From Auanema rhodensis (Eukaryota; Animalia; Nematoda), in NCBI GenBank assembly GCA_964057225.1, contig OZ059896.1:11470001-11534000 (forward strand): 64,000 bases of DNA. Direction: 5' to 3'. The translations under genes and the position numbers were made by a program. The notes below the pieces were generated by a model. The model ran no database searches and had not been told where the DNA came from. It worked only from the letters and a program-made list of their open reading frames with translations. This document shows positions 1 through 64,000 of this stretch, piece after piece. The first letter of the stretch is position 1. Each line of letters opens with the position of its first letter.

Positions 1-139
1 AATATCACAATATATATACATTGTATTAATGTTATTTGAAAAATCAATGGGGCGCCTGGCTATTAACGTGTCGTTGATAATTTTATTCTCAAAGCCAAGA
101 AAATATGCGAGAGCATCACCGAGTGTTGCATTCAATAAG
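1..139 (-). pseudogene. Downstream fragment of the B1 minor capsid (penton) gene, split by A1
   Basis: Matches the reverse complement of B2 penton 31407-31545. Joins to 15803 across the TSD AATAAG. Confidence 0.92.
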
Positions 140-176
140 AGTAGAGAGCCGTGCAAAATTTACTAACCACGCCCCC

Positions 177-295
177 AAACAGCTGTCAAAAACATACTTT
201 TGGGGGGCGTCAGCTGCTAAAAACATACTTTTGGGGCGCGTCAGCTGTCAAAAACATATTTTTGAGCGTCAGCTGTTAAAATCATATTTTGGGAT
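177..295 (+). repeat. About 31-bp subterminal tandem repeats (4x) built around CAGCTG, present at all complete Maverick ends
   Basis: Unit GTCAGCTG(T/C)(C/T)AAAAACATACTTTTGGGG; equivalents at 15655-15760, 22141-22250, 25540-25650, 42012-42120, 50495-50600 and 54765-54872. Confidence 0.9.
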
Positions 296-763
296 CATGG
301 TTCATGGATTCTCCTTTTTTAAATTTAAAAATCATGATTTAAAGCATGATTTTTTTTTAAATCAAATTTAAATATGCTTTTAAATGTATGTATATATTTT
401 TAATTATTTTTAAATATATTAAGTAAAAATAAAAATCTTAATTTTAAATATTTAAATTATATTTAAATTTTATATATATAAATTATATTTAAACTTTAAA
501 TATTTAAATTATATTTAAATTTTATATATATAAATTTTATTTAAACTTTAAATTTTATATATAAATTATATTTAAATATTTAAATATTTAAATATGTAAA
601 TTTGTTTTTTAAATTTTATTTATTTATTAAATTTATTAATAATGTTTGTTTACTTGATTTGTTTATTTTTTATTGTATTGTGTTTGTATTGTTTTTATTT
701 TAAAGAACAGTAAAATTTTTGCATGTATATCGTTTTGTTCACCGTACTTGTTATGGGTAATTC

Positions 764-968
764 AATGGAACACATATCGAAGGTTAATTCGATAAGAACG
801 ATATGAAATACAAAATTCAATGGAACACATATCGAAGGTTAATTCGATAAGAACGATATGAAATACAAAATTCAATGGAACACGTATCGAAGGTTAATTC
901 GATAAGAACGATATGAAATACCAAAATTTAATGGAACACATATCGAAAGTTAATTCGATAAGAACGAC
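764..968. repeat. 55-56 bp tandem repeat (4x), each unit containing the palindrome TATCGAA-N6-TTCGATA
   Basis: Units start at 764, 819, 874 and 930. Confidence 0.92.
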
Positions 969-1363
969 ATTAAATTATTAATTTTTGAAATTACAAATTG
1001 TTATTAATTATATTTATTCTAACAAGTAAAGGTTTCAAATTATAATAAAAGATTAGTTTTAAACTTTATTTCACTAATATAACAATACAATAACTAAATA
1101 GAGCACACATTGAAGGTAAATACAATAAGATTAACAAACAGTTGCGCTGACCTCAATGAAACGCATAAAGTTAATTTAATAAGAACTAATAACAAAAATT
1201 AATCCGACGGGGACAATAAAAACAGATGTATTCAATAAGCTTATTTATTTTAAAGTTTATCGCAACTGCTAGTTTTGACAGCTGTACCCAAATCCATGTT
1301 ACATAACAAATTACAATGCCAACAGCAATGTGTAGACTGATGTATTCATTATATCAAGGTACA

Positions 1364-4300
1364 ATGGCTGCTAATAGGTTGTGTCTTTTTGATTATTTGT
1401 TTGTAAACTTTTTCTTTTTTTAGTTATAAACGTTTATGTGAAGAGCTAGGATTTGATTATGAAGAAATCAATCAGCTCAGGTAATTTAACAATATTTTGA
1501 ATCTTTATATATATTTTGTTTTTTAGTAAACGTATAAAGTTTACCGAGGCTGGTGGGATCGAGCTCTGTGAGCCCACATCACCCACTTTTAACAGTGGGC
1601 CCTCATCATCAAGGGTTATTGAAGTAATAACCTTGGATGACAGTGATGAGTAAGCGATATTAAAAATTATAACAATTAGTTTTTTCTTTTTAAGCGAATG
1701 GGATCCTGCTACCCCATCAACCAGTGGAGGACAAGTCGGATATGGAGCGGCATTCAACGATGTCTGTAAAATAGAGGTGCGATCTTTTATTTACATATCA
1801 TTTCATAATATATCTTTTGAAACATGAAATTTTCTCTTGCTCCAATTGCATATTTTGAAAACATTTTGAAATTTATTTCTCTTTTTCAATTGCTCTCTCT
1901 CTCATCTTTACATTTCATCTCAATCTATATCTTTTTTCAAACAAATTGCAAGTATTTTGAAATTTACATATTCATTCTTTTGAACAACATTCATTTTAAA
2001 ATCTTTACATTTCATCTCACTATCTATCTATCTTTCCTCATCAATCTTTCTTTCAACCAATTTTGAATTCTTACAAATTATAAATATTTCAAACATTTTG
2101 AACTAGTAAAATAATAAAACACAATCTTGACCTTTTCATTTATTTTTTAACATTAACAAATGTTTATAAAAGTTTTTTCAAAGTTGAAAAAAAAAAAAAA
2201 CTTTATATTTAAAAATCAAATGCCATTTATTTTTAAACATTAATAAAAATAATTTAAAGAAAAGTAAATTTATAAAAAGTTATAAACAAAAATTATTTAT
2301 ATTTAAACTAAAAGCGTATAACCATTATAAAAAGTGTGTATTATAGTGGTCGCACCGACGCATAAAACGCACTGGTCGGTTTACCAACGTGGTCGTTAGA
2401 TCGCTCACGTTCCCACATTTGGAAAACATTAATGAGCCAATGCATGTTGTCATGCCGCGGCTATTTAATGAGTTCCTTGATCGGTGCCTTGCTGAAAGTG
2501 GTGTGCCAGATAAACAAAAAGCACTATTTTGTTTATCAATAGAGCACCCATCCTTTGAAAAGGGATCCATATTTATGGATTTCCGTAGAAGGGAGCATTT
2601 GGATGGCGTTGCCATCATGAATGCCATCAGCAAGGTACAGCAGTCAAAGCGAGAGGCTGTAATTAGCCAGGCAATGAATATTGAAATGTATGTGTTTGAT
2701 GAGAGACCAGTGCAGCCAAGCCTGATGCCTGGTGAAGGTAGAGTTGGTTTCTATTTTGATGCCGAACTCAAAATACCTGGCACAATTGAAAACACTGACA
2801 CTCATTGCCTGGCTAGAGCAGCAGTTGTGGGAATGTGGAGAGCCGATGAAGAGGCAGCAGAAGATGTTGTTGAGAAGCGGAGGATTCAAAATCTTCGTCG
2901 CAACTACATCTTGTTGCCAAATCAACCACATCATATCAATTTATTGAATAGGTGTGGTATTTCTGTACATTTACCAAATTATAATTTGAACCATTTAAAT
3001 ATTATTGCAAGTTGTAATACAGACTATAAGTTTGTAGTATACGCTAGGCCACCTGGACAGCGTATGTACGCTATTCAGCGTATCTTTAATGAAACGGCTA
3101 GCAAAGTGGTAACACTAGGCTACCGAAATAATCATTATGACTGTATTACAACTTGTAGTAGATCACAGATTTTTGATGGTATTATATGCCAACACTGTAA
3201 ATTATCTTACAAAACAGTGTTGCATAGATGTAAAGCCAAGTGTAAGAAATGCCACACCTTAAAATGTAATTCGATGGAAAATGTGGTTGAAAGTAGCATA
3301 AGATGTGATAGTTGTAGAGTTTTGTTTAAAACTCGTCAATGCTTTGACAGGCATATTAGAAAAACATGTCGAATGTTTAAGGTAATTTAAAAAATATATA
3401 TAAAATTTTACAAGACTAAATTCAGACATGTGAAAACTGTGATCATTATCACAGAGTACGTGCTGATAGACCGCACAATTGCAATGAAAAATTTTGCAAA
3501 AAGTGTGGGCAAACAAAGCCTGAAGATCACTCTTGTTGTTGGGTACCACCTAACGACAAGAAGAAGGATCAGTTAAAAAAGAGGCAAGAGAAATACAAGG
3601 TTTGTATTTTACATCTTTACAAGTGTAATACTTACTTGTTTAAGATTATATTCTATGACTTTGAAACGGTTGTGTTAAAAAGCGGTACAAATGTTCATGA
3701 ATATGCAGATGAACAATGGCCCAATATGGTTGTGTATAATAAATTTTGTGAAAGTTGTATAGACGCCAACTCATGTGAAAAATGCACAACCAAGGAGGGC
3801 CATTTTGGGTACCAACAAGGTGATAGTGAATGGTCTGTAACAGATCGTTTCCTTGATTGGTTACTCAACTCTGTTGAGAATGATAATGCAATTTTGATTG
3901 CGCATAATGGTTCACGCTTTGACATACATTTCTTGGTGTCTAGGCTGATAAACCGTGGTATATATCCTGATCCAATTTTAAATGGGACCAAGATTATAAG
4001 CATGGTTGTCAAGCCTTTAAGAGGTCAAAAATTTAATCATTTATATTTTAAAGATAGTTATTTATTAGTGCCTTTACCCCTATCAGCGTTACCCAAGGCA
4101 TTTGGTGTACCTGATATGAGTAAAGGACAGTTTCCTTACCTCTATAATCACCCAATAAATTATGGCAAAGTGTTGCCATCTTTACCACCAAAACAGTACT
4201 ATTGTACTGCTAGAATGAAAGCAGAAGACCTAGCTTCATTCGATATTTGGTATGAAGAGCGTAATCAAAGAGCGTTTGATTTTGATGAAGAGCTTTTGGA

Positions 4301-6575
4301 ATATTGTAGGACAGATGTCCGTATTTTAACCAACTGTATGAAAGTTTACATGAAGTTGGCAACCGCCACCACTGGCTGGAACCCTGTCATACAATGTATG
4401 ACATTTGCCAGTTTCTCTTTATTCCAGGCAAGTTTTTTAAAATACAAGCATTTTCAAAACTATTATATTACAGTTGAAAATGAATCATATTAAAGAGAAC
4501 CAAGTGGGTATTCTGCCCGAGACTGGTTATTATGCCGGTCAAAAGCAGAGTATAATAGCCATAAAGTATATAAAATGGCTAGAACAAGGATTGGGCCGCC
4601 CATTAATGCATAAGCTTAATGGTGGCGAATTTGCAGTGAGAGTAGATGGCCATCGCTATCTACTCGATGCTTATGACCCCGTTGCCAATCATGGCTATGA
4701 GGTGAGTAATTTGTAATAAATGTAAAAAAATGCAAATTTTTGTAGATTAATGGTTGCATTTACCATGGTTGCCCCCAGTGCACCAACAAGAGCGCTATAG
4801 CACCAGGCAGAAATGGTGAAACAATGGAAGAGGTAATTGTGACTTTTTTAATCATTTTAATTTGAAAAATTTAGGTTTATGATAAAACCATGAAAAGGCT
4901 TGAAGCAATTCAAAGCCAAGGCATTAGTGTTACCACAGTGTGGGAGCACGAAATTAATGCACAAATTTCGGCCAATGAAGAAATGGCGAAATTTATGCGT
5001 GAAACAAATGTTGTTACACGCTTGGCACCTAGAGATGCCTTTACCGGTGGCCGCACCCAGACATATAAGCTTTTGGCACAAGCTTCGGATAGATACTCGC
5101 TCGAGTATGTGGACTTTTGTTCACTATATCCATATGTCACCGCTTTTGATGCCTATTACCCTGTAGGTAATCCCAAAGTTATTACTGAGGGTTTCAAAAG
5201 CTTTGAGACATGTTGCCCATACAAGGGGCTAGTAAAATGTGACGTGCTTGCACCCACAAATTTGCTGTACCCTGTATTAGGCACACGTATTGGCGGTAAA
5301 TTAATTTTTACAAACTGCCGCACTTGTGCAGTCAAGAGTAAAAATGTAACATGTGAGCACCAGAATGATGTAAATGCTAGAAAGCTGCATCTAACTGTGA
5401 CACATGTTGAGCTCGAGTGTGCCATACAACGTGGCTATAAAGTGCTTAATGTGCATGAGGTGTGGCACTGGGAAGAATGGCAACAAGGCGGCCTGTTTAA
5501 AGAATTTGTACAAAAGTACATAAAAATTAAACAAGAGGCGTCGGGCTGGCCAAAGCCAAACATGACAGAGGAAGAAAAGGTATGTTTTAATAAAAGTATC
5601 ACATTAAATAGAATTTTACAGGTAATATATCTCCAAGAGCACGAGGAGAACACTGGTGTTGCTCTGGAGAGCAATAAAATTGAGAAGAATGCTGCCATGC
5701 GTAGCATTGCCAAACTGCAGCTAAATAGGTTTGTAAACTTTTTTAAAACAATACATTACAAATTTGCTTATAGTGTCTGGGGTAAAATGGGTCAAAGACC
5801 TGATAAAGCCCAAACCAAGATTATTGGTGTTGAGGACCCGGAAATTGGTAGGATCATTACTGATCCTGCAAGGGAACTCACTGGGTTCAAAATTGTGGAT
5901 AATGTTGCGTACTGCACAACAGTACCAGAGGATTCACATTTGGCACCACCGCCTTTTACAAATGTAGCTATTGCGGCCTATACAACCGCTCATGCAAGGC
6001 TACTATTGTATAAGGCAATGGAGAAAATTGGAAAGAATTTGGTGTATACAGGTAATGTTATACTTTGTATTCAATTTAAACTTACATTATTTAGACACGG
6101 ATTCACTAATTTATCAAAGGTGCCTGGATGAGCCAGATCCAATTGAGGATATGAAGGGTGAATGGTTAGGTAAACTAACCTCTGAAATACCCGATGGTTG
6201 GTCAATGACCAAGTTTGTGTCACCAGCGGCAAAAGTTTATAGTTATAAACTTGTAAATGCAGCTGGTGATGTAAAATATGTAACAAAGGCAAAGGGAGTG
6301 GTAAGTACGAGCTTTGACTTTTCAAATAATTTTATAATTTACAGACGTTGGACCACACGGCAGCGTCAGTGGTAAACTTTGAAAGTATGGAGCGACTGGT
6401 TCGCGGTCTCGTTATGGATGGAGAGAAATTGGTTTTAAAAACCAATACAACCTTGTTAAAGAGGCAACTCGGTGCCATATCCACAATGGATATGACAAAA
6501 AGTACTAGAGTCGTAATGGATAAACTTTGTTATCTACAAGATTATAGTACTTTACCCTACGGTTATTGTGAATAA
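1364..6575 (+). CDS. Protein-primed family B DNA polymerase (pPolB), 14 exons, about 1369 aa
   Basis: Exons 1364-1377, 1424-1480, 1527-1649, 1695-1776, 2347-3381, 3426-3599, 3645-4427, 4474-4701, 4746-4832, 4875-5579, 5622-5728, 5774-6051, 6095-6300 and 6345-6575 join in phase. Motifs: ExoI FYDFET, ExoII HNGSRFD, ExoIII YCRTD, Vsr-like YEINGCIYHGC, pol A DFCSLYP, B KLQLNSVWGK and C YTDTDS (B and C form only after splicing). The first four exons are the least certain. Confidence 0.88.
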
Positions 6576-6713
6576 TATATTTGAATTTATAAATTTTTAT
6601 CTTGTATATATTTGTATTTATAAAATTTTATCATTGTACATGTATTTATTTTTAAAAATAGTTGTATTAATAAATTTTATTCTTAAATCTTTTAAAGAAT
6701 TTTATTACATACA

Positions 6714-8048
6714 TTACAAACTGGTATCAATATATGGAGCACGATTGTTGTCAATGGAAAGAATAGAGTCATACTCTGCATAAACAATTGCATATAAGCC
6801 CTCTTGCGGCGTTTGTTGACCAAATTCCAATTTCAAGGCTACATTACCTTGTCGTATAACATCAAATAACTCTGACGAATGCACAGTAGGAGAAATATCA
6901 AATACAAAAAATGTGAAACCAGCTTTATACATTGCTGGTGTAATACCATTGGATGAATCTGTACGACCAAGTCCCAAACCTTCCAGCATGTCAATATATG
7001 CTGTGGCATAGGAAGATCGCCATTCTAAATTATAAGGACGGGTAGGTATTACCCTATTGTTGAGCGTCAAGTATATATTTTTCAAATCAAACGGTTTAAA
7101 GTTGAATGGCGAATGTTTAAAAGTACCATTATAGGCGTGTGCGCCAACAAGACCTACTACAACACGTTTTGGTGTGTGAGACGTGAATAATATATTATTA
7201 GGTGAATCCAAGCGGCCTCCTTCTATGAAATAAGAGCGCATTTTCACTGATGTCATGGGGTAGTGTATTCGATCCTTTGCGAGTTTATCTTCTATAGCCA
7301 TAGCTAATCCAGCGTTTAGATCAAACTCTTGAATGAGCAAATGTACATCGCTGATATCTACTTTCAAATTTGGAAACTCCTCCTTTAATGTAGTATCCTT
7401 GTTTTCATTATTCCAGCCTAGAGTGTCAATTAAAAAGTTATCACGGTTTGGATATGCAGTTAGCTCCATTTTTGAATAGTTTACAAACAGTCGCTCTTGA
7501 TTAAATAGGTCGATACTGACGGGAGCAGCCATCTCACACAATATGCCATTTTTTACAAGTGCTTGACGCGTTCTAAATCCAGCACTGGATGCATTATCTA
7601 TATATCTGTCAGCATAATAGCCTGATATGGCAAGTTTGCTCTCTTTAACATCGTTGCTATACATTAAAATATTCTCGATATATGTTTTATAGGCATGATT
7701 CACGGTAGAGTCATACACGCTAACATCACCAATTTTCAAATGATACGAATGTATTAAACTGGCAGCAAATTGTTGACATGGTGCAAAAACAAGGTTGTCT
7801 GGTACTGGATCACCGTTTGTGGTTACAATTTTAAATTTTACATTCAACCAACATCTTCTCAGATTGAGGAATGATTTGGAATTTTGAGCTATAACAAATT
7901 CCCATGGTCCTTGAGGAAGAAACGTATTTTTCAAAGGGACTTGTACAGTACGAGTAGACTCTACACCTAATGCCGACGCTGGTATATCACCATAGTTGAT
8001 ATTAGGTAAAAGGGCTTGTGCTGATTTTGAATCTATCAATTTAGCCAT
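6714..8048 (-). CDS. Double-jelly-roll major capsid protein
   Basis: 444 aa; PKRVVVGLV, SPFNFKPF and FVFDISP motifs typical of Polinton MCP. Confidence 0.9.
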   Translation of the reverse strand: MAKLIDSKSAQALLPNINYGDIPASALGVESTRTVQVPLKNTFLPQGPWEFVIAQNSKSFLNLRRCWLNVKFKIVTTNGDPVPDNLVFAPCQQFAASLIHSYHLKIGDVSVYDSTVNHAYKTYIENILMYSNDVKESKLAISGYYADRYIDNASSAGFRTRQALVKNGILCEMAAPVSIDLFNQERLFVNYSKMELTAYPNRDNFLIDTLGWNNENKDTTLKEEFPNLKVDISDVHLLIQEFDLNAGLAMAIEDKLAKDRIHYPMTSVKMRSYFIEGGRLDSPNNILFTSHTPKRVVVGLVGAHAYNGTFKHSPFNFKPFDLKNIYLTLNNRVIPTRPYNLEWRSSYATAYIDMLEGLGLGRTDSSNGITPAMYKAGFTFFVFDISPTVHSSELFDVIRQGNVALKLEFGQQTPQEGLYAIVYAEYDSILSIDNNRAPYIDTSL

Positions 8049-8501
8049 TTAAATGTGAAACGACCGCTCACGAGTGATGCACAACCGCTTATGAGGTTTT
8101 GTGGTTTTGCGTCGTCGCCGTTTGCCCAAGCCGGTAAGATCTCGTATAGCTTGCCGGCCGGCTGTTTTAAGAGTTTCCTTGATATTATCGCCTTTCAGCA
8201 CCCCATCGACAATTTCATTACCAGTTTTCAGCAACTGTCCGCCAAGAGGTGAATTTACAACTGGACTTTTGCTTACAGCACTGGATAAGGCGTTTCTTCC
8301 GGCATTGATGAGATTTTGGGCTATAGGTGATTGAATGATGCGTGGTAGAAATGATGCCAAAGTTGCCAAAATACCACCCAAACCATGACCCCTCTGCATT
8401 CCACGTTGAAACATCATTCCGCTAAATGGGGCGCCACCCATTTGTTGATTTAAAAGTGTTGTCCATTGAATAGAGTTGACATCCAAAAGGAGGTGCGGCA
8501 T
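8049..8501 (-). CDS. Putative virion core protein (pVII/pX-like) with basic C-terminus
   Basis: QRGHGLGG motif followed by an amphipathic helix; KRRRRK tail; adjacent to MCP; conserved in B. Confidence 0.65.
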   Translation of the reverse strand: MPHLLLDVNSIQWTTLLNQQMGGAPFSGMMFQRGMQRGHGLGGILATLASFLPRIIQSPIAQNLINAGRNALSSAVSKSPVVNSPLGGQLLKTGNEIVDGVLKGDNIKETLKTAGRQAIRDLTGLGKRRRRKTTKPHKRLCITRERSFHI

Positions 8502-8552
8502 ATCGAACCGCACGCGCGCAATACAAAAGTTACACTAGATCATTCTACTAAA

Positions 8553-9008
8553 ATGTATTCGTCTGAAATAGTATCACTATTGCAATCTGTACCCAGCACT
8601 CGGAAACTATTCCTTGGTGTATATAGCGCTGATACTCTACCCAAAACGCGTCGTAAAAACTTTGCACTTGTCGTAAATACTGACACACATGATAAGCCAG
8701 GCACACATTGGCAGGTCATCTTTGTCCGTAACAAGCAAGCCTATTTTTTCTGTAGCTTGGGATATAAAATGAACAAGTACATTCAAAATTATCTGGCCAA
8801 ATATAAAAAGGTAAAAATTAATACTTGCAAACCACAACGTTTAATTGAATACACTTGTGGTGGCTACGTGGTATTTGTAATACTAATGTTGTCGGCTGGT
8901 AATTCATTTGAAAGCATTTGTTCATTTTTTAAACTATTGAAAAATGATGATGTCTTTATTAAAGCGTTTATGCATAAAGTATTTGACTATAAATTGGCTA
9001 CTATATAA
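8553..9008 (+). CDS. Adenain-like cysteine maturation protease
   Basis: NTD...GTHW, oxyanion Q, TCGGY catalytic Cys; start matches the B2 ORF. Confidence 0.9.
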   Translation: MYSSEIVSLLQSVPSTRKLFLGVYSADTLPKTRRKNFALVVNTDTHDKPGTHWQVIFVRNKQAYFFCSLGYKMNKYIQNYLAKYKKVKINTCKPQRLIEYTCGGYVVFVILMLSAGNSFESICSFFKLLKNDDVFIKAFMHKVFDYKLATI

Positions 9009-9049
9009 GAAATTTGTCATTACTAACCTGCTACATTACGTGGTCAGTT

Positions 9050-9220
9050 ATGAATATTCCTTGTCACTGTGAATTATGTGTCAAATACACGTTGGAGCAA
9101 TCTAAACCAGCGCCTTTATACAGGAGAATGTTGAAATGTATTTCAGTGCCATTTATTAAAGGTATAGCATTGGGATTGGGCTTTTGTACAACACTAGTCA
9201 TATTATTGCTCATTATATAA
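9050..9220 (+). CDS. 56-aa protein with CxCxxC and a C-terminal hydrophobic anchor
   Basis: Same length and highly similar in B2 (32294-32464, -). Confidence 0.65.
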   Translation: MNIPCHCELCVKYTLEQSKPAPLYRRMLKCISVPFIKGIALGLGFCTTLVILLLII

Positions 9221-9261
9221 AAGTGGGTTGATTGCGTGTGGTCGTTTTTCATTTTCCTCTA

Positions 9262-9726
9262 ATGGAACTTTTATGTAACAAATATTGTGGTACATGCAAG
9301 GAAATATTTTCTTCAACCAAGCATTTTAGTGATCACGTTTTGAAAAGACATGCAGGGATTCAACCCATATGTAACAATTATATCAGCAATGCTGACTTTA
9401 TTCAAAAATATGGACATTTGGATGGTGTTCGTAGACGTTTGTGCCCTCATTGTAGTGAAACTTTTGGAACAAGATTCAATTGTGAGCGTCATATTCGGCG
9501 TATTCATAATAATAATGGAACGAATGGTGAAGATGGTGATGGAAATGATACCAGCAAACCCTTTGAAAAAGCTGAGGAGTTTGTACATTCAACCCAATCA
9601 AAAAGATGCCGCAGCAATAGTGACGGAGAACATTCACAACACGAGCCGAGCGACAAACAAAACTGCCCTAAACTATCTTTTAAACCTTCGAAAATAAAAA
9701 TGTGGTATTGTATAACTGTTGAATAA
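9262..9726 (+). CDS. Protein with two C2H2 zinc fingers
   Basis: CGTC..F..HVLKRH and CPHC..F..HIRRIH; ligands conserved in B2. Confidence 0.75.
   Translation: MELLCNKYCGTCKEIFSSTKHFSDHVLKRHAGIQPICNNYISNADFIQKYGHLDGVRRRLCPHCSETFGTRFNCERHIRRIHNNNGTNGEDGDGNDTSKPFEKAEEFVHSTQSKRCRSNSDGEHSQHEPSDKQNCPKLSFKPSKIKMWYCITVE
9350..9697 (+). CDS. 115-aa hydrophobic protein overprinted (+1 frame) on the zinc-finger gene
   Basis: 6 aa differences between A and B versus about 26 in the zinc-finger frame over the same bases. Confidence 0.7.
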   Translation: MQGFNPYVTIISAMLTLFKNMDIWMVFVDVCALIVVKLLEQDSIVSVIFGVFIIIMERMVKMVMEMIPANPLKKLRSLYIQPNQKDAAAIVTENIHNTSRATNKTALNYLLNLRK

Positions 9727-9731
9727 AACGT

Positions 9732-10589
9732 TTATTTCATATTTTTAACATGCAATGTAACAACTGTAGAACCATAATTAAATTGCATAGGACGACCAAA
9801 TTCATCCAAAATTTCAATACGTATGGTATCGAGTGTTTGTCTAGTGATTGGTACATAACGAATAGGATTAAATGTTTTGGCAATCATTTTACCAAATTCA
9901 GTAGGAGGTGGTACAGGCAAACATGCAAGTAAATTAGCTTTCACATTACCAAGAATGGAATATTCTACAATATCACAATATATATACATTGTATTAATGT
10001 TATTTGAAAAATCAATGGGACGCCTGGCTATTATTGTATCGTTGATGTTTTTATTTTCAAAACCAAGAAAATATGCAAAATCATCACCAAGCGTTGCATT
10101 CATTAATAGTCGCTTGCTTGTTACAAACTCTATGCGCTGCAATGTTTTGTTAAACTGAAATGTGGCATCTGCGAGCATTTCCTCCACTAGCTTAGCCTCA
10201 GCCTGGCGATTATTATACCATTTTTTTACATCTTCATCTTTATCTATTAAACTTTTTATACGTGCTTCTTCCTCAGCTCCAAGAGGCTTTGTATTGTTGG
10301 CGATAAATGATTCTCTTCCAGCATTGATTCCGCGTATTATTTCATCACCATTTGCATAGTTGCCTTTAGGCAAGTGTAGAATAAATTTTCTATTGGAAAA
10401 ACGTAGTGTATAAGATAAATCTTTTTGAACATTTAATATAGAACAAGGAAAAATGATGTCTGTCAGCCCAATGCAATATCTATTATTGCGTAGCCTTAGT
10501 GTTTCAGGTAATCTGGTAAGAAACACTGATGATGTATTACTTTTTTCAGAGTCAACTGATGATGGAAGAGTAATGTAAAAATCATCCAT
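9732..10589 (-). CDS. Minor capsid (penton) protein
   Basis: FYITLPS start, YIYCDIV, PIRYVPI and IEILDEFGRP motifs. Confidence 0.88.
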   Translation of the reverse strand: MDDFYITLPSSVDSEKSNTSSVFLTRLPETLRLRNNRYCIGLTDIIFPCSILNVQKDLSYTLRFSNRKFILHLPKGNYANGDEIIRGINAGRESFIANNTKPLGAEEEARIKSLIDKDEDVKKWYNNRQAEAKLVEEMLADATFQFNKTLQRIEFVTSKRLLMNATLGDDFAYFLGFENKNINDTIIARRPIDFSNNINTMYIYCDIVEYSILGNVKANLLACLPVPPPTEFGKMIAKTFNPIRYVPITRQTLDTIRIEILDEFGRPMQFNYGSTVVTLHVKNMK

Positions 10590-10668
10590 GACAAACCACC
10601 ACTTGATACGTGTACACTATTGCAAATGAAATCATTTGCATTTTAGGTACATTTACGAGTGGTTGATT

Positions 10669-11316
10669 ATGGTTTTCAGCTTCAAACTACCCAGTCAGAC
10701 AACTGTAATAGGTGCTACCCAATGCGGTAAAACAACCCTCATAAAGCACATATGTGAAAATACTGAAAAGTTTTTCAACGTCCCCATTGATAGAATATTC
10801 TGGTTCAGTCAATGTGGGTCATCGTCAGGTGTACCAATAAATGATGAGCGTTTAATAATTATTCAAGGGCCTCCTGATCCTGATTTGATAAAAGAACAAA
10901 AGGGAGTAAATACTATACTAGTGCTGGATGATTTGATGAACTTTTTTTCATCGAATAAAGCAGCAAAGGAATTACTCAACAACATTTTTACAGTATGGGC
11001 TCATCACTGGAATTTGGCAGTGTTTAATCTTGTGCAAGCGGCATTTCAACTGGACAGGACCAGTCGAATCAATAGTACATATATAATACTGATGAAAAGT
11101 CATTCAGATATATTACAAATACGTAATTGTCTGCAGCAATTATTTGGGCCACGTTTCAAAAATGCTCTAGAGGCGTATGATGATGCAATGTCTACTCCCT
11201 ATAGTCATTTACTGATTGATAATCATCCTTTAACAAGTGAGAAGCAGCGTATACTATCTGATATAACAGCGGAGAACCCTATTGTTTATGTTGCCAGAAA
11301 TGTGTTTAGTGTTTAA
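10669..11316 (+). CDS. A32/FtsK-like genome packaging ATPase
   Basis: Walker A GATQCGKT, Walker B LVLDD, SRINSTY. Confidence 0.92.
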   Translation: MVFSFKLPSQTTVIGATQCGKTTLIKHICENTEKFFNVPIDRIFWFSQCGSSSGVPINDERLIIIQGPPDPDLIKEQKGVNTILVLDDLMNFFSSNKAAKELLNNIFTVWAHHWNLAVFNLVQAAFQLDRTSRINSTYIILMKSHSDILQIRNCLQQLFGPRFKNALEAYDDAMSTPYSHLLIDNHPLTSEKQRILSDITAENPIVYVARNVFSV

Positions 11317-11328
11317 AGTGCTTGTTCA

Positions 11329-11637
11329 ATGAGTGGTCGTATTTTGTCAAATTTCAACTTTTTGTCTTCTTGCGCCAAAACTCCTTGTTCTGTTTCCTCA
11401 TTTTCTTTTGCACAAATTGAAATTATTGTTGAAATTGTATTTAATATTGTGAAAAATAATAATTTTCTTTTAACTAACAAGGAATATAAAACCCTCTTGC
11501 CCATATCTTCATTATTACGTCAAATAGCTTTGATACGCACACCGGAAAAGGCTAAATCATTATTGGCAACGCTTTCACACAAACAATTGAAAACAATAGT
11601 TACATGTGGTATTGCCTATTTTGGTTTTAAATCATGA
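11329..11637 (+). CDS. Conserved Maverick hypothetical protein (102 aa)
   Basis: Conserved in all four copies of this region. Confidence 0.7.
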   Translation: MSGRILSNFNFLSSCAKTPCSVSSFSFAQIEIIVEIVFNIVKNNNFLLTNKEYKTLLPISSLLRQIALIRTPEKAKSLLATLSHKQLKTIVTCGIAYFGFKS

Positions 11638-12350
11638 AGCTCAACCATAAATATCGACTAATTCCTGTCGACGAGGAAACAATTAATATAGACAAGTTTG
11701 ATGCAGAGCTCAAGCTTTTACGAGAAAATAGAGCTATACCCGACTATAAAAAGGCTGAACTATACGAAGACTTGATTGCTCGTCTCAAAAACTATAGAGA
11801 AAGTATAGATGCGCCCATATCAGTACAAGTGGAAAATGTTGATCCACCTCTATTGCCAGAATACAAGTTGCCAAGAAAGTATAACAATTTGTGGGAGAAA
11901 TTTCCAGAGGTGCGCACAAACAAGAATAACCAACTTGTGATTAATAATGAGGCTGTACCAAACACGAATATTACAAAAATTTTAGATTTTGTATTGGATA
12001 AAACAAAAACGGAGCCCAATGGATTTTCAGTCTTGTCAAAGTTTTTAGCCAGTAAAGGCGTACCAAGTTCTAACAAGAAACAAACTAGAAGAGAGTCGGC
12101 TGACAATGATTCAGTTGACGTTGTAACTAGAGCTGAACCGGCTGTTACAGACTTGGACTCTACTATATTACCTAGAACGCCTCGTCATCGTAAAGCTGTT
12201 ATTCGATATTCACCATCACCGGTTCGTACACTCAAAAGTAAAAGGTCAAAGACTTTTGATACTGCCGCCGAATCATATTACACACCACAAGAAGGAGACT
12301 CACAGAATGGCCAAGGTCGTAAAAGGTTCTACATTAGATTATGGAAATGA
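11634..12350 (+). CDS. Conserved Maverick hypothetical protein (238 aa) ending QxGxG...W
   Basis: Conserved between A and B; overlaps the integrase start. Confidence 0.75.
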   Translation: MKLNHKYRLIPVDEETINIDKFDAELKLLRENRAIPDYKKAELYEDLIARLKNYRESIDAPISVQVENVDPPLLPEYKLPRKYNNLWEKFPEVRTNKNNQLVINNEAVPNTNITKILDFVLDKTKTEPNGFSVLSKFLASKGVPSSNKKQTRRESADNDSVDVVTRAEPAVTDLDSTILPRTPRHRKAVIRYSPSPVRTLKSKRSKTFDTAAESYYTPQEGDSQNGQGRKRFYIRLWK

Positions 12351-13374
12351 TATTTTGGCGAGCATTTATTACGATATAAAACACCCAGCTTCATATACAT
12401 CAGCCAAGAATTTATTATCGCAAGCACGAAAACATGGCATTTCAAAGGTACAAGTTGATGATTTTTTGCAAGATTCTGAAACTTTTACACGACATAAACC
12501 AACCAGAATGCGTATGCAGACTAGAAAGACTAGAGGATGTGGTCGATTTCTAACAGTGCAAGCAGATTTGGTTGATATGCAAAAATATAAAAAATTAAAC
12601 GACGGCTATGCTTACATGTTGACCATGATTGATGTTTATACACGCATGTTATATGTTAGGCCTTTGAAAACTAAAGGTGGTATAGAGGTTGCTAGTGCAT
12701 TTGAAAGTTTATTCAAGAATTTTATACCAATTCAGTTGATTACTGATAATGGCACAGAGTTTTATAATAGTCATTGTGAAAAACTATTCAAAAAGTTTGC
12801 CATACTGCACGGATCTACAAGTTCACCACAAAAGGCTGCAATGGTGGAGCGAGCAAATAGAACTTTAAAAACACGCATGATGAAATATCTCTATTACAAG
12901 AATAATCATCGTTGGATTGATATCCTAGATGATTTGGTTGAAGGAATAAACAAATCTTATAACCGCTCTATAAAAATGCGGCCCATTGATGTTAAAGCAA
13001 ATATATTCATTGAAGAATATGCACCAGCTGTTAAAAGCCGCTTTAAAATTGGTGATACTGTTCGCATAAGCAAAAATCGGCGTACTTTTGAAAAAAGCTA
13101 CGAGTCTGGATATACAATGGAGCTGTTCACAATTGATGAGGTTGTAACCGGAAACCCAACCGTGTATAAACTTGTAGATTATAATGGTGAACGTATAAAG
13201 GGAATATTCTACGAACCTGAACTTGTCTTGGCTACTAATAAAAGCAACCAGTACTATATAGAAAAAGTTTTAAAAGAGCGTACTCGAAGCGGTAAACGTC
13301 AAGTATTTGTAAAATGGAGTGGATATCCCGACAACTTTAATGAATGGATAGATGCAGAAAATTTAAATGTATAA
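12307..13374 (+). CDS. RVE (DDE) integrase with C-terminal chromodomain
   Basis: QADLVD, TDNGTEF, VERANRTLK; chromodomain YYIEKVL...VKWSGYPDNFNEWI. Confidence 0.95.
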   Translation: MAKVVKGSTLDYGNDILASIYYDIKHPASYTSAKNLLSQARKHGISKVQVDDFLQDSETFTRHKPTRMRMQTRKTRGCGRFLTVQADLVDMQKYKKLNDGYAYMLTMIDVYTRMLYVRPLKTKGGIEVASAFESLFKNFIPIQLITDNGTEFYNSHCEKLFKKFAILHGSTSSPQKAAMVERANRTLKTRMMKYLYYKNNHRWIDILDDLVEGINKSYNRSIKMRPIDVKANIFIEEYAPAVKSRFKIGDTVRISKNRRTFEKSYESGYTMELFTIDEVVTGNPTVYKLVDYNGERIKGIFYEPELVLATNKSNQYYIEKVLKERTRSGKRQVFVKWSGYPDNFNEWIDAENLNV

Positions 13375-13668
13375 TTTTTCAATGTTATAAACAATTGTAA
13401 TTATAATAAATGATTTATTTGATATATCGCATAATGTAACAATAAAAAACCAGCAAAATACAAACAACAATTCAACCTGGAAAAAAAAATGTAGACTATT
13501 CAAATTTTCAAATTCTTACCAGTTGGTTGATCATTCGTCCTCAATTGATGAGCCATTGATGGATATTCGCAAGAGCTGGAAAAAAAAAATGTTACGGCTG
13601 AGAATATAAAAATGCCACATAACAAAACAAGAATAAAACGCCAATTGTACTATTTGTGCTTGTTGTAG

Positions 13669-14255
13669 TCAAAATGAAGGATCAAAGCGGATAAACATGT
13701 TCAGGTTGAGTGCTTCTGGACTTAGTTTAAAGTAGAATACATTCTGCTTATAACCAAAAGTCTTTATAGTAGCCTCATCTGCATATATAACAATATAGCC
13801 CATATTGTTCAACAATTGCTTGCACGTCATGGTGTTATAAGAGCGCATCTAAAAATAATTATAAAATTGAAAATAAATAAATATGCAAGCTTACATTAAT
13901 AGAGAACTTTTCGGGCTTATAGTGACGAAATTCCTTCAAAAGACCCAACGCATCATTCCTTCCTCTACACTTTATACAGAGGCTGAAACAGTGATACTCG
14001 TCTATAACCTGCAATGATTCCCTACAAGTTTTGCAGAGACAAATTGGTCTCATTAATACACTCCTTGGTGGAGTGCTCTCTCTCAGAATCTCCATCTGCT
14101 TTATTGGTGAATCTAAATTAAAGATTTAAAAAATACAAGTTAAGGTTCATACCAAAACTTGTAAAATTTGGTGCTGGTGTGGGTGGTCGTGGTACTTCAG
14201 GTTCAGGCGATTTGCGCACCACATTTGTCACATCAGCAAGTACAGCACGCTTCAT
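13669..14255 (-). CDS. Spliced accessory gene (3 exons): N-terminal D-box, Pro/SP/TP-rich linker, Cys-rich domain
   Basis: Exons 14255-14153, 14112-13895 and 13848-13669 in phase; same structure in A2, B1 and B2; TATAAAAG about 160 nt upstream. Confidence 0.78.
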
Positions 14256-14889
14256 TTCCGCTAAAGATCCAACTTTCTAAAATATAAGGCAAACTTGCAG
14301 AGAGGAGCAGTCTATGGCGATTGGCAAAGAGTGGCAGGAGATGGTGAAACGTCGGATCCTCGGATAGTTGGCAGAGCTGAAATGTAAATGTAGCAAAATT
14401 GCCAACCTTTTATACAAAGATTTTTGTAAAGTACAACCCATTGTGTTACAATCAAGTTTGCTGATGAAATTCTCTTATTAATTAGATTTTACAGCATATT
14501 TATGCAGATATACTCATCTTATCGACAGTTGCCAGCAGTTGGCGCACTCTGAACCTGTAAACAATCTGCATATTAATTAGTTTTTACATCTCTTTAAACA
14601 TTATTGTTTACCGTTTGTGCCATAAACAACAGCCATCTCTGTAAAACATTTAGGCTTTTTAAACTTTGCTTAATAGCTCATATATTATTCATAGTATACT
14701 TTTGCACCCATATTGTACCACAAAACATATGACTGCCAACGTTTTATATGTGAAAAATATTTCATTCTTTAATATTTACCAATGATTATATTACGAAACT
14801 AAAACTTTTGAAATGTTAAAATGATTATCCTATATTTAGACCCCCACAGTGCAGTTATTACTGTTTATTAACCATCGATATGCGTGGCG

Positions 14890-15796
14890 TTGAGGTCAGC
14901 GCAACTGTTTGTTAATCTTATTGTATTTACCTTCAATGTGTGCTCTATTTAGTTATTGTATTGTTATATTAGTAAAATAAAGTTTAAAACTAATCTTTTA
15001 TTATAATTTGAAACTTTTACTTGTTAGAATAAATATAATTAATAACGATTTGTAATTTCAAAAATTAATAATTTAATGTCGTTCTTATCGAATTAACTTT
15101 CGATATGTGTTCCATTAAATTTTGTATTTCATATCGTTCTTATCGAATTAACCTTCGATATGTGTTCCATTGAATTACCCATAACAAGTACGGTGAACAA
15201 AACGATATACATGCAAAAATTTTACTGTTCTTTAAAATAAAAACAATACAAACACAATACAATAAAAAATAAACAAATCAAGTAAACAAACATTATTAAT
15301 AAATTTAATAAATAAATAAAATTTAAAAAACAAATTTACATATTTAAATATTTAAATATTTAAATATAATTTATATATAAAATTTAAAGTTTAAATAAAA
15401 TTTATATATATAAAATTTAAATATAATTTAAATATTTAAAGTTTAAATATAATTTATATATATAAAATTTAAATATAATTTAAATATTTAAAATTAAGAT
15501 TTTTATTTTTACTTAATATATTTAAAAATAATTAAAAATATATACATACATTTAAAAGCATATTTAAATTTGATTTAAAAAAAAAAATCATGCTTTAAAT
15601 CATGATTTTTAAATTTAAAAAAGGAGAATCCATGAACCATGATCCCAAAATATGATTTTAACAGCTGACGCTCAAAAATATGTTTTTGACAGCTGACGCT
15701 CCCCAAAAGTATGTTTTTAGCAGCTGACGCCCCCAAAAGTATGTTTTTGACAGCTGTTTGGGGGCGTGGTTAGTAAATTTTGCACGGCTCTCTACT
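14890..15796 (-). repeat. A1 right terminal inverted repeat (2 palindrome units)
   Basis: Reverse complement of 140-1156. Confidence 0.93.
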
Positions 15797-15802
15797 AATA
15801 AG

Positions 15803-16284
15803 AGCCGCTTACTTGTTACAAACTCTATGCGTTGTAGTGTTTTGTTAAACCGAAACGTGGCGTCTGCCAGCATTTCCTTGACAAGTTTAGCCTCAGCTTG
15901 TCGATTATTATACCACTTTTTCACATCTTCATCTTTATCTATTAAACCCTTTATACGTGCTTCTTCCTCAGCTCCAAGAGGTTTAGTGCTGCTAGCAATA
16001 AATTGTTCTTTTCCAGCATTGATTCCGCGTATTATTTCATCACCATTTGCATAGTTACCTTTGGGCAAGTGCAGAATAAACTTTCTGTTGGAAAAACGTA
16101 GTGTATAAGAAAGATTTTCTTGTACATTTAATATCGAACACGGAAAAATTATGTCTGTCAGCCCAATGCAATATCTGTTATTGCGTAGCCTTAATGTTTC
16201 AGGTAACCTGGTAAGAAACACTGATGAGGTATTACTTTTTTCAGAGTCAACTGATGACGGCAAAGTAATGTAAAAGTCATCCAT
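15803..16284 (-). pseudogene. 5' part of the B1 penton gene, disrupted by A1
   Basis: Same protein sequence as the B2 penton up to KRLLL, then reads into the A1 TIR. Confidence 0.92.
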
Positions 16285-16363
16285 CACAGACCACCACCTG
16301 ATGCGTGCGCACTAGTATAAATGAAATCATTTGCATTATAGGTACATTTACGAGTGGTTGATT

Positions 16364-17011
16364 ATGGTTTTCAGCTTCAAACTACCCAGTCAGACAACTG
16401 TAATAGGGGCAACGCAATGTGGTAAAACTACCCTTATAAAACGTATATGTGAAAATACTGAAAAGTTTTTCAACGTCCCCATTGATAGAATATTCTGGTT
16501 CAGTCAATGTGGAGCATCGTCAGGTGTTCCATTAAATGATGAGCGTTTAATAGTAATTCAAGGACCACCTGATCCGGATATAATAAAAGAGCAAAAGGGA
16601 ATAAACACCATACTAGTGCTGGATGATTTGATGAATTTTTTCTCATCGAATAAAGCGGCTAAAGAATTACTCAACAACATTTTTACAGTGTGGGCACATC
16701 ACTGGAATTTGGCAGTGTTTAATCTTGTGCAAGCTGCATTTCAGCTAGACAGGACCAGTCGAATTAATAGTACATATATAATACTGATGAAAAGTCATTC
16801 GGATATATTACAAATACGTAATTGTCTGCAACAATTATTTGGCCCCCGCTTTAAAAATGCTCTAGAAGCATATGATGATGCAATGTCTACACCCTATAGT
16901 CATTTACTGATTGACAACCATCCTTTAACAAATGAGAAACAGCGTATACTATCAGATATAACAGCGGAGCACCCTATTGTTTATGTAGCCAGAAATATAT
17001 TCAGTGTTTAA
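16364..17011 (+). CDS. B1 packaging ATPase
   Basis: Walker A and B; identical protein to B2. Confidence 0.92.
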   Translation: MVFSFKLPSQTTVIGATQCGKTTLIKRICENTEKFFNVPIDRIFWFSQCGASSGVPLNDERLIVIQGPPDPDIIKEQKGINTILVLDDLMNFFSSNKAAKELLNNIFTVWAHHWNLAVFNLVQAAFQLDRTSRINSTYIILMKSHSDILQIRNCLQQLFGPRFKNALEAYDDAMSTPYSHLLIDNHPLTNEKQRILSDITAEHPIVYVARNIFSV

Positions 17012-17023
17012 TGTGCATGTTCA

Positions 17024-17332
17024 ATGAGTGGTCGTATTTTGTCAAATTACAACTTTTTATCTTCTTGTGCCAAAACCCCTTGTTCTGTTTCCTCATTTTC
17101 TTTTTCACAAATTGAAATTATTGTTGAAATTGTATTTAATATTGTGAAAAATAATAATTTTCTCTTAACTAACAAGGAATATAAAACCCTTTTGCCCATA
17201 TCCTCATTATTACGTCAAATAGCTTTGATACGCACACCCGAAAAGGCTAAAACTTTATTGGCAACGATTTCACACAAACAATTGAAAACAATAGTTTCAT
17301 GTGGAATTGCTTATTTTGGTTTTAAAAGATGA
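17024..17332 (+). CDS. B1 hypothetical protein (102 aa)
   Basis: Homolog of 11329-11637. Confidence 0.7.
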   Translation: MSGRILSNYNFLSSCAKTPCSVSSFSFSQIEIIVEIVFNIVKNNNFLLTNKEYKTLLPISSLLRQIALIRTPEKAKTLLATISHKQLKTIVSCGIAYFGFKR

Positions 17333-18066
17333 AACTCAATCATAAATATCGTCTAATCCCTGTGGATGATGAAACGCTGAATATAGACAAGTTTGATGCT
17401 GAATTGAAGCTCTTACGAGAGAATAAATCTATACCCGATTATAAAAAGGCTGAACTATACGAAGACTTGATTACCCGTCTCAAAAACTATAGAGAAAGCA
17501 TAGATGCGCCTATATCAGTACAAGTGGAAAATGCTGATCCACCATTATTGCCAGAATACAAGCTGCCACGAAAGTATAACGATCTGTGGGAACGATTTCC
17601 AGAGGTGCGTACAAACAAAAATAACCAACTTGTGATTAATAATGAGCCCGTACCAAACACAAATATTACAAAAATTTTGGATTTTGTACTGGATAAAACA
17701 AAAACGGAACCCAATGGATTCTCAGTATTAGCCAAATTCTTAGCCAGTAATGGGGTCTCTAGCCCTAACAAGAAGGCAAAAAATGTAGAGCCTGCCGTCA
17801 GTAACAAGGATTCAGTTGATCCCGTGCCTACATCCACATCGGCTGTCACAGACTTGGATGCTACTATTAATATATTACCTAGAACACCACGTCATCGTAA
17901 GGCTGTTATTCGATATTCACCCTCTCCGCGTCGTACATTCAAATCCAAAGCTATAAATAAAAAGGCAAAACCCGCTGACACTGGTGAATCATATTACACA
18001 CCTCAGGCGGGAGAAACACAGAATGGCAAAGGCCGTAAACGATTCTACATTAGATTATGGAAGTAA
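17329..18066 (+). CDS. B1 hypothetical protein (245 aa)
   Basis: Homolog of 11634-12350. Confidence 0.75.
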   Translation: MKLNHKYRLIPVDDETLNIDKFDAELKLLRENKSIPDYKKAELYEDLITRLKNYRESIDAPISVQVENADPPLLPEYKLPRKYNDLWERFPEVRTNKNNQLVINNEPVPNTNITKILDFVLDKTKTEPNGFSVLAKFLASNGVSSPNKKAKNVEPAVSNKDSVDPVPTSTSAVTDLDATINILPRTPRHRKAVIRYSPSPRRTFKSKAINKKAKPADTGESYYTPQAGETQNGKGRKRFYIRLWK

Positions 18067-19090
18067 TGTTTTGGAGAACATTTATTATAATATTAAGCAT
18101 CCAGCTTCTTATACGTCTGCCAAAAATCTATTATTGGAAGCGCGAAAGCATGGCATTGCAAAAGCACAAGTTGAAAGTTTTTTGCAAGACTCTGAAACTT
18201 TTACACGTCATAAACCAACCAGACTGCATATGCAGACTAAAAAGACTAGAGGCTGTGGTCGATTCCTAACAATGCAAGCAGATTTGGTTGATATGCAAAA
18301 ATATAAAAAATCAAATGACGGCTATGCTTACATGTTGACCATGATTGATGTTTATACACGCATGTTATATGTTAGGCCTTTGAAAACTAAAGGTGGTTTA
18401 GAGGTTGCTACTGCATTTGAAAATGTATTCAAGGATTTTATACCAATCCAACTAATAACGGATAACGGTGCAGAGTTTTATAATAGTCATTGTGAAAAAC
18501 TATTCAAAAAATTTGCCATACTGCATGGATCAACAAGTTCACCACAAAAGGCGGCAATGGTGGAGCGAGCAAATAGAACTTTAAAAACGCGCATGATGAA
18601 ATATCTCTATTACAAGAATAATCATCGATGGATTGATATACTAGATGACTTGGTCGAAGGAATAAACAAATCTTATAATCGGTCGATTAAAATGCGCCCC
18701 GTAGATGTTACAGCAAATATATTCGTTGAAGAATATGCACCAGCTGTTCGCAACCGATTCAAAATTGGTGATAATGTTCGCATAAGCAAGAACAGGCGTA
18801 CTTTTGAAAAAAGTTACGAGTCTGGATATACAATGGAACTATTCACAATTGATGAGATTGTAGCCGGGAACCCAACCGTGTATAAACTTGTAGATTATAA
18901 TGGTGAACGTATAAAGGGAATATTCTATGAGCCTGAACTTGTGTTGGCTACTAATAAAAGCAACCAGTACTATATTGAGAAAGTTTTGAAAGAGCGTACA
19001 CGAAATGGTAAACGCCAAGTGTTTGTAAAATGGAGTGGCTATCCCGACAACTTTAATGAATGGATAGATGCAGAAAATTTAAATGTATAA
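18023..19090 (+). CDS. B1 RVE integrase with chromodomain
   Basis: DDE motifs and chromodomain. Confidence 0.95.
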   Translation: MAKAVNDSTLDYGSNVLENIYYNIKHPASYTSAKNLLLEARKHGIAKAQVESFLQDSETFTRHKPTRLHMQTKKTRGCGRFLTMQADLVDMQKYKKSNDGYAYMLTMIDVYTRMLYVRPLKTKGGLEVATAFENVFKDFIPIQLITDNGAEFYNSHCEKLFKKFAILHGSTSSPQKAAMVERANRTLKTRMMKYLYYKNNHRWIDILDDLVEGINKSYNRSIKMRPVDVTANIFVEEYAPAVRNRFKIGDNVRISKNRRTFEKSYESGYTMELFTIDEIVAGNPTVYKLVDYNGERIKGIFYEPELVLATNKSNQYYIEKVLKERTRNGKRQVFVKWSGYPDNFNEWIDAENLNV

Positions 19091-19387
19091 TTTTTCACTG
19101 TTGTTGTAAACAATTGTATTAATAATAAATGATTTATTTGATCAATCGTTCATATTGTAACAATAAAAACCAGCAAAACATAAAAGCCAAGACAATGATA
19201 TAACCTATAATTATAAACTGATTAATATTTAAATTTTTAATGCTTACCAGTTGGTTAGAGAGTCGGCTGTTGATGGATAATTTCAAACTTCGAAAGCTGG
19301 AAAAAAAAAATGTTACGGCTAAGAAAATTTAAATATAACATAACAAAATCAACCAACTGTCCATTAAACAGTTTGTGCTTGTTGTAG

Positions 19388-19981
19388 TCAAAACGATGGA
19401 TCAAAACGGATAAGCATATTCAAGTTGAGCGCCTGTTGACTTAATTTAAAGTAGAACACATTCTGCTTATAACCAAAAGACTTGACAGTTGACTCATCAG
19501 TATAAATGGCAATGTAACCCATATTATTCAACAATTGTTTTGATGACATGCTAGAATAGGAACGCATCTGTAAAAGAAAAAATAATAATTAGAATTAATA
19601 ATTTTATAATCTCACATTGATTGTTGAATTTTCAGGTTTATAATGACGGAAAACTTTTAAAAGCCCTAAGGCATCATTCCTCGCTCTACACTTGACACAG
19701 AGGCTGAAACAGTGGTACTCGTCTACGACTTGCAATGTATCCCTACAAGTTTTGCAGAGACATATTGGTCTCATAACTACAGGCTGTTGTGGAGAGCTAT
19801 CCTTTGAGATTTGTACCTGCTTTTTTGGTGTGTCTAAACAAAAAATAATTAATAACAAAAATAAAACCTTACCAAAGAATGTGGCAGCAAAGTTGGGTCC
19901 TGGTGTGGGTGGTCTTGGAACATCCGGTTCCGGTGTCGAAGGTACAATATTCTCTACATCAACAAGAGCGGAACGCTTCAT
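19388..19981 (-). CDS. B1 spliced D-box/Cys-rich accessory gene
   Basis: Reverse complement of 27228-27821. Confidence 0.78.
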
Positions 19982-22284
19982 GTTTGTAGCCCAATTGGAG
20001 GCTTTTCCTAAACAACAACGAACTTTTACGTCTAGGGTCCAAGTAGAGTAGAGGAAAGTCCTAGCAGCAGTCTGTTGACGTTGGATCAGATCGTCGGCTT
20101 GTTGGCAGAGGTGGATCGGCGAGAAGACTAGGTGGCGGAGCTGGATCGGAGAGTAGATTTGTTGACAGAGCTGGATCGTAGAGTCGACTTGTTGGCGGAG
20201 CTGAAATGCAAATTTCGGTCTAAAAAATTTTGCCACCTTTTATACAAACTTTGTTGTAAAGCTCTACCCACTCCGCCTCTTTCACAAAACAGTTGACTGC
20301 TGTATGCGGCTTTTCTATTTGTTATATATTACAACAAATATATGCATTTATACATTAATTAGCAGTTTGTTGCGCAAACAGCTGCCAAATGCGCTAAAAT
20401 ACACCGATTGCGCCAACAGTTGCCGGATTAACAAGCTGTAAACTATCCGCTTATTAATTACTTGTTACAGCATTCGATTTCGTAAATCCAAATATTTAAT
20501 AATAATTCAACTCATTTGTGACAAGTCCTTATACAATAACAACTGTCAGCCAAAATTGTGGAATATTACAATAGGATCGTTTAATATTGTATTCATATTC
20601 TTATTATAACAGCTGTGGTACACTCTTATTTTTATAGTTTAGGAAACACTAATTCAAAATGTTGGATCCTTCTGAGGAAACGCAGGATTGTTGCGAAAAA
20701 CAGACTTGTACACATCCGATTACAAGTACAACATTTCCAGACACTTTGTAAAAAAGAAACTCTTACAAAATGTTAACACATGTTCTAATTTTAAATGAAA
20801 ATTTATTGTTCAATAAATATATTACGAAACATTTATTCTATTCTTGAACATAGTTATGAAATACATTAGCTATCAGAACATTTATAAACTATTAGGGCTA
20901 CAACAACAATTACTTTAAAGTAACATTTTTGATGCTAAAAAGTTTGAAAATATTCGTATATACTCATGACCCCTTGGCATAGTAAGTATTCTTTAGCGTT
21001 ATGGGTACATGTGGTGTACAGCTATTTATCATATTTTTATGAACACAACTTTTGCCATGTGGTACCTGTGTAGTGCACCTGTTTTAACGATCTTATCGAA
21101 TTAACCGATATGTGTTTCATTAAATTTAGTTTAAATATTTATTACTTCTTATCGAATTAACCTTCGATATGAGTTCCATTGATTAACCCATAAGAAGTAC
21201 GGTGAACATATTGATTAGCTTTTAAAAATATTTAAATAAATAAAAAACAATATATATGAGAAATAATTTATTCAGTTTTAAAAATACATTTAAAAAGAAA
21301 TAATTTTAAAAATATATTTAAAAAGAAACAATTAAATAATAATATTTACAAATACAATTTAAAATATATATATAAATATTAAAAATACATTTAAAAAGAA
21401 ATAAGTTTAAAAATATTTACAAATACAATTTACAAATATATAAATAATAAAAGTTCATTTAAAATAATACATTAAAAAATAATTTTCATGTAATTTGAAA
21501 ATATTAGACAACTTGGTACATGTGGTGTACAGCTATTTATCATATTTTTATGAACAAAACGTTTGCCATGTGGTTCTTGTGTGGGTCAGTGCACCTGTTT
21601 TAACGATCTTATCGAATTAACCTTCGATATGTGTTCCATTAACTTTTGTATTTCATATCGTTCTTATCGAATTAACTTTCGATATGTGTTCCATTAACTT
21701 TTGTATTTCATATCGTTCTTATCGAATTAACCTTCGATATGTGTTCCATTAATTAACCCATAAGAGGTACGGTGAACATATTTATTAGCTTTGAAAAATA
21801 TTCAAATTTTATAAATTAAAACAAACACAATATATATTAAAAAGTTTATTCAAATGTATATATATTAAAAATACATTTAAAAGGAGATAATTTTAATAAT
21901 ATTTTAAAAATATATAAAATACATTTAAAAAGAAATAATTACATAATAATATTTAAAACATATATTAATAATAAAAATTCATTTAAAAAGAAATAAGTTT
22001 AAAAATATTTACAAATACAATTAACAAATATATAAATAATAAAAATTCATTTAAAATAATACATTAAAAAATAATTAAAAAAAAAAAATCATGCATTTTG
22101 ATCCATGCGCAGGCTCGAGAGCCTGCCTCGGGAGGAAAAGTATATTTTTGACAGCTGACGCCGAAAATATGATTTTGACAGCTGACGCCCCCAAAAGTAT
22201 GATTTTAGCAGCTGACGCCCTCAAAAGTATGTTTTTAGCAACTGTTTGGGGGCGTGGTTAGTAAATTCGGCATGGCTCTCTACT

Positions 22285-24547
22285 CAGATGTCCGTATTTT
22301 AACCAACTGTATGAAAGTTTACATGAAGTTGGCAACCGCCACCACTGGCTGGAACCCTGTCATACAGTGTATGACATTTGCCAGTTTCTCTTTATTCCAG
22401 GCAAGTTTTTTAAAATACAAGCATTTTCAAAACTAGTATATTACAGCTGAAAATGAATCATATTAAAGAGAACCAAGTGGGTATTCTGCCCGAGACTGGT
22501 TATTATGCCGGTCAAAAGCAGAGTATAATAGCCATAAAGTATATAAAATGGCTAGAACAAGGATTGGGGCGCCCATTAATGCATAAGCTTAATGGTGGCG
22601 AATTTGCAGTGAGAGTAGATGGCCATCGCTATCTACTCGATGCTTATGACCCCGTTGCCAATCATGGCTATGAGGTGAGTAATTTGTGATAAATGTAAAA
22701 AGTGCAAATTTTTGTAGATTAATGGTTGTATTTACCATGGTTGCCCCCAGTGCACCAACAAGAGCGCTATAGCACCAGGCAGAAATGGTGAAACAATGGA
22801 AGAGGTAATTGTGACATTTTTAATCATTTTAATTTTTAAAATTTAGGTTTATGATAAAACCATGAAAAGGCTTGAAGCAATTCAAAGCCAAGGCATTAGT
22901 GTTACCACAGTGTGGGAGCACGAAATTAATGCTCAAATTTCGGCCAATGAAGAAATGGCGAAATTTATGCGTGAAACAAATGTTGTTACACGCTTGGCAC
23001 CTAGAGATGCCTTTACCGGTGGCCGCACCCAGACATATAAGCTTTTGGCACAAGCTTCGGATAGATACTCGCTCGAGTATGTGGACTTTTGTTCACTATA
23101 TCCATATGTCACAGCCTTTGATGCCTATTACCCTGTAGGTAATCCCAAAGTTATTACTGAGGGTTTCAAAAGCTTTGAGACATGTTGCCCATACAAGGGG
23201 CTAGTAAAATGTGACGTGCTTGCACCCACAAATTTGCTGTACCCTGTATTAGGCACACGTATTGGCGGTAAACTTATTTTTACAAACTGCCGCACTTGTG
23301 CAGTCAAAAGTAAAAATGTAACATGTGAGCACCAGAATGATGTAAATGCTAGAAAGCTGCATCTAACTGTGACACATGTTGAGCTCGAGTGTGCCATACA
23401 ACGTGGCTATAAAGTGCTTAATGTGCATGAGGTGTGGCACTGGGAAGAATGGCAACAAGGCGGCCTGTTTAAAGAATTTGTACAAAAGTACATAAAAATT
23501 AAACAAGAGGCGTCGGGCTGGCCAAAGCCAAACATGACAGAGGAAGAAAAGGTATGTTTTAATAAAAGTATCACATTAAATAGAATTTTACAGGTGATTT
23601 ATCTCCAAGAGCACGAGGAGAACACTGGTGTTGCTCTGGAGAGCAATAAAATTGAGAAGAATGCTGCCATGCGTAGCATTGCCAAACTGCAGCTAAATAG
23701 GTTTGTAAACTTTTTAAAAACAATACATTACAAATTTGCTTATAGTGTCTGGGGTAAAATGGGTCAAAGACCAGATAAAGCCCAAACCAAGATTATTGGT
23801 GTTGAGGACCCAGAAATTGGTAGGATCATTACTGATCCTGCAAGGGAACTCACTGGGTTCAAAATTGTGGATAATGTTGCGTACTGCACAACAGTACCAG
23901 AGGATTCACATTTGGCACCACCGCCTTTTACAAATGTAGCTATTGCGGCCTATACAACCGCTCATGCAAGGCTACTATTGTATAAGGCAATGGAGAAAAT
24001 TGGAAAGAATTTGGTGTATACAGGTAATTTTATACTTTGTATTCAATTTAAACTTACATTATTTAGACACGGATTCTCTAATTTATCAAAGGTGCCTGGA
24101 TGAGCCAGATCCAATTGAGGATATGAAGGGTGAATGGTTAGGTAAACTAACCTCTGAAATACCCGATGGTTGGTCAATGACCAAGTTTGTGTCACCAGCG
24201 GCAAAAGTTTATAGTTATAAACTTGTAAATGCAGCTGGTGATGTAAAATATGTAACAAAGGCAAAGGGAGTGGTAAGTACGAGCTTTGACTTTTCAAATA
24301 ATTTTATAATTTTCAGACGTTGGACCACACGGCAGCGTCAGTGGTAAACTTTGAAAGTATGGAGCGACTGGTTCGCGGACTCGTTATGGATGGAGAAAAA
24401 TTGGTTTTAAAAACCAATACGACATTGTTAAAGAGGCAACTCGGTGCCATATCCACAATGGATATGACAAAAAGTACTAAAGTCGTAATGGATAAACTTT
24501 GTTATCTACAAGATTATAGTACTTTACCCTACGGTTATTGTGAATAA
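22285..24547 (+). pseudogene. 3' part of A2 pPolB (end of exon 7 to exon 14), disrupted by B1
   Basis: Matches A1 4312-6575. Confidence 0.92.
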
Positions 24548-24683
24548 TATATTTGAATTTATAAATTTTTATCTTGTATATATTTGTATTTATAAAATTT
24601 TATCATTGTACATGTATATTTTTAAAAATAGTTGTATTAATAAATTTTATTCTTAAATCTTTTAAAGAATTTTATTACATACA

Positions 24684-25502
24684 TTACAAACTGGTATCAA
24701 TATATGGAGCACGATTGTTGTCAATGGAAAGAATAGAGTCATACTCTGCATAAACAATTGCATATAAGCCCTCTTGCGGCGTTTGTTGACCAAATTCCAA
24801 TTTCAAGGCTACATTACCTTGTCGTATAACATCAAATAACTCTGACGAATGCACAGTAGGAGAAATATCAAATACAAAAAATGTGAAACCAGCTTTATAC
24901 ATTGCTGGTGTAATACCATTGGATGAATCTGTACGACCAAGTCCCAAACCTTCGAGCATGTCAATATATGCTGTGGCATAGGAAGATCGCCATTCTAAAT
25001 TATAAGGACGGGTAGGTATTACCCTATTGTTGAGCGTCAAGTATATATTTTTCAAATCAAACGGTTTAAAGTTGAATGGCGAATGTTTAAAAGTACCATT
25101 ATAGGCGTGTGCGCCAACAAGACCTACTACAACACGTTTCGGTGTATGAGACGTGAATAATATATTATTAGGTGAATCCAAGCGGCCTCCTTCTATGAAA
25201 TAAGAGCGCATTTTCACTGATGTCATGGGGTAGTGTATTCGATCCTTTGCGAGTTTATCTTCTATAGCCATAGCTAATCCAGCGTTTAGATCAAACTCTT
25301 GAATGAGCAAATGTACATCGCTGATATCTACTTTCAAATTTGGAAACTCCTCCTTTAATGTAGTATCCTTGTTTTCATTATTCCAGCCTAGAGTGTCAAT
25401 TAAAAAGTTATCACGGTTTGGATATGCAGTTAGCTCCATTTTTGAATAGTTTACAAACAGTCGCTCTTGATTAAATAGGTCGATACTGACGGGAGCAGCC
25501 AT
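24684..25502 (-). pseudogene. 3' part of A2 major capsid gene
   Basis: Joins 42157-42678 across the TSD AGCCAT. Confidence 0.93.
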
Positions 25503-27005
25503 AGTAGAGAGCCATGCCGAATTTACTAACCACGCCCCCAAACAGTTGCTAAAAACATACTTTTGAGGGCGTCAGCTGCTAAAAACATACTTTTGGGGGG
25601 CGTCAGCTGTCAAAATCATATTTTCGGCGTCAGCTGTCAAAAATATACTTTTCCTCCCGAGGCAGGCTCTCGAGCCTGCGCATGAATCAAAATGCATGAT
25701 TTTTTTTTTTAAATCATTTTTAAAATTATTTTTTAATGTATTATTTTAAATGAACTTTTATTATTTATATATTTGTAAATTGTATTTGTAAATATTTTTA
25801 AACTTATTTCTTTTTAAATGTATTTTTAATATTTATATATATATTTTAAATTGTATTTGTAAATATTATTATTTAATTGTTTCTTTTTAAATGTATTTTA
25901 ATATTTATATATTTTTTAATTGTATCTTTAAAACGGAATAAATTATTTCTCATATATATTGTTTTTTATTTATTTAAATATTTTTAAAAGCTAATCAATA
26001 TGTTCACCGTACTTCTTATGGGTTAATCAATGGAACTCATATCGAAGGTTAATTCGATAAGAAGTAATAAATATTTAAACTAAATTTAATGAAACACATA
26101 TCGGTTAATTCGATAAGATCGTTAAAACAGGTGCACTACACAGGTACCACATGGCAAAAGTTGTGTTCATAAAAATATGATAAATAGCTGTACACCACAT
26201 GTACCCATAACGCTAAAGAATACTTACTATGCCAAGGGGTCATGAGTATATACGAATATTTTCAAACTTTTTAGCATCAAAAATGTTACTTTAAAGTAAT
26301 TGTTGTTGTAGCCCTAATAGTTTATAAATGTTCTGATAGCTAATGTATTTCATAACTATGTTCAAGAATAGAATAAATGTTTCGTAATATATTTATTGAA
26401 CAATAAATTTTCATTTAAAATTAGAACATGTGTTAACATTTTGTAAGAGTTTCTTTTTTACAAAGTGTCTGGAAATGTTGTACTTGTAATCGGATGTGTA
26501 CAAGTCTGTTTTTCGCAACAATCCTGCGTTTCCTCAGAAGGATCCAACATTTTGAATTAGTGTTTCCTAAACTATAAAAATAAGAGTGTACCACAGCTGT
26601 TATAATAAGAATATGAATACAATATTAAACGATCCTATTGTAATATTCCACAATTTTGGCTGACAGTTGTTATTGTATAAGGACTTGTCACAAATGAGTT
26701 GAATTATTATTAAATATTTGGATTTACGAAATCGAATGCTGTAACAAGTAATTAATAAGCGGATAGTTTACAGCTTGTTAATCCGGCAACTGTTGGCGCA
26801 ATCGGTGTATTTTAGCGCATTTGGCAGCTGTTTGCGCAACAAACTGCTAATTAATGTATAAATGCATATATTTGTTGTAATATATAACAAATAGAAAAGC
26901 CGCATACAGCAGTCAACTGTTTTGTGAAAGAGGCGGAGTGGGTAGAGCTTTACAACAAAGTTTGTATAAAAGGTGGCAAAATTTTTTAGACCGAAATTTG
27001 CATTT

Positions 27006-27135
27006 CAGCTCCGCCAACAAGTCGACTCTACGATCCAGCTCTGTCAACAAATCTACTCTCCGATCCAGCTCCGCCACCTAGTCTTCTCGCCGATCCACCT
27101 CTGCCAACAAGCCGACGATCTGATCCAACGTCAAC
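27006..27135 (+). repeat. 30-bp tandem repeat (about 4x) in the leader of the B accessory gene
   Basis: Units like CAGCTCCGCCAACAAGTCGACTCTACGATC, downstream of TATAAAAG (26965-26972); mirror copy at about 20075-20203. Confidence 0.75.
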
Positions 27136-27227
27136 AGACTGCTGCTAGGACTTTCCTCTACTCTACTTGGACCCTAGACGTAAAAGTTCGTTGTTGTTTA
27201 GGAAAAGCCTCCAATTGGGCTACAAAC

Positions 27228-27821
27228 ATGAAGCGTTCCGCTCTTGTTGATGTAGAGAATATTGTACCTTCGACACCGGAACCGGATGTTCCAAGACCAC
27301 CCACACCAGGACCCAACTTTGCTGCCACATTCTTTGGTAAGGTTTTATTTTTGTTATTAATTATTTTTTGTTTAGACACACCAAAAAAGCAGGTACAAAT
27401 CTCAAAGGATAGCTCTCCACAACAGCCTGTAGTTATGAGACCAATATGTCTCTGCAAAACTTGTAGGGATACATTGCAAGTCGTAGACGAGTACCACTGT
27501 TTCAGCCTCTGTGTCAAGTGTAGAGCGAGGAATGATGCCTTAGGGCTTTTAAAAGTTTTCCGTCATTATAAACCTGAAAATTCAACAATCAATGTGAGAT
27601 TATAAAATTATTAATTCTAATTATTATTTTTTCTTTTACAGATGCGTTCCTATTCTAGCATGTCATCAAAACAATTGTTGAATAATATGGGTTACATTGC
27701 CATTTATACTGATGAGTCAACTGTCAAGTCTTTTGGTTATAAGCAGAATGTGTTCTACTTTAAATTAAGTCAACAGGCGCTCAACTTGAATATGCTTATC
27801 CGTTTTGATCCATCGTTTTGA
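27228..27821 (+). CDS. B2 spliced D-box/Cys-rich accessory gene (168 aa)
   Basis: Exons 27228-27336, 27376-27593 and 27642-27821 in phase. Confidence 0.78.
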
Positions 27822-28118
27822 CTACAACAAGCACAAACTGTTTAATGGACAGTTGGTTGATTTTGTTATGTTATATTTAAATTTTCTTAGCCGTAACATT
27901 TTTTTTTTCCAGCTTTCGAAGTTTGAAATTATCCATCAACAGCCGACTCTCTAACCAACTGGTAAGCATTAAAAATTTAAATATTAATCAGTTTATAATT
28001 ATAGGTTATATCATTGTCTTGGCTTTTATGTTTTGCTGGTTTTTATTGTTACAATATGAACGATTGATCAAATAAATCATTTATTATTAATACAATTGTT
28101 TACAACAACAGTGAAAAA

Positions 28119-29186
28119 TTATACATTTAAATTTTCTGCATCTATCCATTCATTAAAGTTGTCGGGATAGCCACTCCATTTTACAAACACTTGGCGTTTA
28201 CCATTTCGTGTACGCTCTTTCAAAACTTTCTCAATATAGTACTGGTTGCTTTTATTAGTAGCCAACACAAGTTCAGGCTCATAGAATATTCCCTTTATAC
28301 GTTCACCATTATAATCTACAAGTTTATACACGGTTGGGTTCCCGGCTACAATCTCATCAATTGTGAATAGTTCCATTGTATATCCAGACTCGTAACTTTT
28401 TTCAAAAGTACGCCTGTTCTTGCTTATGCGAACATTATCACCAATTTTGAATCGGTTGCGAACAGCTGGTGCATATTCTTCAACGAATATATTTGCTGTA
28501 ACATCTACGGGGCGCATTTTAATCGACCGATTATAAGATTTGTTTATTCCTTCGACCAAGTCATCTAGTATATCAATCCATCGATGATTATTCTTGTAAT
28601 AGAGATATTTCATCATGCGCGTTTTTAAAGTTCTATTTGCTCGCTCCACCATTGCCGCCTTTTGTGGTGAACTTGTTGATCCATGCAGTATGGCAAATTT
28701 TTTGAATAGTTTTTCACAATGACTATTATAAAACTCTGCACCGTTATCCGTTATTAGTTGGATTGGTATAAAATCCTTGAATACATTTTCAAATGCAGTA
28801 GCAACCTCTAAACCACCTTTAGTTTTCAAAGGCCTAACATATAACATGCGTGTATAAACATCAATCATGGTCAACATGTAAGCATAGCCGTCATTTGATT
28901 TTTTATATTTTTGCATATCAACCAAATCTGCTTGCATTGTTAGGAATCGACCACAGCCTCTAGTCTTTTTAGTCTGCATATGCAGTCTGGTTGGTTTATG
29001 ACGTGTAAAAGTTTCAGAGTCTTGCAAAAAACTTTCAACTTGTGCTTTTGCAATGCCATGCTTTCGCGCTTCCAATAATAGATTTTTGGCAGACGTATAA
29101 GAAGCTGGATGCTTAATATTATAATAAATGTTCTCCAAAACATTACTTCCATAATCTAATGTAGAATCGTTTACGGCCTTTGCCAT
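28119..29186 (-). CDS. B2 RVE integrase with chromodomain
   Basis: DDE motifs and chromodomain. Confidence 0.95.
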   Translation of the reverse strand: MAKAVNDSTLDYGSNVLENIYYNIKHPASYTSAKNLLLEARKHGIAKAQVESFLQDSETFTRHKPTRLHMQTKKTRGCGRFLTMQADLVDMQKYKKSNDGYAYMLTMIDVYTRMLYVRPLKTKGGLEVATAFENVFKDFIPIQLITDNGAEFYNSHCEKLFKKFAILHGSTSSPQKAAMVERANRTLKTRMMKYLYYKNNHRWIDILDDLVEGINKSYNRSIKMRPVDVTANIFVEEYAPAVRNRFKIGDNVRISKNRRTFEKSYESGYTMELFTIDEIVAGNPTVYKLVDYNGERIKGIFYEPELVLATNKSNQYYIEKVLKERTRNGKRQVFVKWSGYPDNFNEWIDAENLNV

Positions 29187-29880
29187 TCTGTGTTTCTCCC
29201 GCCTGAGGTGTGTAATATGATTCACCAGTGTCAGCGGGTTTTGCCTTTTTATTTATAGCTTTGGATTTGAATGTACGACGCGGAGAGGGTGAATATCGAA
29301 TAACAGCCTTACGATGACGTGGTGTTCTAGGTAATATATTAATAGTAGCATCCAAGTCTGTGACAGCCGATGTGGATGTAGGCACGGGATCAACTGAATC
29401 CTTGTTACTGACGGCAGGCTCTACATTTTTTGCCTTCTTGTTAGGGCTAGAGACCCCATTACTGGCTAAGAATTTGGCTAATACTGAGAATCCATTGGGT
29501 TCCGTTTTTGTTTTATCCAGTACAAAATCCAAAATTTTTGTAATATTTGTGTTTGGTACGGGCTCATTATTAATCACAAGTTGGTTATTTTTGTTTGTAC
29601 GCACCTCTGGAAATCGTTCCCACAGATCGTTATACTTTCGTGGCAGCTTGTATTCTGGCAATAATGGTGGATCAGCATTTTCCACTTGTACTGATATAGG
29701 CGCATCTATGCTTTCTCTATAGTTTTTGAGACGGGTAATCAAGTCTTCGTATAGTTCAGCCTTTTTATAATCGGGTATAGATTTATTCTCTCGTAAGAGC
29801 TTCAATTCAGCATCAAACTTGTCTATATTCAGCGTTTCATCATCCACAGGGATTAGACGATATTTATGATTGAGTTTCAT
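29143..29880 (-). CDS. B2 hypothetical protein (245 aa)
   Basis: Homolog of 11634-12350. Confidence 0.75.
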   Translation of the reverse strand: MKLNHKYRLIPVDDETLNIDKFDAELKLLRENKSIPDYKKAELYEDLITRLKNYRESIDAPISVQVENADPPLLPEYKLPRKYNDLWERFPEVRTNKNNQLVINNEPVPNTNITKILDFVLDKTKTEPNGFSVLAKFLASNGVSSPNKKAKNVEPAVSNKDSVDPVPTSTSAVTDLDATINILPRTPRHRKAVIRYSPSPRRTFKSKAINKKAKPADTGESYYTPQAGETQNGKGRKRFYIRLWK

Positions 29881-30185
29881 CTTTTAAAACCAAAATAAGC
29901 AATTCCACATGAAACTATTGTTTTCAATTGTTTGTGTGAAATCGTTGCCAATAAAGTTTTAGCCTTTTCGGGTGTGCGTATCAAAGCTATTTGACGTAAT
30001 AATGAGGATATGGGCAAAAGGGTTTTATATTCCTTGTTAGTTAAGAGAAAATTATTATTTTTCACAATATTAAATACAATTTCAACAATAATTTCAATTT
30101 GTGAAAAAGAAAATGAGGAAACAGAACAAGGGGTTTTGGCACAAGAAGATAAAAAGTTGTAATTTGACAAAATACGACCACTCAT
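29877..30185 (-). CDS. B2 hypothetical protein (102 aa)
   Basis: Homolog of 11329-11637. Confidence 0.7.
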   Translation of the reverse strand: MSGRILSNYNFLSSCAKTPCSVSSFSFSQIEIIVEIVFNIVKNNNFLLTNKEYKTLLPISSLLRQIALIRTPEKAKTLLATISHKQLKTIVSCGIAYFGFKR

Positions 30186-30197
30186 TGAACATGCACA

Positions 30198-30845
30198 TTA
30201 AACACTGAATATATTTCTGGCTACATAAACAATAGGGTGCTCCGCTGTTATATCTGATAGTATACGCTGTTTCTCATTTGTTAAAGGATGGTTGTCAATC
30301 AGTAAATGACTATAGGGTGTAGACATTGCATCATCATATGCTTCTAGAGCATTTTTAAAGCGGGGGCCAAATAATTGTTGCAGACAATTACGTATTTGTA
30401 ATATATCCGAATGACTTTTCATCAGTATTATATATGTACTATTAATTCGACTGGTCCTGTCTAGCTGAAATGCAGCTTGCACAAGATTAAACACTGCCAA
30501 ATTCCAGTGATGTGCCCACACTGTAAAAATGTTGTTGAGTAATTCTTTAGCCGCTTTATTCGATGAGAAAAAATTCATCAAATCATCCAGCACTAGTATG
30601 GTGTTTATTCCCTTTTGCTCTTTTATTATATCCGGATCAGGTGGTCCTTGAATTACTATTAAACGCTCATCATTTAATGGAACACCTGACGATGCTCCAC
30701 ATTGACTGAACCAGAATATTCTATCAATGGGGACGTTGAAAAACTTTTCAGTATTTTCACATATACGTTTTATAAGGGTAGTTTTACCACATTGCGTTGC
30801 CCCTATTACAGTTGTCTGACTGGGTAGTTTGAAGCTGAAAACCAT
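30198..30845 (-). CDS. B2 packaging ATPase
   Basis: Walker A and B. Confidence 0.92.
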   Translation of the reverse strand: MVFSFKLPSQTTVIGATQCGKTTLIKRICENTEKFFNVPIDRIFWFSQCGASSGVPLNDERLIVIQGPPDPDIIKEQKGINTILVLDDLMNFFSSNKAAKELLNNIFTVWAHHWNLAVFNLVQAAFQLDRTSRINSTYIILMKSHSDILQIRNCLQQLFGPRFKNALEAYDDAMSTPYSHLLIDNHPLTNEKQRILSDITAEHPIVYVARNIFSV

Positions 30846-30924
30846 AATCAACCACTCGTAAATGTACCTATAATGCAAATGATTTCATTTATACTAGTGC
30901 GCACGCATCAGGTGGTGGTCTGTG

Positions 30925-31782
30925 ATGGATGACTTTTACATTACTTTGCCGTCATCAGTTGACTCTGAAAAAAGTAATACCTCATCAGTGTTTCTTACCA
31001 GGTTACCTGAAACATTAAGGCTACGCAATAACAGATATTGCATTGGGCTGACAGACATAATTTTTCCGTGTTCGATATTAAATGTACAAGAAAATCTTTC
31101 TTATACACTACGTTTTTCCAACAGAAAGTTTATTCTGCACTTGCCCAAAGGTAACTATGCAAATGGTGATGAAATAATACGCGGAATCAATGCTGGAAAA
31201 GAACAATTTATTGCTAGCAGCACTAAACCTCTTGGAGCTGAGGAAGAAGCACGTATAAAGGGTTTAATAGATAAAGATGAAGATGTGAAAAAGTGGTATA
31301 ATAATCGACAAGCTGAGGCTAAACTTGTCAAGGAAATGCTGGCAGACGCCACGTTTCGGTTTAACAAAACACTACAACGCATAGAGTTTGTAACAAGTAA
31401 GCGGCTCTTATTGAATGCAACACTCGGTGATGCTCTCGCATATTTTCTTGGCTTTGAGAATAAAATTATCAACGACACGTTAATAGCCAGGCGCCCCATT
31501 GATTTTTCAAATAACATTAATACAATGTATATATATTGTGATATTGTAGAATATTCCATTCTCGGTAATGTGAAAGCTAATTTACTTGCATGTTTACCTG
31601 TACCACCTCCCACCGAATTTGGTAAAATGATTGCCAAAACATTTAATCCTATTCGTTATGTACCAATCACTAAGCAAACACTCGATACTATACGTATTGA
31701 AATTTTAGATGAATTTGGCCGCCCTATGCAATTTAATTATGGTTCTACAGTTGTTACATTACATGTTAAAAATGTGAAATAA
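30925..31782 (+). CDS. B2 minor capsid (penton)
   Basis: Intact homolog of 9732-10589. Confidence 0.88.
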   Translation: MDDFYITLPSSVDSEKSNTSSVFLTRLPETLRLRNNRYCIGLTDIIFPCSILNVQENLSYTLRFSNRKFILHLPKGNYANGDEIIRGINAGKEQFIASSTKPLGAEEEARIKGLIDKDEDVKKWYNNRQAEAKLVKEMLADATFRFNKTLQRIEFVTSKRLLLNATLGDALAYFLGFENKIINDTLIARRPIDFSNNINTMYIYCDIVEYSILGNVKANLLACLPVPPPTEFGKMIAKTFNPIRYVPITKQTLDTIRIEILDEFGRPMQFNYGSTVVTLHVKNVK

Positions 31783-31787
31783 ATGTT

Positions 31788-32252
31788 TTATTCAACAGTT
31801 ATACAAGACCACATTACGATTTTCGAAGGTTTAAAAGGTAGTTCAGCGCCGTTTTGTTCGATGCGCGGCTCGTGTTGTGAATATTCTCGGTTACTATTGC
31901 AGCGGCATCGTTTTGGTTCGGTTGACTGTACAAACTCCTCAGTTTTTTCAGAGGGTTCGCTGGTATCATTTCCATCACCATCTTTACCATTCGTTCCATT
32001 ACTATTATGAAGACGCCGAATATGACGCTGACAATTGAATCTTGTTCCAAAAGTTTCACTACAATAAGGGCACAAACGTCTACGAACACCATCCAAATGT
32101 CCATATTTTTGAATAAAGTCAGCATTGCTGATATAACTGTTACATACGGGTTGAATCCCGTCATGTCTTTTTAATACGTGATCACTAAAATGCTTGGCTG
32201 ATGAAAATATTTCCTTGCACGTAACACAATACTTGTTACATAAAAGTTCCAT
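31788..32252 (-). CDS. B2 C2H2 zinc-finger protein
   Basis: Homolog of 9262-9726. Confidence 0.75.
   Translation of the reverse strand: MELLCNKYCVTCKEIFSSAKHFSDHVLKRHDGIQPVCNSYISNADFIQKYGHLDGVRRRLCPYCSETFGTRFNCQRHIRRLHNSNGTNGKDGDGNDTSEPSEKTEEFVQSTEPKRCRCNSNREYSQHEPRIEQNGAELPFKPSKIVMWSCITVE
31814..32164 (-). CDS. B2 overprinted hydrophobic protein (116 aa)
   Basis: Homolog of 9350-9697. Confidence 0.7.
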   Translation of the reverse strand: MTGFNPYVTVISAMLTLFKNMDIWMVFVDVCALIVVKLLEQDSIVSVIFGVFIIVMERMVKMVMEMIPANPLKKLRSLYSQPNQNDAAAIVTENIHNTSRASNKTALNYLLNLRKS

Positions 32253-32293
32253 TAGAGGAAAATAAAAAACAACCACACACAGTCAACTCACTT

Positions 32294-32464
32294 TTATATA
32301 ATGAGTGGAATAATGACTAGTGTTGTACAAAAGCCTAGTCCCAGAGATATTCCTTTAATGAATGGCACTGAAATACGTTTCAAAATCTTTTTGTACAGGG
32401 GTGTTGGCACAGATTGTTCCAACGTGTATCTTATACATAATTCACAGTGACAGGGAATATTCAT
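32294..32464 (-). CDS. B2 56-aa CxCxxC protein with hydrophobic tail
   Basis: MNIPCHCELCIRYTLEQ...GLGFCTTLVIIPLII, translated by hand. Confidence 0.65.
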   Translation of the reverse strand: MNIPCHCELCIRYTLEQSVPTPLYKKILKRISVPFIKGISLGLGFCTTLVIIPLII

Positions 32465-32510
32465 AACTGACCACCTAATGTAGCAGGTGACGTTTTAATG
32501 GCGAGGTTGA

Positions 32511-32966
32511 TCATATGCTAGATAATTTATAGTCGAATACTTTATGCATAAACGCTTTAATAAAGACATCATCGTTTTGTAATAGTTTAAAAAATGAACA
32601 AATGCTTTCAAATGTATTACCAGCTGACAACATTAGTATTACAAATATTGCATAACCACCACAAGTGTATTCAATTATGCGTTGTGGTTTGCAAGTATTA
32701 ACTTTTACATTTTTATATTTGGCCAGATAATGACGAATGTACTTGTTCATTTTATAACCCAAGCTACAGAAAAAGTAGGCTTGATCATTACGTACAAAGA
32801 TGACTTGCCAATGTGTGCCCGGTTTATCGTGTGTGTCAGTATTTACAACAAGTGCAAAGTTCTTTCGACGTGTTTTGGGTAGAGTATCCGCGCTAAATAC
32901 ACCGAGGAATAGTTTTCGAGTGATGCGGACAGATCGCAATAGTGACGCTATTTCAGACGAATACAT
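32511..32966 (-). CDS. B2 adenain-like protease
   Basis: GTHW, TCGGY. Confidence 0.9.
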   Translation of the reverse strand: MYSSEIASLLRSVRITRKLFLGVFSADTLPKTRRKNFALVVNTDTHDKPGTHWQVIFVRNDQAYFFCSLGYKMNKYIRHYLAKYKNVKVNTCKPQRIIEYTCGGYAIFVILMLSAGNTFESICSFFKLLQNDDVFIKAFMHKVFDYKLSSI

Positions 32967-33016
32967 TTAGTAAAATGATCTAGTGTAACTTTTGTATTGC
33001 GCACGTGCGGTTCAAT

Positions 33017-33469
33017 ATGCCACACCTTCTTCTAGACTTGAACTCAATTCAATGGACAACACTTTTGAATCAACAAATGGGTGGGGCGCCATTTAGTGGA
33101 ATGATGTTTCAACGTGGTATGCAGAGAGGTCATGGCCTGGGTGGTATACTGGCAACATTGGCATCGTTTTTACCACGCATTATTCAATCACCTATAGCCC
33201 AAAATCTCATCAATGCTGGAAGGAATGCATTATCCAGTGCTGTAAGCAATAGTCCAGTTGTAAATTCACCTCTTGGCGGCCAGTTGCTAAAAACTAGCAA
33301 TGAAATTGTTGATGGGGTGCTCAAGGGCGATAATATCAAGCAAACTCTTAAAACAGCCGGCCGGCAGGCTATACGAGATCTTACCGGTTTGGGCAAGCGG
33401 CGACGACGCAAAACCACAAAACCTCATAAGCGTCTGTGCATAACTCGTGAGCGGTCGTATCGTATTTAA
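33017..33469 (+). CDS. B2 putative core protein
   Basis: Homolog of 8049-8501. Confidence 0.65.
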   Translation: MPHLLLDLNSIQWTTLLNQQMGGAPFSGMMFQRGMQRGHGLGGILATLASFLPRIIQSPIAQNLINAGRNALSSAVSNSPVVNSPLGGQLLKTSNEIVDGVLKGDNIKQTLKTAGRQAIRDLTGLGKRRRRKTTKPHKRLCITRERSYRI

Positions 33470-34804
33470 ATGGCTAAATTGATAGATTCAAAATCAGCAC
33501 AAGCACTTTTACCTAATATTAATTATAGTGACATACCGGCGTCGGCATTAGGTGTTGAATCCACTCGTACTGTACAAGTTCCTTTAAAAAATACTTTTCT
33601 TCCTCAAGGACCATGGGAATTTGTTATAGCCCAAAATTCCAAATCATTTCTTAATCTGAGAAGGTGTTGGTTGAATGTAAAATTCAAAATTGTAACCACA
33701 AACGGTGATCCGGTACCAGACAACCTTGTTTTTGCACCATGCCAACAATTTGCAGCCAGTTTGATACACTCGTATCATTTAAAAATTGGTGATGTTAGCG
33801 TGTATGACTCTACCGTAAATCATGCCTACAAAACATATATTGAGAATATTCTAATGTATAGCAACGATGTTAAAGAGAGCAAACTTGCCATATCAGGCTA
33901 TTATGCGGATAGATATATAGATAATGCAGCCAGTCCTGGCTTTAGAGCGCGACAAGGGCTTGTTAAAAATGGCATATTGTGTGAGATGGCTGCTCCCATC
34001 AGTATCGACTTATTCAATCAGGAACGACTGTTTGTAAACTATTCAAAAATGGAGCTAACTGCATATCCAAACCGTGATAATTTCTTAATTGACACACTTG
34101 GATGGAATAATGAAAGCAAGGATGCTGCAACGAAGGAGGAGTTTCCAAACCTGAAAATAGATATCAACGATGTGCACTTGCTTATTCAAGAGTTTGATCT
34201 AAACGCTGGATTAGCTATGGCTATAGAAGATAAACTTGTAAAGGAACGAATACACTACCCCATGACGTCAGTGAAAATGCGCTCTTATTTCATAGAAGGA
34301 GGCCGTTTGGATTCACCCAATAACATATTATTCACGTCGCATACACCGAAACGTGTTGTAGTAGGTCTTGTCGGCGCACACGCCTATAATGGTACTTTTA
34401 AACATTCGCCATTCAACTTTAAACCGTTTGAATTGAAAAATATATACTTGACGCTCAACAATCGGGTAATACCTACCCGCCCTTATAATTTAGAATGGCG
34501 TTCTTCCTATGCCACAGCATATATTGACATGTTGGAGGGTTTGGGTCTTGGTCGTACAGATTCATCCAATGGTATTACACCAGCAATGTATAAAACCGGC
34601 TTCACATTTTTTGTATTTGATATTTCACCGACTGTACACTCGTCCGAGTTATTTGATGTTATACGACAAGGTAATGTGGCCCTGAAATTGGAATTTGGTC
34701 AACAAACGCCGCAAGAGGGTTTATATGCTATTGTTTATGCAGAATATGACTCTATTCTTTCAATTGACAACAATCGTGCTCCATATATTGATACCAGTTT
34801 GTAA
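33470..34804 (+). CDS. B2 major capsid protein
   Basis: 444 aa, intact. Confidence 0.9.
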   Translation: MAKLIDSKSAQALLPNINYSDIPASALGVESTRTVQVPLKNTFLPQGPWEFVIAQNSKSFLNLRRCWLNVKFKIVTTNGDPVPDNLVFAPCQQFAASLIHSYHLKIGDVSVYDSTVNHAYKTYIENILMYSNDVKESKLAISGYYADRYIDNAASPGFRARQGLVKNGILCEMAAPISIDLFNQERLFVNYSKMELTAYPNRDNFLIDTLGWNNESKDAATKEEFPNLKIDINDVHLLIQEFDLNAGLAMAIEDKLVKERIHYPMTSVKMRSYFIEGGRLDSPNNILFTSHTPKRVVVGLVGAHAYNGTFKHSPFNFKPFELKNIYLTLNNRVIPTRPYNLEWRSSYATAYIDMLEGLGLGRTDSSNGITPAMYKTGFTFFVFDISPTVHSSELFDVIRQGNVALKLEFGQQTPQEGLYAIVYAEYDSILSIDNNRAPYIDTSL

Positions 34805-34942
34805 TGTATGTAATAAACTCTTTAAAACATTTGATGAGAAGAATAAAATTTATTAATACAACTATACATAAAAATCTATAAATACAACCATATACAAATA
34901 TACACGCGATAATAAAATTTATAAATTCAAATATATTAAAAA

Positions 34943-37900
34943 TTATTCACAATAACCATAGGGTAAAGTACTAAAATCGTCTAGATAACAAAGTTTATCC
35001 ATTACGACCTTGGTACTCTTTGTCATGTCCATCGTGGATATGGCACCAAGCTGCCTCTTTAATAACGTTGTTTTGGTTTTTAAAACCAATTTTTCTCCAT
35101 CCATCACGAGTCCTCGAACCAATCGCTCCATACTTTGATAGTTTACCACGGTGGCTGCCGTGTGGTCCAGCGTCTGTAATTTTAAAAAGTTTCTCAATAA
35201 TATATTTTTATACTTACCACTCCCTTTGCCTTGGTGATATACTTGACCTGACCAGCTGCATTTACTAGCTCATAACTATAAACTTTTGCAGCTGGTGAAA
35301 CAAATTTGGTCATTGACCAACCATCGGGTATTTCTGAGGTTAGTTTACCTAACCATTCACCCTTCATATCCTCAATTGGATCAGGCTGATCGAGGCATTT
35401 TAAATAAATTAGAGAATCGGTGTCTAAATGATGTACGTTTAAATTGTATACAAAGTATAAAATTACCTGTATACACCAAGTTCTTTCCAATTTTTTCCAT
35501 TGCCTTATACAATAGTAGCCTTGCATGAGCGGTTGTATAAGCCGCTATGGCTACATTTGTAAACGGCGCTGGTGCCAGGTGTGAGTCTTCTGGCACTGTT
35601 GTACAGTACGCCACATCGTCCACAATTTTGAAGCCCGTGAGTTCCCTTGCAGGATCAGTTATGATCCTACCAATTTCAGGATCCTCAACACCAATAATCT
35701 TGGTTTGGGCTTTATCCGGTCTTTGACCCATTTTACCCCATACACTATAAACAAATTTGTAAATTTTTATTTTTAAAAGTTTACATACCTATTCAGCTGT
35801 AGTTTGGCAATGCTACGCATGGCCGCATTCTTTTCAATTTTGTTGCTCTCCAGAGCAACACCAGTGTTCTCCTCGTGCTCTTGGAGATATTTTAGCTGTA
35901 AAATTCTATTTAATGCCATACTTTTCATGACACATACCTTTTCAGCCTCTGTCATATTTGGCTTAGGCCAGCCCGATGCCTCTTGCTTAATTTTTATGTA
36001 CTTTTGTACAAAATCCTTGAATAGGCCGCCTTGCTGCCATTCATCCCAGTGCCAAACCTCATAAACATGAAGCACTTTGTAGCCACGCTGTATGGCACAT
36101 TCGAGCTCTACATGCGTTACAGTCAGATGCAGCTTTCGAGCGTCTTCATCATCTTGGTGCGGGCATGTTACATTTTTGCCTCTGTTTGCACATGTGCGGC
36201 AGTTTGTAAAAATTAATTTACCGCCTATGCGTGTTCCTAATACAGGATACAACAAATTTGTGGGTGCAAGCACGTCACATTTCACAAGGCCCTTGTATGG
36301 GCAGCATGCCTCAAAACTCTCAAAGCCCTCAGTAATCACTTTAGGATTACCCACAGGGTAATAGGCATCAAATGCCGTTACATATGGATAAAGTGAACAA
36401 AAGTCCACATACTCTAGTGAGTATCTATCCGAAGCTTGGGCCAGAAGCTTATATGTTTGAGTTCGGCCGCCGGTGAAGGCATCTCGAGGTGCCAATCGAG
36501 TTACAACCTCAGTGTCCTTCATAAAATTTGCCATTTGCTCATTTGATGACATTTGAGCAGTAATTTCGTGTTCCCACACAGTGGTTACACTAATGCCCTG
36601 GCTTTGAATAGCCTCAAGCCTTTTCATGGTTTTTTCATAAACCTAAATGTTTCAGCTTAAAATGATTTAAAAAAGTATTGGTTACCTCTTCCATTGTTTC
36701 ACCATTTCTGCCTGGTGCAATAGCAGTCTTGTTGGTGCACTGGGGGCAACCATGATAAATACAGCCATTAAACTACAAAATTTTTCATTTTTTTTTTACA
36801 TTTATTACAAATTACTCACCTCATAGCCGTGATTAGCCACACTGTCATAAGCATCAAGTAGATAGCGTTGGCCATCTACTCTCACAACAAATTCACCACC
36901 ATTAAGCTTATGCATTAATGGTCGGCCTAATCCGTGTTCTAGCCATTTTATGTATTTTATGGCAATTATACTCTGCTTCTGGCCGGCATAATAACCAGTC
37001 TCAGGCAGAATACCCACTTGGTTCTCTTTAATGTGGTTCATTTTCAACTGTAATATACTAGTTTTGAAAATGCTTGTATTTTAAAAAACTTGCCTGGAAT
37101 AAAGAGAAACTGGCAAATGTCATACATTGTATGACAGGATTCCAGCCAGTGGTGGCGGTGGCCAACTTCATGTACACTTTCATACAGTTGGTTAAAATAC
37201 GGACATCTGTCCTACAATATTCCAGAAGCTCCTCATCAAAATCAAACACACTTTGATTACGCTCCTCATACCAAATATTGAATGAAGCTAGGTCTTCTGC
37301 TTTCATTCTAGCAGTACAATAGTAATGCTTTGGTGGCAAGGATGGTAGCACTTTGCCATAATTTATTGGGTGGTTAAAGAGGTATGGGAATTGTCCTTTA
37401 CTCATATCAGGTACACCAAATGCCTTGGGTAACGCTGATAAGGGTAAAGGCACTAGTAAATAACTATCTTTAAAACATAAATGGTTAATGTTTTGACCTC
37501 TTAAAGGCTTGACAACCATGCTAATAATCTTGGTCCCATTTAAAATGGGGTCAGGATATATTCCACGGTTTATCAGCCTAGACACCAAGAAATGTATGTC
37601 AAAGCGCGACCCGTTGTGCGCAATCAAAATTGCATTATCATTCTCAGAAAAGTTGAGTAACCAATCAAGGAAACGATCTGTTACAGACCATTCACTATCA
37701 CCTTGTTGGTACCCAAAATGGCCCTCCTTGGTTGTGCATTTCTCACAGGAATTGGCATCTATACAACTTTCACAAAATTTGTTATACACAACCATATTGG
37801 GCCATTGTTCATCTGCATATTCATGAACATTTGTGCCGTTTTTTAACACAACTGTTTCAAAGTCATAAAATATAATCTTAAACAAGTACGCATTACACTT

Positions 37901-40556
37901 GTAAAGATGTTAAATACAAACCTTGAACTTTTCTTGCTTCTTTTTTAGCTGAGCCTTCTTCTTGTCGTTAGGTGGAACCCAACAACAAGAGTGCTCTTCA
38001 GGCTTTGTCTGACCGCACTTTTTGCAGAATTTTTCATTGCAATTGTGCGGTCTATCAGCACGGACCATGTGATAGTGATCACACGCCACACATGTCTGAA
38101 TTTAAGCTTGTTATGTACAACTTTAAATTTTCACAAAATACCTTGAATTTTCGGCAGGCTTTTCGCAAATGCCTATCGAAGCATTGTTGAGTTTTAAACA
38201 AAACTCTACAACTATCACACCTCACGCTACTCTCAACCACATTCCCCATCGCATTACAATTATAGGTGTGGCATTTTTTACATTTGGCTTTACATCTATG
38301 CAACACTGTATTGTAAGATAACTTACAGTGTTGACATATAATACCATCAAAAATTTTCGAACGACTACCAGCTGTAATACAATCATAGTGATTATTTCGG
38401 TAACCTAGTGTTACCAATTTGCTAGCCGCTTCATTAAATATTTTCTGGATAGTGTACATACGCTGTCCAGGCGGTCTAGCATATACTACAAACTTATAGT
38501 TTGTATTACAGCTGGCAATAATGTTTAAATGAATTAAATTATAATTTGGTAAATCTACAGAAATACCACACCTATTTAATAAATTGATATGGTGTGGCTG
38601 ATTTGGCAATAAGATGTAATTGCGACGAAGGTTTTGCAGCCTTCGCTTCTCATCGCCATCTTCAGTAGCCAACTCGTCAGCTTTCCACATTCCCACAACT
38701 GCTGATCTAGCCAGACAATGTGAGTCAGTGTTGGCAATGGTTCCAGGTATTTTGAGTTCGGGGTCAAAATAAAACCCGACTCTACCTTCACCAGGCATCA
38801 GGCTTGGCTGCGCTGGCCTTTCATCAAACACATACATCTCAATATTCATTGCCTGGCTGATCACAGCCTCTCGTTTTGATTGCTGCACCTTGCTGATGGC
38901 ATTCATAATGGCTACGCCATCCAGATGCTCCCTTCTACGAAAGTCCATAAATATGGAGCCCTTTTCAAAGGAAGGGTGCTCAATTGATAAACAAAATAAG
39001 GCTTTTTGCTTATCAGGCACACCGCTTTCAGCAAGACAACGATCAAGGAATTCGTTGAATAACCGCGGCATGATAACATGCATTGGTTCATCAACATTTT
39101 CCAAGTGTGGGAACGTGAGCGATCGAACGACCACGTTGGTAAAACGACCGGTGCGTTTTATGCGCCGGTGTGACCACTATAATAAACAACATTTATAACA
39201 GTTTACATGCTTTTTTATTTTTTTTTTAAAGTTTAAATAAAAATAGTTTTAAGAATATATATGAATTGTTTCATCTTTTGCTTAAAATTATTATGTCTCT
39301 TTGTTTGTTATAGTCGTTATTTTTTATTTAATTGAAATGGTTTCAAATATATGTTTAGTTTGTTTCAAAACGATTAGAAAAATACAAAATATTTAAATGT
39401 TTCAGTTTTTGAGCATCAATTTTTTTTTTTTTAATGTTTAAAAATTTAATAAATAAAAATTAAATAACAGTAGAATTATAAAATTGTTTAAAATATATAT
39501 AAATAAAAGAGATGAAGTGAAATGGTTTAGAAAATACAAAATATTTAAATGTTTCAGTTTTTGAGCATCACAATATTGAAATTTAAATGTTTTTTAGTGA
39601 TTAAAAATTTAATAAACGAAATTATGAAAAAGTGATAGAAATTTAAATTTGTTCAAGATATGTGATTAAATAAAAGAGATGAAGTGAAATGGCTTAGAAA
39701 ATATAAATCAATTTCATGTTTCAGTTTTTGAGCATCACAATATTTAAATTTAAGTGTAATTTAATGATTAAAAAGTTTAATAAATAAAAATTATAAAGTA
39801 GTGGTAAAAATTTAAAATTGTTTAAAATATGAAATTAAATAAAAGAGATGGAGTGAAATGATTTAAAAAATACAAAATATTTAAATGTGTCAGTTTTTGA
39901 GCATCAAAATATTTAAATTTAAGTGTATTTTAATGAATAAAAATTTAATGAATGATATTATGGCATGGATTTGGGATAAGATTTTATTTTATTTTTCAAA
40001 AAGCCACCAAATGTATGATGATTTGTTTAAAAATAGATGGCAGAATTCAAAATTGCTCAAGATATGTAATCAAATAAAAGATATAGAGTGAAAAGAATTG
40101 TAACATGAAAAAAAAAAAAAAGGTTAAAAGCTCGTACCTTTATTTGACAAACATCGTTGAAGGATGAACCGCCTCCTAATTGTTCTCCACTAGTTGATGG
40201 CATCTCGGGATTCCATTCTCTGAAAATAAAAATTTCATGCTTTTTCATTATATGATAGCTTACTCATCATCGCTGTCATCCAAGGTGATAACTTCAATAA
40301 CCCTCGATGACGAGGGACCACTATTGGAAGTGGTTATTGCGGGGTCACACAGCTCAACACCACCACTCTCGGTAAGTTTTATGCGCTTACTAAAAAAAAA
40401 AAACAAAGATGTATATTTTAAAAATATTGTTAAATTACCTGAGTTGATAAATTTCCTCATAATCGAACCCCAACTCTTCACATACACGCTTATAACTGAA
40501 AATAAATATTTTAATTAAAAAAAAAATAGGAAAAAACACAACCTGTTAGCAGCCAT
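34943..40556 (-). CDS. B2 pPolB, multi-exon, intron positions equivalent to A1
   Basis: ATGGCTGCTAACAG|GT start at 40556; exons homologous to A1; longer intron 4. Confidence 0.85.
39375..40090. repeat. Degenerate tandem repeat (period about 168 bp) inside B2 pPolB intron 4
   Basis: AAATAAAAGAGATG(A/G)AGTGAAATG...CAGTTTTTGAGCATCA recurs at about 39501, 39668 and 39837, with partial copies at 39375 and 40072. Confidence 0.7.
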
Positions 40557-42156
40557 TGTATCTTGTTAGAATAAAATTATGCAAACTCTGAGAGGTAGTT
40601 ATCCATATTTCATTTTACACATTTATATTACACTTCATTGCAAGAACAGTCAGTTGTTTTATTGTCACGTAACAATGTTGCCAACACTCAACATTGTATC
40701 ATATTACAGCTGTCAACAGTGGCAGTTGCCAATCCGCTGTTAATAAATACGCATGTATTGTTGTGGTCAGCGCAACTGTTTCAACAATCTTATCGAATTA
40801 ATCTTCGATATGTGTTCTTTGAGTTAGGGTATTAGAATATTAGTAATATACACACTAAAACTTTTTCTATATACTCTTCTTTCCATGTAATTTGAGAATA
40901 TTAGAAATCTTGATGCATATGCTATACAGCTATTTGTTATACTTTAATGAACAAGTGCTTTGCCATTTGGTTCATTGTAGGTCAACGTATCTGTTTCACC
41001 AATCTTATCGAATTGATATTCGATATGTGTTCCATTAACATTTTTGATACTAAAAAACTATATACCCATGACCCCTTGGCATAGTAAGTATTCTTTAGCG
41101 TTATGGGTACTTGTGCTGTACAGCTATTTATCATATTTTTATGAACAAAACTTTTGCCATGTGGTACATGTGTGGGGCAGCGCACCTGTTTTAACGATCT
41201 TATCGAATTAATCTTCGATATGTGTTCCATTGGAAACAACACAATTGTTTGTGAATCCTATCGAATTAACCTTCGATATGTGTTTTATTGAGTTAGTATA
41301 TTAGAATATACTAATATAAAATTTAAAAAAAAAAAGGTTCTTTAAACTATTCTTTCATGTAATTTGAAAATATTAGACAACTTGGTACATGTGGTGTACA
41401 GCTATTTATCATATTTTTATGAACAAAACGTTTGCCATGTGGTTCTTGTGTGGGTCAGTGCACCTGTTTTAACGATCTTATCGAATTAACCTTCGATATG
41501 TGTTCCATTAACTTTTGTATTTCATATCTTTCTTATCGAATTAACTTTCGATATGTGTTCCATTAACTTTTGTATTTCATATCGTTCTTATCGAATTAAC
41601 CTTCGATATGTGTTCCATTAATTAACCCATAAGAGGTACGGTGAACATATTTATTAGCTTTGAAAAATATTCAAATTTTATAAATTAAAACAAACACAAT
41701 ATATATTAAAAAGTTTATTCAAATGTATATATATTAAAAATACATTTAAAAGGAGATAATTTTAATAATATTTTAAAAATATATAAAATACATTTAAAAA
41801 AGAAATAATTAAATAATAATATTTAAAACATATATTAATAATAAAAATTCATTTAAAAAGAAATAAGTTTAAAAATATTTACAAATACAATTAACAAATA
41901 TATAAATAATAAAAATTCATTTAAAATAATACATTAAAAAATAATTTAAAAAAAAAAAAATCATGCGTTTTGATCCATGCGCAGGCTCGAGAGCCTGCCT
42001 CGGGAGGAAAAGTATATTTTTGACAGCTGACGCCGAAAATATGATTTTGACAGCTGACGCCCCCAAAAGTATGTTTTTAGCAGCTGACGCCCTCAAAAGT
42101 ATGTTTTTAGCAACTGTTTGGGGGCGTGGTTAGTAAATTCGGCATGGCTCTCTACT

Positions 42157-42678
42157 AGCCATCTCACACAATATGCCATTTTTTACAAGCGCTTGACGCG
42201 TTCTAAATCCAGCACTGGATGCATTATCTATATATCTATCAGCATAATAGCCTGATATGGCAAGTTTGCTCTCTTTAACATCGTTGCTATACATTAAAAT
42301 ATTTTCGATATATGTTTTATAGGCATGATTCACGGTAGAGTCATACACGCTAACATCACCAATTTTCAAATGATACGAATGTATTAAACTGGCAGCAAAT
42401 TGTTGACATGGTGCAAAAACAAGGTTATCTGGTACTGGATCACCGTTTGTGGTTACAATTTTAAATTTTACATTCAACCAACATCTTCTCAGATTGAGGA
42501 ATGATTTGGAATTTTGAGCTATAACAAATTCCCATGGTCCTTGAGGAAGAAACGTATTTTTCAAAGGGACTTGTACAGTACGAGTAGACTCTACACCTAA
42601 TGCCGACGCTGGTATATCACCATAGTTGATATTAGGTAAAAGGGCTTGTGCTGATTTTGAATCTATCAATTTAGCCAT
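42157..42678 (-). pseudogene. 5' part of A2 major capsid gene, disrupted by B2
   Basis: Identical protein to A1 MCP up to ILCEMA. Confidence 0.93.
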
Positions 42679-43131
42679 TTAAATGTGAAACGACCGCTCA
42701 CGAGTGATGCACAACCGCTTATGAGGTTTTGTGGTTTTGCGTCGTCGCCGTTTGCCCAAGCCGGTAAGATCTCGTATAGCTTGTCGGCCGGCTGTTTTAA
42801 GAGTTTCCTTGATATTATCGCCTTTCAGCACCCCATCGACAATTTCATTACCAGTTTTCAGCAACTGTCCGCCAAGAGGTGAATTTACAACTGGACTATT
42901 GCTTACAGCACTGGATAAGGCGTTTCTTCCGGCATTGATGAGATTTTGGGCTATAGGTGATTGAATGATGCGTGGTAGAAATGATGCCAAAGTTGCCAAA
43001 ATACCACCCAAACCATGACCCCTCTGCATTCCACGTTGAAACATCATTCCGCTAAATGGGGCGCCACCCATTTGTTGATTTAAAAGTGTTGTCCATTGAA
43101 TAGAGTTGACATCCAAAAGGAGGTGTGGCAT
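42679..43131 (-). CDS. A2 putative core protein
   Basis: Near-identical to A1. Confidence 0.65.
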   Translation of the reverse strand: MPHLLLDVNSIQWTTLLNQQMGGAPFSGMMFQRGMQRGHGLGGILATLASFLPRIIQSPIAQNLINAGRNALSSAVSNSPVVNSPLGGQLLKTGNEIVDGVLKGDNIKETLKTAGRQAIRDLTGLGKRRRRKTTKPHKRLCITRERSFHI

Positions 43132-43182
43132 ATCGAACCGCACGCGCGCAATACAAAAGTTACACTAGATCATTCTACTAAA

Positions 43183-43638
43183 ATGTATTCGTCTGAAATA
43201 GTATCACTATTGCAATCTGTACCCAGCACTCGGAAACTATTCCTCGGTGTATATAGCGCTGATACTCTACCCAAAACGCGTCGTAAAAACTTTGCACTTG
43301 TCGTAAATACTGACACACATGATAAGCCAGGCACACATTGGCAGGTCATCTTTGTCCGTAACAAGCAAGCCTATTTTTTCTGTAGCTTGGGATATAAAAT
43401 GAACAAGTACATTCAAAATTATCTGGCCAAATATAAAAAGGTAAAAATTAATACTTGCAAACCACAACGCATAATTGAATACACTTGTGGTGGCTATGTG
43501 GTATTTGTAATACTAATGTTGTCGGCTGGTAATTCATTTGAAAGCATTTGTTCATTTTTTAAACTATTGAAAAATGATGATGTCTTTATTAAAGCGTTTA
43601 TGCATAAAGTATTCGACTATAAATTGGCTACTATATAA
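43183..43638 (+). CDS. A2 adenain-like protease
   Basis: Near-identical to A1. Confidence 0.9.
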   Translation: MYSSEIVSLLQSVPSTRKLFLGVYSADTLPKTRRKNFALVVNTDTHDKPGTHWQVIFVRNKQAYFFCSLGYKMNKYIQNYLAKYKKVKINTCKPQRIIEYTCGGYVVFVILMLSAGNSFESICSFFKLLKNDDVFIKAFMHKVFDYKLATI

Positions 43639-43679
43639 GAAATTTGTCATTAATAACCTGCTACATTACGTGGTCAGTT

Positions 43680-43850
43680 ATGAATATTCCTTGTCACTGT
43701 GAATTATGTGTCAAATACACGTTGGAGCAATCTAAACCAGCGCCTTTATACAGGAGAATGTTGAAATGTATTTCAGTGCCATTTATTAAAGGTATAGCAT
43801 TGGGATTGGGCTTTTGTACAACACTAGTCATATTATTGCTCATTATATAA
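43680..43850 (+). CDS. A2 56-aa CxCxxC protein
   Basis: Identical protein to A1. Confidence 0.65.
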   Translation: MNIPCHCELCVKYTLEQSKPAPLYRRMLKCISVPFIKGIALGLGFCTTLVILLLII

Positions 43851-43891
43851 AAGTGGTTTGATTGCGTGTGGTCGTTTTTCATTTTCCTCTA

Positions 43892-44356
43892 ATGGAACTT
43901 TTATGTAACAAATATTGTGGTACATGCAAGGAAATATTTTCTTCAACCAAGCATTTTAGTGATCACGTTTTGAAAAGACATGCAGGGATTCAACCCATAT
44001 GTAACAATTATATCAGCAATGCTGACTTTATTCAAAAATATGGACATTTGGATGGTGTTCGTAGACGTTTGTGCCCTCATTGTAGTGAAACTTTTGGAAC
44101 AAGATTCAATTGTGAGCGTCATATTCGGCGTATTCATAATAATAATGGAACGAATGGTGAAGATGGTGATGGAAATGATACCAGCAAACCCTTTGAAAAA
44201 GCTGAGGAGTTTGTACATTCAACCCAATCAAAAAGATGCCGCAGCAATAGTGACGGAGAACATTCACAACACGAGCCGAGCGACAAACAAAACTGCCCTA
44301 AACTATCTTTTAAACCTTCGAAAATAAAAATGTGGTATTGTATAACTGTTGAATAA
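43892..44356 (+). CDS. A2 C2H2 zinc-finger protein (overprinted ORF at 43980-44327)
   Basis: Identical proteins to A1. Confidence 0.75.
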   Translation: MELLCNKYCGTCKEIFSSTKHFSDHVLKRHAGIQPICNNYISNADFIQKYGHLDGVRRRLCPHCSETFGTRFNCERHIRRIHNNNGTNGEDGDGNDTSKPFEKAEEFVHSTQSKRCRSNSDGEHSQHEPSDKQNCPKLSFKPSKIKMWYCITVE

Positions 44357-44361
44357 AACGT

Positions 44362-45219
44362 TTATTTCATATTTTTAACATGTAATGTAACAACTGTAGA
44401 ACCATAATTAAATTGCATAGGACGACCAAATTCATCTAAAATTTCAATACGTATGGTATCGAGTGTTTGTCTAGTGATTGGTACATAACGAATAGGATTA
44501 AATGTTTTGGCAATCATTTTACCAAATTCAGTAGGAGGTGGTACAGGTAAACATGCAAGTAAATTAGCTTTCACATTACCAAGAATGGAATATTCTACAA
44601 TATCACAATATATATACATTGTATTAATGTTATTTGAAAAATCAATGGGACGCCTGGCTATTATTGTATCGTTGATGTTTTTATTTTCAAAACCAAGAAA
44701 ATATGCAAAATCATCACCAAGCGTTGCATTCATTAATAGTCGCTTGCTTGTTACAAACTCTATGCGCTGCAGTGTTTTGTTAAACTGAAATGTGGCGTCC
44801 GCGAGCATTTCCTCCACTAGCTTAGCCTCAGCCTGGCGATTATTATACCATTTTTTTACATCTTCATCTTTATCTATTAAACTTTTTATACGTGCTTCTT
44901 CCTCAGCTCCAAGAGGCTTTGTATTGTTGGCGATAAATGATTCTCTTCCAGCGTTGATTCCGCGTATTATTTCATCACCATTTGCATAGTTGCCTTTAGG
45001 CAAGTGTAGAATAAATTTTCTATTGGAAAAACGTAGTGTATAAGATAAATCTTTTTGAACATTTAATATAGAACAAGGAAAAATGATGTCTGTCAGCCCA
45101 ATGCAATATCTATTATTGCGTAGCCTTAGTGTTTCAGGTAATCTGGTAAGAAACACTGATGATGTATTACTTTTTTCAGAGTCAACTGATGATGGAAGAG
45201 TAATGTAAAAATCATCCAT
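44362..45219 (-). CDS. A2 minor capsid (penton)
   Basis: Identical protein to A1. Confidence 0.88.
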   Translation of the reverse strand: MDDFYITLPSSVDSEKSNTSSVFLTRLPETLRLRNNRYCIGLTDIIFPCSILNVQKDLSYTLRFSNRKFILHLPKGNYANGDEIIRGINAGRESFIANNTKPLGAEEEARIKSLIDKDEDVKKWYNNRQAEAKLVEEMLADATFQFNKTLQRIEFVTSKRLLMNATLGDDFAYFLGFENKNINDTIIARRPIDFSNNINTMYIYCDIVEYSILGNVKANLLACLPVPPPTEFGKMIAKTFNPIRYVPITRQTLDTIRIEILDEFGRPMQFNYGSTVVTLHVKNMK

Positions 45220-45298
45220 GACAAACCACCACTTGATACGTGTACACTATTGCAAATGAAATCATTTGCATTTTAGGTACATTTACGAGTGGTTGATT

Positions 45299-45946
45299 AT
45301 GGTTTTCAGCTTCAAACTACCCAGTCAGACAACTGTAATAGGTGCTACCCAATGCGGTAAAACAACCCTCATAAAGCACATATGTGAAAATACTGAAAAG
45401 TTTTTCAACGTCCCCATTGATAGAATATTCTGGTTCAGTCAATGTGGGTCATCGTCAGGTGTACCAATAAATGATGAGCGTTTAATAATCATTCAAGGGC
45501 CTCCTGATCCTGATTTGATAAAAGAACAAAAGGGAGTAAATACTATACTAGTGCTGGATGATTTGATGAACTTTTTTTCATCGAATAAAGCAGCAAAGGA
45601 ATTACTCAACAACATTTTTACAGTATGGGCTCATCACTGGAATTTGGCAGTGTTTAATCTTGTGCAAGCGGCATTTCAACTGGACAGGACCAGTCGAATC
45701 AATAGTACATATATAATACTGATGAAAAGTCATTCAGATATATTACAAATACGTAATTGTCTGCAGCAATTATTTGGGCCACGTTTCAAAAATGCTCTAG
45801 AGGCGTATGATGATGCAATGTCTACTCCCTATAGTCATTTACTGATTGACAATCATCCTTTAACAAGTGAGAAGCACCGTATACTATCTGATATAACAGC
45901 GGAGAACCCTATTGTTTATGTTGCCAGAAATGTGTTTAGTGTTTAA
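45299..45946 (+). CDS. A2 packaging ATPase
   Basis: Walker A and B. Confidence 0.92.
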   Translation: MVFSFKLPSQTTVIGATQCGKTTLIKHICENTEKFFNVPIDRIFWFSQCGSSSGVPINDERLIIIQGPPDPDLIKEQKGVNTILVLDDLMNFFSSNKAAKELLNNIFTVWAHHWNLAVFNLVQAAFQLDRTSRINSTYIILMKSHSDILQIRNCLQQLFGPRFKNALEAYDDAMSTPYSHLLIDNHPLTSEKHRILSDITAENPIVYVARNVFSV

Positions 45947-45958
45947 AGTGCTTGTTCA

Positions 45959-46267
45959 ATGAGTGGTCGTATTTTGTCAAATTTCAACTTTTTGTCTTCT
46001 TGCGCCAAAACTCCTTGTTCTGTTTCCTCATTTTCTTTTGCACAAATTGAAATTATTGTTGAAATTGTATTTAATATTGTGAAAAATAATAATTTTCTTT
46101 TAACTAACAAGGAATATAAAACCCTCTTGCCCATATCTTCATTATTACGTCAAATAGCTTTGATACGCACACCGGAAAAGGCTAAATCATTATTGGCAAC
46201 GCTTTCACACAAACAATTGAAAACAATAGTTACATGTGGTATTGCCTATTTTGGTTTTAAATCATGA
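45959..46267 (+). CDS. A2 hypothetical protein (102 aa)
   Basis: Identical protein to A1. Confidence 0.7.
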   Translation: MSGRILSNFNFLSSCAKTPCSVSSFSFAQIEIIVEIVFNIVKNNNFLLTNKEYKTLLPISSLLRQIALIRTPEKAKSLLATLSHKQLKTIVTCGIAYFGFKS

Positions 46268-46980
46268 AGCTCAACCATAAATATCGACTAATTCCTGTCG
46301 ACGAGGAAACAATTAATATAGACAAGTTTGATGCAGAGCTCAAGCTTTTACGAGAAAATAGAGCTATACCCGACTATAAAAAGGCTGAACTATACGAAGA
46401 CTTGATTGCTCGTCTCAAAAACTATAGAGAAAGTATAGATGCGCCCATATCAGTACAAGTGGAAAATGTTGATTCACCTCTATTGCCAGAATACAAGTTG
46501 CCAAGAAAGTATAACAATTTGTGGGAGAAATTTCCAGAGGTGCGCACAAACAAGAATAACCAACTTGTGATTAATAATGAGGCTGTACCAAACACGAATA
46601 TTACAAAAATTTTAGATTTTGTATTGGATAAAACAAAAACGGAGCCCAATGGATTTTCAGTCTTGTCAAAGTTTTTAGCCAGTAAAGGCGTACCAAGTTC
46701 TAACAAGAAACAAACTAGAAGAGAGTCGGCTGACAATGATTCAGTTGACGTTGTAACTAGAGCTGAACCGGCTGTTACAGACTTGGACTCTACTATATTA
46801 CCTAGAACGCCTCGTCATCGTAAAGCTGTTATTCGATATTCACCATCACCGGTTCGTACACTCAAAAGTAAAAGGTCAAAGACTTTTGATACTGCCGCCG
46901 AATCATATTACACACCACAAGAAGGAGACTCACAGAATGGCCAAGGTCGTAAAAGGTTCTACATTAGATTATGGAAATGA
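46264..46980 (+). CDS. A2 hypothetical protein (238 aa)
   Basis: Near-identical to A1. Confidence 0.75.
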   Translation: MKLNHKYRLIPVDEETINIDKFDAELKLLRENRAIPDYKKAELYEDLIARLKNYRESIDAPISVQVENVDSPLLPEYKLPRKYNNLWEKFPEVRTNKNNQLVINNEAVPNTNITKILDFVLDKTKTEPNGFSVLSKFLASKGVPSSNKKQTRRESADNDSVDVVTRAEPAVTDLDSTILPRTPRHRKAVIRYSPSPVRTLKSKRSKTFDTAAESYYTPQEGDSQNGQGRKRFYIRLWK

Positions 46981-48004
46981 TATTTTGGCGAGCATTTATT
47001 ACGATATAAAACACCCAGCTTCATATACATCAGCCAAGAATTTATTATCGCAAGCACGAAAACATGGCATTTCAAAGGTACAAGTTGATGATTTTTTGCA
47101 AGATTCTGAAACTTTTACACGACATAAACCAACCAGAATGCGTATGCAGACTAGAAAGACTAGAGGATGTGGTCGATTTCTAACAGTGCAAGCAGATTTG
47201 GTTGATATGCAAAAATATAAAAAATTAAACGACGGCTATGCTTACATGTTGACCATGATTGATGTTTATACACGCATGTTATATGTTAGGCCTTTGAAAA
47301 CTAAAGGTGGTATAGAGGTTGCTAGTGCATTTGAAAGTTTATTCAAGAATTTTATACCAATTCAGTTGATTACTGATAATGGCACAGAGTTTTATAATAG
47401 TCATTGTGAAAAACTATTCAAAAAGTTTGCCATACTGCACGGATCTACAAGTTCACCACAAAAGGCTGCAATGGTGGAGCGAGCAAATAGAACTTTAAAA
47501 ACACGCATGATGAAATATCTCTATTACAAGAATAATCATCGTTGGATTGATATCCTAGATGATTTGGTTGAAGGAATAAACAAATCTTATAACCGCTCTA
47601 TAAAAATGCGGCCCATTGATGTTAAAGCAAATATATTCATTGAAGAATATGCACCAGCTGTTAAAAGCCGCTTTAAAATTGGTGATACTGTTCGCATAAG
47701 CAAAAATAGGCGTACTTTTGAAAAAAGCTACGAGTCTGGATATACAATGGAGCTGTTCACAATTGATGAGGTTGTAACCGGAAACCCAACCGTGTATAAA
47801 CTTGTAGATTATAATGGTGAACGTATAAAGGGAATATTCTACGAACCTGAACTTGTCTTGGCTACTAATAAAAGCAACAAGTACTATATAGAAAAAGTTT
47901 TAAAAGAGCGTACTCGAAGCGGTAAACGTCAAGTATTTGTAAAATGGAGTGGATATCCCGACAACTTTAATGAATGGATAGATGCAGAAAATTTAAATGT
48001 ATAA
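46937..48004 (+). CDS. A2 RVE integrase with chromodomain
   Basis: Near-identical to A1. Confidence 0.95.
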   Translation: MAKVVKGSTLDYGNDILASIYYDIKHPASYTSAKNLLSQARKHGISKVQVDDFLQDSETFTRHKPTRMRMQTRKTRGCGRFLTVQADLVDMQKYKKLNDGYAYMLTMIDVYTRMLYVRPLKTKGGIEVASAFESLFKNFIPIQLITDNGTEFYNSHCEKLFKKFAILHGSTSSPQKAAMVERANRTLKTRMMKYLYYKNNHRWIDILDDLVEGINKSYNRSIKMRPIDVKANIFIEEYAPAVKSRFKIGDTVRISKNRRTFEKSYESGYTMELFTIDEVVTGNPTVYKLVDYNGERIKGIFYEPELVLATNKSNKYYIEKVLKERTRSGKRQVFVKWSGYPDNFNEWIDAENLNV

Positions 48005-48300
48005 TTTTTCAATGTTATAAACAATTGTAATTATAATAAATGATTTATTTGATATATCGCATAATGTAACAATAAAAAACCAGCAAAATACAAACAACAA
48101 TTCAACCTGGAAAAAAAAAATGTAGACTATTCAAATTTTCAAATTCTTACCAGTTGGTTGATCATTCGTCCTCAATTGATGAGCCATTGATGGATATTCG
48201 CAAGAGCTGGAAAAAAAAAAATGTTACGGCTGAGAATATAAAAATGCCACATAACAAAACAAGAATAAAACGCCAATTGTACTATTTGTGCTTGTTGTAG

Positions 48301-48887
48301 TCAAAATGAAGGATCAAAGCGGATAAACATGTTCAGGTTGAGTGCTTCTGGACTTAGTTTAAAGTAGAATACATTCTGCTTATAACCAAAAGTCTTTACA
48401 GTAGCCTCATCTGCATATATAACAATATAGCCCATATTGTTCAACAATTGCTTGCACGTCATGGTGTTATAAGAGCGCATCTAAAAAAAATGATAAAATT
48501 GAAAATAAATAAATATGCAAGCTTACATTAATAGAGAACTTTTCGGGCTTATAGTGACGAAATTCCTTCAAAAGACCCAACGCATCATTCCTTCCTCTAC
48601 ACTTTATACAGAGGCTGAAACAGTGATACTCGTCTATAACCTGCAATGATTCCCTACAAGTTTTGCAGAGACAAATTGGTCTCATTAATACACTCCTTGG
48701 TGGAGTGCTCTCTCTCAGAATCTCCATCTGCTTTATTGGTGAATCTAAATTAAAGATTTAATAAATACAAGTTAAGGTTCATACCAAAACTTGTAAAATT
48801 TGGAGCTGGTGTGGGTGGTAGTGGTACTTCAGGTTCAGGCGATTTGCGCACAACATTTGTCACATCAGCAAGTACAGCACGCTTCAT
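48301..48887 (-). CDS. A2 spliced D-box/Cys-rich accessory gene
   Basis: Near-identical to 13669-14255. Confidence 0.78.
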
Positions 48888-49521
48888 TTCCGCTAAAGAT
48901 CCAACTTTCTAAAATATAAGGCAAACTTGCAGAGAGGAGCAGTCTATGGCGATTGGCAAAGAGTGGCAGGAGATGGTGAAACGTCGGATCCTCGGATAGT
49001 TGGCAGAGCTGAAATGTAAATGTAGCAAAATTTGCCAACCTTTTATACAAAGATTTTTGTAAAGTACAACCCATTGTGTTACAATCAAGTTTGCTGATGA
49101 AATTCTTTTATTAATTAGATTTTACAGCATATTTATGCAGATATACTCATCTCGTCGACAGTTGCCAGCAGTTGGCGCACTCTGAACCTGTAAACAATCT
49201 GCATATTAATTAGTTTTTACATCTCTTTAAACATTATTGTTTACCGTTTGTGCCATAAACAACAGCCATCTCTGTAAAACATTTAGGCTTTTTAAACTTT
49301 GCTTAATAGCTCATATATTATTCATAGTATACTTTTACACCCATATTGTAGCACAAAACATATGACTGCCAACGTTTTATATGTAAAAATATTTCATTCT
49401 TGAATATTTAATAATGATTATATTACGAAACTAAAACTTTTGAAATGTTAAAATGATTATACTATATTTAAACCCCCACAGTGCAGTTATTACTGTTTAT
49501 TAACCATCGATATGCGTGGCG

Positions 49522-50638
49522 TTGAGGTCAGCGCAACTGTTTGTTAATCTTATTGTATTTACCTTCAATGTGTGCTCTATTTAGTTATTGTATTGTTATA
49601 TTAGTAAAATAAAGTTTAAAACTAATCTTTTATTATAATTTGAAACCTTTACTTGTTAGAATAAATATAATTAATAACAATTTGTAATTTCAAAAATTAA
49701 TAATTTAATGTCGTTCTTATCGAATTAACTTTCGATATGTGTTCCATTAAATTTTGGTATTTTATATCGTTCTTATCGAATTAACCTTCGATATGTGTTC
49801 CATTAAATTTTGTATTTCATATCGTTCTTATCGAATTAACCTTCGATATGTGTTCCATTGAATTTTGTATTTCATATCGTTCTTATCGAATTAACTTTCG
49901 ATATGTGTTCCATTAAATTTTGGTATTTCATATCGTTCTTATCGAATTAACTTTCGATATGTGTTCCATTGAATTACCCATAACAAGTACGGTGAAAAAA
50001 ATTATCTACATGCAAAAATTTTATTGATCTTTAAAAATACAAATAAAATATTACAAACACAATACAATAAAAAATAAACAAAATAAGTAAACAAACATTA
50101 TTAATAAATATAATAAAGAAATAAAGAAATAAATAAAATTTAAAAACAAATTTATATATTTAAAATTTAAATATTATTTATATATAAAATTTAAAGTTTA
50201 AATATAATTTATATATATAAAATTTAAATATAATTTAAATATTTAAAGTTTAAATAAAATTTATATATATATATAAAATTTAAATATAATTTAAATATTT
50301 AAAATTAAGATTTTTATTTTTACTTAATATATTTAAAAATAATTGAAAATATATACATACATTTGAAAAAGCATATTTAAATTTGATTTATAAAAAAAAA
50401 ATTAAAAAAAAAAAAATCAAAAAAAAAAAATCATGCTTTAAATCATGACTTTTATATTTAAAAAAGGAAAATCCATGAACCATGATCCTAAATATGATTT
50501 TAACAGCTGACGCTCAAAAATATGTTTTTGACAGCTGACGCGCCTCAAAAGTATGTTTTTAGCAGCTGACGCCCCCAAAAGTATGTTTTTGACAGCTGTT
50601 TGGGGGCGTGGTTAGTAAATTTTGCACGGCTCTCTACT
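49522..50638 (-). repeat. A2 right TIR with five 55-bp palindrome units (49711-49970)
   Basis: Homologous to 14890-15796. Confidence 0.9.
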
Positions 50639-51900
50639 TACGTCAGAGAAAACCAAAGTTTCGTTGATTTGTAGAGTAGGGATATCAGAAGAGTCTTTAC
50701 CAAGTCGTTCGCGACAGAATTGAAAAAATGCTTTTGAATTGTTGGTAGAAGCTATGTTGTTTTCATCAATGGCAGATTTGAGTTTGATGAGTTTATCTAA
50801 GGTGACAGATCGCTTTTTGCGAAGAAGCTCATCCTGAGCGAAAAGAGAGTTGCTTAACCGGTTAACACGATTGTTAAGTTTCTGAATGTCACGATCAAGT
50901 TTTTTTCTTTTCTTTGCCTTTTTGAATGGGACACAGCTTTGAATTATTGATTGGACAATTGCAATAAACTTAGAATAGGAAGTTATAGCGTTTAGACCAC
51001 ATAATTCAGTAGCGAAGTCAATGCCAGCTAAAAGGCTATTTATTTTTCGGCCGAGAAAAAGTTACGACTAGAAAAAGAGGAAGAGAGAGAAGAGGGCCTG
51101 GAAGTAGCAACTTTGTTGATTTGAGCAAATGTGAGAGGATCCAAAATAATGTTGAAGAAAACCGAGTAATGATCAGATTGGCCAAGAGGGCTATTGCGAG
51201 AAATGTTCTCTACACAGTGAACACTGTTGGTGATAATGTAATCCAAGATGTTTTTACCTCTGGTTGGGAAAGTAACTAATTGACTGGATGAAGACTGTTG
51301 AAGAAAGTTGAGAATAGATGAAGTAGAGGGGGAACTGCTTGACGAATGGATGAGATCCCAGTCAATGTGAGGGAAATTAAGATCGCCTGTTAAGAAAAAC
51401 CTGCGGTTCGAGATAAGAGTTTGAAATTCGGTTAGAAAAAAAAGAAAGTCAGAGTGCTGAGATGATGGAGAACGATAGCAGATTGAGAAAACGACGTCAG
51501 AAGGTATAATGAGAACATTTAGGTATTGAACAGTTGATTGAGAAGGAGAGCATGAGAGAAGACGACTATTAATGTGTTTTTTAATATAGAGGAGGACTCC
51601 TCCTCCTCGAGAAGTTGATCTGTCATCACGGAAAATGCAGTAAGAATCTCTCAAAGGAAGGGAGCTAGAGTTGAAATCAGGAAACAGCCAGGTCTCAGAT
51701 ATAGCAATAATGTCTGGACAGAGAGTCGAATAAACAATTGGTATTAAGTGTAATTTATTGACAATAGATCGTGCGTTATAACAAGAGACTGTAATTTTAC
51801 TACATGCAGCAGTAGAGATTGTTGATTGGAAATTAACGAAAGGATGTTTGGCTGGGCAGATTGGACGGGGAATTAGGCAAAGTAGATGTATTTCTAACAA
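50639..51900 (-). pseudogene. LINE ORF2 N-terminus: APE endonuclease, frameshifted at about 51045
   Basis: NARSI, ISETW, GGGV, YRSP, GDLNFP, LDYI and SDH motifs. After the shift it reads INSLLAGIDF...CVPFKK...NSKAFF...IPTL up to the A2 junction. Confidence 0.85.
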
Positions 51901-52370
51901 TGTTAGCAGTAGGATCTGGAACAGATTTAGCTCGGCGAGAAGGGTTTTTTCTTCTTCTTTGGCTGCTACATCTTTCTTTGTTTATTGGAGCGGGCTGTCC
52001 CTTAGTTATAGGCCGGCCTCTTCTACCAGATTTAGACGGGGGACTAGAATCAAGGTCATGCGTAAAAATAGGCATGTCAGACATTGGAGCAATGCATGAA
52101 TTGGTAGTTTCAGAGTCCATGCCTGTAGGGGAAACAACATATTTAACACTGGATGTGTCTTTTGGGGCAGTGCCTGTGTTGGTGAGTCTACGAGGTACTT
52201 TTATAAGCTTTAGATCTCGAACAAGAAAAATGAATTCAGTGTCGTCAGAGTTTTTGCTTTTGGCTTCGTCACGAAGCCGTTTTTCTAGTTCCACCTCAAA
52301 GGGTAGATAATCACGACGAACGAATGTTTTGGATAGTGAGTTGGAAATTTTAGGTTTGTGAGATCTTATA

Positions 52371-53771
52371 CAGTCCTGTGCGAAATAGTTGGGACAACCA
52401 AAAAGAGAGGCCAGACGGCGAAACTCAAACTACAAAAAAATCAAAAAATTTAATTTAGTTTTCAGGTTGAAGTAGCAACATATTGATTAAAAAACAAGTA
52501 ACAATGATGAAAAATGAAATTTTCGAAATTTATATAAGTTTAAAATTAAATATAATGCTTTTTTGGTTGTTTTAAAAGATGAAAAATTAAAATTTATAAT
52601 TTAAGATGGTTAGAGGCAAGAAAACTACTCCAGAGCTTCGAAGCCTCATTATCGAAAAGAAAAATGAAGGGCTGACCGTACGAAAGATTAGTGAGATGCT
52701 GGGAATCCCGAAGAGTACGATTCAGAATGTTTGGACCAATCAAAACCAAGCTGAACAGAACGAAACCAGGGGAAGAAAGAAAAAGACAACAGTAGGACAA
52801 GATTCTTTAATTATTAAACTCGTAGAAAGACATCCGGATATGACGTCGTTAGAGTTAAGCCAGCATGTCCTACGAATGTTCAAGATTCGTCTACATCCTT
52901 CTAATATACGACGAAGATTGTTGTCGAAAAACCTAAGAGCTCGTGTTCCAGCTCGGAAGCCTCTGATATCCGTTGTTAACAGGCAGAAGAGGATTGCGTT
53001 TGCGCAAAAGCATCTGAATTGGACGTTCGAACAGTGGTCCTCCGTTATATTCACCGATGAAAGCAAGTTTTGCTTATTTGGAAACGACGGACCAGGATTC
53101 GTGAGAAGACCACCAAACCAGCGATTCAACCCCAAATTCATGCGACCTACGGTGAAGCATGGTGGCGGCAACGTCATGATTTGGGGCTGTTTTAGCGCTT
53201 CCGAAGTTGGGCCACTTTATCGTGTTGAAGGCAGGATGTGTGCCGAGGATTACCAGAATATCTTACGAACCTGCTTCCTGCCGTATGCTGTTATGAAGTT
53301 TGGAACTAGAATTAGGTTCATTCTTCAGCAGGACAATGATCCGAAACACACAGCTCGTTCGACTACTAAGTTCCTAGAAGAAAATCGACTGAATGTGCTA
53401 CAATGGCCTAGCCAGTCTCCAGATCTGAATCCCATTGAGCATCTTTGGAGTGAACTTGGTCGACGTGCATCCAAGTTTCCCTGTTCCAACAAAAATGAGA
53501 AGTTCAAAGTTCTCAGTACCCTCTGGTTAGAAACATCACCGGATATTCTAAAGAAGCTCGTCGAATCAATGCCCAGAAGACTTCAAGCAGTGATAGATAA
53601 TTTTGGATATCCGACAAAATATTAATAAATGTGTTTATTTACAGTTTAATTTTTATTTATTGATGCTATGGAGTCTTTCATACTCATACTATTTTTTCTG
53701 AGTCATTTGTAGTTTGTTTCATAGCATACGAGAGAGTACTGTGTTTGTCCCAACTATTTCGCACAGGACTG
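52371..53771 (+). mobile_element. Tc1-family DNA transposon (1401 bp)
   Basis: 27-bp perfect TIR CAGTCCTGTGCGAAATAGTTGGGACAA; TA TSD at 52369-70 and 53772-73. Confidence 0.97.
52606..53625 (+). CDS. Tc1 DD34E transposase, intact and intronless
   Basis: N-terminal HTH, GRKKK, FTDESKF, QQDND and SPDLNPIE with 34 residues between D and E. Confidence 0.96.
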   Translation: MVRGKKTTPELRSLIIEKKNEGLTVRKISEMLGIPKSTIQNVWTNQNQAEQNETRGRKKKTTVGQDSLIIKLVERHPDMTSLELSQHVLRMFKIRLHPSNIRRRLLSKNLRARVPARKPLISVVNRQKRIAFAQKHLNWTFEQWSSVIFTDESKFCLFGNDGPGFVRRPPNQRFNPKFMRPTVKHGGGNVMIWGCFSASEVGPLYRVEGRMCAEDYQNILRTCFLPYAVMKFGTRIRFILQQDNDPKHTARSTTKFLEENRLNVLQWPSQSPDLNPIEHLWSELGRRASKFPCSNKNEKFKVLSTLWLETSPDILKKLVESMPRRLQAVIDNFGYPTKY

Positions 53772-54052
53772 TAGCTGCTATAACAGTATCTCGAATACTG
53801 ACCGAAGGACACGTTATGATAAGTGGACCAGGGGACCCTGATTTGAGGGTGCAGCGAGTAACGAATATGTGATTGGAATTGAGTAAAGAAATAAGACTAG
53901 TATCACTGCAGCTATCAAAAACAAGTTTGAGAAGAGAACGGGCATCGCTAGGCAGATCAGGTGACGTGACTGGAACCCGGAACCAGAGAGCTCTCAAGGA
54001 ACGGTGAGCAAATTTAGATTCTTCTAACCTAATTTTATTCACTTCAGTTCAG

Positions 54053-54909
54053 CATTAGCTATCAGAACATTTATAAACTATTAGGGCTACAACAACAATT
54101 ACTTTAAAGTAACATTTTTGATGCTAAAAAGTTTGAAAATATTCGTATATACTCATGACCCCTTGGCATAGTAAGTATTCTTTAGCGTTATGGGTACATG
54201 TGGTGTACAGCTATTTATCATATTTTTATGAACACAACTTTTGCCATGTGGTACATGTGTAGTGCACCTGTTTTAACGATCTTATCGAATTAACCTTCGA
54301 TATGTGTTTCATTAAATTTAGTTCAAATATTTATTAATTCTTATCGAATTAACCTTCGATATGAGTTCCATTGATTAACCCATAAGAGGTACGGTGAACA
54401 TAATGATTACCTTTTAAAATTATTTAAATAAATAAAAAACAATATATATGAGAAATAATTTATTCAGTTTTAAAGATACAATTAAAAAATATATAAATAT
54501 TAAATACATTTAAAAAGAAATATTATTAAAAATATATTTAAAAAGAAACAATTAAATAATAATATTTACAAATACAATTTAAAATATATATAAATATTAA
54601 AAATACATTTAAAAAGAAATAAGTTTAAAAATATTTACAAATACAATTAACAAATATATAAATAATAAAAATTGATTTAAAAATAGATTAAAAAATAATT
54701 TAAAAAAAAAAAATCATGCATTTTGATCCATGCGCAGGCTCGAGAGCCTGCCTCGGGAGGAAAAGTATATTTTTGACAGCTGACGCCGAAAATATGATTT
54801 TGACAGCTGACGCCCCCAAAAGTATGATTTTGACAGCTGACGCCCTCAAAAGTATGTTTTTAGCAACTGTTTGGGGGCGTGGTTAGTAAATTCGGCATGG
54901 CTCTCTACT
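54053..54909 (+). mobile_element. Maverick B3 integrase-side end (host of the LINE), inserted in the A3 TIR
   Basis: Matches B1 from 20864 and the B2 integrase-side end. Ends GGCATGGCTCTCTACT at 54909, followed by CGTACC (expected TSD). Confidence 0.88.
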
Positions 54910-55651
54910 CGTACCTGTTATGGGTAATTCAATGGAACACATATCGAAAGTTAATTCGATAAGAACGATATGAAATACCAAAATTTAATGGAACACATAT
55001 CGAAGGTTAATTCGATAAGAACGACATTAAATTATTAATTTTTGAAATTACAAATTGTTATCGTTCCATTCGGAAATCAATACGTAGCAGGCGGGTTAGA
55101 ATCAGACGACTTGAGGCTGAGAGAGGACGACACGCCCTTCATATGGAACACAGACTTCAGCTTTGCCTTATGGAATGACTATGGATGGTTGGTCTTCCTT
55201 TCTTAGCTCTCTTTCACTTTATATCTTTATGTAGACTTATATAACTTATTGTAATCATGTAGACATAATAAACCTTTCTTTCTCGAGTCTTATGTTTATC
55301 CATTATGCTCTTTATCTACCGCTACATCTGGAATACTATCACACTCATCTTGTAGGCTTTATTGGTCTATAGGATCGACGTGAGAGCATAACGGAACGTT
55401 ATTAATTATATTTATTGTGACAAGTAAAAGTTTCAAATTAAAAGAAAAGACTAGTTTTAAACTTTATTTTACTAATATAACAATACAATAACTAAATAGA
55501 GCACACATTGAAGGTAAATACAATAAGATTAACAAACAGTTGCGCTGACCTCAACGCCAAGCATATCGATGGTTAGTAAACACTAATAACTGCACTGTGG
55601 GGGTTTAAATATAGTATAATCATTTTAACATTTCAAAAGTTTTAGTTTCGT
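54910..55651 (-). mobile_element. Maverick A3 fragment (inner part of the integrase-side TIR and flank)
   Basis: Reverse complement of A1 about 14793-15192, with two palindrome units. Confidence 0.85.
55062..55398 (+). mobile_element. 337-bp solo-LTR-like insertion
   Basis: Absent from the A1 and A2 TIRs; termini CGTTCC...GGAACG; TTAT duplicated on both sides; internal AATAAA at about 55267. Confidence 0.6.
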
Positions 55652-56052
55652 TGTAATATCCTTGATTTGGATATTAATGTTCCATGTTATTGACCCTTAG
55701 ATTGATGTGTTGTAAAAGAAACAATAAGATTTGAGGAAGAGAGAAAGATTTATTATAAATAAAAAACATTTAAACAATAAACAAATAAAGATAAAGATAA
55801 GTCCGCCAACTGAAGATTCAGTTGAATGGCAAGCTTATATAGCGAATGTTATCAGCATTTTCCACGAAAGGTTATAAGTTGTCAATGACAATTATAACTA
55901 TCTCGGAAAATGCTGAAGCTGCAAAATATAACTGATAACATAATACACTAAGACAAGAAACTAGAATTATAAAATATAAAATATAAAACACAGAATAAAG
56001 AAATACATAAAAATTATAGAAAGAATAAAGTAAAGAATTATAAAGTATAACA
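55652..56052 (-). repeat. 3' LTR (401 bp)
   Basis: Minus strand TGTTATAC...TATTACA; preceded by a PPT-like tract; abuts A3 sequence. Confidence 0.8.
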
Positions 56053-56109
56053 TGCTACCGCTCTTGAAGTCCTGTGTCCTCACAGGTATGCATAAGGTTT
56101 TCAAAATTT

Positions 56110-56345
56110 TCATAATGTTGCAGCAAGCTTTTTGATGAGATCCTTATGTACTTTTCTCATCTTTCCTTGACTCATTTCCAATTCCACATATGAGTTGTAT
56201 ACGCCTGTAATTTTGAACGGTCCATTATAAGTGGGTCGCGATTTGCCGTGAACCGTCATATCCTTTAATAGTACCATTTCACCTATTTCAAATATACGTG
56301 ATGCTATTCGGTTACTATTATTCAGCCGATTTTGTTGTTCAATTG
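56110..56345 (-). pseudogene. Integrase C-terminal GPY/F remnant, out of frame with the polyprotein
   Basis: Hand translation: RIFEIGEMVLLKD...PTYNGPFKITGV...RKVHKDLIKKLAATL*. Confidence 0.8.
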
Positions 56346-59300
56346 GAATGAACGAATAGCGGTGACCGTTTTGGGAGTTGGAAATTTCTTAACGGCTGTA
56401 ATTTTTGATGGATCAGGTTGTATTCCATCACGACCAATTATAAATCCAAGAAATTTAACTTGTGTAGCTGCAAATTTGCATTTACTTAGTTTTGCTTTCA
56501 TTCCTAATCCTTGTAAAGCTTGTAACACTTCTTCTATATCCTCCAGATGTTGTTCAGCTGTGTTTGATATAATGAGTAGATCATCCAGATAAACAAAAAG
56601 TCGACATTTTACTTGATTTTGCAAATAGCGAACAGCTGATTGAAATGTATGTGGAGCTCCACAGAGACCCATCGGCATTCTGCAATATTGATAAACTCCT
56701 GATGAGGTCACAAATGCAGTGAGGTGACGGTCTTCTTCACGTAAAGGAATTTGAAAAAATCCCGATACGAGATCGATGTTTGTGAAGTATCGAGCTCCTG
56801 CAGTGCTGTCGATTATTTCTGGTATATGAGGAATAGAATAAGTCTGTTTCTGTGTGACACTATTGAGTGCACGGAAGTCCGTTACAAAGCGGAATGAGTT
56901 GTCTTTCTTCTTGACTAAGACGACTGGACTTGTAAAACTTGATGTTGATGTTTCTATTACTCCTTGGTCCAGCATTTCTTTTACTTGACGTTCAACTTCA
57001 TCCTGTTTACCCAAAGGAACTCGATATGATCGAGATTTGGGCAGGTCCATATCGGTTCTCAAAGTGATTGAATGTTCTATTGGTCCTTTGAATAATCCAA
57101 TGTTCCGATCTTCGTTAAAAAAAGCATTTTTGAATCTTCTCAACATAGTTTTGAGATTTTGACGTTGATTTTTAGATAGATCCGTTGATTCGAATTTTAA
57201 GTTATCGAAAGGAATCTTCTCAAAAATAGGCAATTTATCTGACCAATCAGCTTCTGGTGGAATATAGTCCGGTATATGTGGGATTCCAATTTCTTCTGCT
57301 ATTTTTCCTTTTCCAATAATGGTGTTTCCTGTTAACTCCACCTCATAATTTGCTGTATTGATGGCGAATATTGTGAGTGGTGAAGTCTTGATAGCAGTAG
57401 GTGTGAATTGAATAGGTCCATTTCCACATCGTATAAGAGCGTATTGTTTTGGTTGTAGTTCTTTTGCCAATTGTAGACGAATCATAGCTTTAGTTCGGGG
57501 TGGAATAATAGATTCTCTAATGTTTATAATTGAAACGGTGTCTGAACTGATGCGAAAGCTCTTCTGGTTAGCGGATAATAATGGTAGAAAATGGTTTCCA
57601 ACTATTAATTGCTTGCGTAGAGTTTGTAGAGAAGTTGTTATTCCTTTTTCTTCCAATGCTTTCATGATGTCCAAACCAAGTAACATTTCAGTAGGACAAT
57701 GTTTATCCTCAGAGATTAAAAATGTGTGTGAAAGATGGTATCCAGCAATAACAATGTCCAACGTTATTGTACCCAGAAAGTTGAATATTGATCCATTTGC
57801 TGCGGTGGCAGAGATTTTAGTTGAGTTGAAATTCTCTTTTCCTAAATAGCGTACTGATGATTCCTTCAAATATGAAACAGATGCTCCGCTATCCCATAAA
57901 GCTACGAATCCTCTGCCTTCTGCTTCAATTCTTATATATGGGAGTTCTCTTTTGTTCGTTGCACAGCATCCAACAAAAGGTATAATAATAGGAATAAAAG
58001 TGATGACAGTAGGAAAATATCTTCGAATAGTTTCGTCGTCGGCTGGAACATCGATGTCAGCGTTGAGTAGTTCGTGTTGTTCAACTGCATTCACATTTAA
58101 GATAGGAACTTTCTCTTTGATATAAGATACAACAATAATGTATAATGCTGATCCAAAGATTAATATAACTATCATAACACCTGCAGAGATAAACATTCTG
58201 TTGAGGGATCCAGCAAAGAAATCAACTCCTCGTTCCCATAGTGATGATGCAATATTTTGAGTAGAACTAAAAAGTTCGTTACTTTTTGTAAACCATTCTG
58301 ATAAGCCTGGCAAATTCGCTTGATTCGTGATAACTCGTAGAAAATTTCTATGAGGATTGGTAGCGAAAATGTGTCCATATGTTAGGCTTATTGTTCTAAC
58401 TAAGTTTTCATCGGTGATTTTTTCATAAAGATTTTTTTGTGAAAATCGAATGGCTGCTAGATCGGGATACTGATCTGAACCAATGTTTAAAGCAGTTACG
58501 TTTGTAACTCCGTTGAGGGATTTCCATTCTCCATCCTCTTTCCATATATCATTTTCTACTGTTTCACATGGAATTTCAGTTCCATATGCTTCCAAATCTG
58601 CTGAATCTTGAGGTGCAAAGTAGAGGCGGTCATCATCCGTGATGACGGGTGTTTCTAAATAACACTTATCTTTGTATGTGTGGTTGCGATAAATGTGAAT
58701 TGGTTCTATTGGCTGACAGGTTGAAACCCGAATAAGATTCCGTCCAATTATTCGAGCCACTATATCATCTCGTTGCATAATAGATCTGATAGCAATCGTA
58801 GGATTGATATTAAATATAGCTTGCCATGTCTTAATAAGTTCAAGTTGAGCATGACATATGCTGTGATGTTGATGATGAAATTCTTCGACCAGTATGGTTC
58901 TCATTCGTTCAAATCCATAGTTAAGTTTGTTGATGGTAGTTAATGCATCTCGATGTCGAAGTATAGTATTCTGGTGATCAGTTAAGTGAGTGCCGAATAA
59001 TTCTTGAGCTTTCTCTATGCTTCCAATCATGGGTTGCATTGATGTCATCCCTTGAATAGTACTAATTGTTTGTTTTGTAGTAGATGATGTATTTACAACA
59101 GGTTTTGAGGTAGCACTAAGAAATCGTGCAGTTGGCGTAGTTTTAGTGGTGATAGAGCGACTGAATACTCTTTTTGTAATCTCTTCAGGTGCTGGTTTTG
59201 AAAACCATGACAGTAAATCAGTTAATTGTTTAGCGTCAATGTTGATGTTACGGCTGTAGAGATCTTCTTTATTCGAAGGCATCGGTATTCCAAAAATGGT

Positions 59301-62033
59301 TTCTCGGTTTCTGAGTGTCCAGTTATCCAACAGCTTTAATTTCATTTCAAATACTTGATCTTTCACTTGTCGTTGTATAAAATGACTATGAAAGAACAGT
59401 TTCATTCGATAATATTCTATCAGTTGAGGTTGAGAATACTGATAGCGTAGTTCACGAAGTAATTCTTTTGCTTTATATACCACAGAACGTGGATCTCCAA
59501 ATGTGAAGTTGAGATGGTTTTGATATACTGTGAATATCAAAAATTCGAGTGGTGGCACATATTCTGTTTCGGATAAGATTGCAGGTATTTGTATCAATTC
59601 CCATAATTTATCTCTTGCAACCGAAATTGTAGAATTGCCTGGTTTAACTATTCTTTTTATATAATTGATAGGAAGTCGGTGTGCTAGTTGACCGATGACA
59701 AAACTAGGCTCCATTTGTTCGATCCACATTTTTGTAATCATCTTGCTTTCTTCTCCTCCTAGAGCATGTAGTAAGAGAATATTCGGATCGCGGAAGTCTT
59801 TTAAATTTGCCCAGTAATCTATAGTATGATCAGTAATGTTCAAAATATGGACAGCTGACAGCAAAAATTGATGATATCGAGCAATAACAGTCAGGTTCTG
59901 ATATTCGTTGCTAACTGATTGATAGTGATACCAGTTATGAATATATCGTATGGTATTTCCGCCAGACGTGACAGTATATCTAGCAAACGGTAGATCCAAT
60001 ATTTGAATAGGAGTTAACTTATATTCCATTTCTGAGCGAAATGACGCAATTAAGGATGAATTTGTTGAACGTTTATAGCGTTGGCGTGAAGGATCCATTT
60101 GATAATCCAAATAACTTGTTAGATCCAGTAGAGAATATGCATGCGGATAATCAATAAACGAGACAAGAGTCTCAGTAGTGGATTCAAAAATTGGTGAAGA
60201 AAAACAAGATTGAGTTGTAGTAGATGCTGAGGTGTTGGCTAAGACAAGTGCTGTTTCTAGACTTGATATTAGCAGTGTTTGATCTCCAAGTATTCCATAC
60301 AGAGGTCCAATACGTGTGTATTGGCATAGTGCTCGGGGTGTGGGTGGTTTCCAAACTACTGAACCATCTCCAAATGTACAGCTTCCCATTTGAGCTTTAC
60401 AGCCTTCTGCGTTGACAATTAAGTCAGATACAATAGTATTGTCTTTTAAATTTGTAATAACTCCTCGCTCCATCACAAATTGAGTTAAGTTGGCGCATTG
60501 AGTAAAACTGAAGAAACGTTCCGGTTCATATACTGGCTTAGGAGCTTCATATGTAAGTGGATTAGCGCTCAACAGTTTTTCATTATTCCATTTCTTGTCT
60601 CGAGCAGCTATACGGCATTCTTCTACAGATACATATCCATTACCAATGATGGTGTCATTGCTTTCTCGGAACCAAAATTGATCCGTTACACATAATCGAT
60701 AGATGCGTGTATAACATTTCCACGCTTCCCATGTTACGACGGTTTGTTTAGGAATGAACAATTCAACGTTAACTTGATGAGCTTGTTGAATTGCTTTCCG
60801 TTGGCATCCTGTTATCTCTGGTGGTGTCATCAGAATTCCTCCTTTATGAGCTAAACATAGTTGATATGAAGCATTCACAGTGGGAAGCAAAAATGTGCAG
60901 ATTATTGTTGTGAGCAGGTATGGTAATGCAATAGTATTTATATTGAATCGAGGTTTCCATCGTCTTTGATTGCCTTGATTCTCTCTTGGATAATTGTCTC
61001 TATTTTCTCTTGGATAGTTGTCTCTATTTTCTCTTGAGTAGTTGTCTCCTCGAGATTCTCTTGGATGGTTGTTGCGATTATTTCTAGAAAAGGTGTCTTG
61101 ATTTTCTCTTTGATAATTGTTGCGAGGTTCTCTCGAATGATGATGACTCTCCATTGAGTAGTTGTTTCCATAATTTTGTCGAGGGCCAGAGTTCCTGCTG
61201 AATTTATTTTTGAAACTCTTCCAAGGGTTTCTTGAATTGTTGCCATTGTTCCGTTCGAAATCTCGTGGCTGCTGATGGTTCCTTTGGTTACTATTTTCCT
61301 TCATGGTGATCTTCTGAACTGCAGAAATCAACTCTTGCATAGTTGAGTTTTCTTCATGCTGTTTCTTATAGTTAGCACGCATTGCTTCTTCAAAACGTGC
61401 TGTCCTTTTTGCTTCCTCATAAGTCTTCGGATCTTTTCCTTGAACAATTATGCCTAAATCAGCGTTCAATCCATTTAAGAAAGCTGATCTTAATATGTGC
61501 TCTCTTTCTCGATCAGTTGGGCTCATAATACTGGAAGCCATTTCATCCAAGTATGAGGCAAACTGAGTAACAGTTTTCTCTCCTTGCGTCGAGCGTAGCA
61601 ACTTCGCGATCGTGAAATTCCTTTCCGTGGCAGGGCAAAGTAACTCTGCCAATTGTGAAACAAGGTCTTTCCAAGGCCCTCGTTCACGAATTTCGAAAGG
61701 AATCGAGTTATATGCAGAGATCGCAGAATCATTCTGCTGAAGCAGCAGAGGAAGAAGAAAAATTCTTTCAATTACCGAAAGTCCAGCAGCATTCGCGAAT
61801 CGGTTAAATATATCGATGTACGATCGAAAGCTTTGGCTACCATCAAATTTGGGGCAGTGTGGACTGCCTAGAACTTTTGTTAAGTTTTTGGTCAACTCTG
61901 GAGATGCCATTAAATTAGGCGTTTCCAGAGTTGAATCTCTGTTTGATTGCTCATGTGGTCTCATGTTGAGTAGGAGCTTCAGAGGTAGTTTTTCGCGCTG
62001 GGGAGTTTTTTCTTTTTTCGGTGTTACAGCCAA
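56322..62033 (-). CDS. Polyprotein Gag - signal peptide - gB-like class III glycoprotein - TM - aspartic protease - RT (truncated before RNase H)
   Basis: Gag PKFDG, QGEKTVTQF and FLNGL; protease LWDSGAS and LLGLD; RT SPVVLVKKKD, DFRALN, MPMGL and YLDD; env motifs ICHAQ...NINPT...ARIIG...VSTC and CYLETPV. Confidence 0.88.
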   Translation of the reverse strand: MAVTPKKEKTPQREKLPLKLLLNMRPHEQSNRDSTLETPNLMASPELTKNLTKVLGSPHCPKFDGSQSFRSYIDIFNRFANAAGLSVIERIFLLPLLLQQNDSAISAYNSIPFEIRERGPWKDLVSQLAELLCPATERNFTIAKLLRSTQGEKTVTQFASYLDEMASSIMSPTDREREHILRSAFLNGLNADLGIIVQGKDPKTYEEAKRTARFEEAMRANYKKQHEENSTMQELISAVQKITMKENSNQRNHQQPRDFERNNGNNSRNPWKSFKNKFSRNSGPRQNYGNNYSMESHHHSREPRNNYQRENQDTFSRNNRNNHPRESRGDNYSRENRDNYPRENRDNYPRENQGNQRRWKPRFNINTIALPYLLTTIICTFLLPTVNASYQLCLAHKGGILMTPPEITGCQRKAIQQAHQVNVELFIPKQTVVTWEAWKCYTRIYRLCVTDQFWFRESNDTIIGNGYVSVEECRIAARDKKWNNEKLLSANPLTYEAPKPVYEPERFFSFTQCANLTQFVMERGVITNLKDNTIVSDLIVNAEGCKAQMGSCTFGDGSVVWKPPTPRALCQYTRIGPLYGILGDQTLLISSLETALVLANTSASTTTQSCFSSPIFESTTETLVSFIDYPHAYSLLDLTSYLDYQMDPSRQRYKRSTNSSLIASFRSEMEYKLTPIQILDLPFARYTVTSGGNTIRYIHNWYHYQSVSNEYQNLTVIARYHQFLLSAVHILNITDHTIDYWANLKDFRDPNILLLHALGGEESKMITKMWIEQMEPSFVIGQLAHRLPINYIKRIVKPGNSTISVARDKLWELIQIPAILSETEYVPPLEFLIFTVYQNHLNFTFGDPRSVVYKAKELLRELRYQYSQPQLIEYYRMKLFFHSHFIQRQVKDQVFEMKLKLLDNWTLRNRETIFGIPMPSNKEDLYSRNINIDAKQLTDLLSWFSKPAPEEITKRVFSRSITTKTTPTARFLSATSKPVVNTSSTTKQTISTIQGMTSMQPMIGSIEKAQELFGTHLTDHQNTILRHRDALTTINKLNYGFERMRTILVEEFHHQHHSICHAQLELIKTWQAIFNINPTIAIRSIMQRDDIVARIIGRNLIRVSTCQPIEPIHIYRNHTYKDKCYLETPVITDDDRLYFAPQDSADLEAYGTEIPCETVENDIWKEDGEWKSLNGVTNVTALNIGSDQYPDLAAIRFSQKNLYEKITDENLVRTISLTYGHIFATNPHRNFLRVITNQANLPGLSEWFTKSNELFSSTQNIASSLWERGVDFFAGSLNRMFISAGVMIVILIFGSALYIIVVSYIKEKVPILNVNAVEQHELLNADIDVPADDETIRRYFPTVITFIPIIIPFVGCCATNKRELPYIRIEAEGRGFVALWDSGASVSYLKESSVRYLGKENFNSTKISATAANGSIFNFLGTITLDIVIAGYHLSHTFLISEDKHCPTEMLLGLDIMKALEEKGITTSLQTLRKQLIVGNHFLPLLSANQKSFRISSDTVSIINIRESIIPPRTKAMIRLQLAKELQPKQYALIRCGNGPIQFTPTAIKTSPLTIFAINTANYEVELTGNTIIGKGKIAEEIGIPHIPDYIPPEADWSDKLPIFEKIPFDNLKFESTDLSKNQRQNLKTMLRRFKNAFFNEDRNIGLFKGPIEHSITLRTDMDLPKSRSYRVPLGKQDEVERQVKEMLDQGVIETSTSSFTSPVVLVKKKDNSFRFVTDFRALNSVTQKQTYSIPHIPEIIDSTAGARYFTNIDLVSGFFQIPLREEDRHLTAFVTSSGVYQYCRMPMGLCGAPHTFQSAVRYLQNQVKCRLFVYLDDLLIISNTAEQHLEDIEEVLQALQGLGMKAKLSKCKFAATQVKFLGFIIGRDGIQPDPSKITAVKKFPTPKTVTAIRSFQLNNKIG

Positions 62034-62376
62034 GTGTGTTGGCGTTTTTTCGTCGTCCGATGGACTTAAATCGTTGTCAAACGAGTCGTCACTATCGGGA
62101 AAAGGAAATCGAGAAATACGATTTCTCTTGTCTCTTAATCTTTGAGAGGTACGGAAAGGCGTATCCGTATAATTATTCTTGGAGGTTGCCGTTTTGGAAA
62201 AGGAGAAAAGTCAGAACAATCTACAATGTAAAATAGTGGAATAAGTTAGTAAACAAGATAAGAATATGAATAGTTAATAGTGAATAAATTAGTGAATAAC
62301 ATGAAAAAAAAATCGAAGAAAAAAAAAGATATATAATAATATGGGTTGAAGATTAATTAATTAATGAATTCAGTTA

Positions 62377-62924
62377 ATGGAACACATATCGAAGGTTAAT
62401 TCGATAAGATCGTTAAAACAGGTGCACTGAACCACACAAGAACCACATGGCAAACGTTTTGTTCATAAAAATATGATAAATAGCTGTACACCACATGTAC
62501 CAAGTTGTCTAATATTTTCAAATTACATGAAAGAATAGTTTAAAGAACCTTTTTTTTAATTTTATATTAATATATTCTAATATACTAACTCAATAAAACA
62601 CATATCGAAGGTTAACTCGATAGGATTCACAAACAATTGTGTTGTTTCCAATGGAACACATATCGAAGATTAATTCGATAAGATCGTTAAAACAGGTGCA
62701 CTGAACAACACAAGAACCACATGGCAAACGTTTTGTTCATAAAAATATGATAAATAGCTGTACACCACATGTACCAAGTTGTCTAATATTTTCAAATTAC
62801 ATGAAAGAATAGTTTAAAAAACCTTTTTTTTAATTTTATATTAATATATTCTAATATACTAACTCAATAAAACACATATCGAAGGTTAATTCGATAGGAT
62901 TCACAAACAATTGTGTTGTTTCCA
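62377..62924. repeat. 274-bp tandem duplication
   Basis: Units start at 62377 and 62651, with the next boundary at 62925; B2 has a single copy. Confidence 0.85.
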
Positions 62925-63597
62925 ATGGAACACATATCGAAGATTAATTCGATAAGATCGTTAAAACAGGTGCGCTGACCCACACATGTACCACATGGCA
63001 ATAGTTTTGTTCATAAAAATATGATAAATAGCTGTACAGCACAAGTATCCATAACGCTAAAGAATACTTACTATGCCAAGGGGTCATGGGTATATACTTT
63101 TTAGTATCAAAAATGTTAATGGAACACATATCGAATATCAATTCGATAAGATTGGTGAAACAGATACGTTGACCTACAATGAACCAAATGGCAAAGCACT
63201 TGTTCATTAAAGTATAACAAATAGCTGTATAGCATATGCATCAAGATTTCTAATATTCTCAAATTACGTGGAAAGAAGAGTATATAGAAAAAGTTTTAGT
63301 GTGTATATTACTAATATTCTAATACCCTAACTCAAAGAACACATATCGAAGATTAATTCGATAAGATTGTTGAAACAGGTGCGCTGACCACAACAATACA
63401 TGCGTATTTATTAACAGCGGATTGGCAACTGCCACTGTTGACAGCTGTAATATGATACAATGTTGAGTGTTGGCAACATTGTTACGTGACAATAAAACAA
63501 CTGACTGTTCTTGCAATGAAGTGTAATATAAATGTGTAAAATGAAATATGGATAACTACCTCTCAGAGTTTGCATAATTTTATTCTAACAAGATACA

Positions 63598-64000
63598 ATG
63601 GCTGCTAACAGGTTGTGTTTTTTCTTATCTTTTTTTAAATTAAAATATTTATTTTCAGTTATAAGCGTGTATGTGAAGAGTTGGGGTTCGATTATGAGGA
63701 AATTTATCAACTCAGGTAATTTAACCATATTTTTAAAATATACATCTTTGTTTTTTTTTAGTAAGCGCATAAAGCTTACCGAGAGTGGTGGTGCTGAGCT
63801 CTGTGACCCCGCAATAACCACTTCCAATAGTGGTCCCTCGTCATCAAGGGTTATTGAAGTTATCACCTTGGATGACAGCGATAATGAGTAAGCTATCGTA
63901 TAATGAAAAAGCATGAAATTTTTTTTTCAGAGAATGGAATCCCGAGATGCCATCAACTAGTGGAGAACAATTAGGAGGCGGTTCATCCTTCAACGATATT
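63598..64000 (+). CDS. B4 pPolB exons 1-4 (partial)
   Basis: ATGGCTGCTAACAG|GT, TTTCAG acceptors, VIEVITLDDSD. Confidence 0.8.

What the first reader, a model, noticed from the sequence alone, without database searches (positions are those of the whole stretch)
56322..62033. Gypsy polyprotein with a herpes-gB-like fusogen embedded between Gag and protease
Seen: one uninterrupted ORF containing a Gag capsid domain, an R/N-rich linker without CCHC, a signal-peptide-like stretch (IALPYLLTTIICTFLLPTVNA|SYQLC, about 60935-60870), a Cys-rich ectodomain of about 900 aa, a TM helix (about 58200-58120), then DSG protease and RT. Known: the pattern ICHAQ...NINPT..IRSIM...VARIIG...VSTC...CYLETPV...EIPC resembles the herpesvirus gB pattern WC..Q...INP...A...G...V..C...CYSRP..E.C. 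Retroelement env genes, including gB-like ones in nematode BEL/Pao elements, normally lie downstream of integrase. Inference: the protein would thread into and back out of the ER like a flavivirus or alphavirus polyprotein, with Gag and Pol cytosolic, Env luminal, release by signal peptidase and 1:1:1 stoichiometry. This would be an enveloped, potentially infectious metavirus with an unusual gene order. I cannot exclude that this layout is already described.
Basis: partly seen in the sequence, partly recalled or inferred. Interest (0 to 1): 0.88.

Follow-up and report, generated by a model that had tools for sequence, protein, structure and literature searches.

The report
Broken nematode envelope-carrying retrotransposon
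This is a damaged copy of an already described kind of virus-like jumping gene, likely of a roundworm, whose single long protein carries a predicted membrane-fusion protein between capsid and enzymes; the likely new detail is an extra, unidentified domain inside that fusion protein, which might help particles attach to cells.

Summary
Observation confirmed: one 1,962-codon frame (62210-56322, minus strand) encodes Gag, a signal peptide, a gB-type class III fusogen (profile E 2e-15 to herpes gB; model matches prefusion gB, Z 12.8), one TM helix, protease and RT. The layout is not new: GAG-ENV-POL with gB-type Env is published for nematodes (eLife PMC13524379, citing Sacco 2022) and in-frame for planarian Burro, and this scan found it before on flatworm DNA. 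Env precedes PR/RT in 43 of 44 relatives holding both. Added here: (1) a [VI]N-x-[VIL] motif flanks Env on both cytosolic sides, suggesting release by the element's own protease, not by signal peptidase alone; (2) a second hydrophobic stretch before protease is probably not a membrane pass (3 of 29 distant relatives have one); (3) a 300-residue helical insert of unknown fold follows the furin-type site, shared by a rhabditid subclade. Infectivity and 1:1:1 stoichiometry are untested. New member of a known kind.

The parts
56322..62210 (-). Single stop-free frame, 1,962 aa: Gag - signal peptide - gB-type Env - TM - spacer - protease - RT, ending at an internal deletion
61227..61910 (-). Gag capsid-like region (aa101-328); likely start Met aa101 (61910) or aa83 (61964)
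   Evidence: Retrotrans_gag aa177-249; BLAST to relatives' Gag aa100-328, E 3e-19; Met positions
60942..61226 (-). Arg/Asn-rich, partly repetitive Gag tail without CCHC; a 75-nt in-frame length variant exists in other runs
   Evidence: sequence; no CCHC in query or in four close relatives; joint 60998-61074 in 2 of 4 runs
60930..60941 (-). INTI motif (aa424-427), predicted retroviral-protease site releasing Gag from the signal peptide
   Evidence: one of only two matches of [VI]N[ASTN][VIL] in the protein; same place in 7 of 8 close relatives; 7 of 30 in a further set against 1.9% expected. Function inferred.
60870..60932 (-). Internal signal peptide (aa427-447), predicted cleavage before S448
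   Evidence: hydropathy 1.92; signal-like stretch in 26 of 30 relatives holding gag and env. SignalP not available.
60069..60869 (-). Env N-terminal block (aa448-714), beta-rich, gB domain I/II-like, 10 conserved Cys; ends in the furin-type site RYKR (60080-60069)
   Evidence: model pLDDT 80-98 over model residues 1-260; structural match to gB and rhabdovirus G; Cys conservation
59166..60068 (-). About 300-aa Cys-free, predicted all-helical insert of unknown fold, shared by a subclade
   Evidence: no Pfam family, no significant PDB sequence match; homologous inserts in P0121, P0008, P0003, P0001, P0205, P0137, P0133; absent from P0002, P0004, P0005; model helices, pLDDT 72-80 for model residues 341-420, mostly under 50 elsewhere
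59031..59165 (-). Thr/Ser-rich linker
   Evidence: 29 S/T in aa1001-1100; pLDDT under 50
58185..59030 (-). Env C-terminal block: long central helix, domain III/IV-like region with 4 conserved Cys, membrane-proximal helices
58128..58184 (-). Transmembrane helix (aa1343-1361), predicted stop-transfer
   Evidence: hydropathy 2.75; equivalent helix at 2.48 or more in 28 of 29 relatives
57945..58127 (-). Cytosolic spacer: VNAV motif (aa1373-1376, 58094-58083; predicted protease site), acidic stretch, Pro-rich hydrophobic segment (aa1399-1417, 58016-57960)
57651..57941 (-). Aspartic protease, DSG at aa1440
56346..57113 (-). Reverse transcriptase, YLDD at aa1874 (56591)
56344..56345 (-). Internal deletion junction: RNase H, integrase zinc finger and core (about 520-550 codons in relatives) are missing
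   Evidence: contigs of 3 of 4 runs continue past 56345 with other sequence (table 8)
56110..56344 (-). Integrase C-terminal tail, out of frame with RT
   Evidence: ORF 56110-56388; BLAST to C-termini of 4 of 7 relatives tested, best E 7e-8
55685..56072 (-). Purine-rich tract (about 56072-56053) and probable 3' LTR, TGTTAT at 56052 to ATAACA at 55685 (368 bp, AATAAA at 55754); a shorter end at 55847 is also possible
   Evidence: raised depth over 55768-56084; no second copy in the window
62372..64000 (.). Repeat shared with the ends of the Maverick-like copies in the window, standing where the 5' UTR and 5' LTR should be
   Evidence: 96% match to 40150-41559; a contig of run X1 leaves the window at 62372 and goes on for 234 nt

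Best explanation
This is a deleted, 5'-truncated copy of a Ty3/gypsy element whose one reading frame encodes Gag, a predicted gB-type fusion protein and the start of Pol, likely from a rhabditid nematode and of the published GAG-ENV-POL kind. Likely working of an intact family member: Gag is made in the cytosol; the internal signal peptide starts translocation, so Env enters the ER; the single TM helix stops transfer and Pol is made in the cytosol again. Signal peptidase would free the Env N-terminus, furin would cut at RYKR, and the element's own aspartic protease would cut at the (V/I)N-x-(V/I) motifs just before the signal peptide and just after the TM helix. Until then Gag and Pol would stay tethered to the same membrane as Env, which would couple capsid assembly to envelopment without a matrix-type membrane anchor. 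The Pro-rich hydrophobic segment before protease most likely lies on the cytosolic face rather than crossing the membrane. Shown: frame, domain order, fold class, family-wide conservation, deletion. Inferred: topology, all cleavages, particles, fusion. This copy cannot transpose on its own.
For: Fold: profile of 64 sequences hits herpes gB at E 1.8e-15 and rhabdovirus G at about 1e-6; model mean pLDDT 70.2; all 35 listed Foldseek PDB rows are herpes gB, best E 1e-10; VIA best EBV prefusion gB Z 12.8, rmsd 6.0, 373 aligned; all 14 ectodomain Cys conserved. Order: 9 of 120 listed RT relatives carry a gB-type domain, upstream of PR/RT in all 9; of 149 further Env relatives, 44 hold Env and PR/RT in one protein, Env first in 43; 30 hold Gag and Env, Gag first in all 30; 13 hold all three. 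RT tree: SH-aLRT 100 clade of 11 rows with Auanema, Caenorhabditis and Heterorhabditis elements (names). Topology: signal-like stretch in 26 of 30; a second hydrophobic stretch (1.6 or more) in only 3 of 29 TM-to-PR spacers. Motif: two matches in the query, both at the junctions; looser form 16.1 per 1000 aa in spacers against 1.2 in ectodomains and 1.7 in Pol. Other runs: no indel listed inside the frame apart from the 75-nt in-frame variant, contigs bridge Gag-signal-Env. Decay: 25 listed differences, 7 synonymous, 18 not, 0 stops. Literature.
Against: No topology predictor was available; hydropathy only. In the query the second hydrophobic segment (2.08) scores higher than the signal peptide (1.92), follows two Arg and ends in a small-residue pattern like a signal peptide, and it is kept in 8 of 11 close relatives. 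The motif was chosen after looking at junctions; the strict form is in only 3 of 30 post-TM windows (p 0.048), and 4 of the 7 pre-signal hits are near kin. No paper confirming this motif as a Ty3/gypsy protease site was found; the likeness to Ty3 sites is recalled. Whole-chain TM-scores are low (0.16-0.17) and pTM is 0.51. Database proteins are gene models and some may bridge introns or stops. The RT tree is a quick tree without bootstrap. No expression evidence.
Confidence: 0.8

Rival explanations
1. Three-pass topology: the segment at aa1399-1417 is a real membrane pass or second signal peptide in this subclade, so Pol made from the full frame would enter the ER in part of the chains, lowering cytosolic Pol relative to Gag and Env (a stoichiometry valve, or a transient pass as in alphavirus E2/6K; comparison recalled).
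For: Hydropathy 2.08, preceded by RR and followed by a small-residue pattern; conserved Pro-rich hydrophobic form in 8 of 11 close relatives.
Against: Three Pro in 19 residues; the aligned segment in distant relatives is a polar Y-x-P motif, hydrophobic in only 3 of 29; several close relatives score only 1.6-1.8; RT and integrase must act in the cytosol and nucleus (established knowledge).
Confidence: 0.12
2. The deletion at 56345 is an assembly mis-join between an undeleted element and an Env-less derivative, not a real genomic copy.
For: A joint from 56345 to 61094 (Gag joined to the integrase tail) in 3 of 4 runs uses the same breakpoint; no listed contig spans the window's junction.
Against: Table 8 is cut (3,979 pieces not shown); the runs differ from the window by about 0.4-0.5% and look like other strains or copies; recombination between the two forms in the animal would give the same pattern; differences show a near-neutral 18:7 ratio, as for a dead copy.
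Confidence: 0.15
3. Env is kept for a cell-internal or cell-to-cell role (membrane tether for assembly, fusion between neighbouring cells), and no free infectious particle is made.
For: No expression or particle data here; PMC13524379 argues for long vertical inheritance.
Against: All 14 Cys and the full fusogen fold are kept at 15-31% identity; an R-x-[KR]-R site lies in the linker of 41 of 87 relatives; the Env of the nematode Atlas element has fusion activity (PMC9094657).
Confidence: 0.25
4. Env is a separate insertion fused in frame only in this copy.
For: None found.
Against: Same order in one protein in 43 of 44 relatives and in named Caenorhabditis and Auanema proteins; same junctions in other runs.
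Confidence: 0.01

Closest known systems
[quoted passage not shown] 2022, PMID 35550022, not held)
   Same: Ty3/gypsy RT, gag-env-pol order, gB-type ENV with signal peptide, TM and conserved Cys, LTR of about 370 bp as in several listed Caenorhabditis elements.
   Different: This copy is defective. Its Env is about 895 aa against about 600 in C. nigoni, C. brenneri and C. remanei relatives because of a helical insert. In the passages read, the eLife text does not discuss polyprotein processing ('polyprotein' 0 occurrences).
Burro / GYPSM1 of planarians (PMC6431247)
   Same: env in frame between gag and pol in one ORF, with hits to mononegaviral fusion glycoproteins.
   Different: Burro is a 4,873-aa polyprotein with CCHC knuckles and many cargo domains; this one is compact and has no CCHC.
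Atlas virus and other nematode belpaoviruses (PMC9094657)
   Same: Single-ORF polyprotein containing Env in a nematode LTR element.
   Different: BEL/Pao RT (YVDN), Env last, class II phlebovirus-like fold; here YLDD, Env in the middle, class III.
Herpesvirus gB and Monjiviricetes (nyami-, chu-, xinmo-like) glycoproteins
   Same: Class III fold; best viral-model hits are Beihai rhabdo-like virus 3 (E 3e-16) and Nyavirus midwayense (E 9e-14) glycoproteins.
   Different: 8-17% identity; embedded in a retroelement polyprotein; no gH/gL or gD partners in the element; extra helical domain after the furin-type site.

Membership tests
Ty3/gypsy (Metaviridae) | RT of the Ty3/gypsy type (YxDD, clusters with gypsy RTs) | tested here: met
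   YLDD aa1874; nearest relatives carry Retrotrans_gag, gag-asp_proteas, RT_RNaseH, Integrase_H2C2, rve; tree has no named reference elements
Ty3/gypsy (Metaviridae) | Pol order PR-RT-RH-IN | tested here: met
   PR, RT, then integrase tail in this copy; full order in relatives
Ty3/gypsy (Metaviridae) | Two LTRs, PBS and PPT | tested here: inconclusive
   probable 3' LTR and purine tract present; 5' LTR and PBS lost from this copy
Nematode GAG-ENV-POL gB-type errantiviruses | ENV between GAG and POL | tested here: met
Nematode GAG-ENV-POL gB-type errantiviruses | HSV/gB-type ectodomain between signal peptide and TM, with conserved Cys | tested here: met
Nematode GAG-ENV-POL gB-type errantiviruses | RT groups with nematode elements of this order | tested here: met
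Nematode GAG-ENV-POL gB-type errantiviruses | Intact element (full RT and integrase in continuous ORFs), the paper's inclusion rule | tested here: not met
   RNase H and integrase core absent: a defective copy of the family, not an intact member
Nematode GAG-ENV-POL gB-type errantiviruses | Cysteine-bridge class (C1a, C1d, C2a, C2c) | not testable with these tools
   defined in figures that are not held
BEL/Pao (Belpaoviridae) with env | YVDN-type RT motif and Env downstream of integrase | tested here: not met
   YLDD; Env upstream of PR (definition)
Class III viral fusogens | gB/G-like domain arrangement | tested here: met
Class III viral fusogens | Trimer and membrane fusion activity | not testable with these tools
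   three ectodomain copies exceed the complex tool's size limit; fusion needs an assay

The most novel reading that the evidence does not exclude
A rhabditid subclade of these elements has built its own attachment protein into the fusogen: a 300-residue helical domain of unknown fold, left by furin at the N-terminus of the membrane-anchored half and held out on a Thr/Ser-rich stalk, doing the receptor-binding job for which herpesviruses use separate proteins. Together with protease sites that keep Gag and Pol tethered to Env until maturation, this would be a one-gene enveloped retrovirus-like design with a self-contained class III entry machine in worms.
Probability: 0.2. Interest if true: 0.62.

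Novelty: new member of a known kind. Interest (0 to 1): 0.3.

Why it matters
The gene order itself is known, and this copy is dead, so the headline claim adds little. What could matter is the processing scheme and the insert. If the protease-site reading holds, it gives a testable answer to how a single open frame can yield cytosolic capsid, a luminal fusogen and cytosolic enzymes; I found no treatment of this in the searches made, though Sacco et al. 2022 could not be read. If the insert binds a receptor, it would show a gB-type fusogen carrying its own attachment domain, relevant to how such elements move between cells or worms.

Tried and rejected
No whole genome is held, so copy number, flanks and full-length copies in this assembly could not be searched. 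Two word-index protein searches with Env alone found nothing; the full HMMER search found 225, so those blanks were a sensitivity limit. Single-sequence PDB search of the ectodomain: 0 hits. Single-sequence AlphaFold model: pLDDT 34, discarded. Insert: no Pfam family, PDB sequence hits only at E 0.3 or worse, Atlas hits for the P0008 insert all under 0.9, best wide structural hit inside the insert Z 5.7 over 53 residues, at background; the insert was not folded alone, so no claim of a new fold is made. No internal repeat in the insert. In-frame slippery heptamers: 8 in the frame, none at the Gag/Env or Env/Pol junctions, so no sign of a frameshift valve. The deletion ends do not read as GT-AG in the window sequence, so splicing was not adopted as the cause. 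No RNA holder listed. The sequence beyond the breakpoint in other copies was not seen, so the cause of the shared breakpoint stays open. The only RNase H/integrase-like hits in the window are the Maverick-like integrases. Literature searches for 'gag-env-pro-pol' (0 papers), for Ty3 protease sites and for signal-peptidase processing of gypsy polyproteins gave nothing usable. No complex prediction was sent. Look-ups of earlier findings by sequence and by place were empty.
Full report
Observation. The minus strand holds one stop-free frame from 62210 to 56322, 1,962 aa. Pfam places Retrotrans_gag at aa177-249, Monjiviricetes_fusion at aa1076-1233 (E 1e-11), Glycoprotein_B at aa1093-1173 (E 2e-4, under its cut-off), an aspartic protease at aa1428-1517 and RT at aa1766-1925. 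The ectodomain has 14 Cys in 897 aa, in two clusters with a Cys-free middle of about 450 aa. The first Met codons are aa83 and aa101.

State of this copy. RT homology ends at aa1955; the frame stops 7 codons later. A separate frame (56110-56388) holds the integrase tail, which matches the C-termini of 4 of 7 relatives tested; in those relatives about 520-550 residues lie between the two points. The only RNase H/integrase-like hits elsewhere in the window are the Maverick-like integrases. A purine tract and a probable 368-bp 3' LTR follow. No second LTR copy is in the window; from 62372 a repeat shared with the Maverick-like copies takes its place. Four of 14 listed public runs were laid. Contigs of 3 of the 4 go on past 56345 with other sequence (1,369, 549 and 549 nt), and one goes on past 62372, so copies without these two breaks probably exist. 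Of the differences listed inside the frame (25 of the 40 rows shown; 121 more rows were not shown) 7 are synonymous, 18 are not and none makes a stop, close to a neutral ratio. A joint from 56345 to 61094 in 3 of 4 runs points to an Env-less derivative that shares the breakpoint; whether the window's junction is a real recombinant or a mis-join is open.

Env fold. A single-sequence model failed. A 64-sequence alignment keeps all 14 Cys. Its profile hits herpes gB at E 1.8e-15 and rhabdovirus G at about 1e-6. The model from it has mean pLDDT 70.2 and pTM 0.51, with the two conserved blocks mostly at 78-98. All 35 listed Foldseek PDB rows are herpes gB (best E 1e-10), but whole-chain TM-scores are only 0.16-0.17. 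VIA-align ranks prefusion gB first (EBV, Z 12.8, rmsd 6.0, 373 aligned), and the unbiased wide search gives five gB chains and then Chandipura G. Among viral models the best hits are Beihai rhabdo-like virus 3 and Nyavirus midwayense glycoproteins, so the nearest kin look mononegaviral rather than herpesviral.

Gene order is a family trait. Of 120 listed relatives of the Env-C/PR/RT region, 9 carry a gB-type domain, and in all 9 it lies before PR/RT in the same protein; these include proteins of C. auriculariae, C. brenneri, C. remanei, C. nigoni and Auanema (12 proteins scanned). A full HMMER search with Env found 225 relatives, 150 listed, 149 new. Of these, 44 hold Env and PR/RT in one protein, Env first in 43; 30 hold Gag and Env, Gag first in all; 13 hold all three. 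These are gene models, so some may bridge introns or stops. A quick RT tree of 67 of 136 available rows puts the query in an SH-aLRT 100 clade of 11 rows, whose named members come from rhabditid nematodes (names). The host is therefore likely a rhabditid nematode (inference).

Topology and processing. A signal-like stretch precedes Env in 26 of 30 relatives and a strong TM follows it in 28 of 29 (one of 30 dropped for lack of a DSG motif). The extra hydrophobic segment is conserved as a Pro-rich motif in 8 of 11 close relatives but reaches 1.6 in only 3 of 29 spacers of the wider set, where the aligned segment is a polar Y-x-P motif. The simplest reading is one signal peptide and one TM, with Gag and Pol in the cytosol; a three-pass form in this subclade is not excluded. 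Signal peptidase cuts on the luminal side, so it can free only the Env N-terminus (established knowledge). The motif [VI]N[ASTN][VIL] occurs exactly twice in the query, at aa424 just before the signal peptide and at aa1373 just after the TM; it is at the first junction in 7 of 8 and in the spacer in 6 of 11 close relatives. In the further set the strict motif is at the first junction in 7 of 30 (1.9% expected; 4 of the 7 are near kin) and at the second in 3 of 30 (p 0.048). A looser form, chosen after seeing the spacers, is in 20 of 29 spacers, 16.1 per 1000 aa against 1.2 in ectodomains and 1.7 in Pol. I read these as sites of the element's protease; the likeness to Ty3 sites is recalled and no paper was found to confirm it. 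No slippery heptamer lies at either junction. Equal output of Gag, Env and Pol is thus the default for this frame but is untested; Cer1 shows that a single-frame nematode element also makes a spliced mRNA (PMC10309623).

The insert. Env is about 895 aa here against about 600 in C. nigoni, C. brenneri and C. remanei relatives. The extra sequence lies between RYKR (aa711-714) and a Thr/Ser-rich linker, is Cys-free and is predicted helical. A local profile finds it, beyond the four sequences that built it, in P0001, P0205, P0137 and P0133, and weakly in P0150 and P0129, so it is inherited in a subclade. It has no Pfam, PDB-sequence, Atlas or structural match above background, but it was not folded alone. 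Furin cleavage would leave it at the N-terminus of the membrane-anchored half. An attachment role is my guess from position alone.

What is known. Chary and Hayashi (PMC13524379; I read the abstract, passages, part 1 of sections 5 and 6, section 22 and 30 Nematoda rows of supplementary file 1, which has 72 occurrences of the word, about 36 rows; figures not held) state that elements of Nematoda, Bryozoa and Platyhelminthes carry only gB-type ENV in the order GAG-ENV-POL, and credit Sacco et al. 2022 for the nematode case. Sacco et al. (PMID 35550022) is not held; I saw its title only, and that it describes one continuous gag-env-pro-pol frame is my recall. [quoted passage not shown] Atlas virus (PMC9094657, passages) is the BEL/Pao counterpart with shown fusion activity. 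The eLife figure supplements, which could not be seen, may already show long-loop ENVs. Earlier notes of this scan report the same layout on flatworm DNA; they gave me the Burro lead and are not independent support.

Verdict. Real feature, correct fold, known layout, dead copy: new member of a known kind, interest 0.3. The parts worth following are the predicted protease sites that bracket Env and the unidentified helical insert.

Noticed in passing
window 2300-20300, 22800-39200, 44300-48000: Several partial Maverick/Polinton-like copies in both orientations: DNA_pol_B_2, an ATPase, and an rve integrase with chromodomain; the 444-aa and 294-aa ORFs have no Pfam hit and are read as capsid proteins by recall only. 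Two subfamilies about 86-92% alike.
   Followed up: partly
window 15797-21296 and 25913-31412: A 5,500-nt inverted repeat, 100% complementary, 4,616 nt apart: recent inverted duplication or an assembly feature.
   Followed up: no
window 2347-6131 and 35773-39176: The Maverick-like polymerase gene is in several ORF pieces in every copy, with short AT-rich stretches that may be introns.
   Followed up: no
window 52600-53625 (+): Tc1/mariner-type transposase ORF of 341 aa, apparently whole.
   Followed up: partly
window 51040-51981 (-): Endonuclease domain of a non-LTR retroelement, fragment.
   Followed up: partly
window 56345 joined to 61094, in runs X1, X2, X5: A joint that skips Env, protease and RT suggests an Env-less, Pol-less derivative with Gag and the integrase tail; depth over Gag is higher than over Env in all 4 runs (depth is no copy number). 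It shares its breakpoint with this copy's deletion. Such derivatives could supply extra Gag.
   Followed up: partly
P0007: A C. auriculariae gene model joins an EF-Tu-family GTPase to one of these elements; probably an annotation fusion.
   Followed up: no
relatives: The stretch between the two conserved Env blocks varies widely (median 89 aa, over 250 aa in 20 of 87); other lineages fill it with Thr-rich stalks (P0011) or unrelated sequence, so this loop looks like a recurring cargo site.
   Followed up: partly
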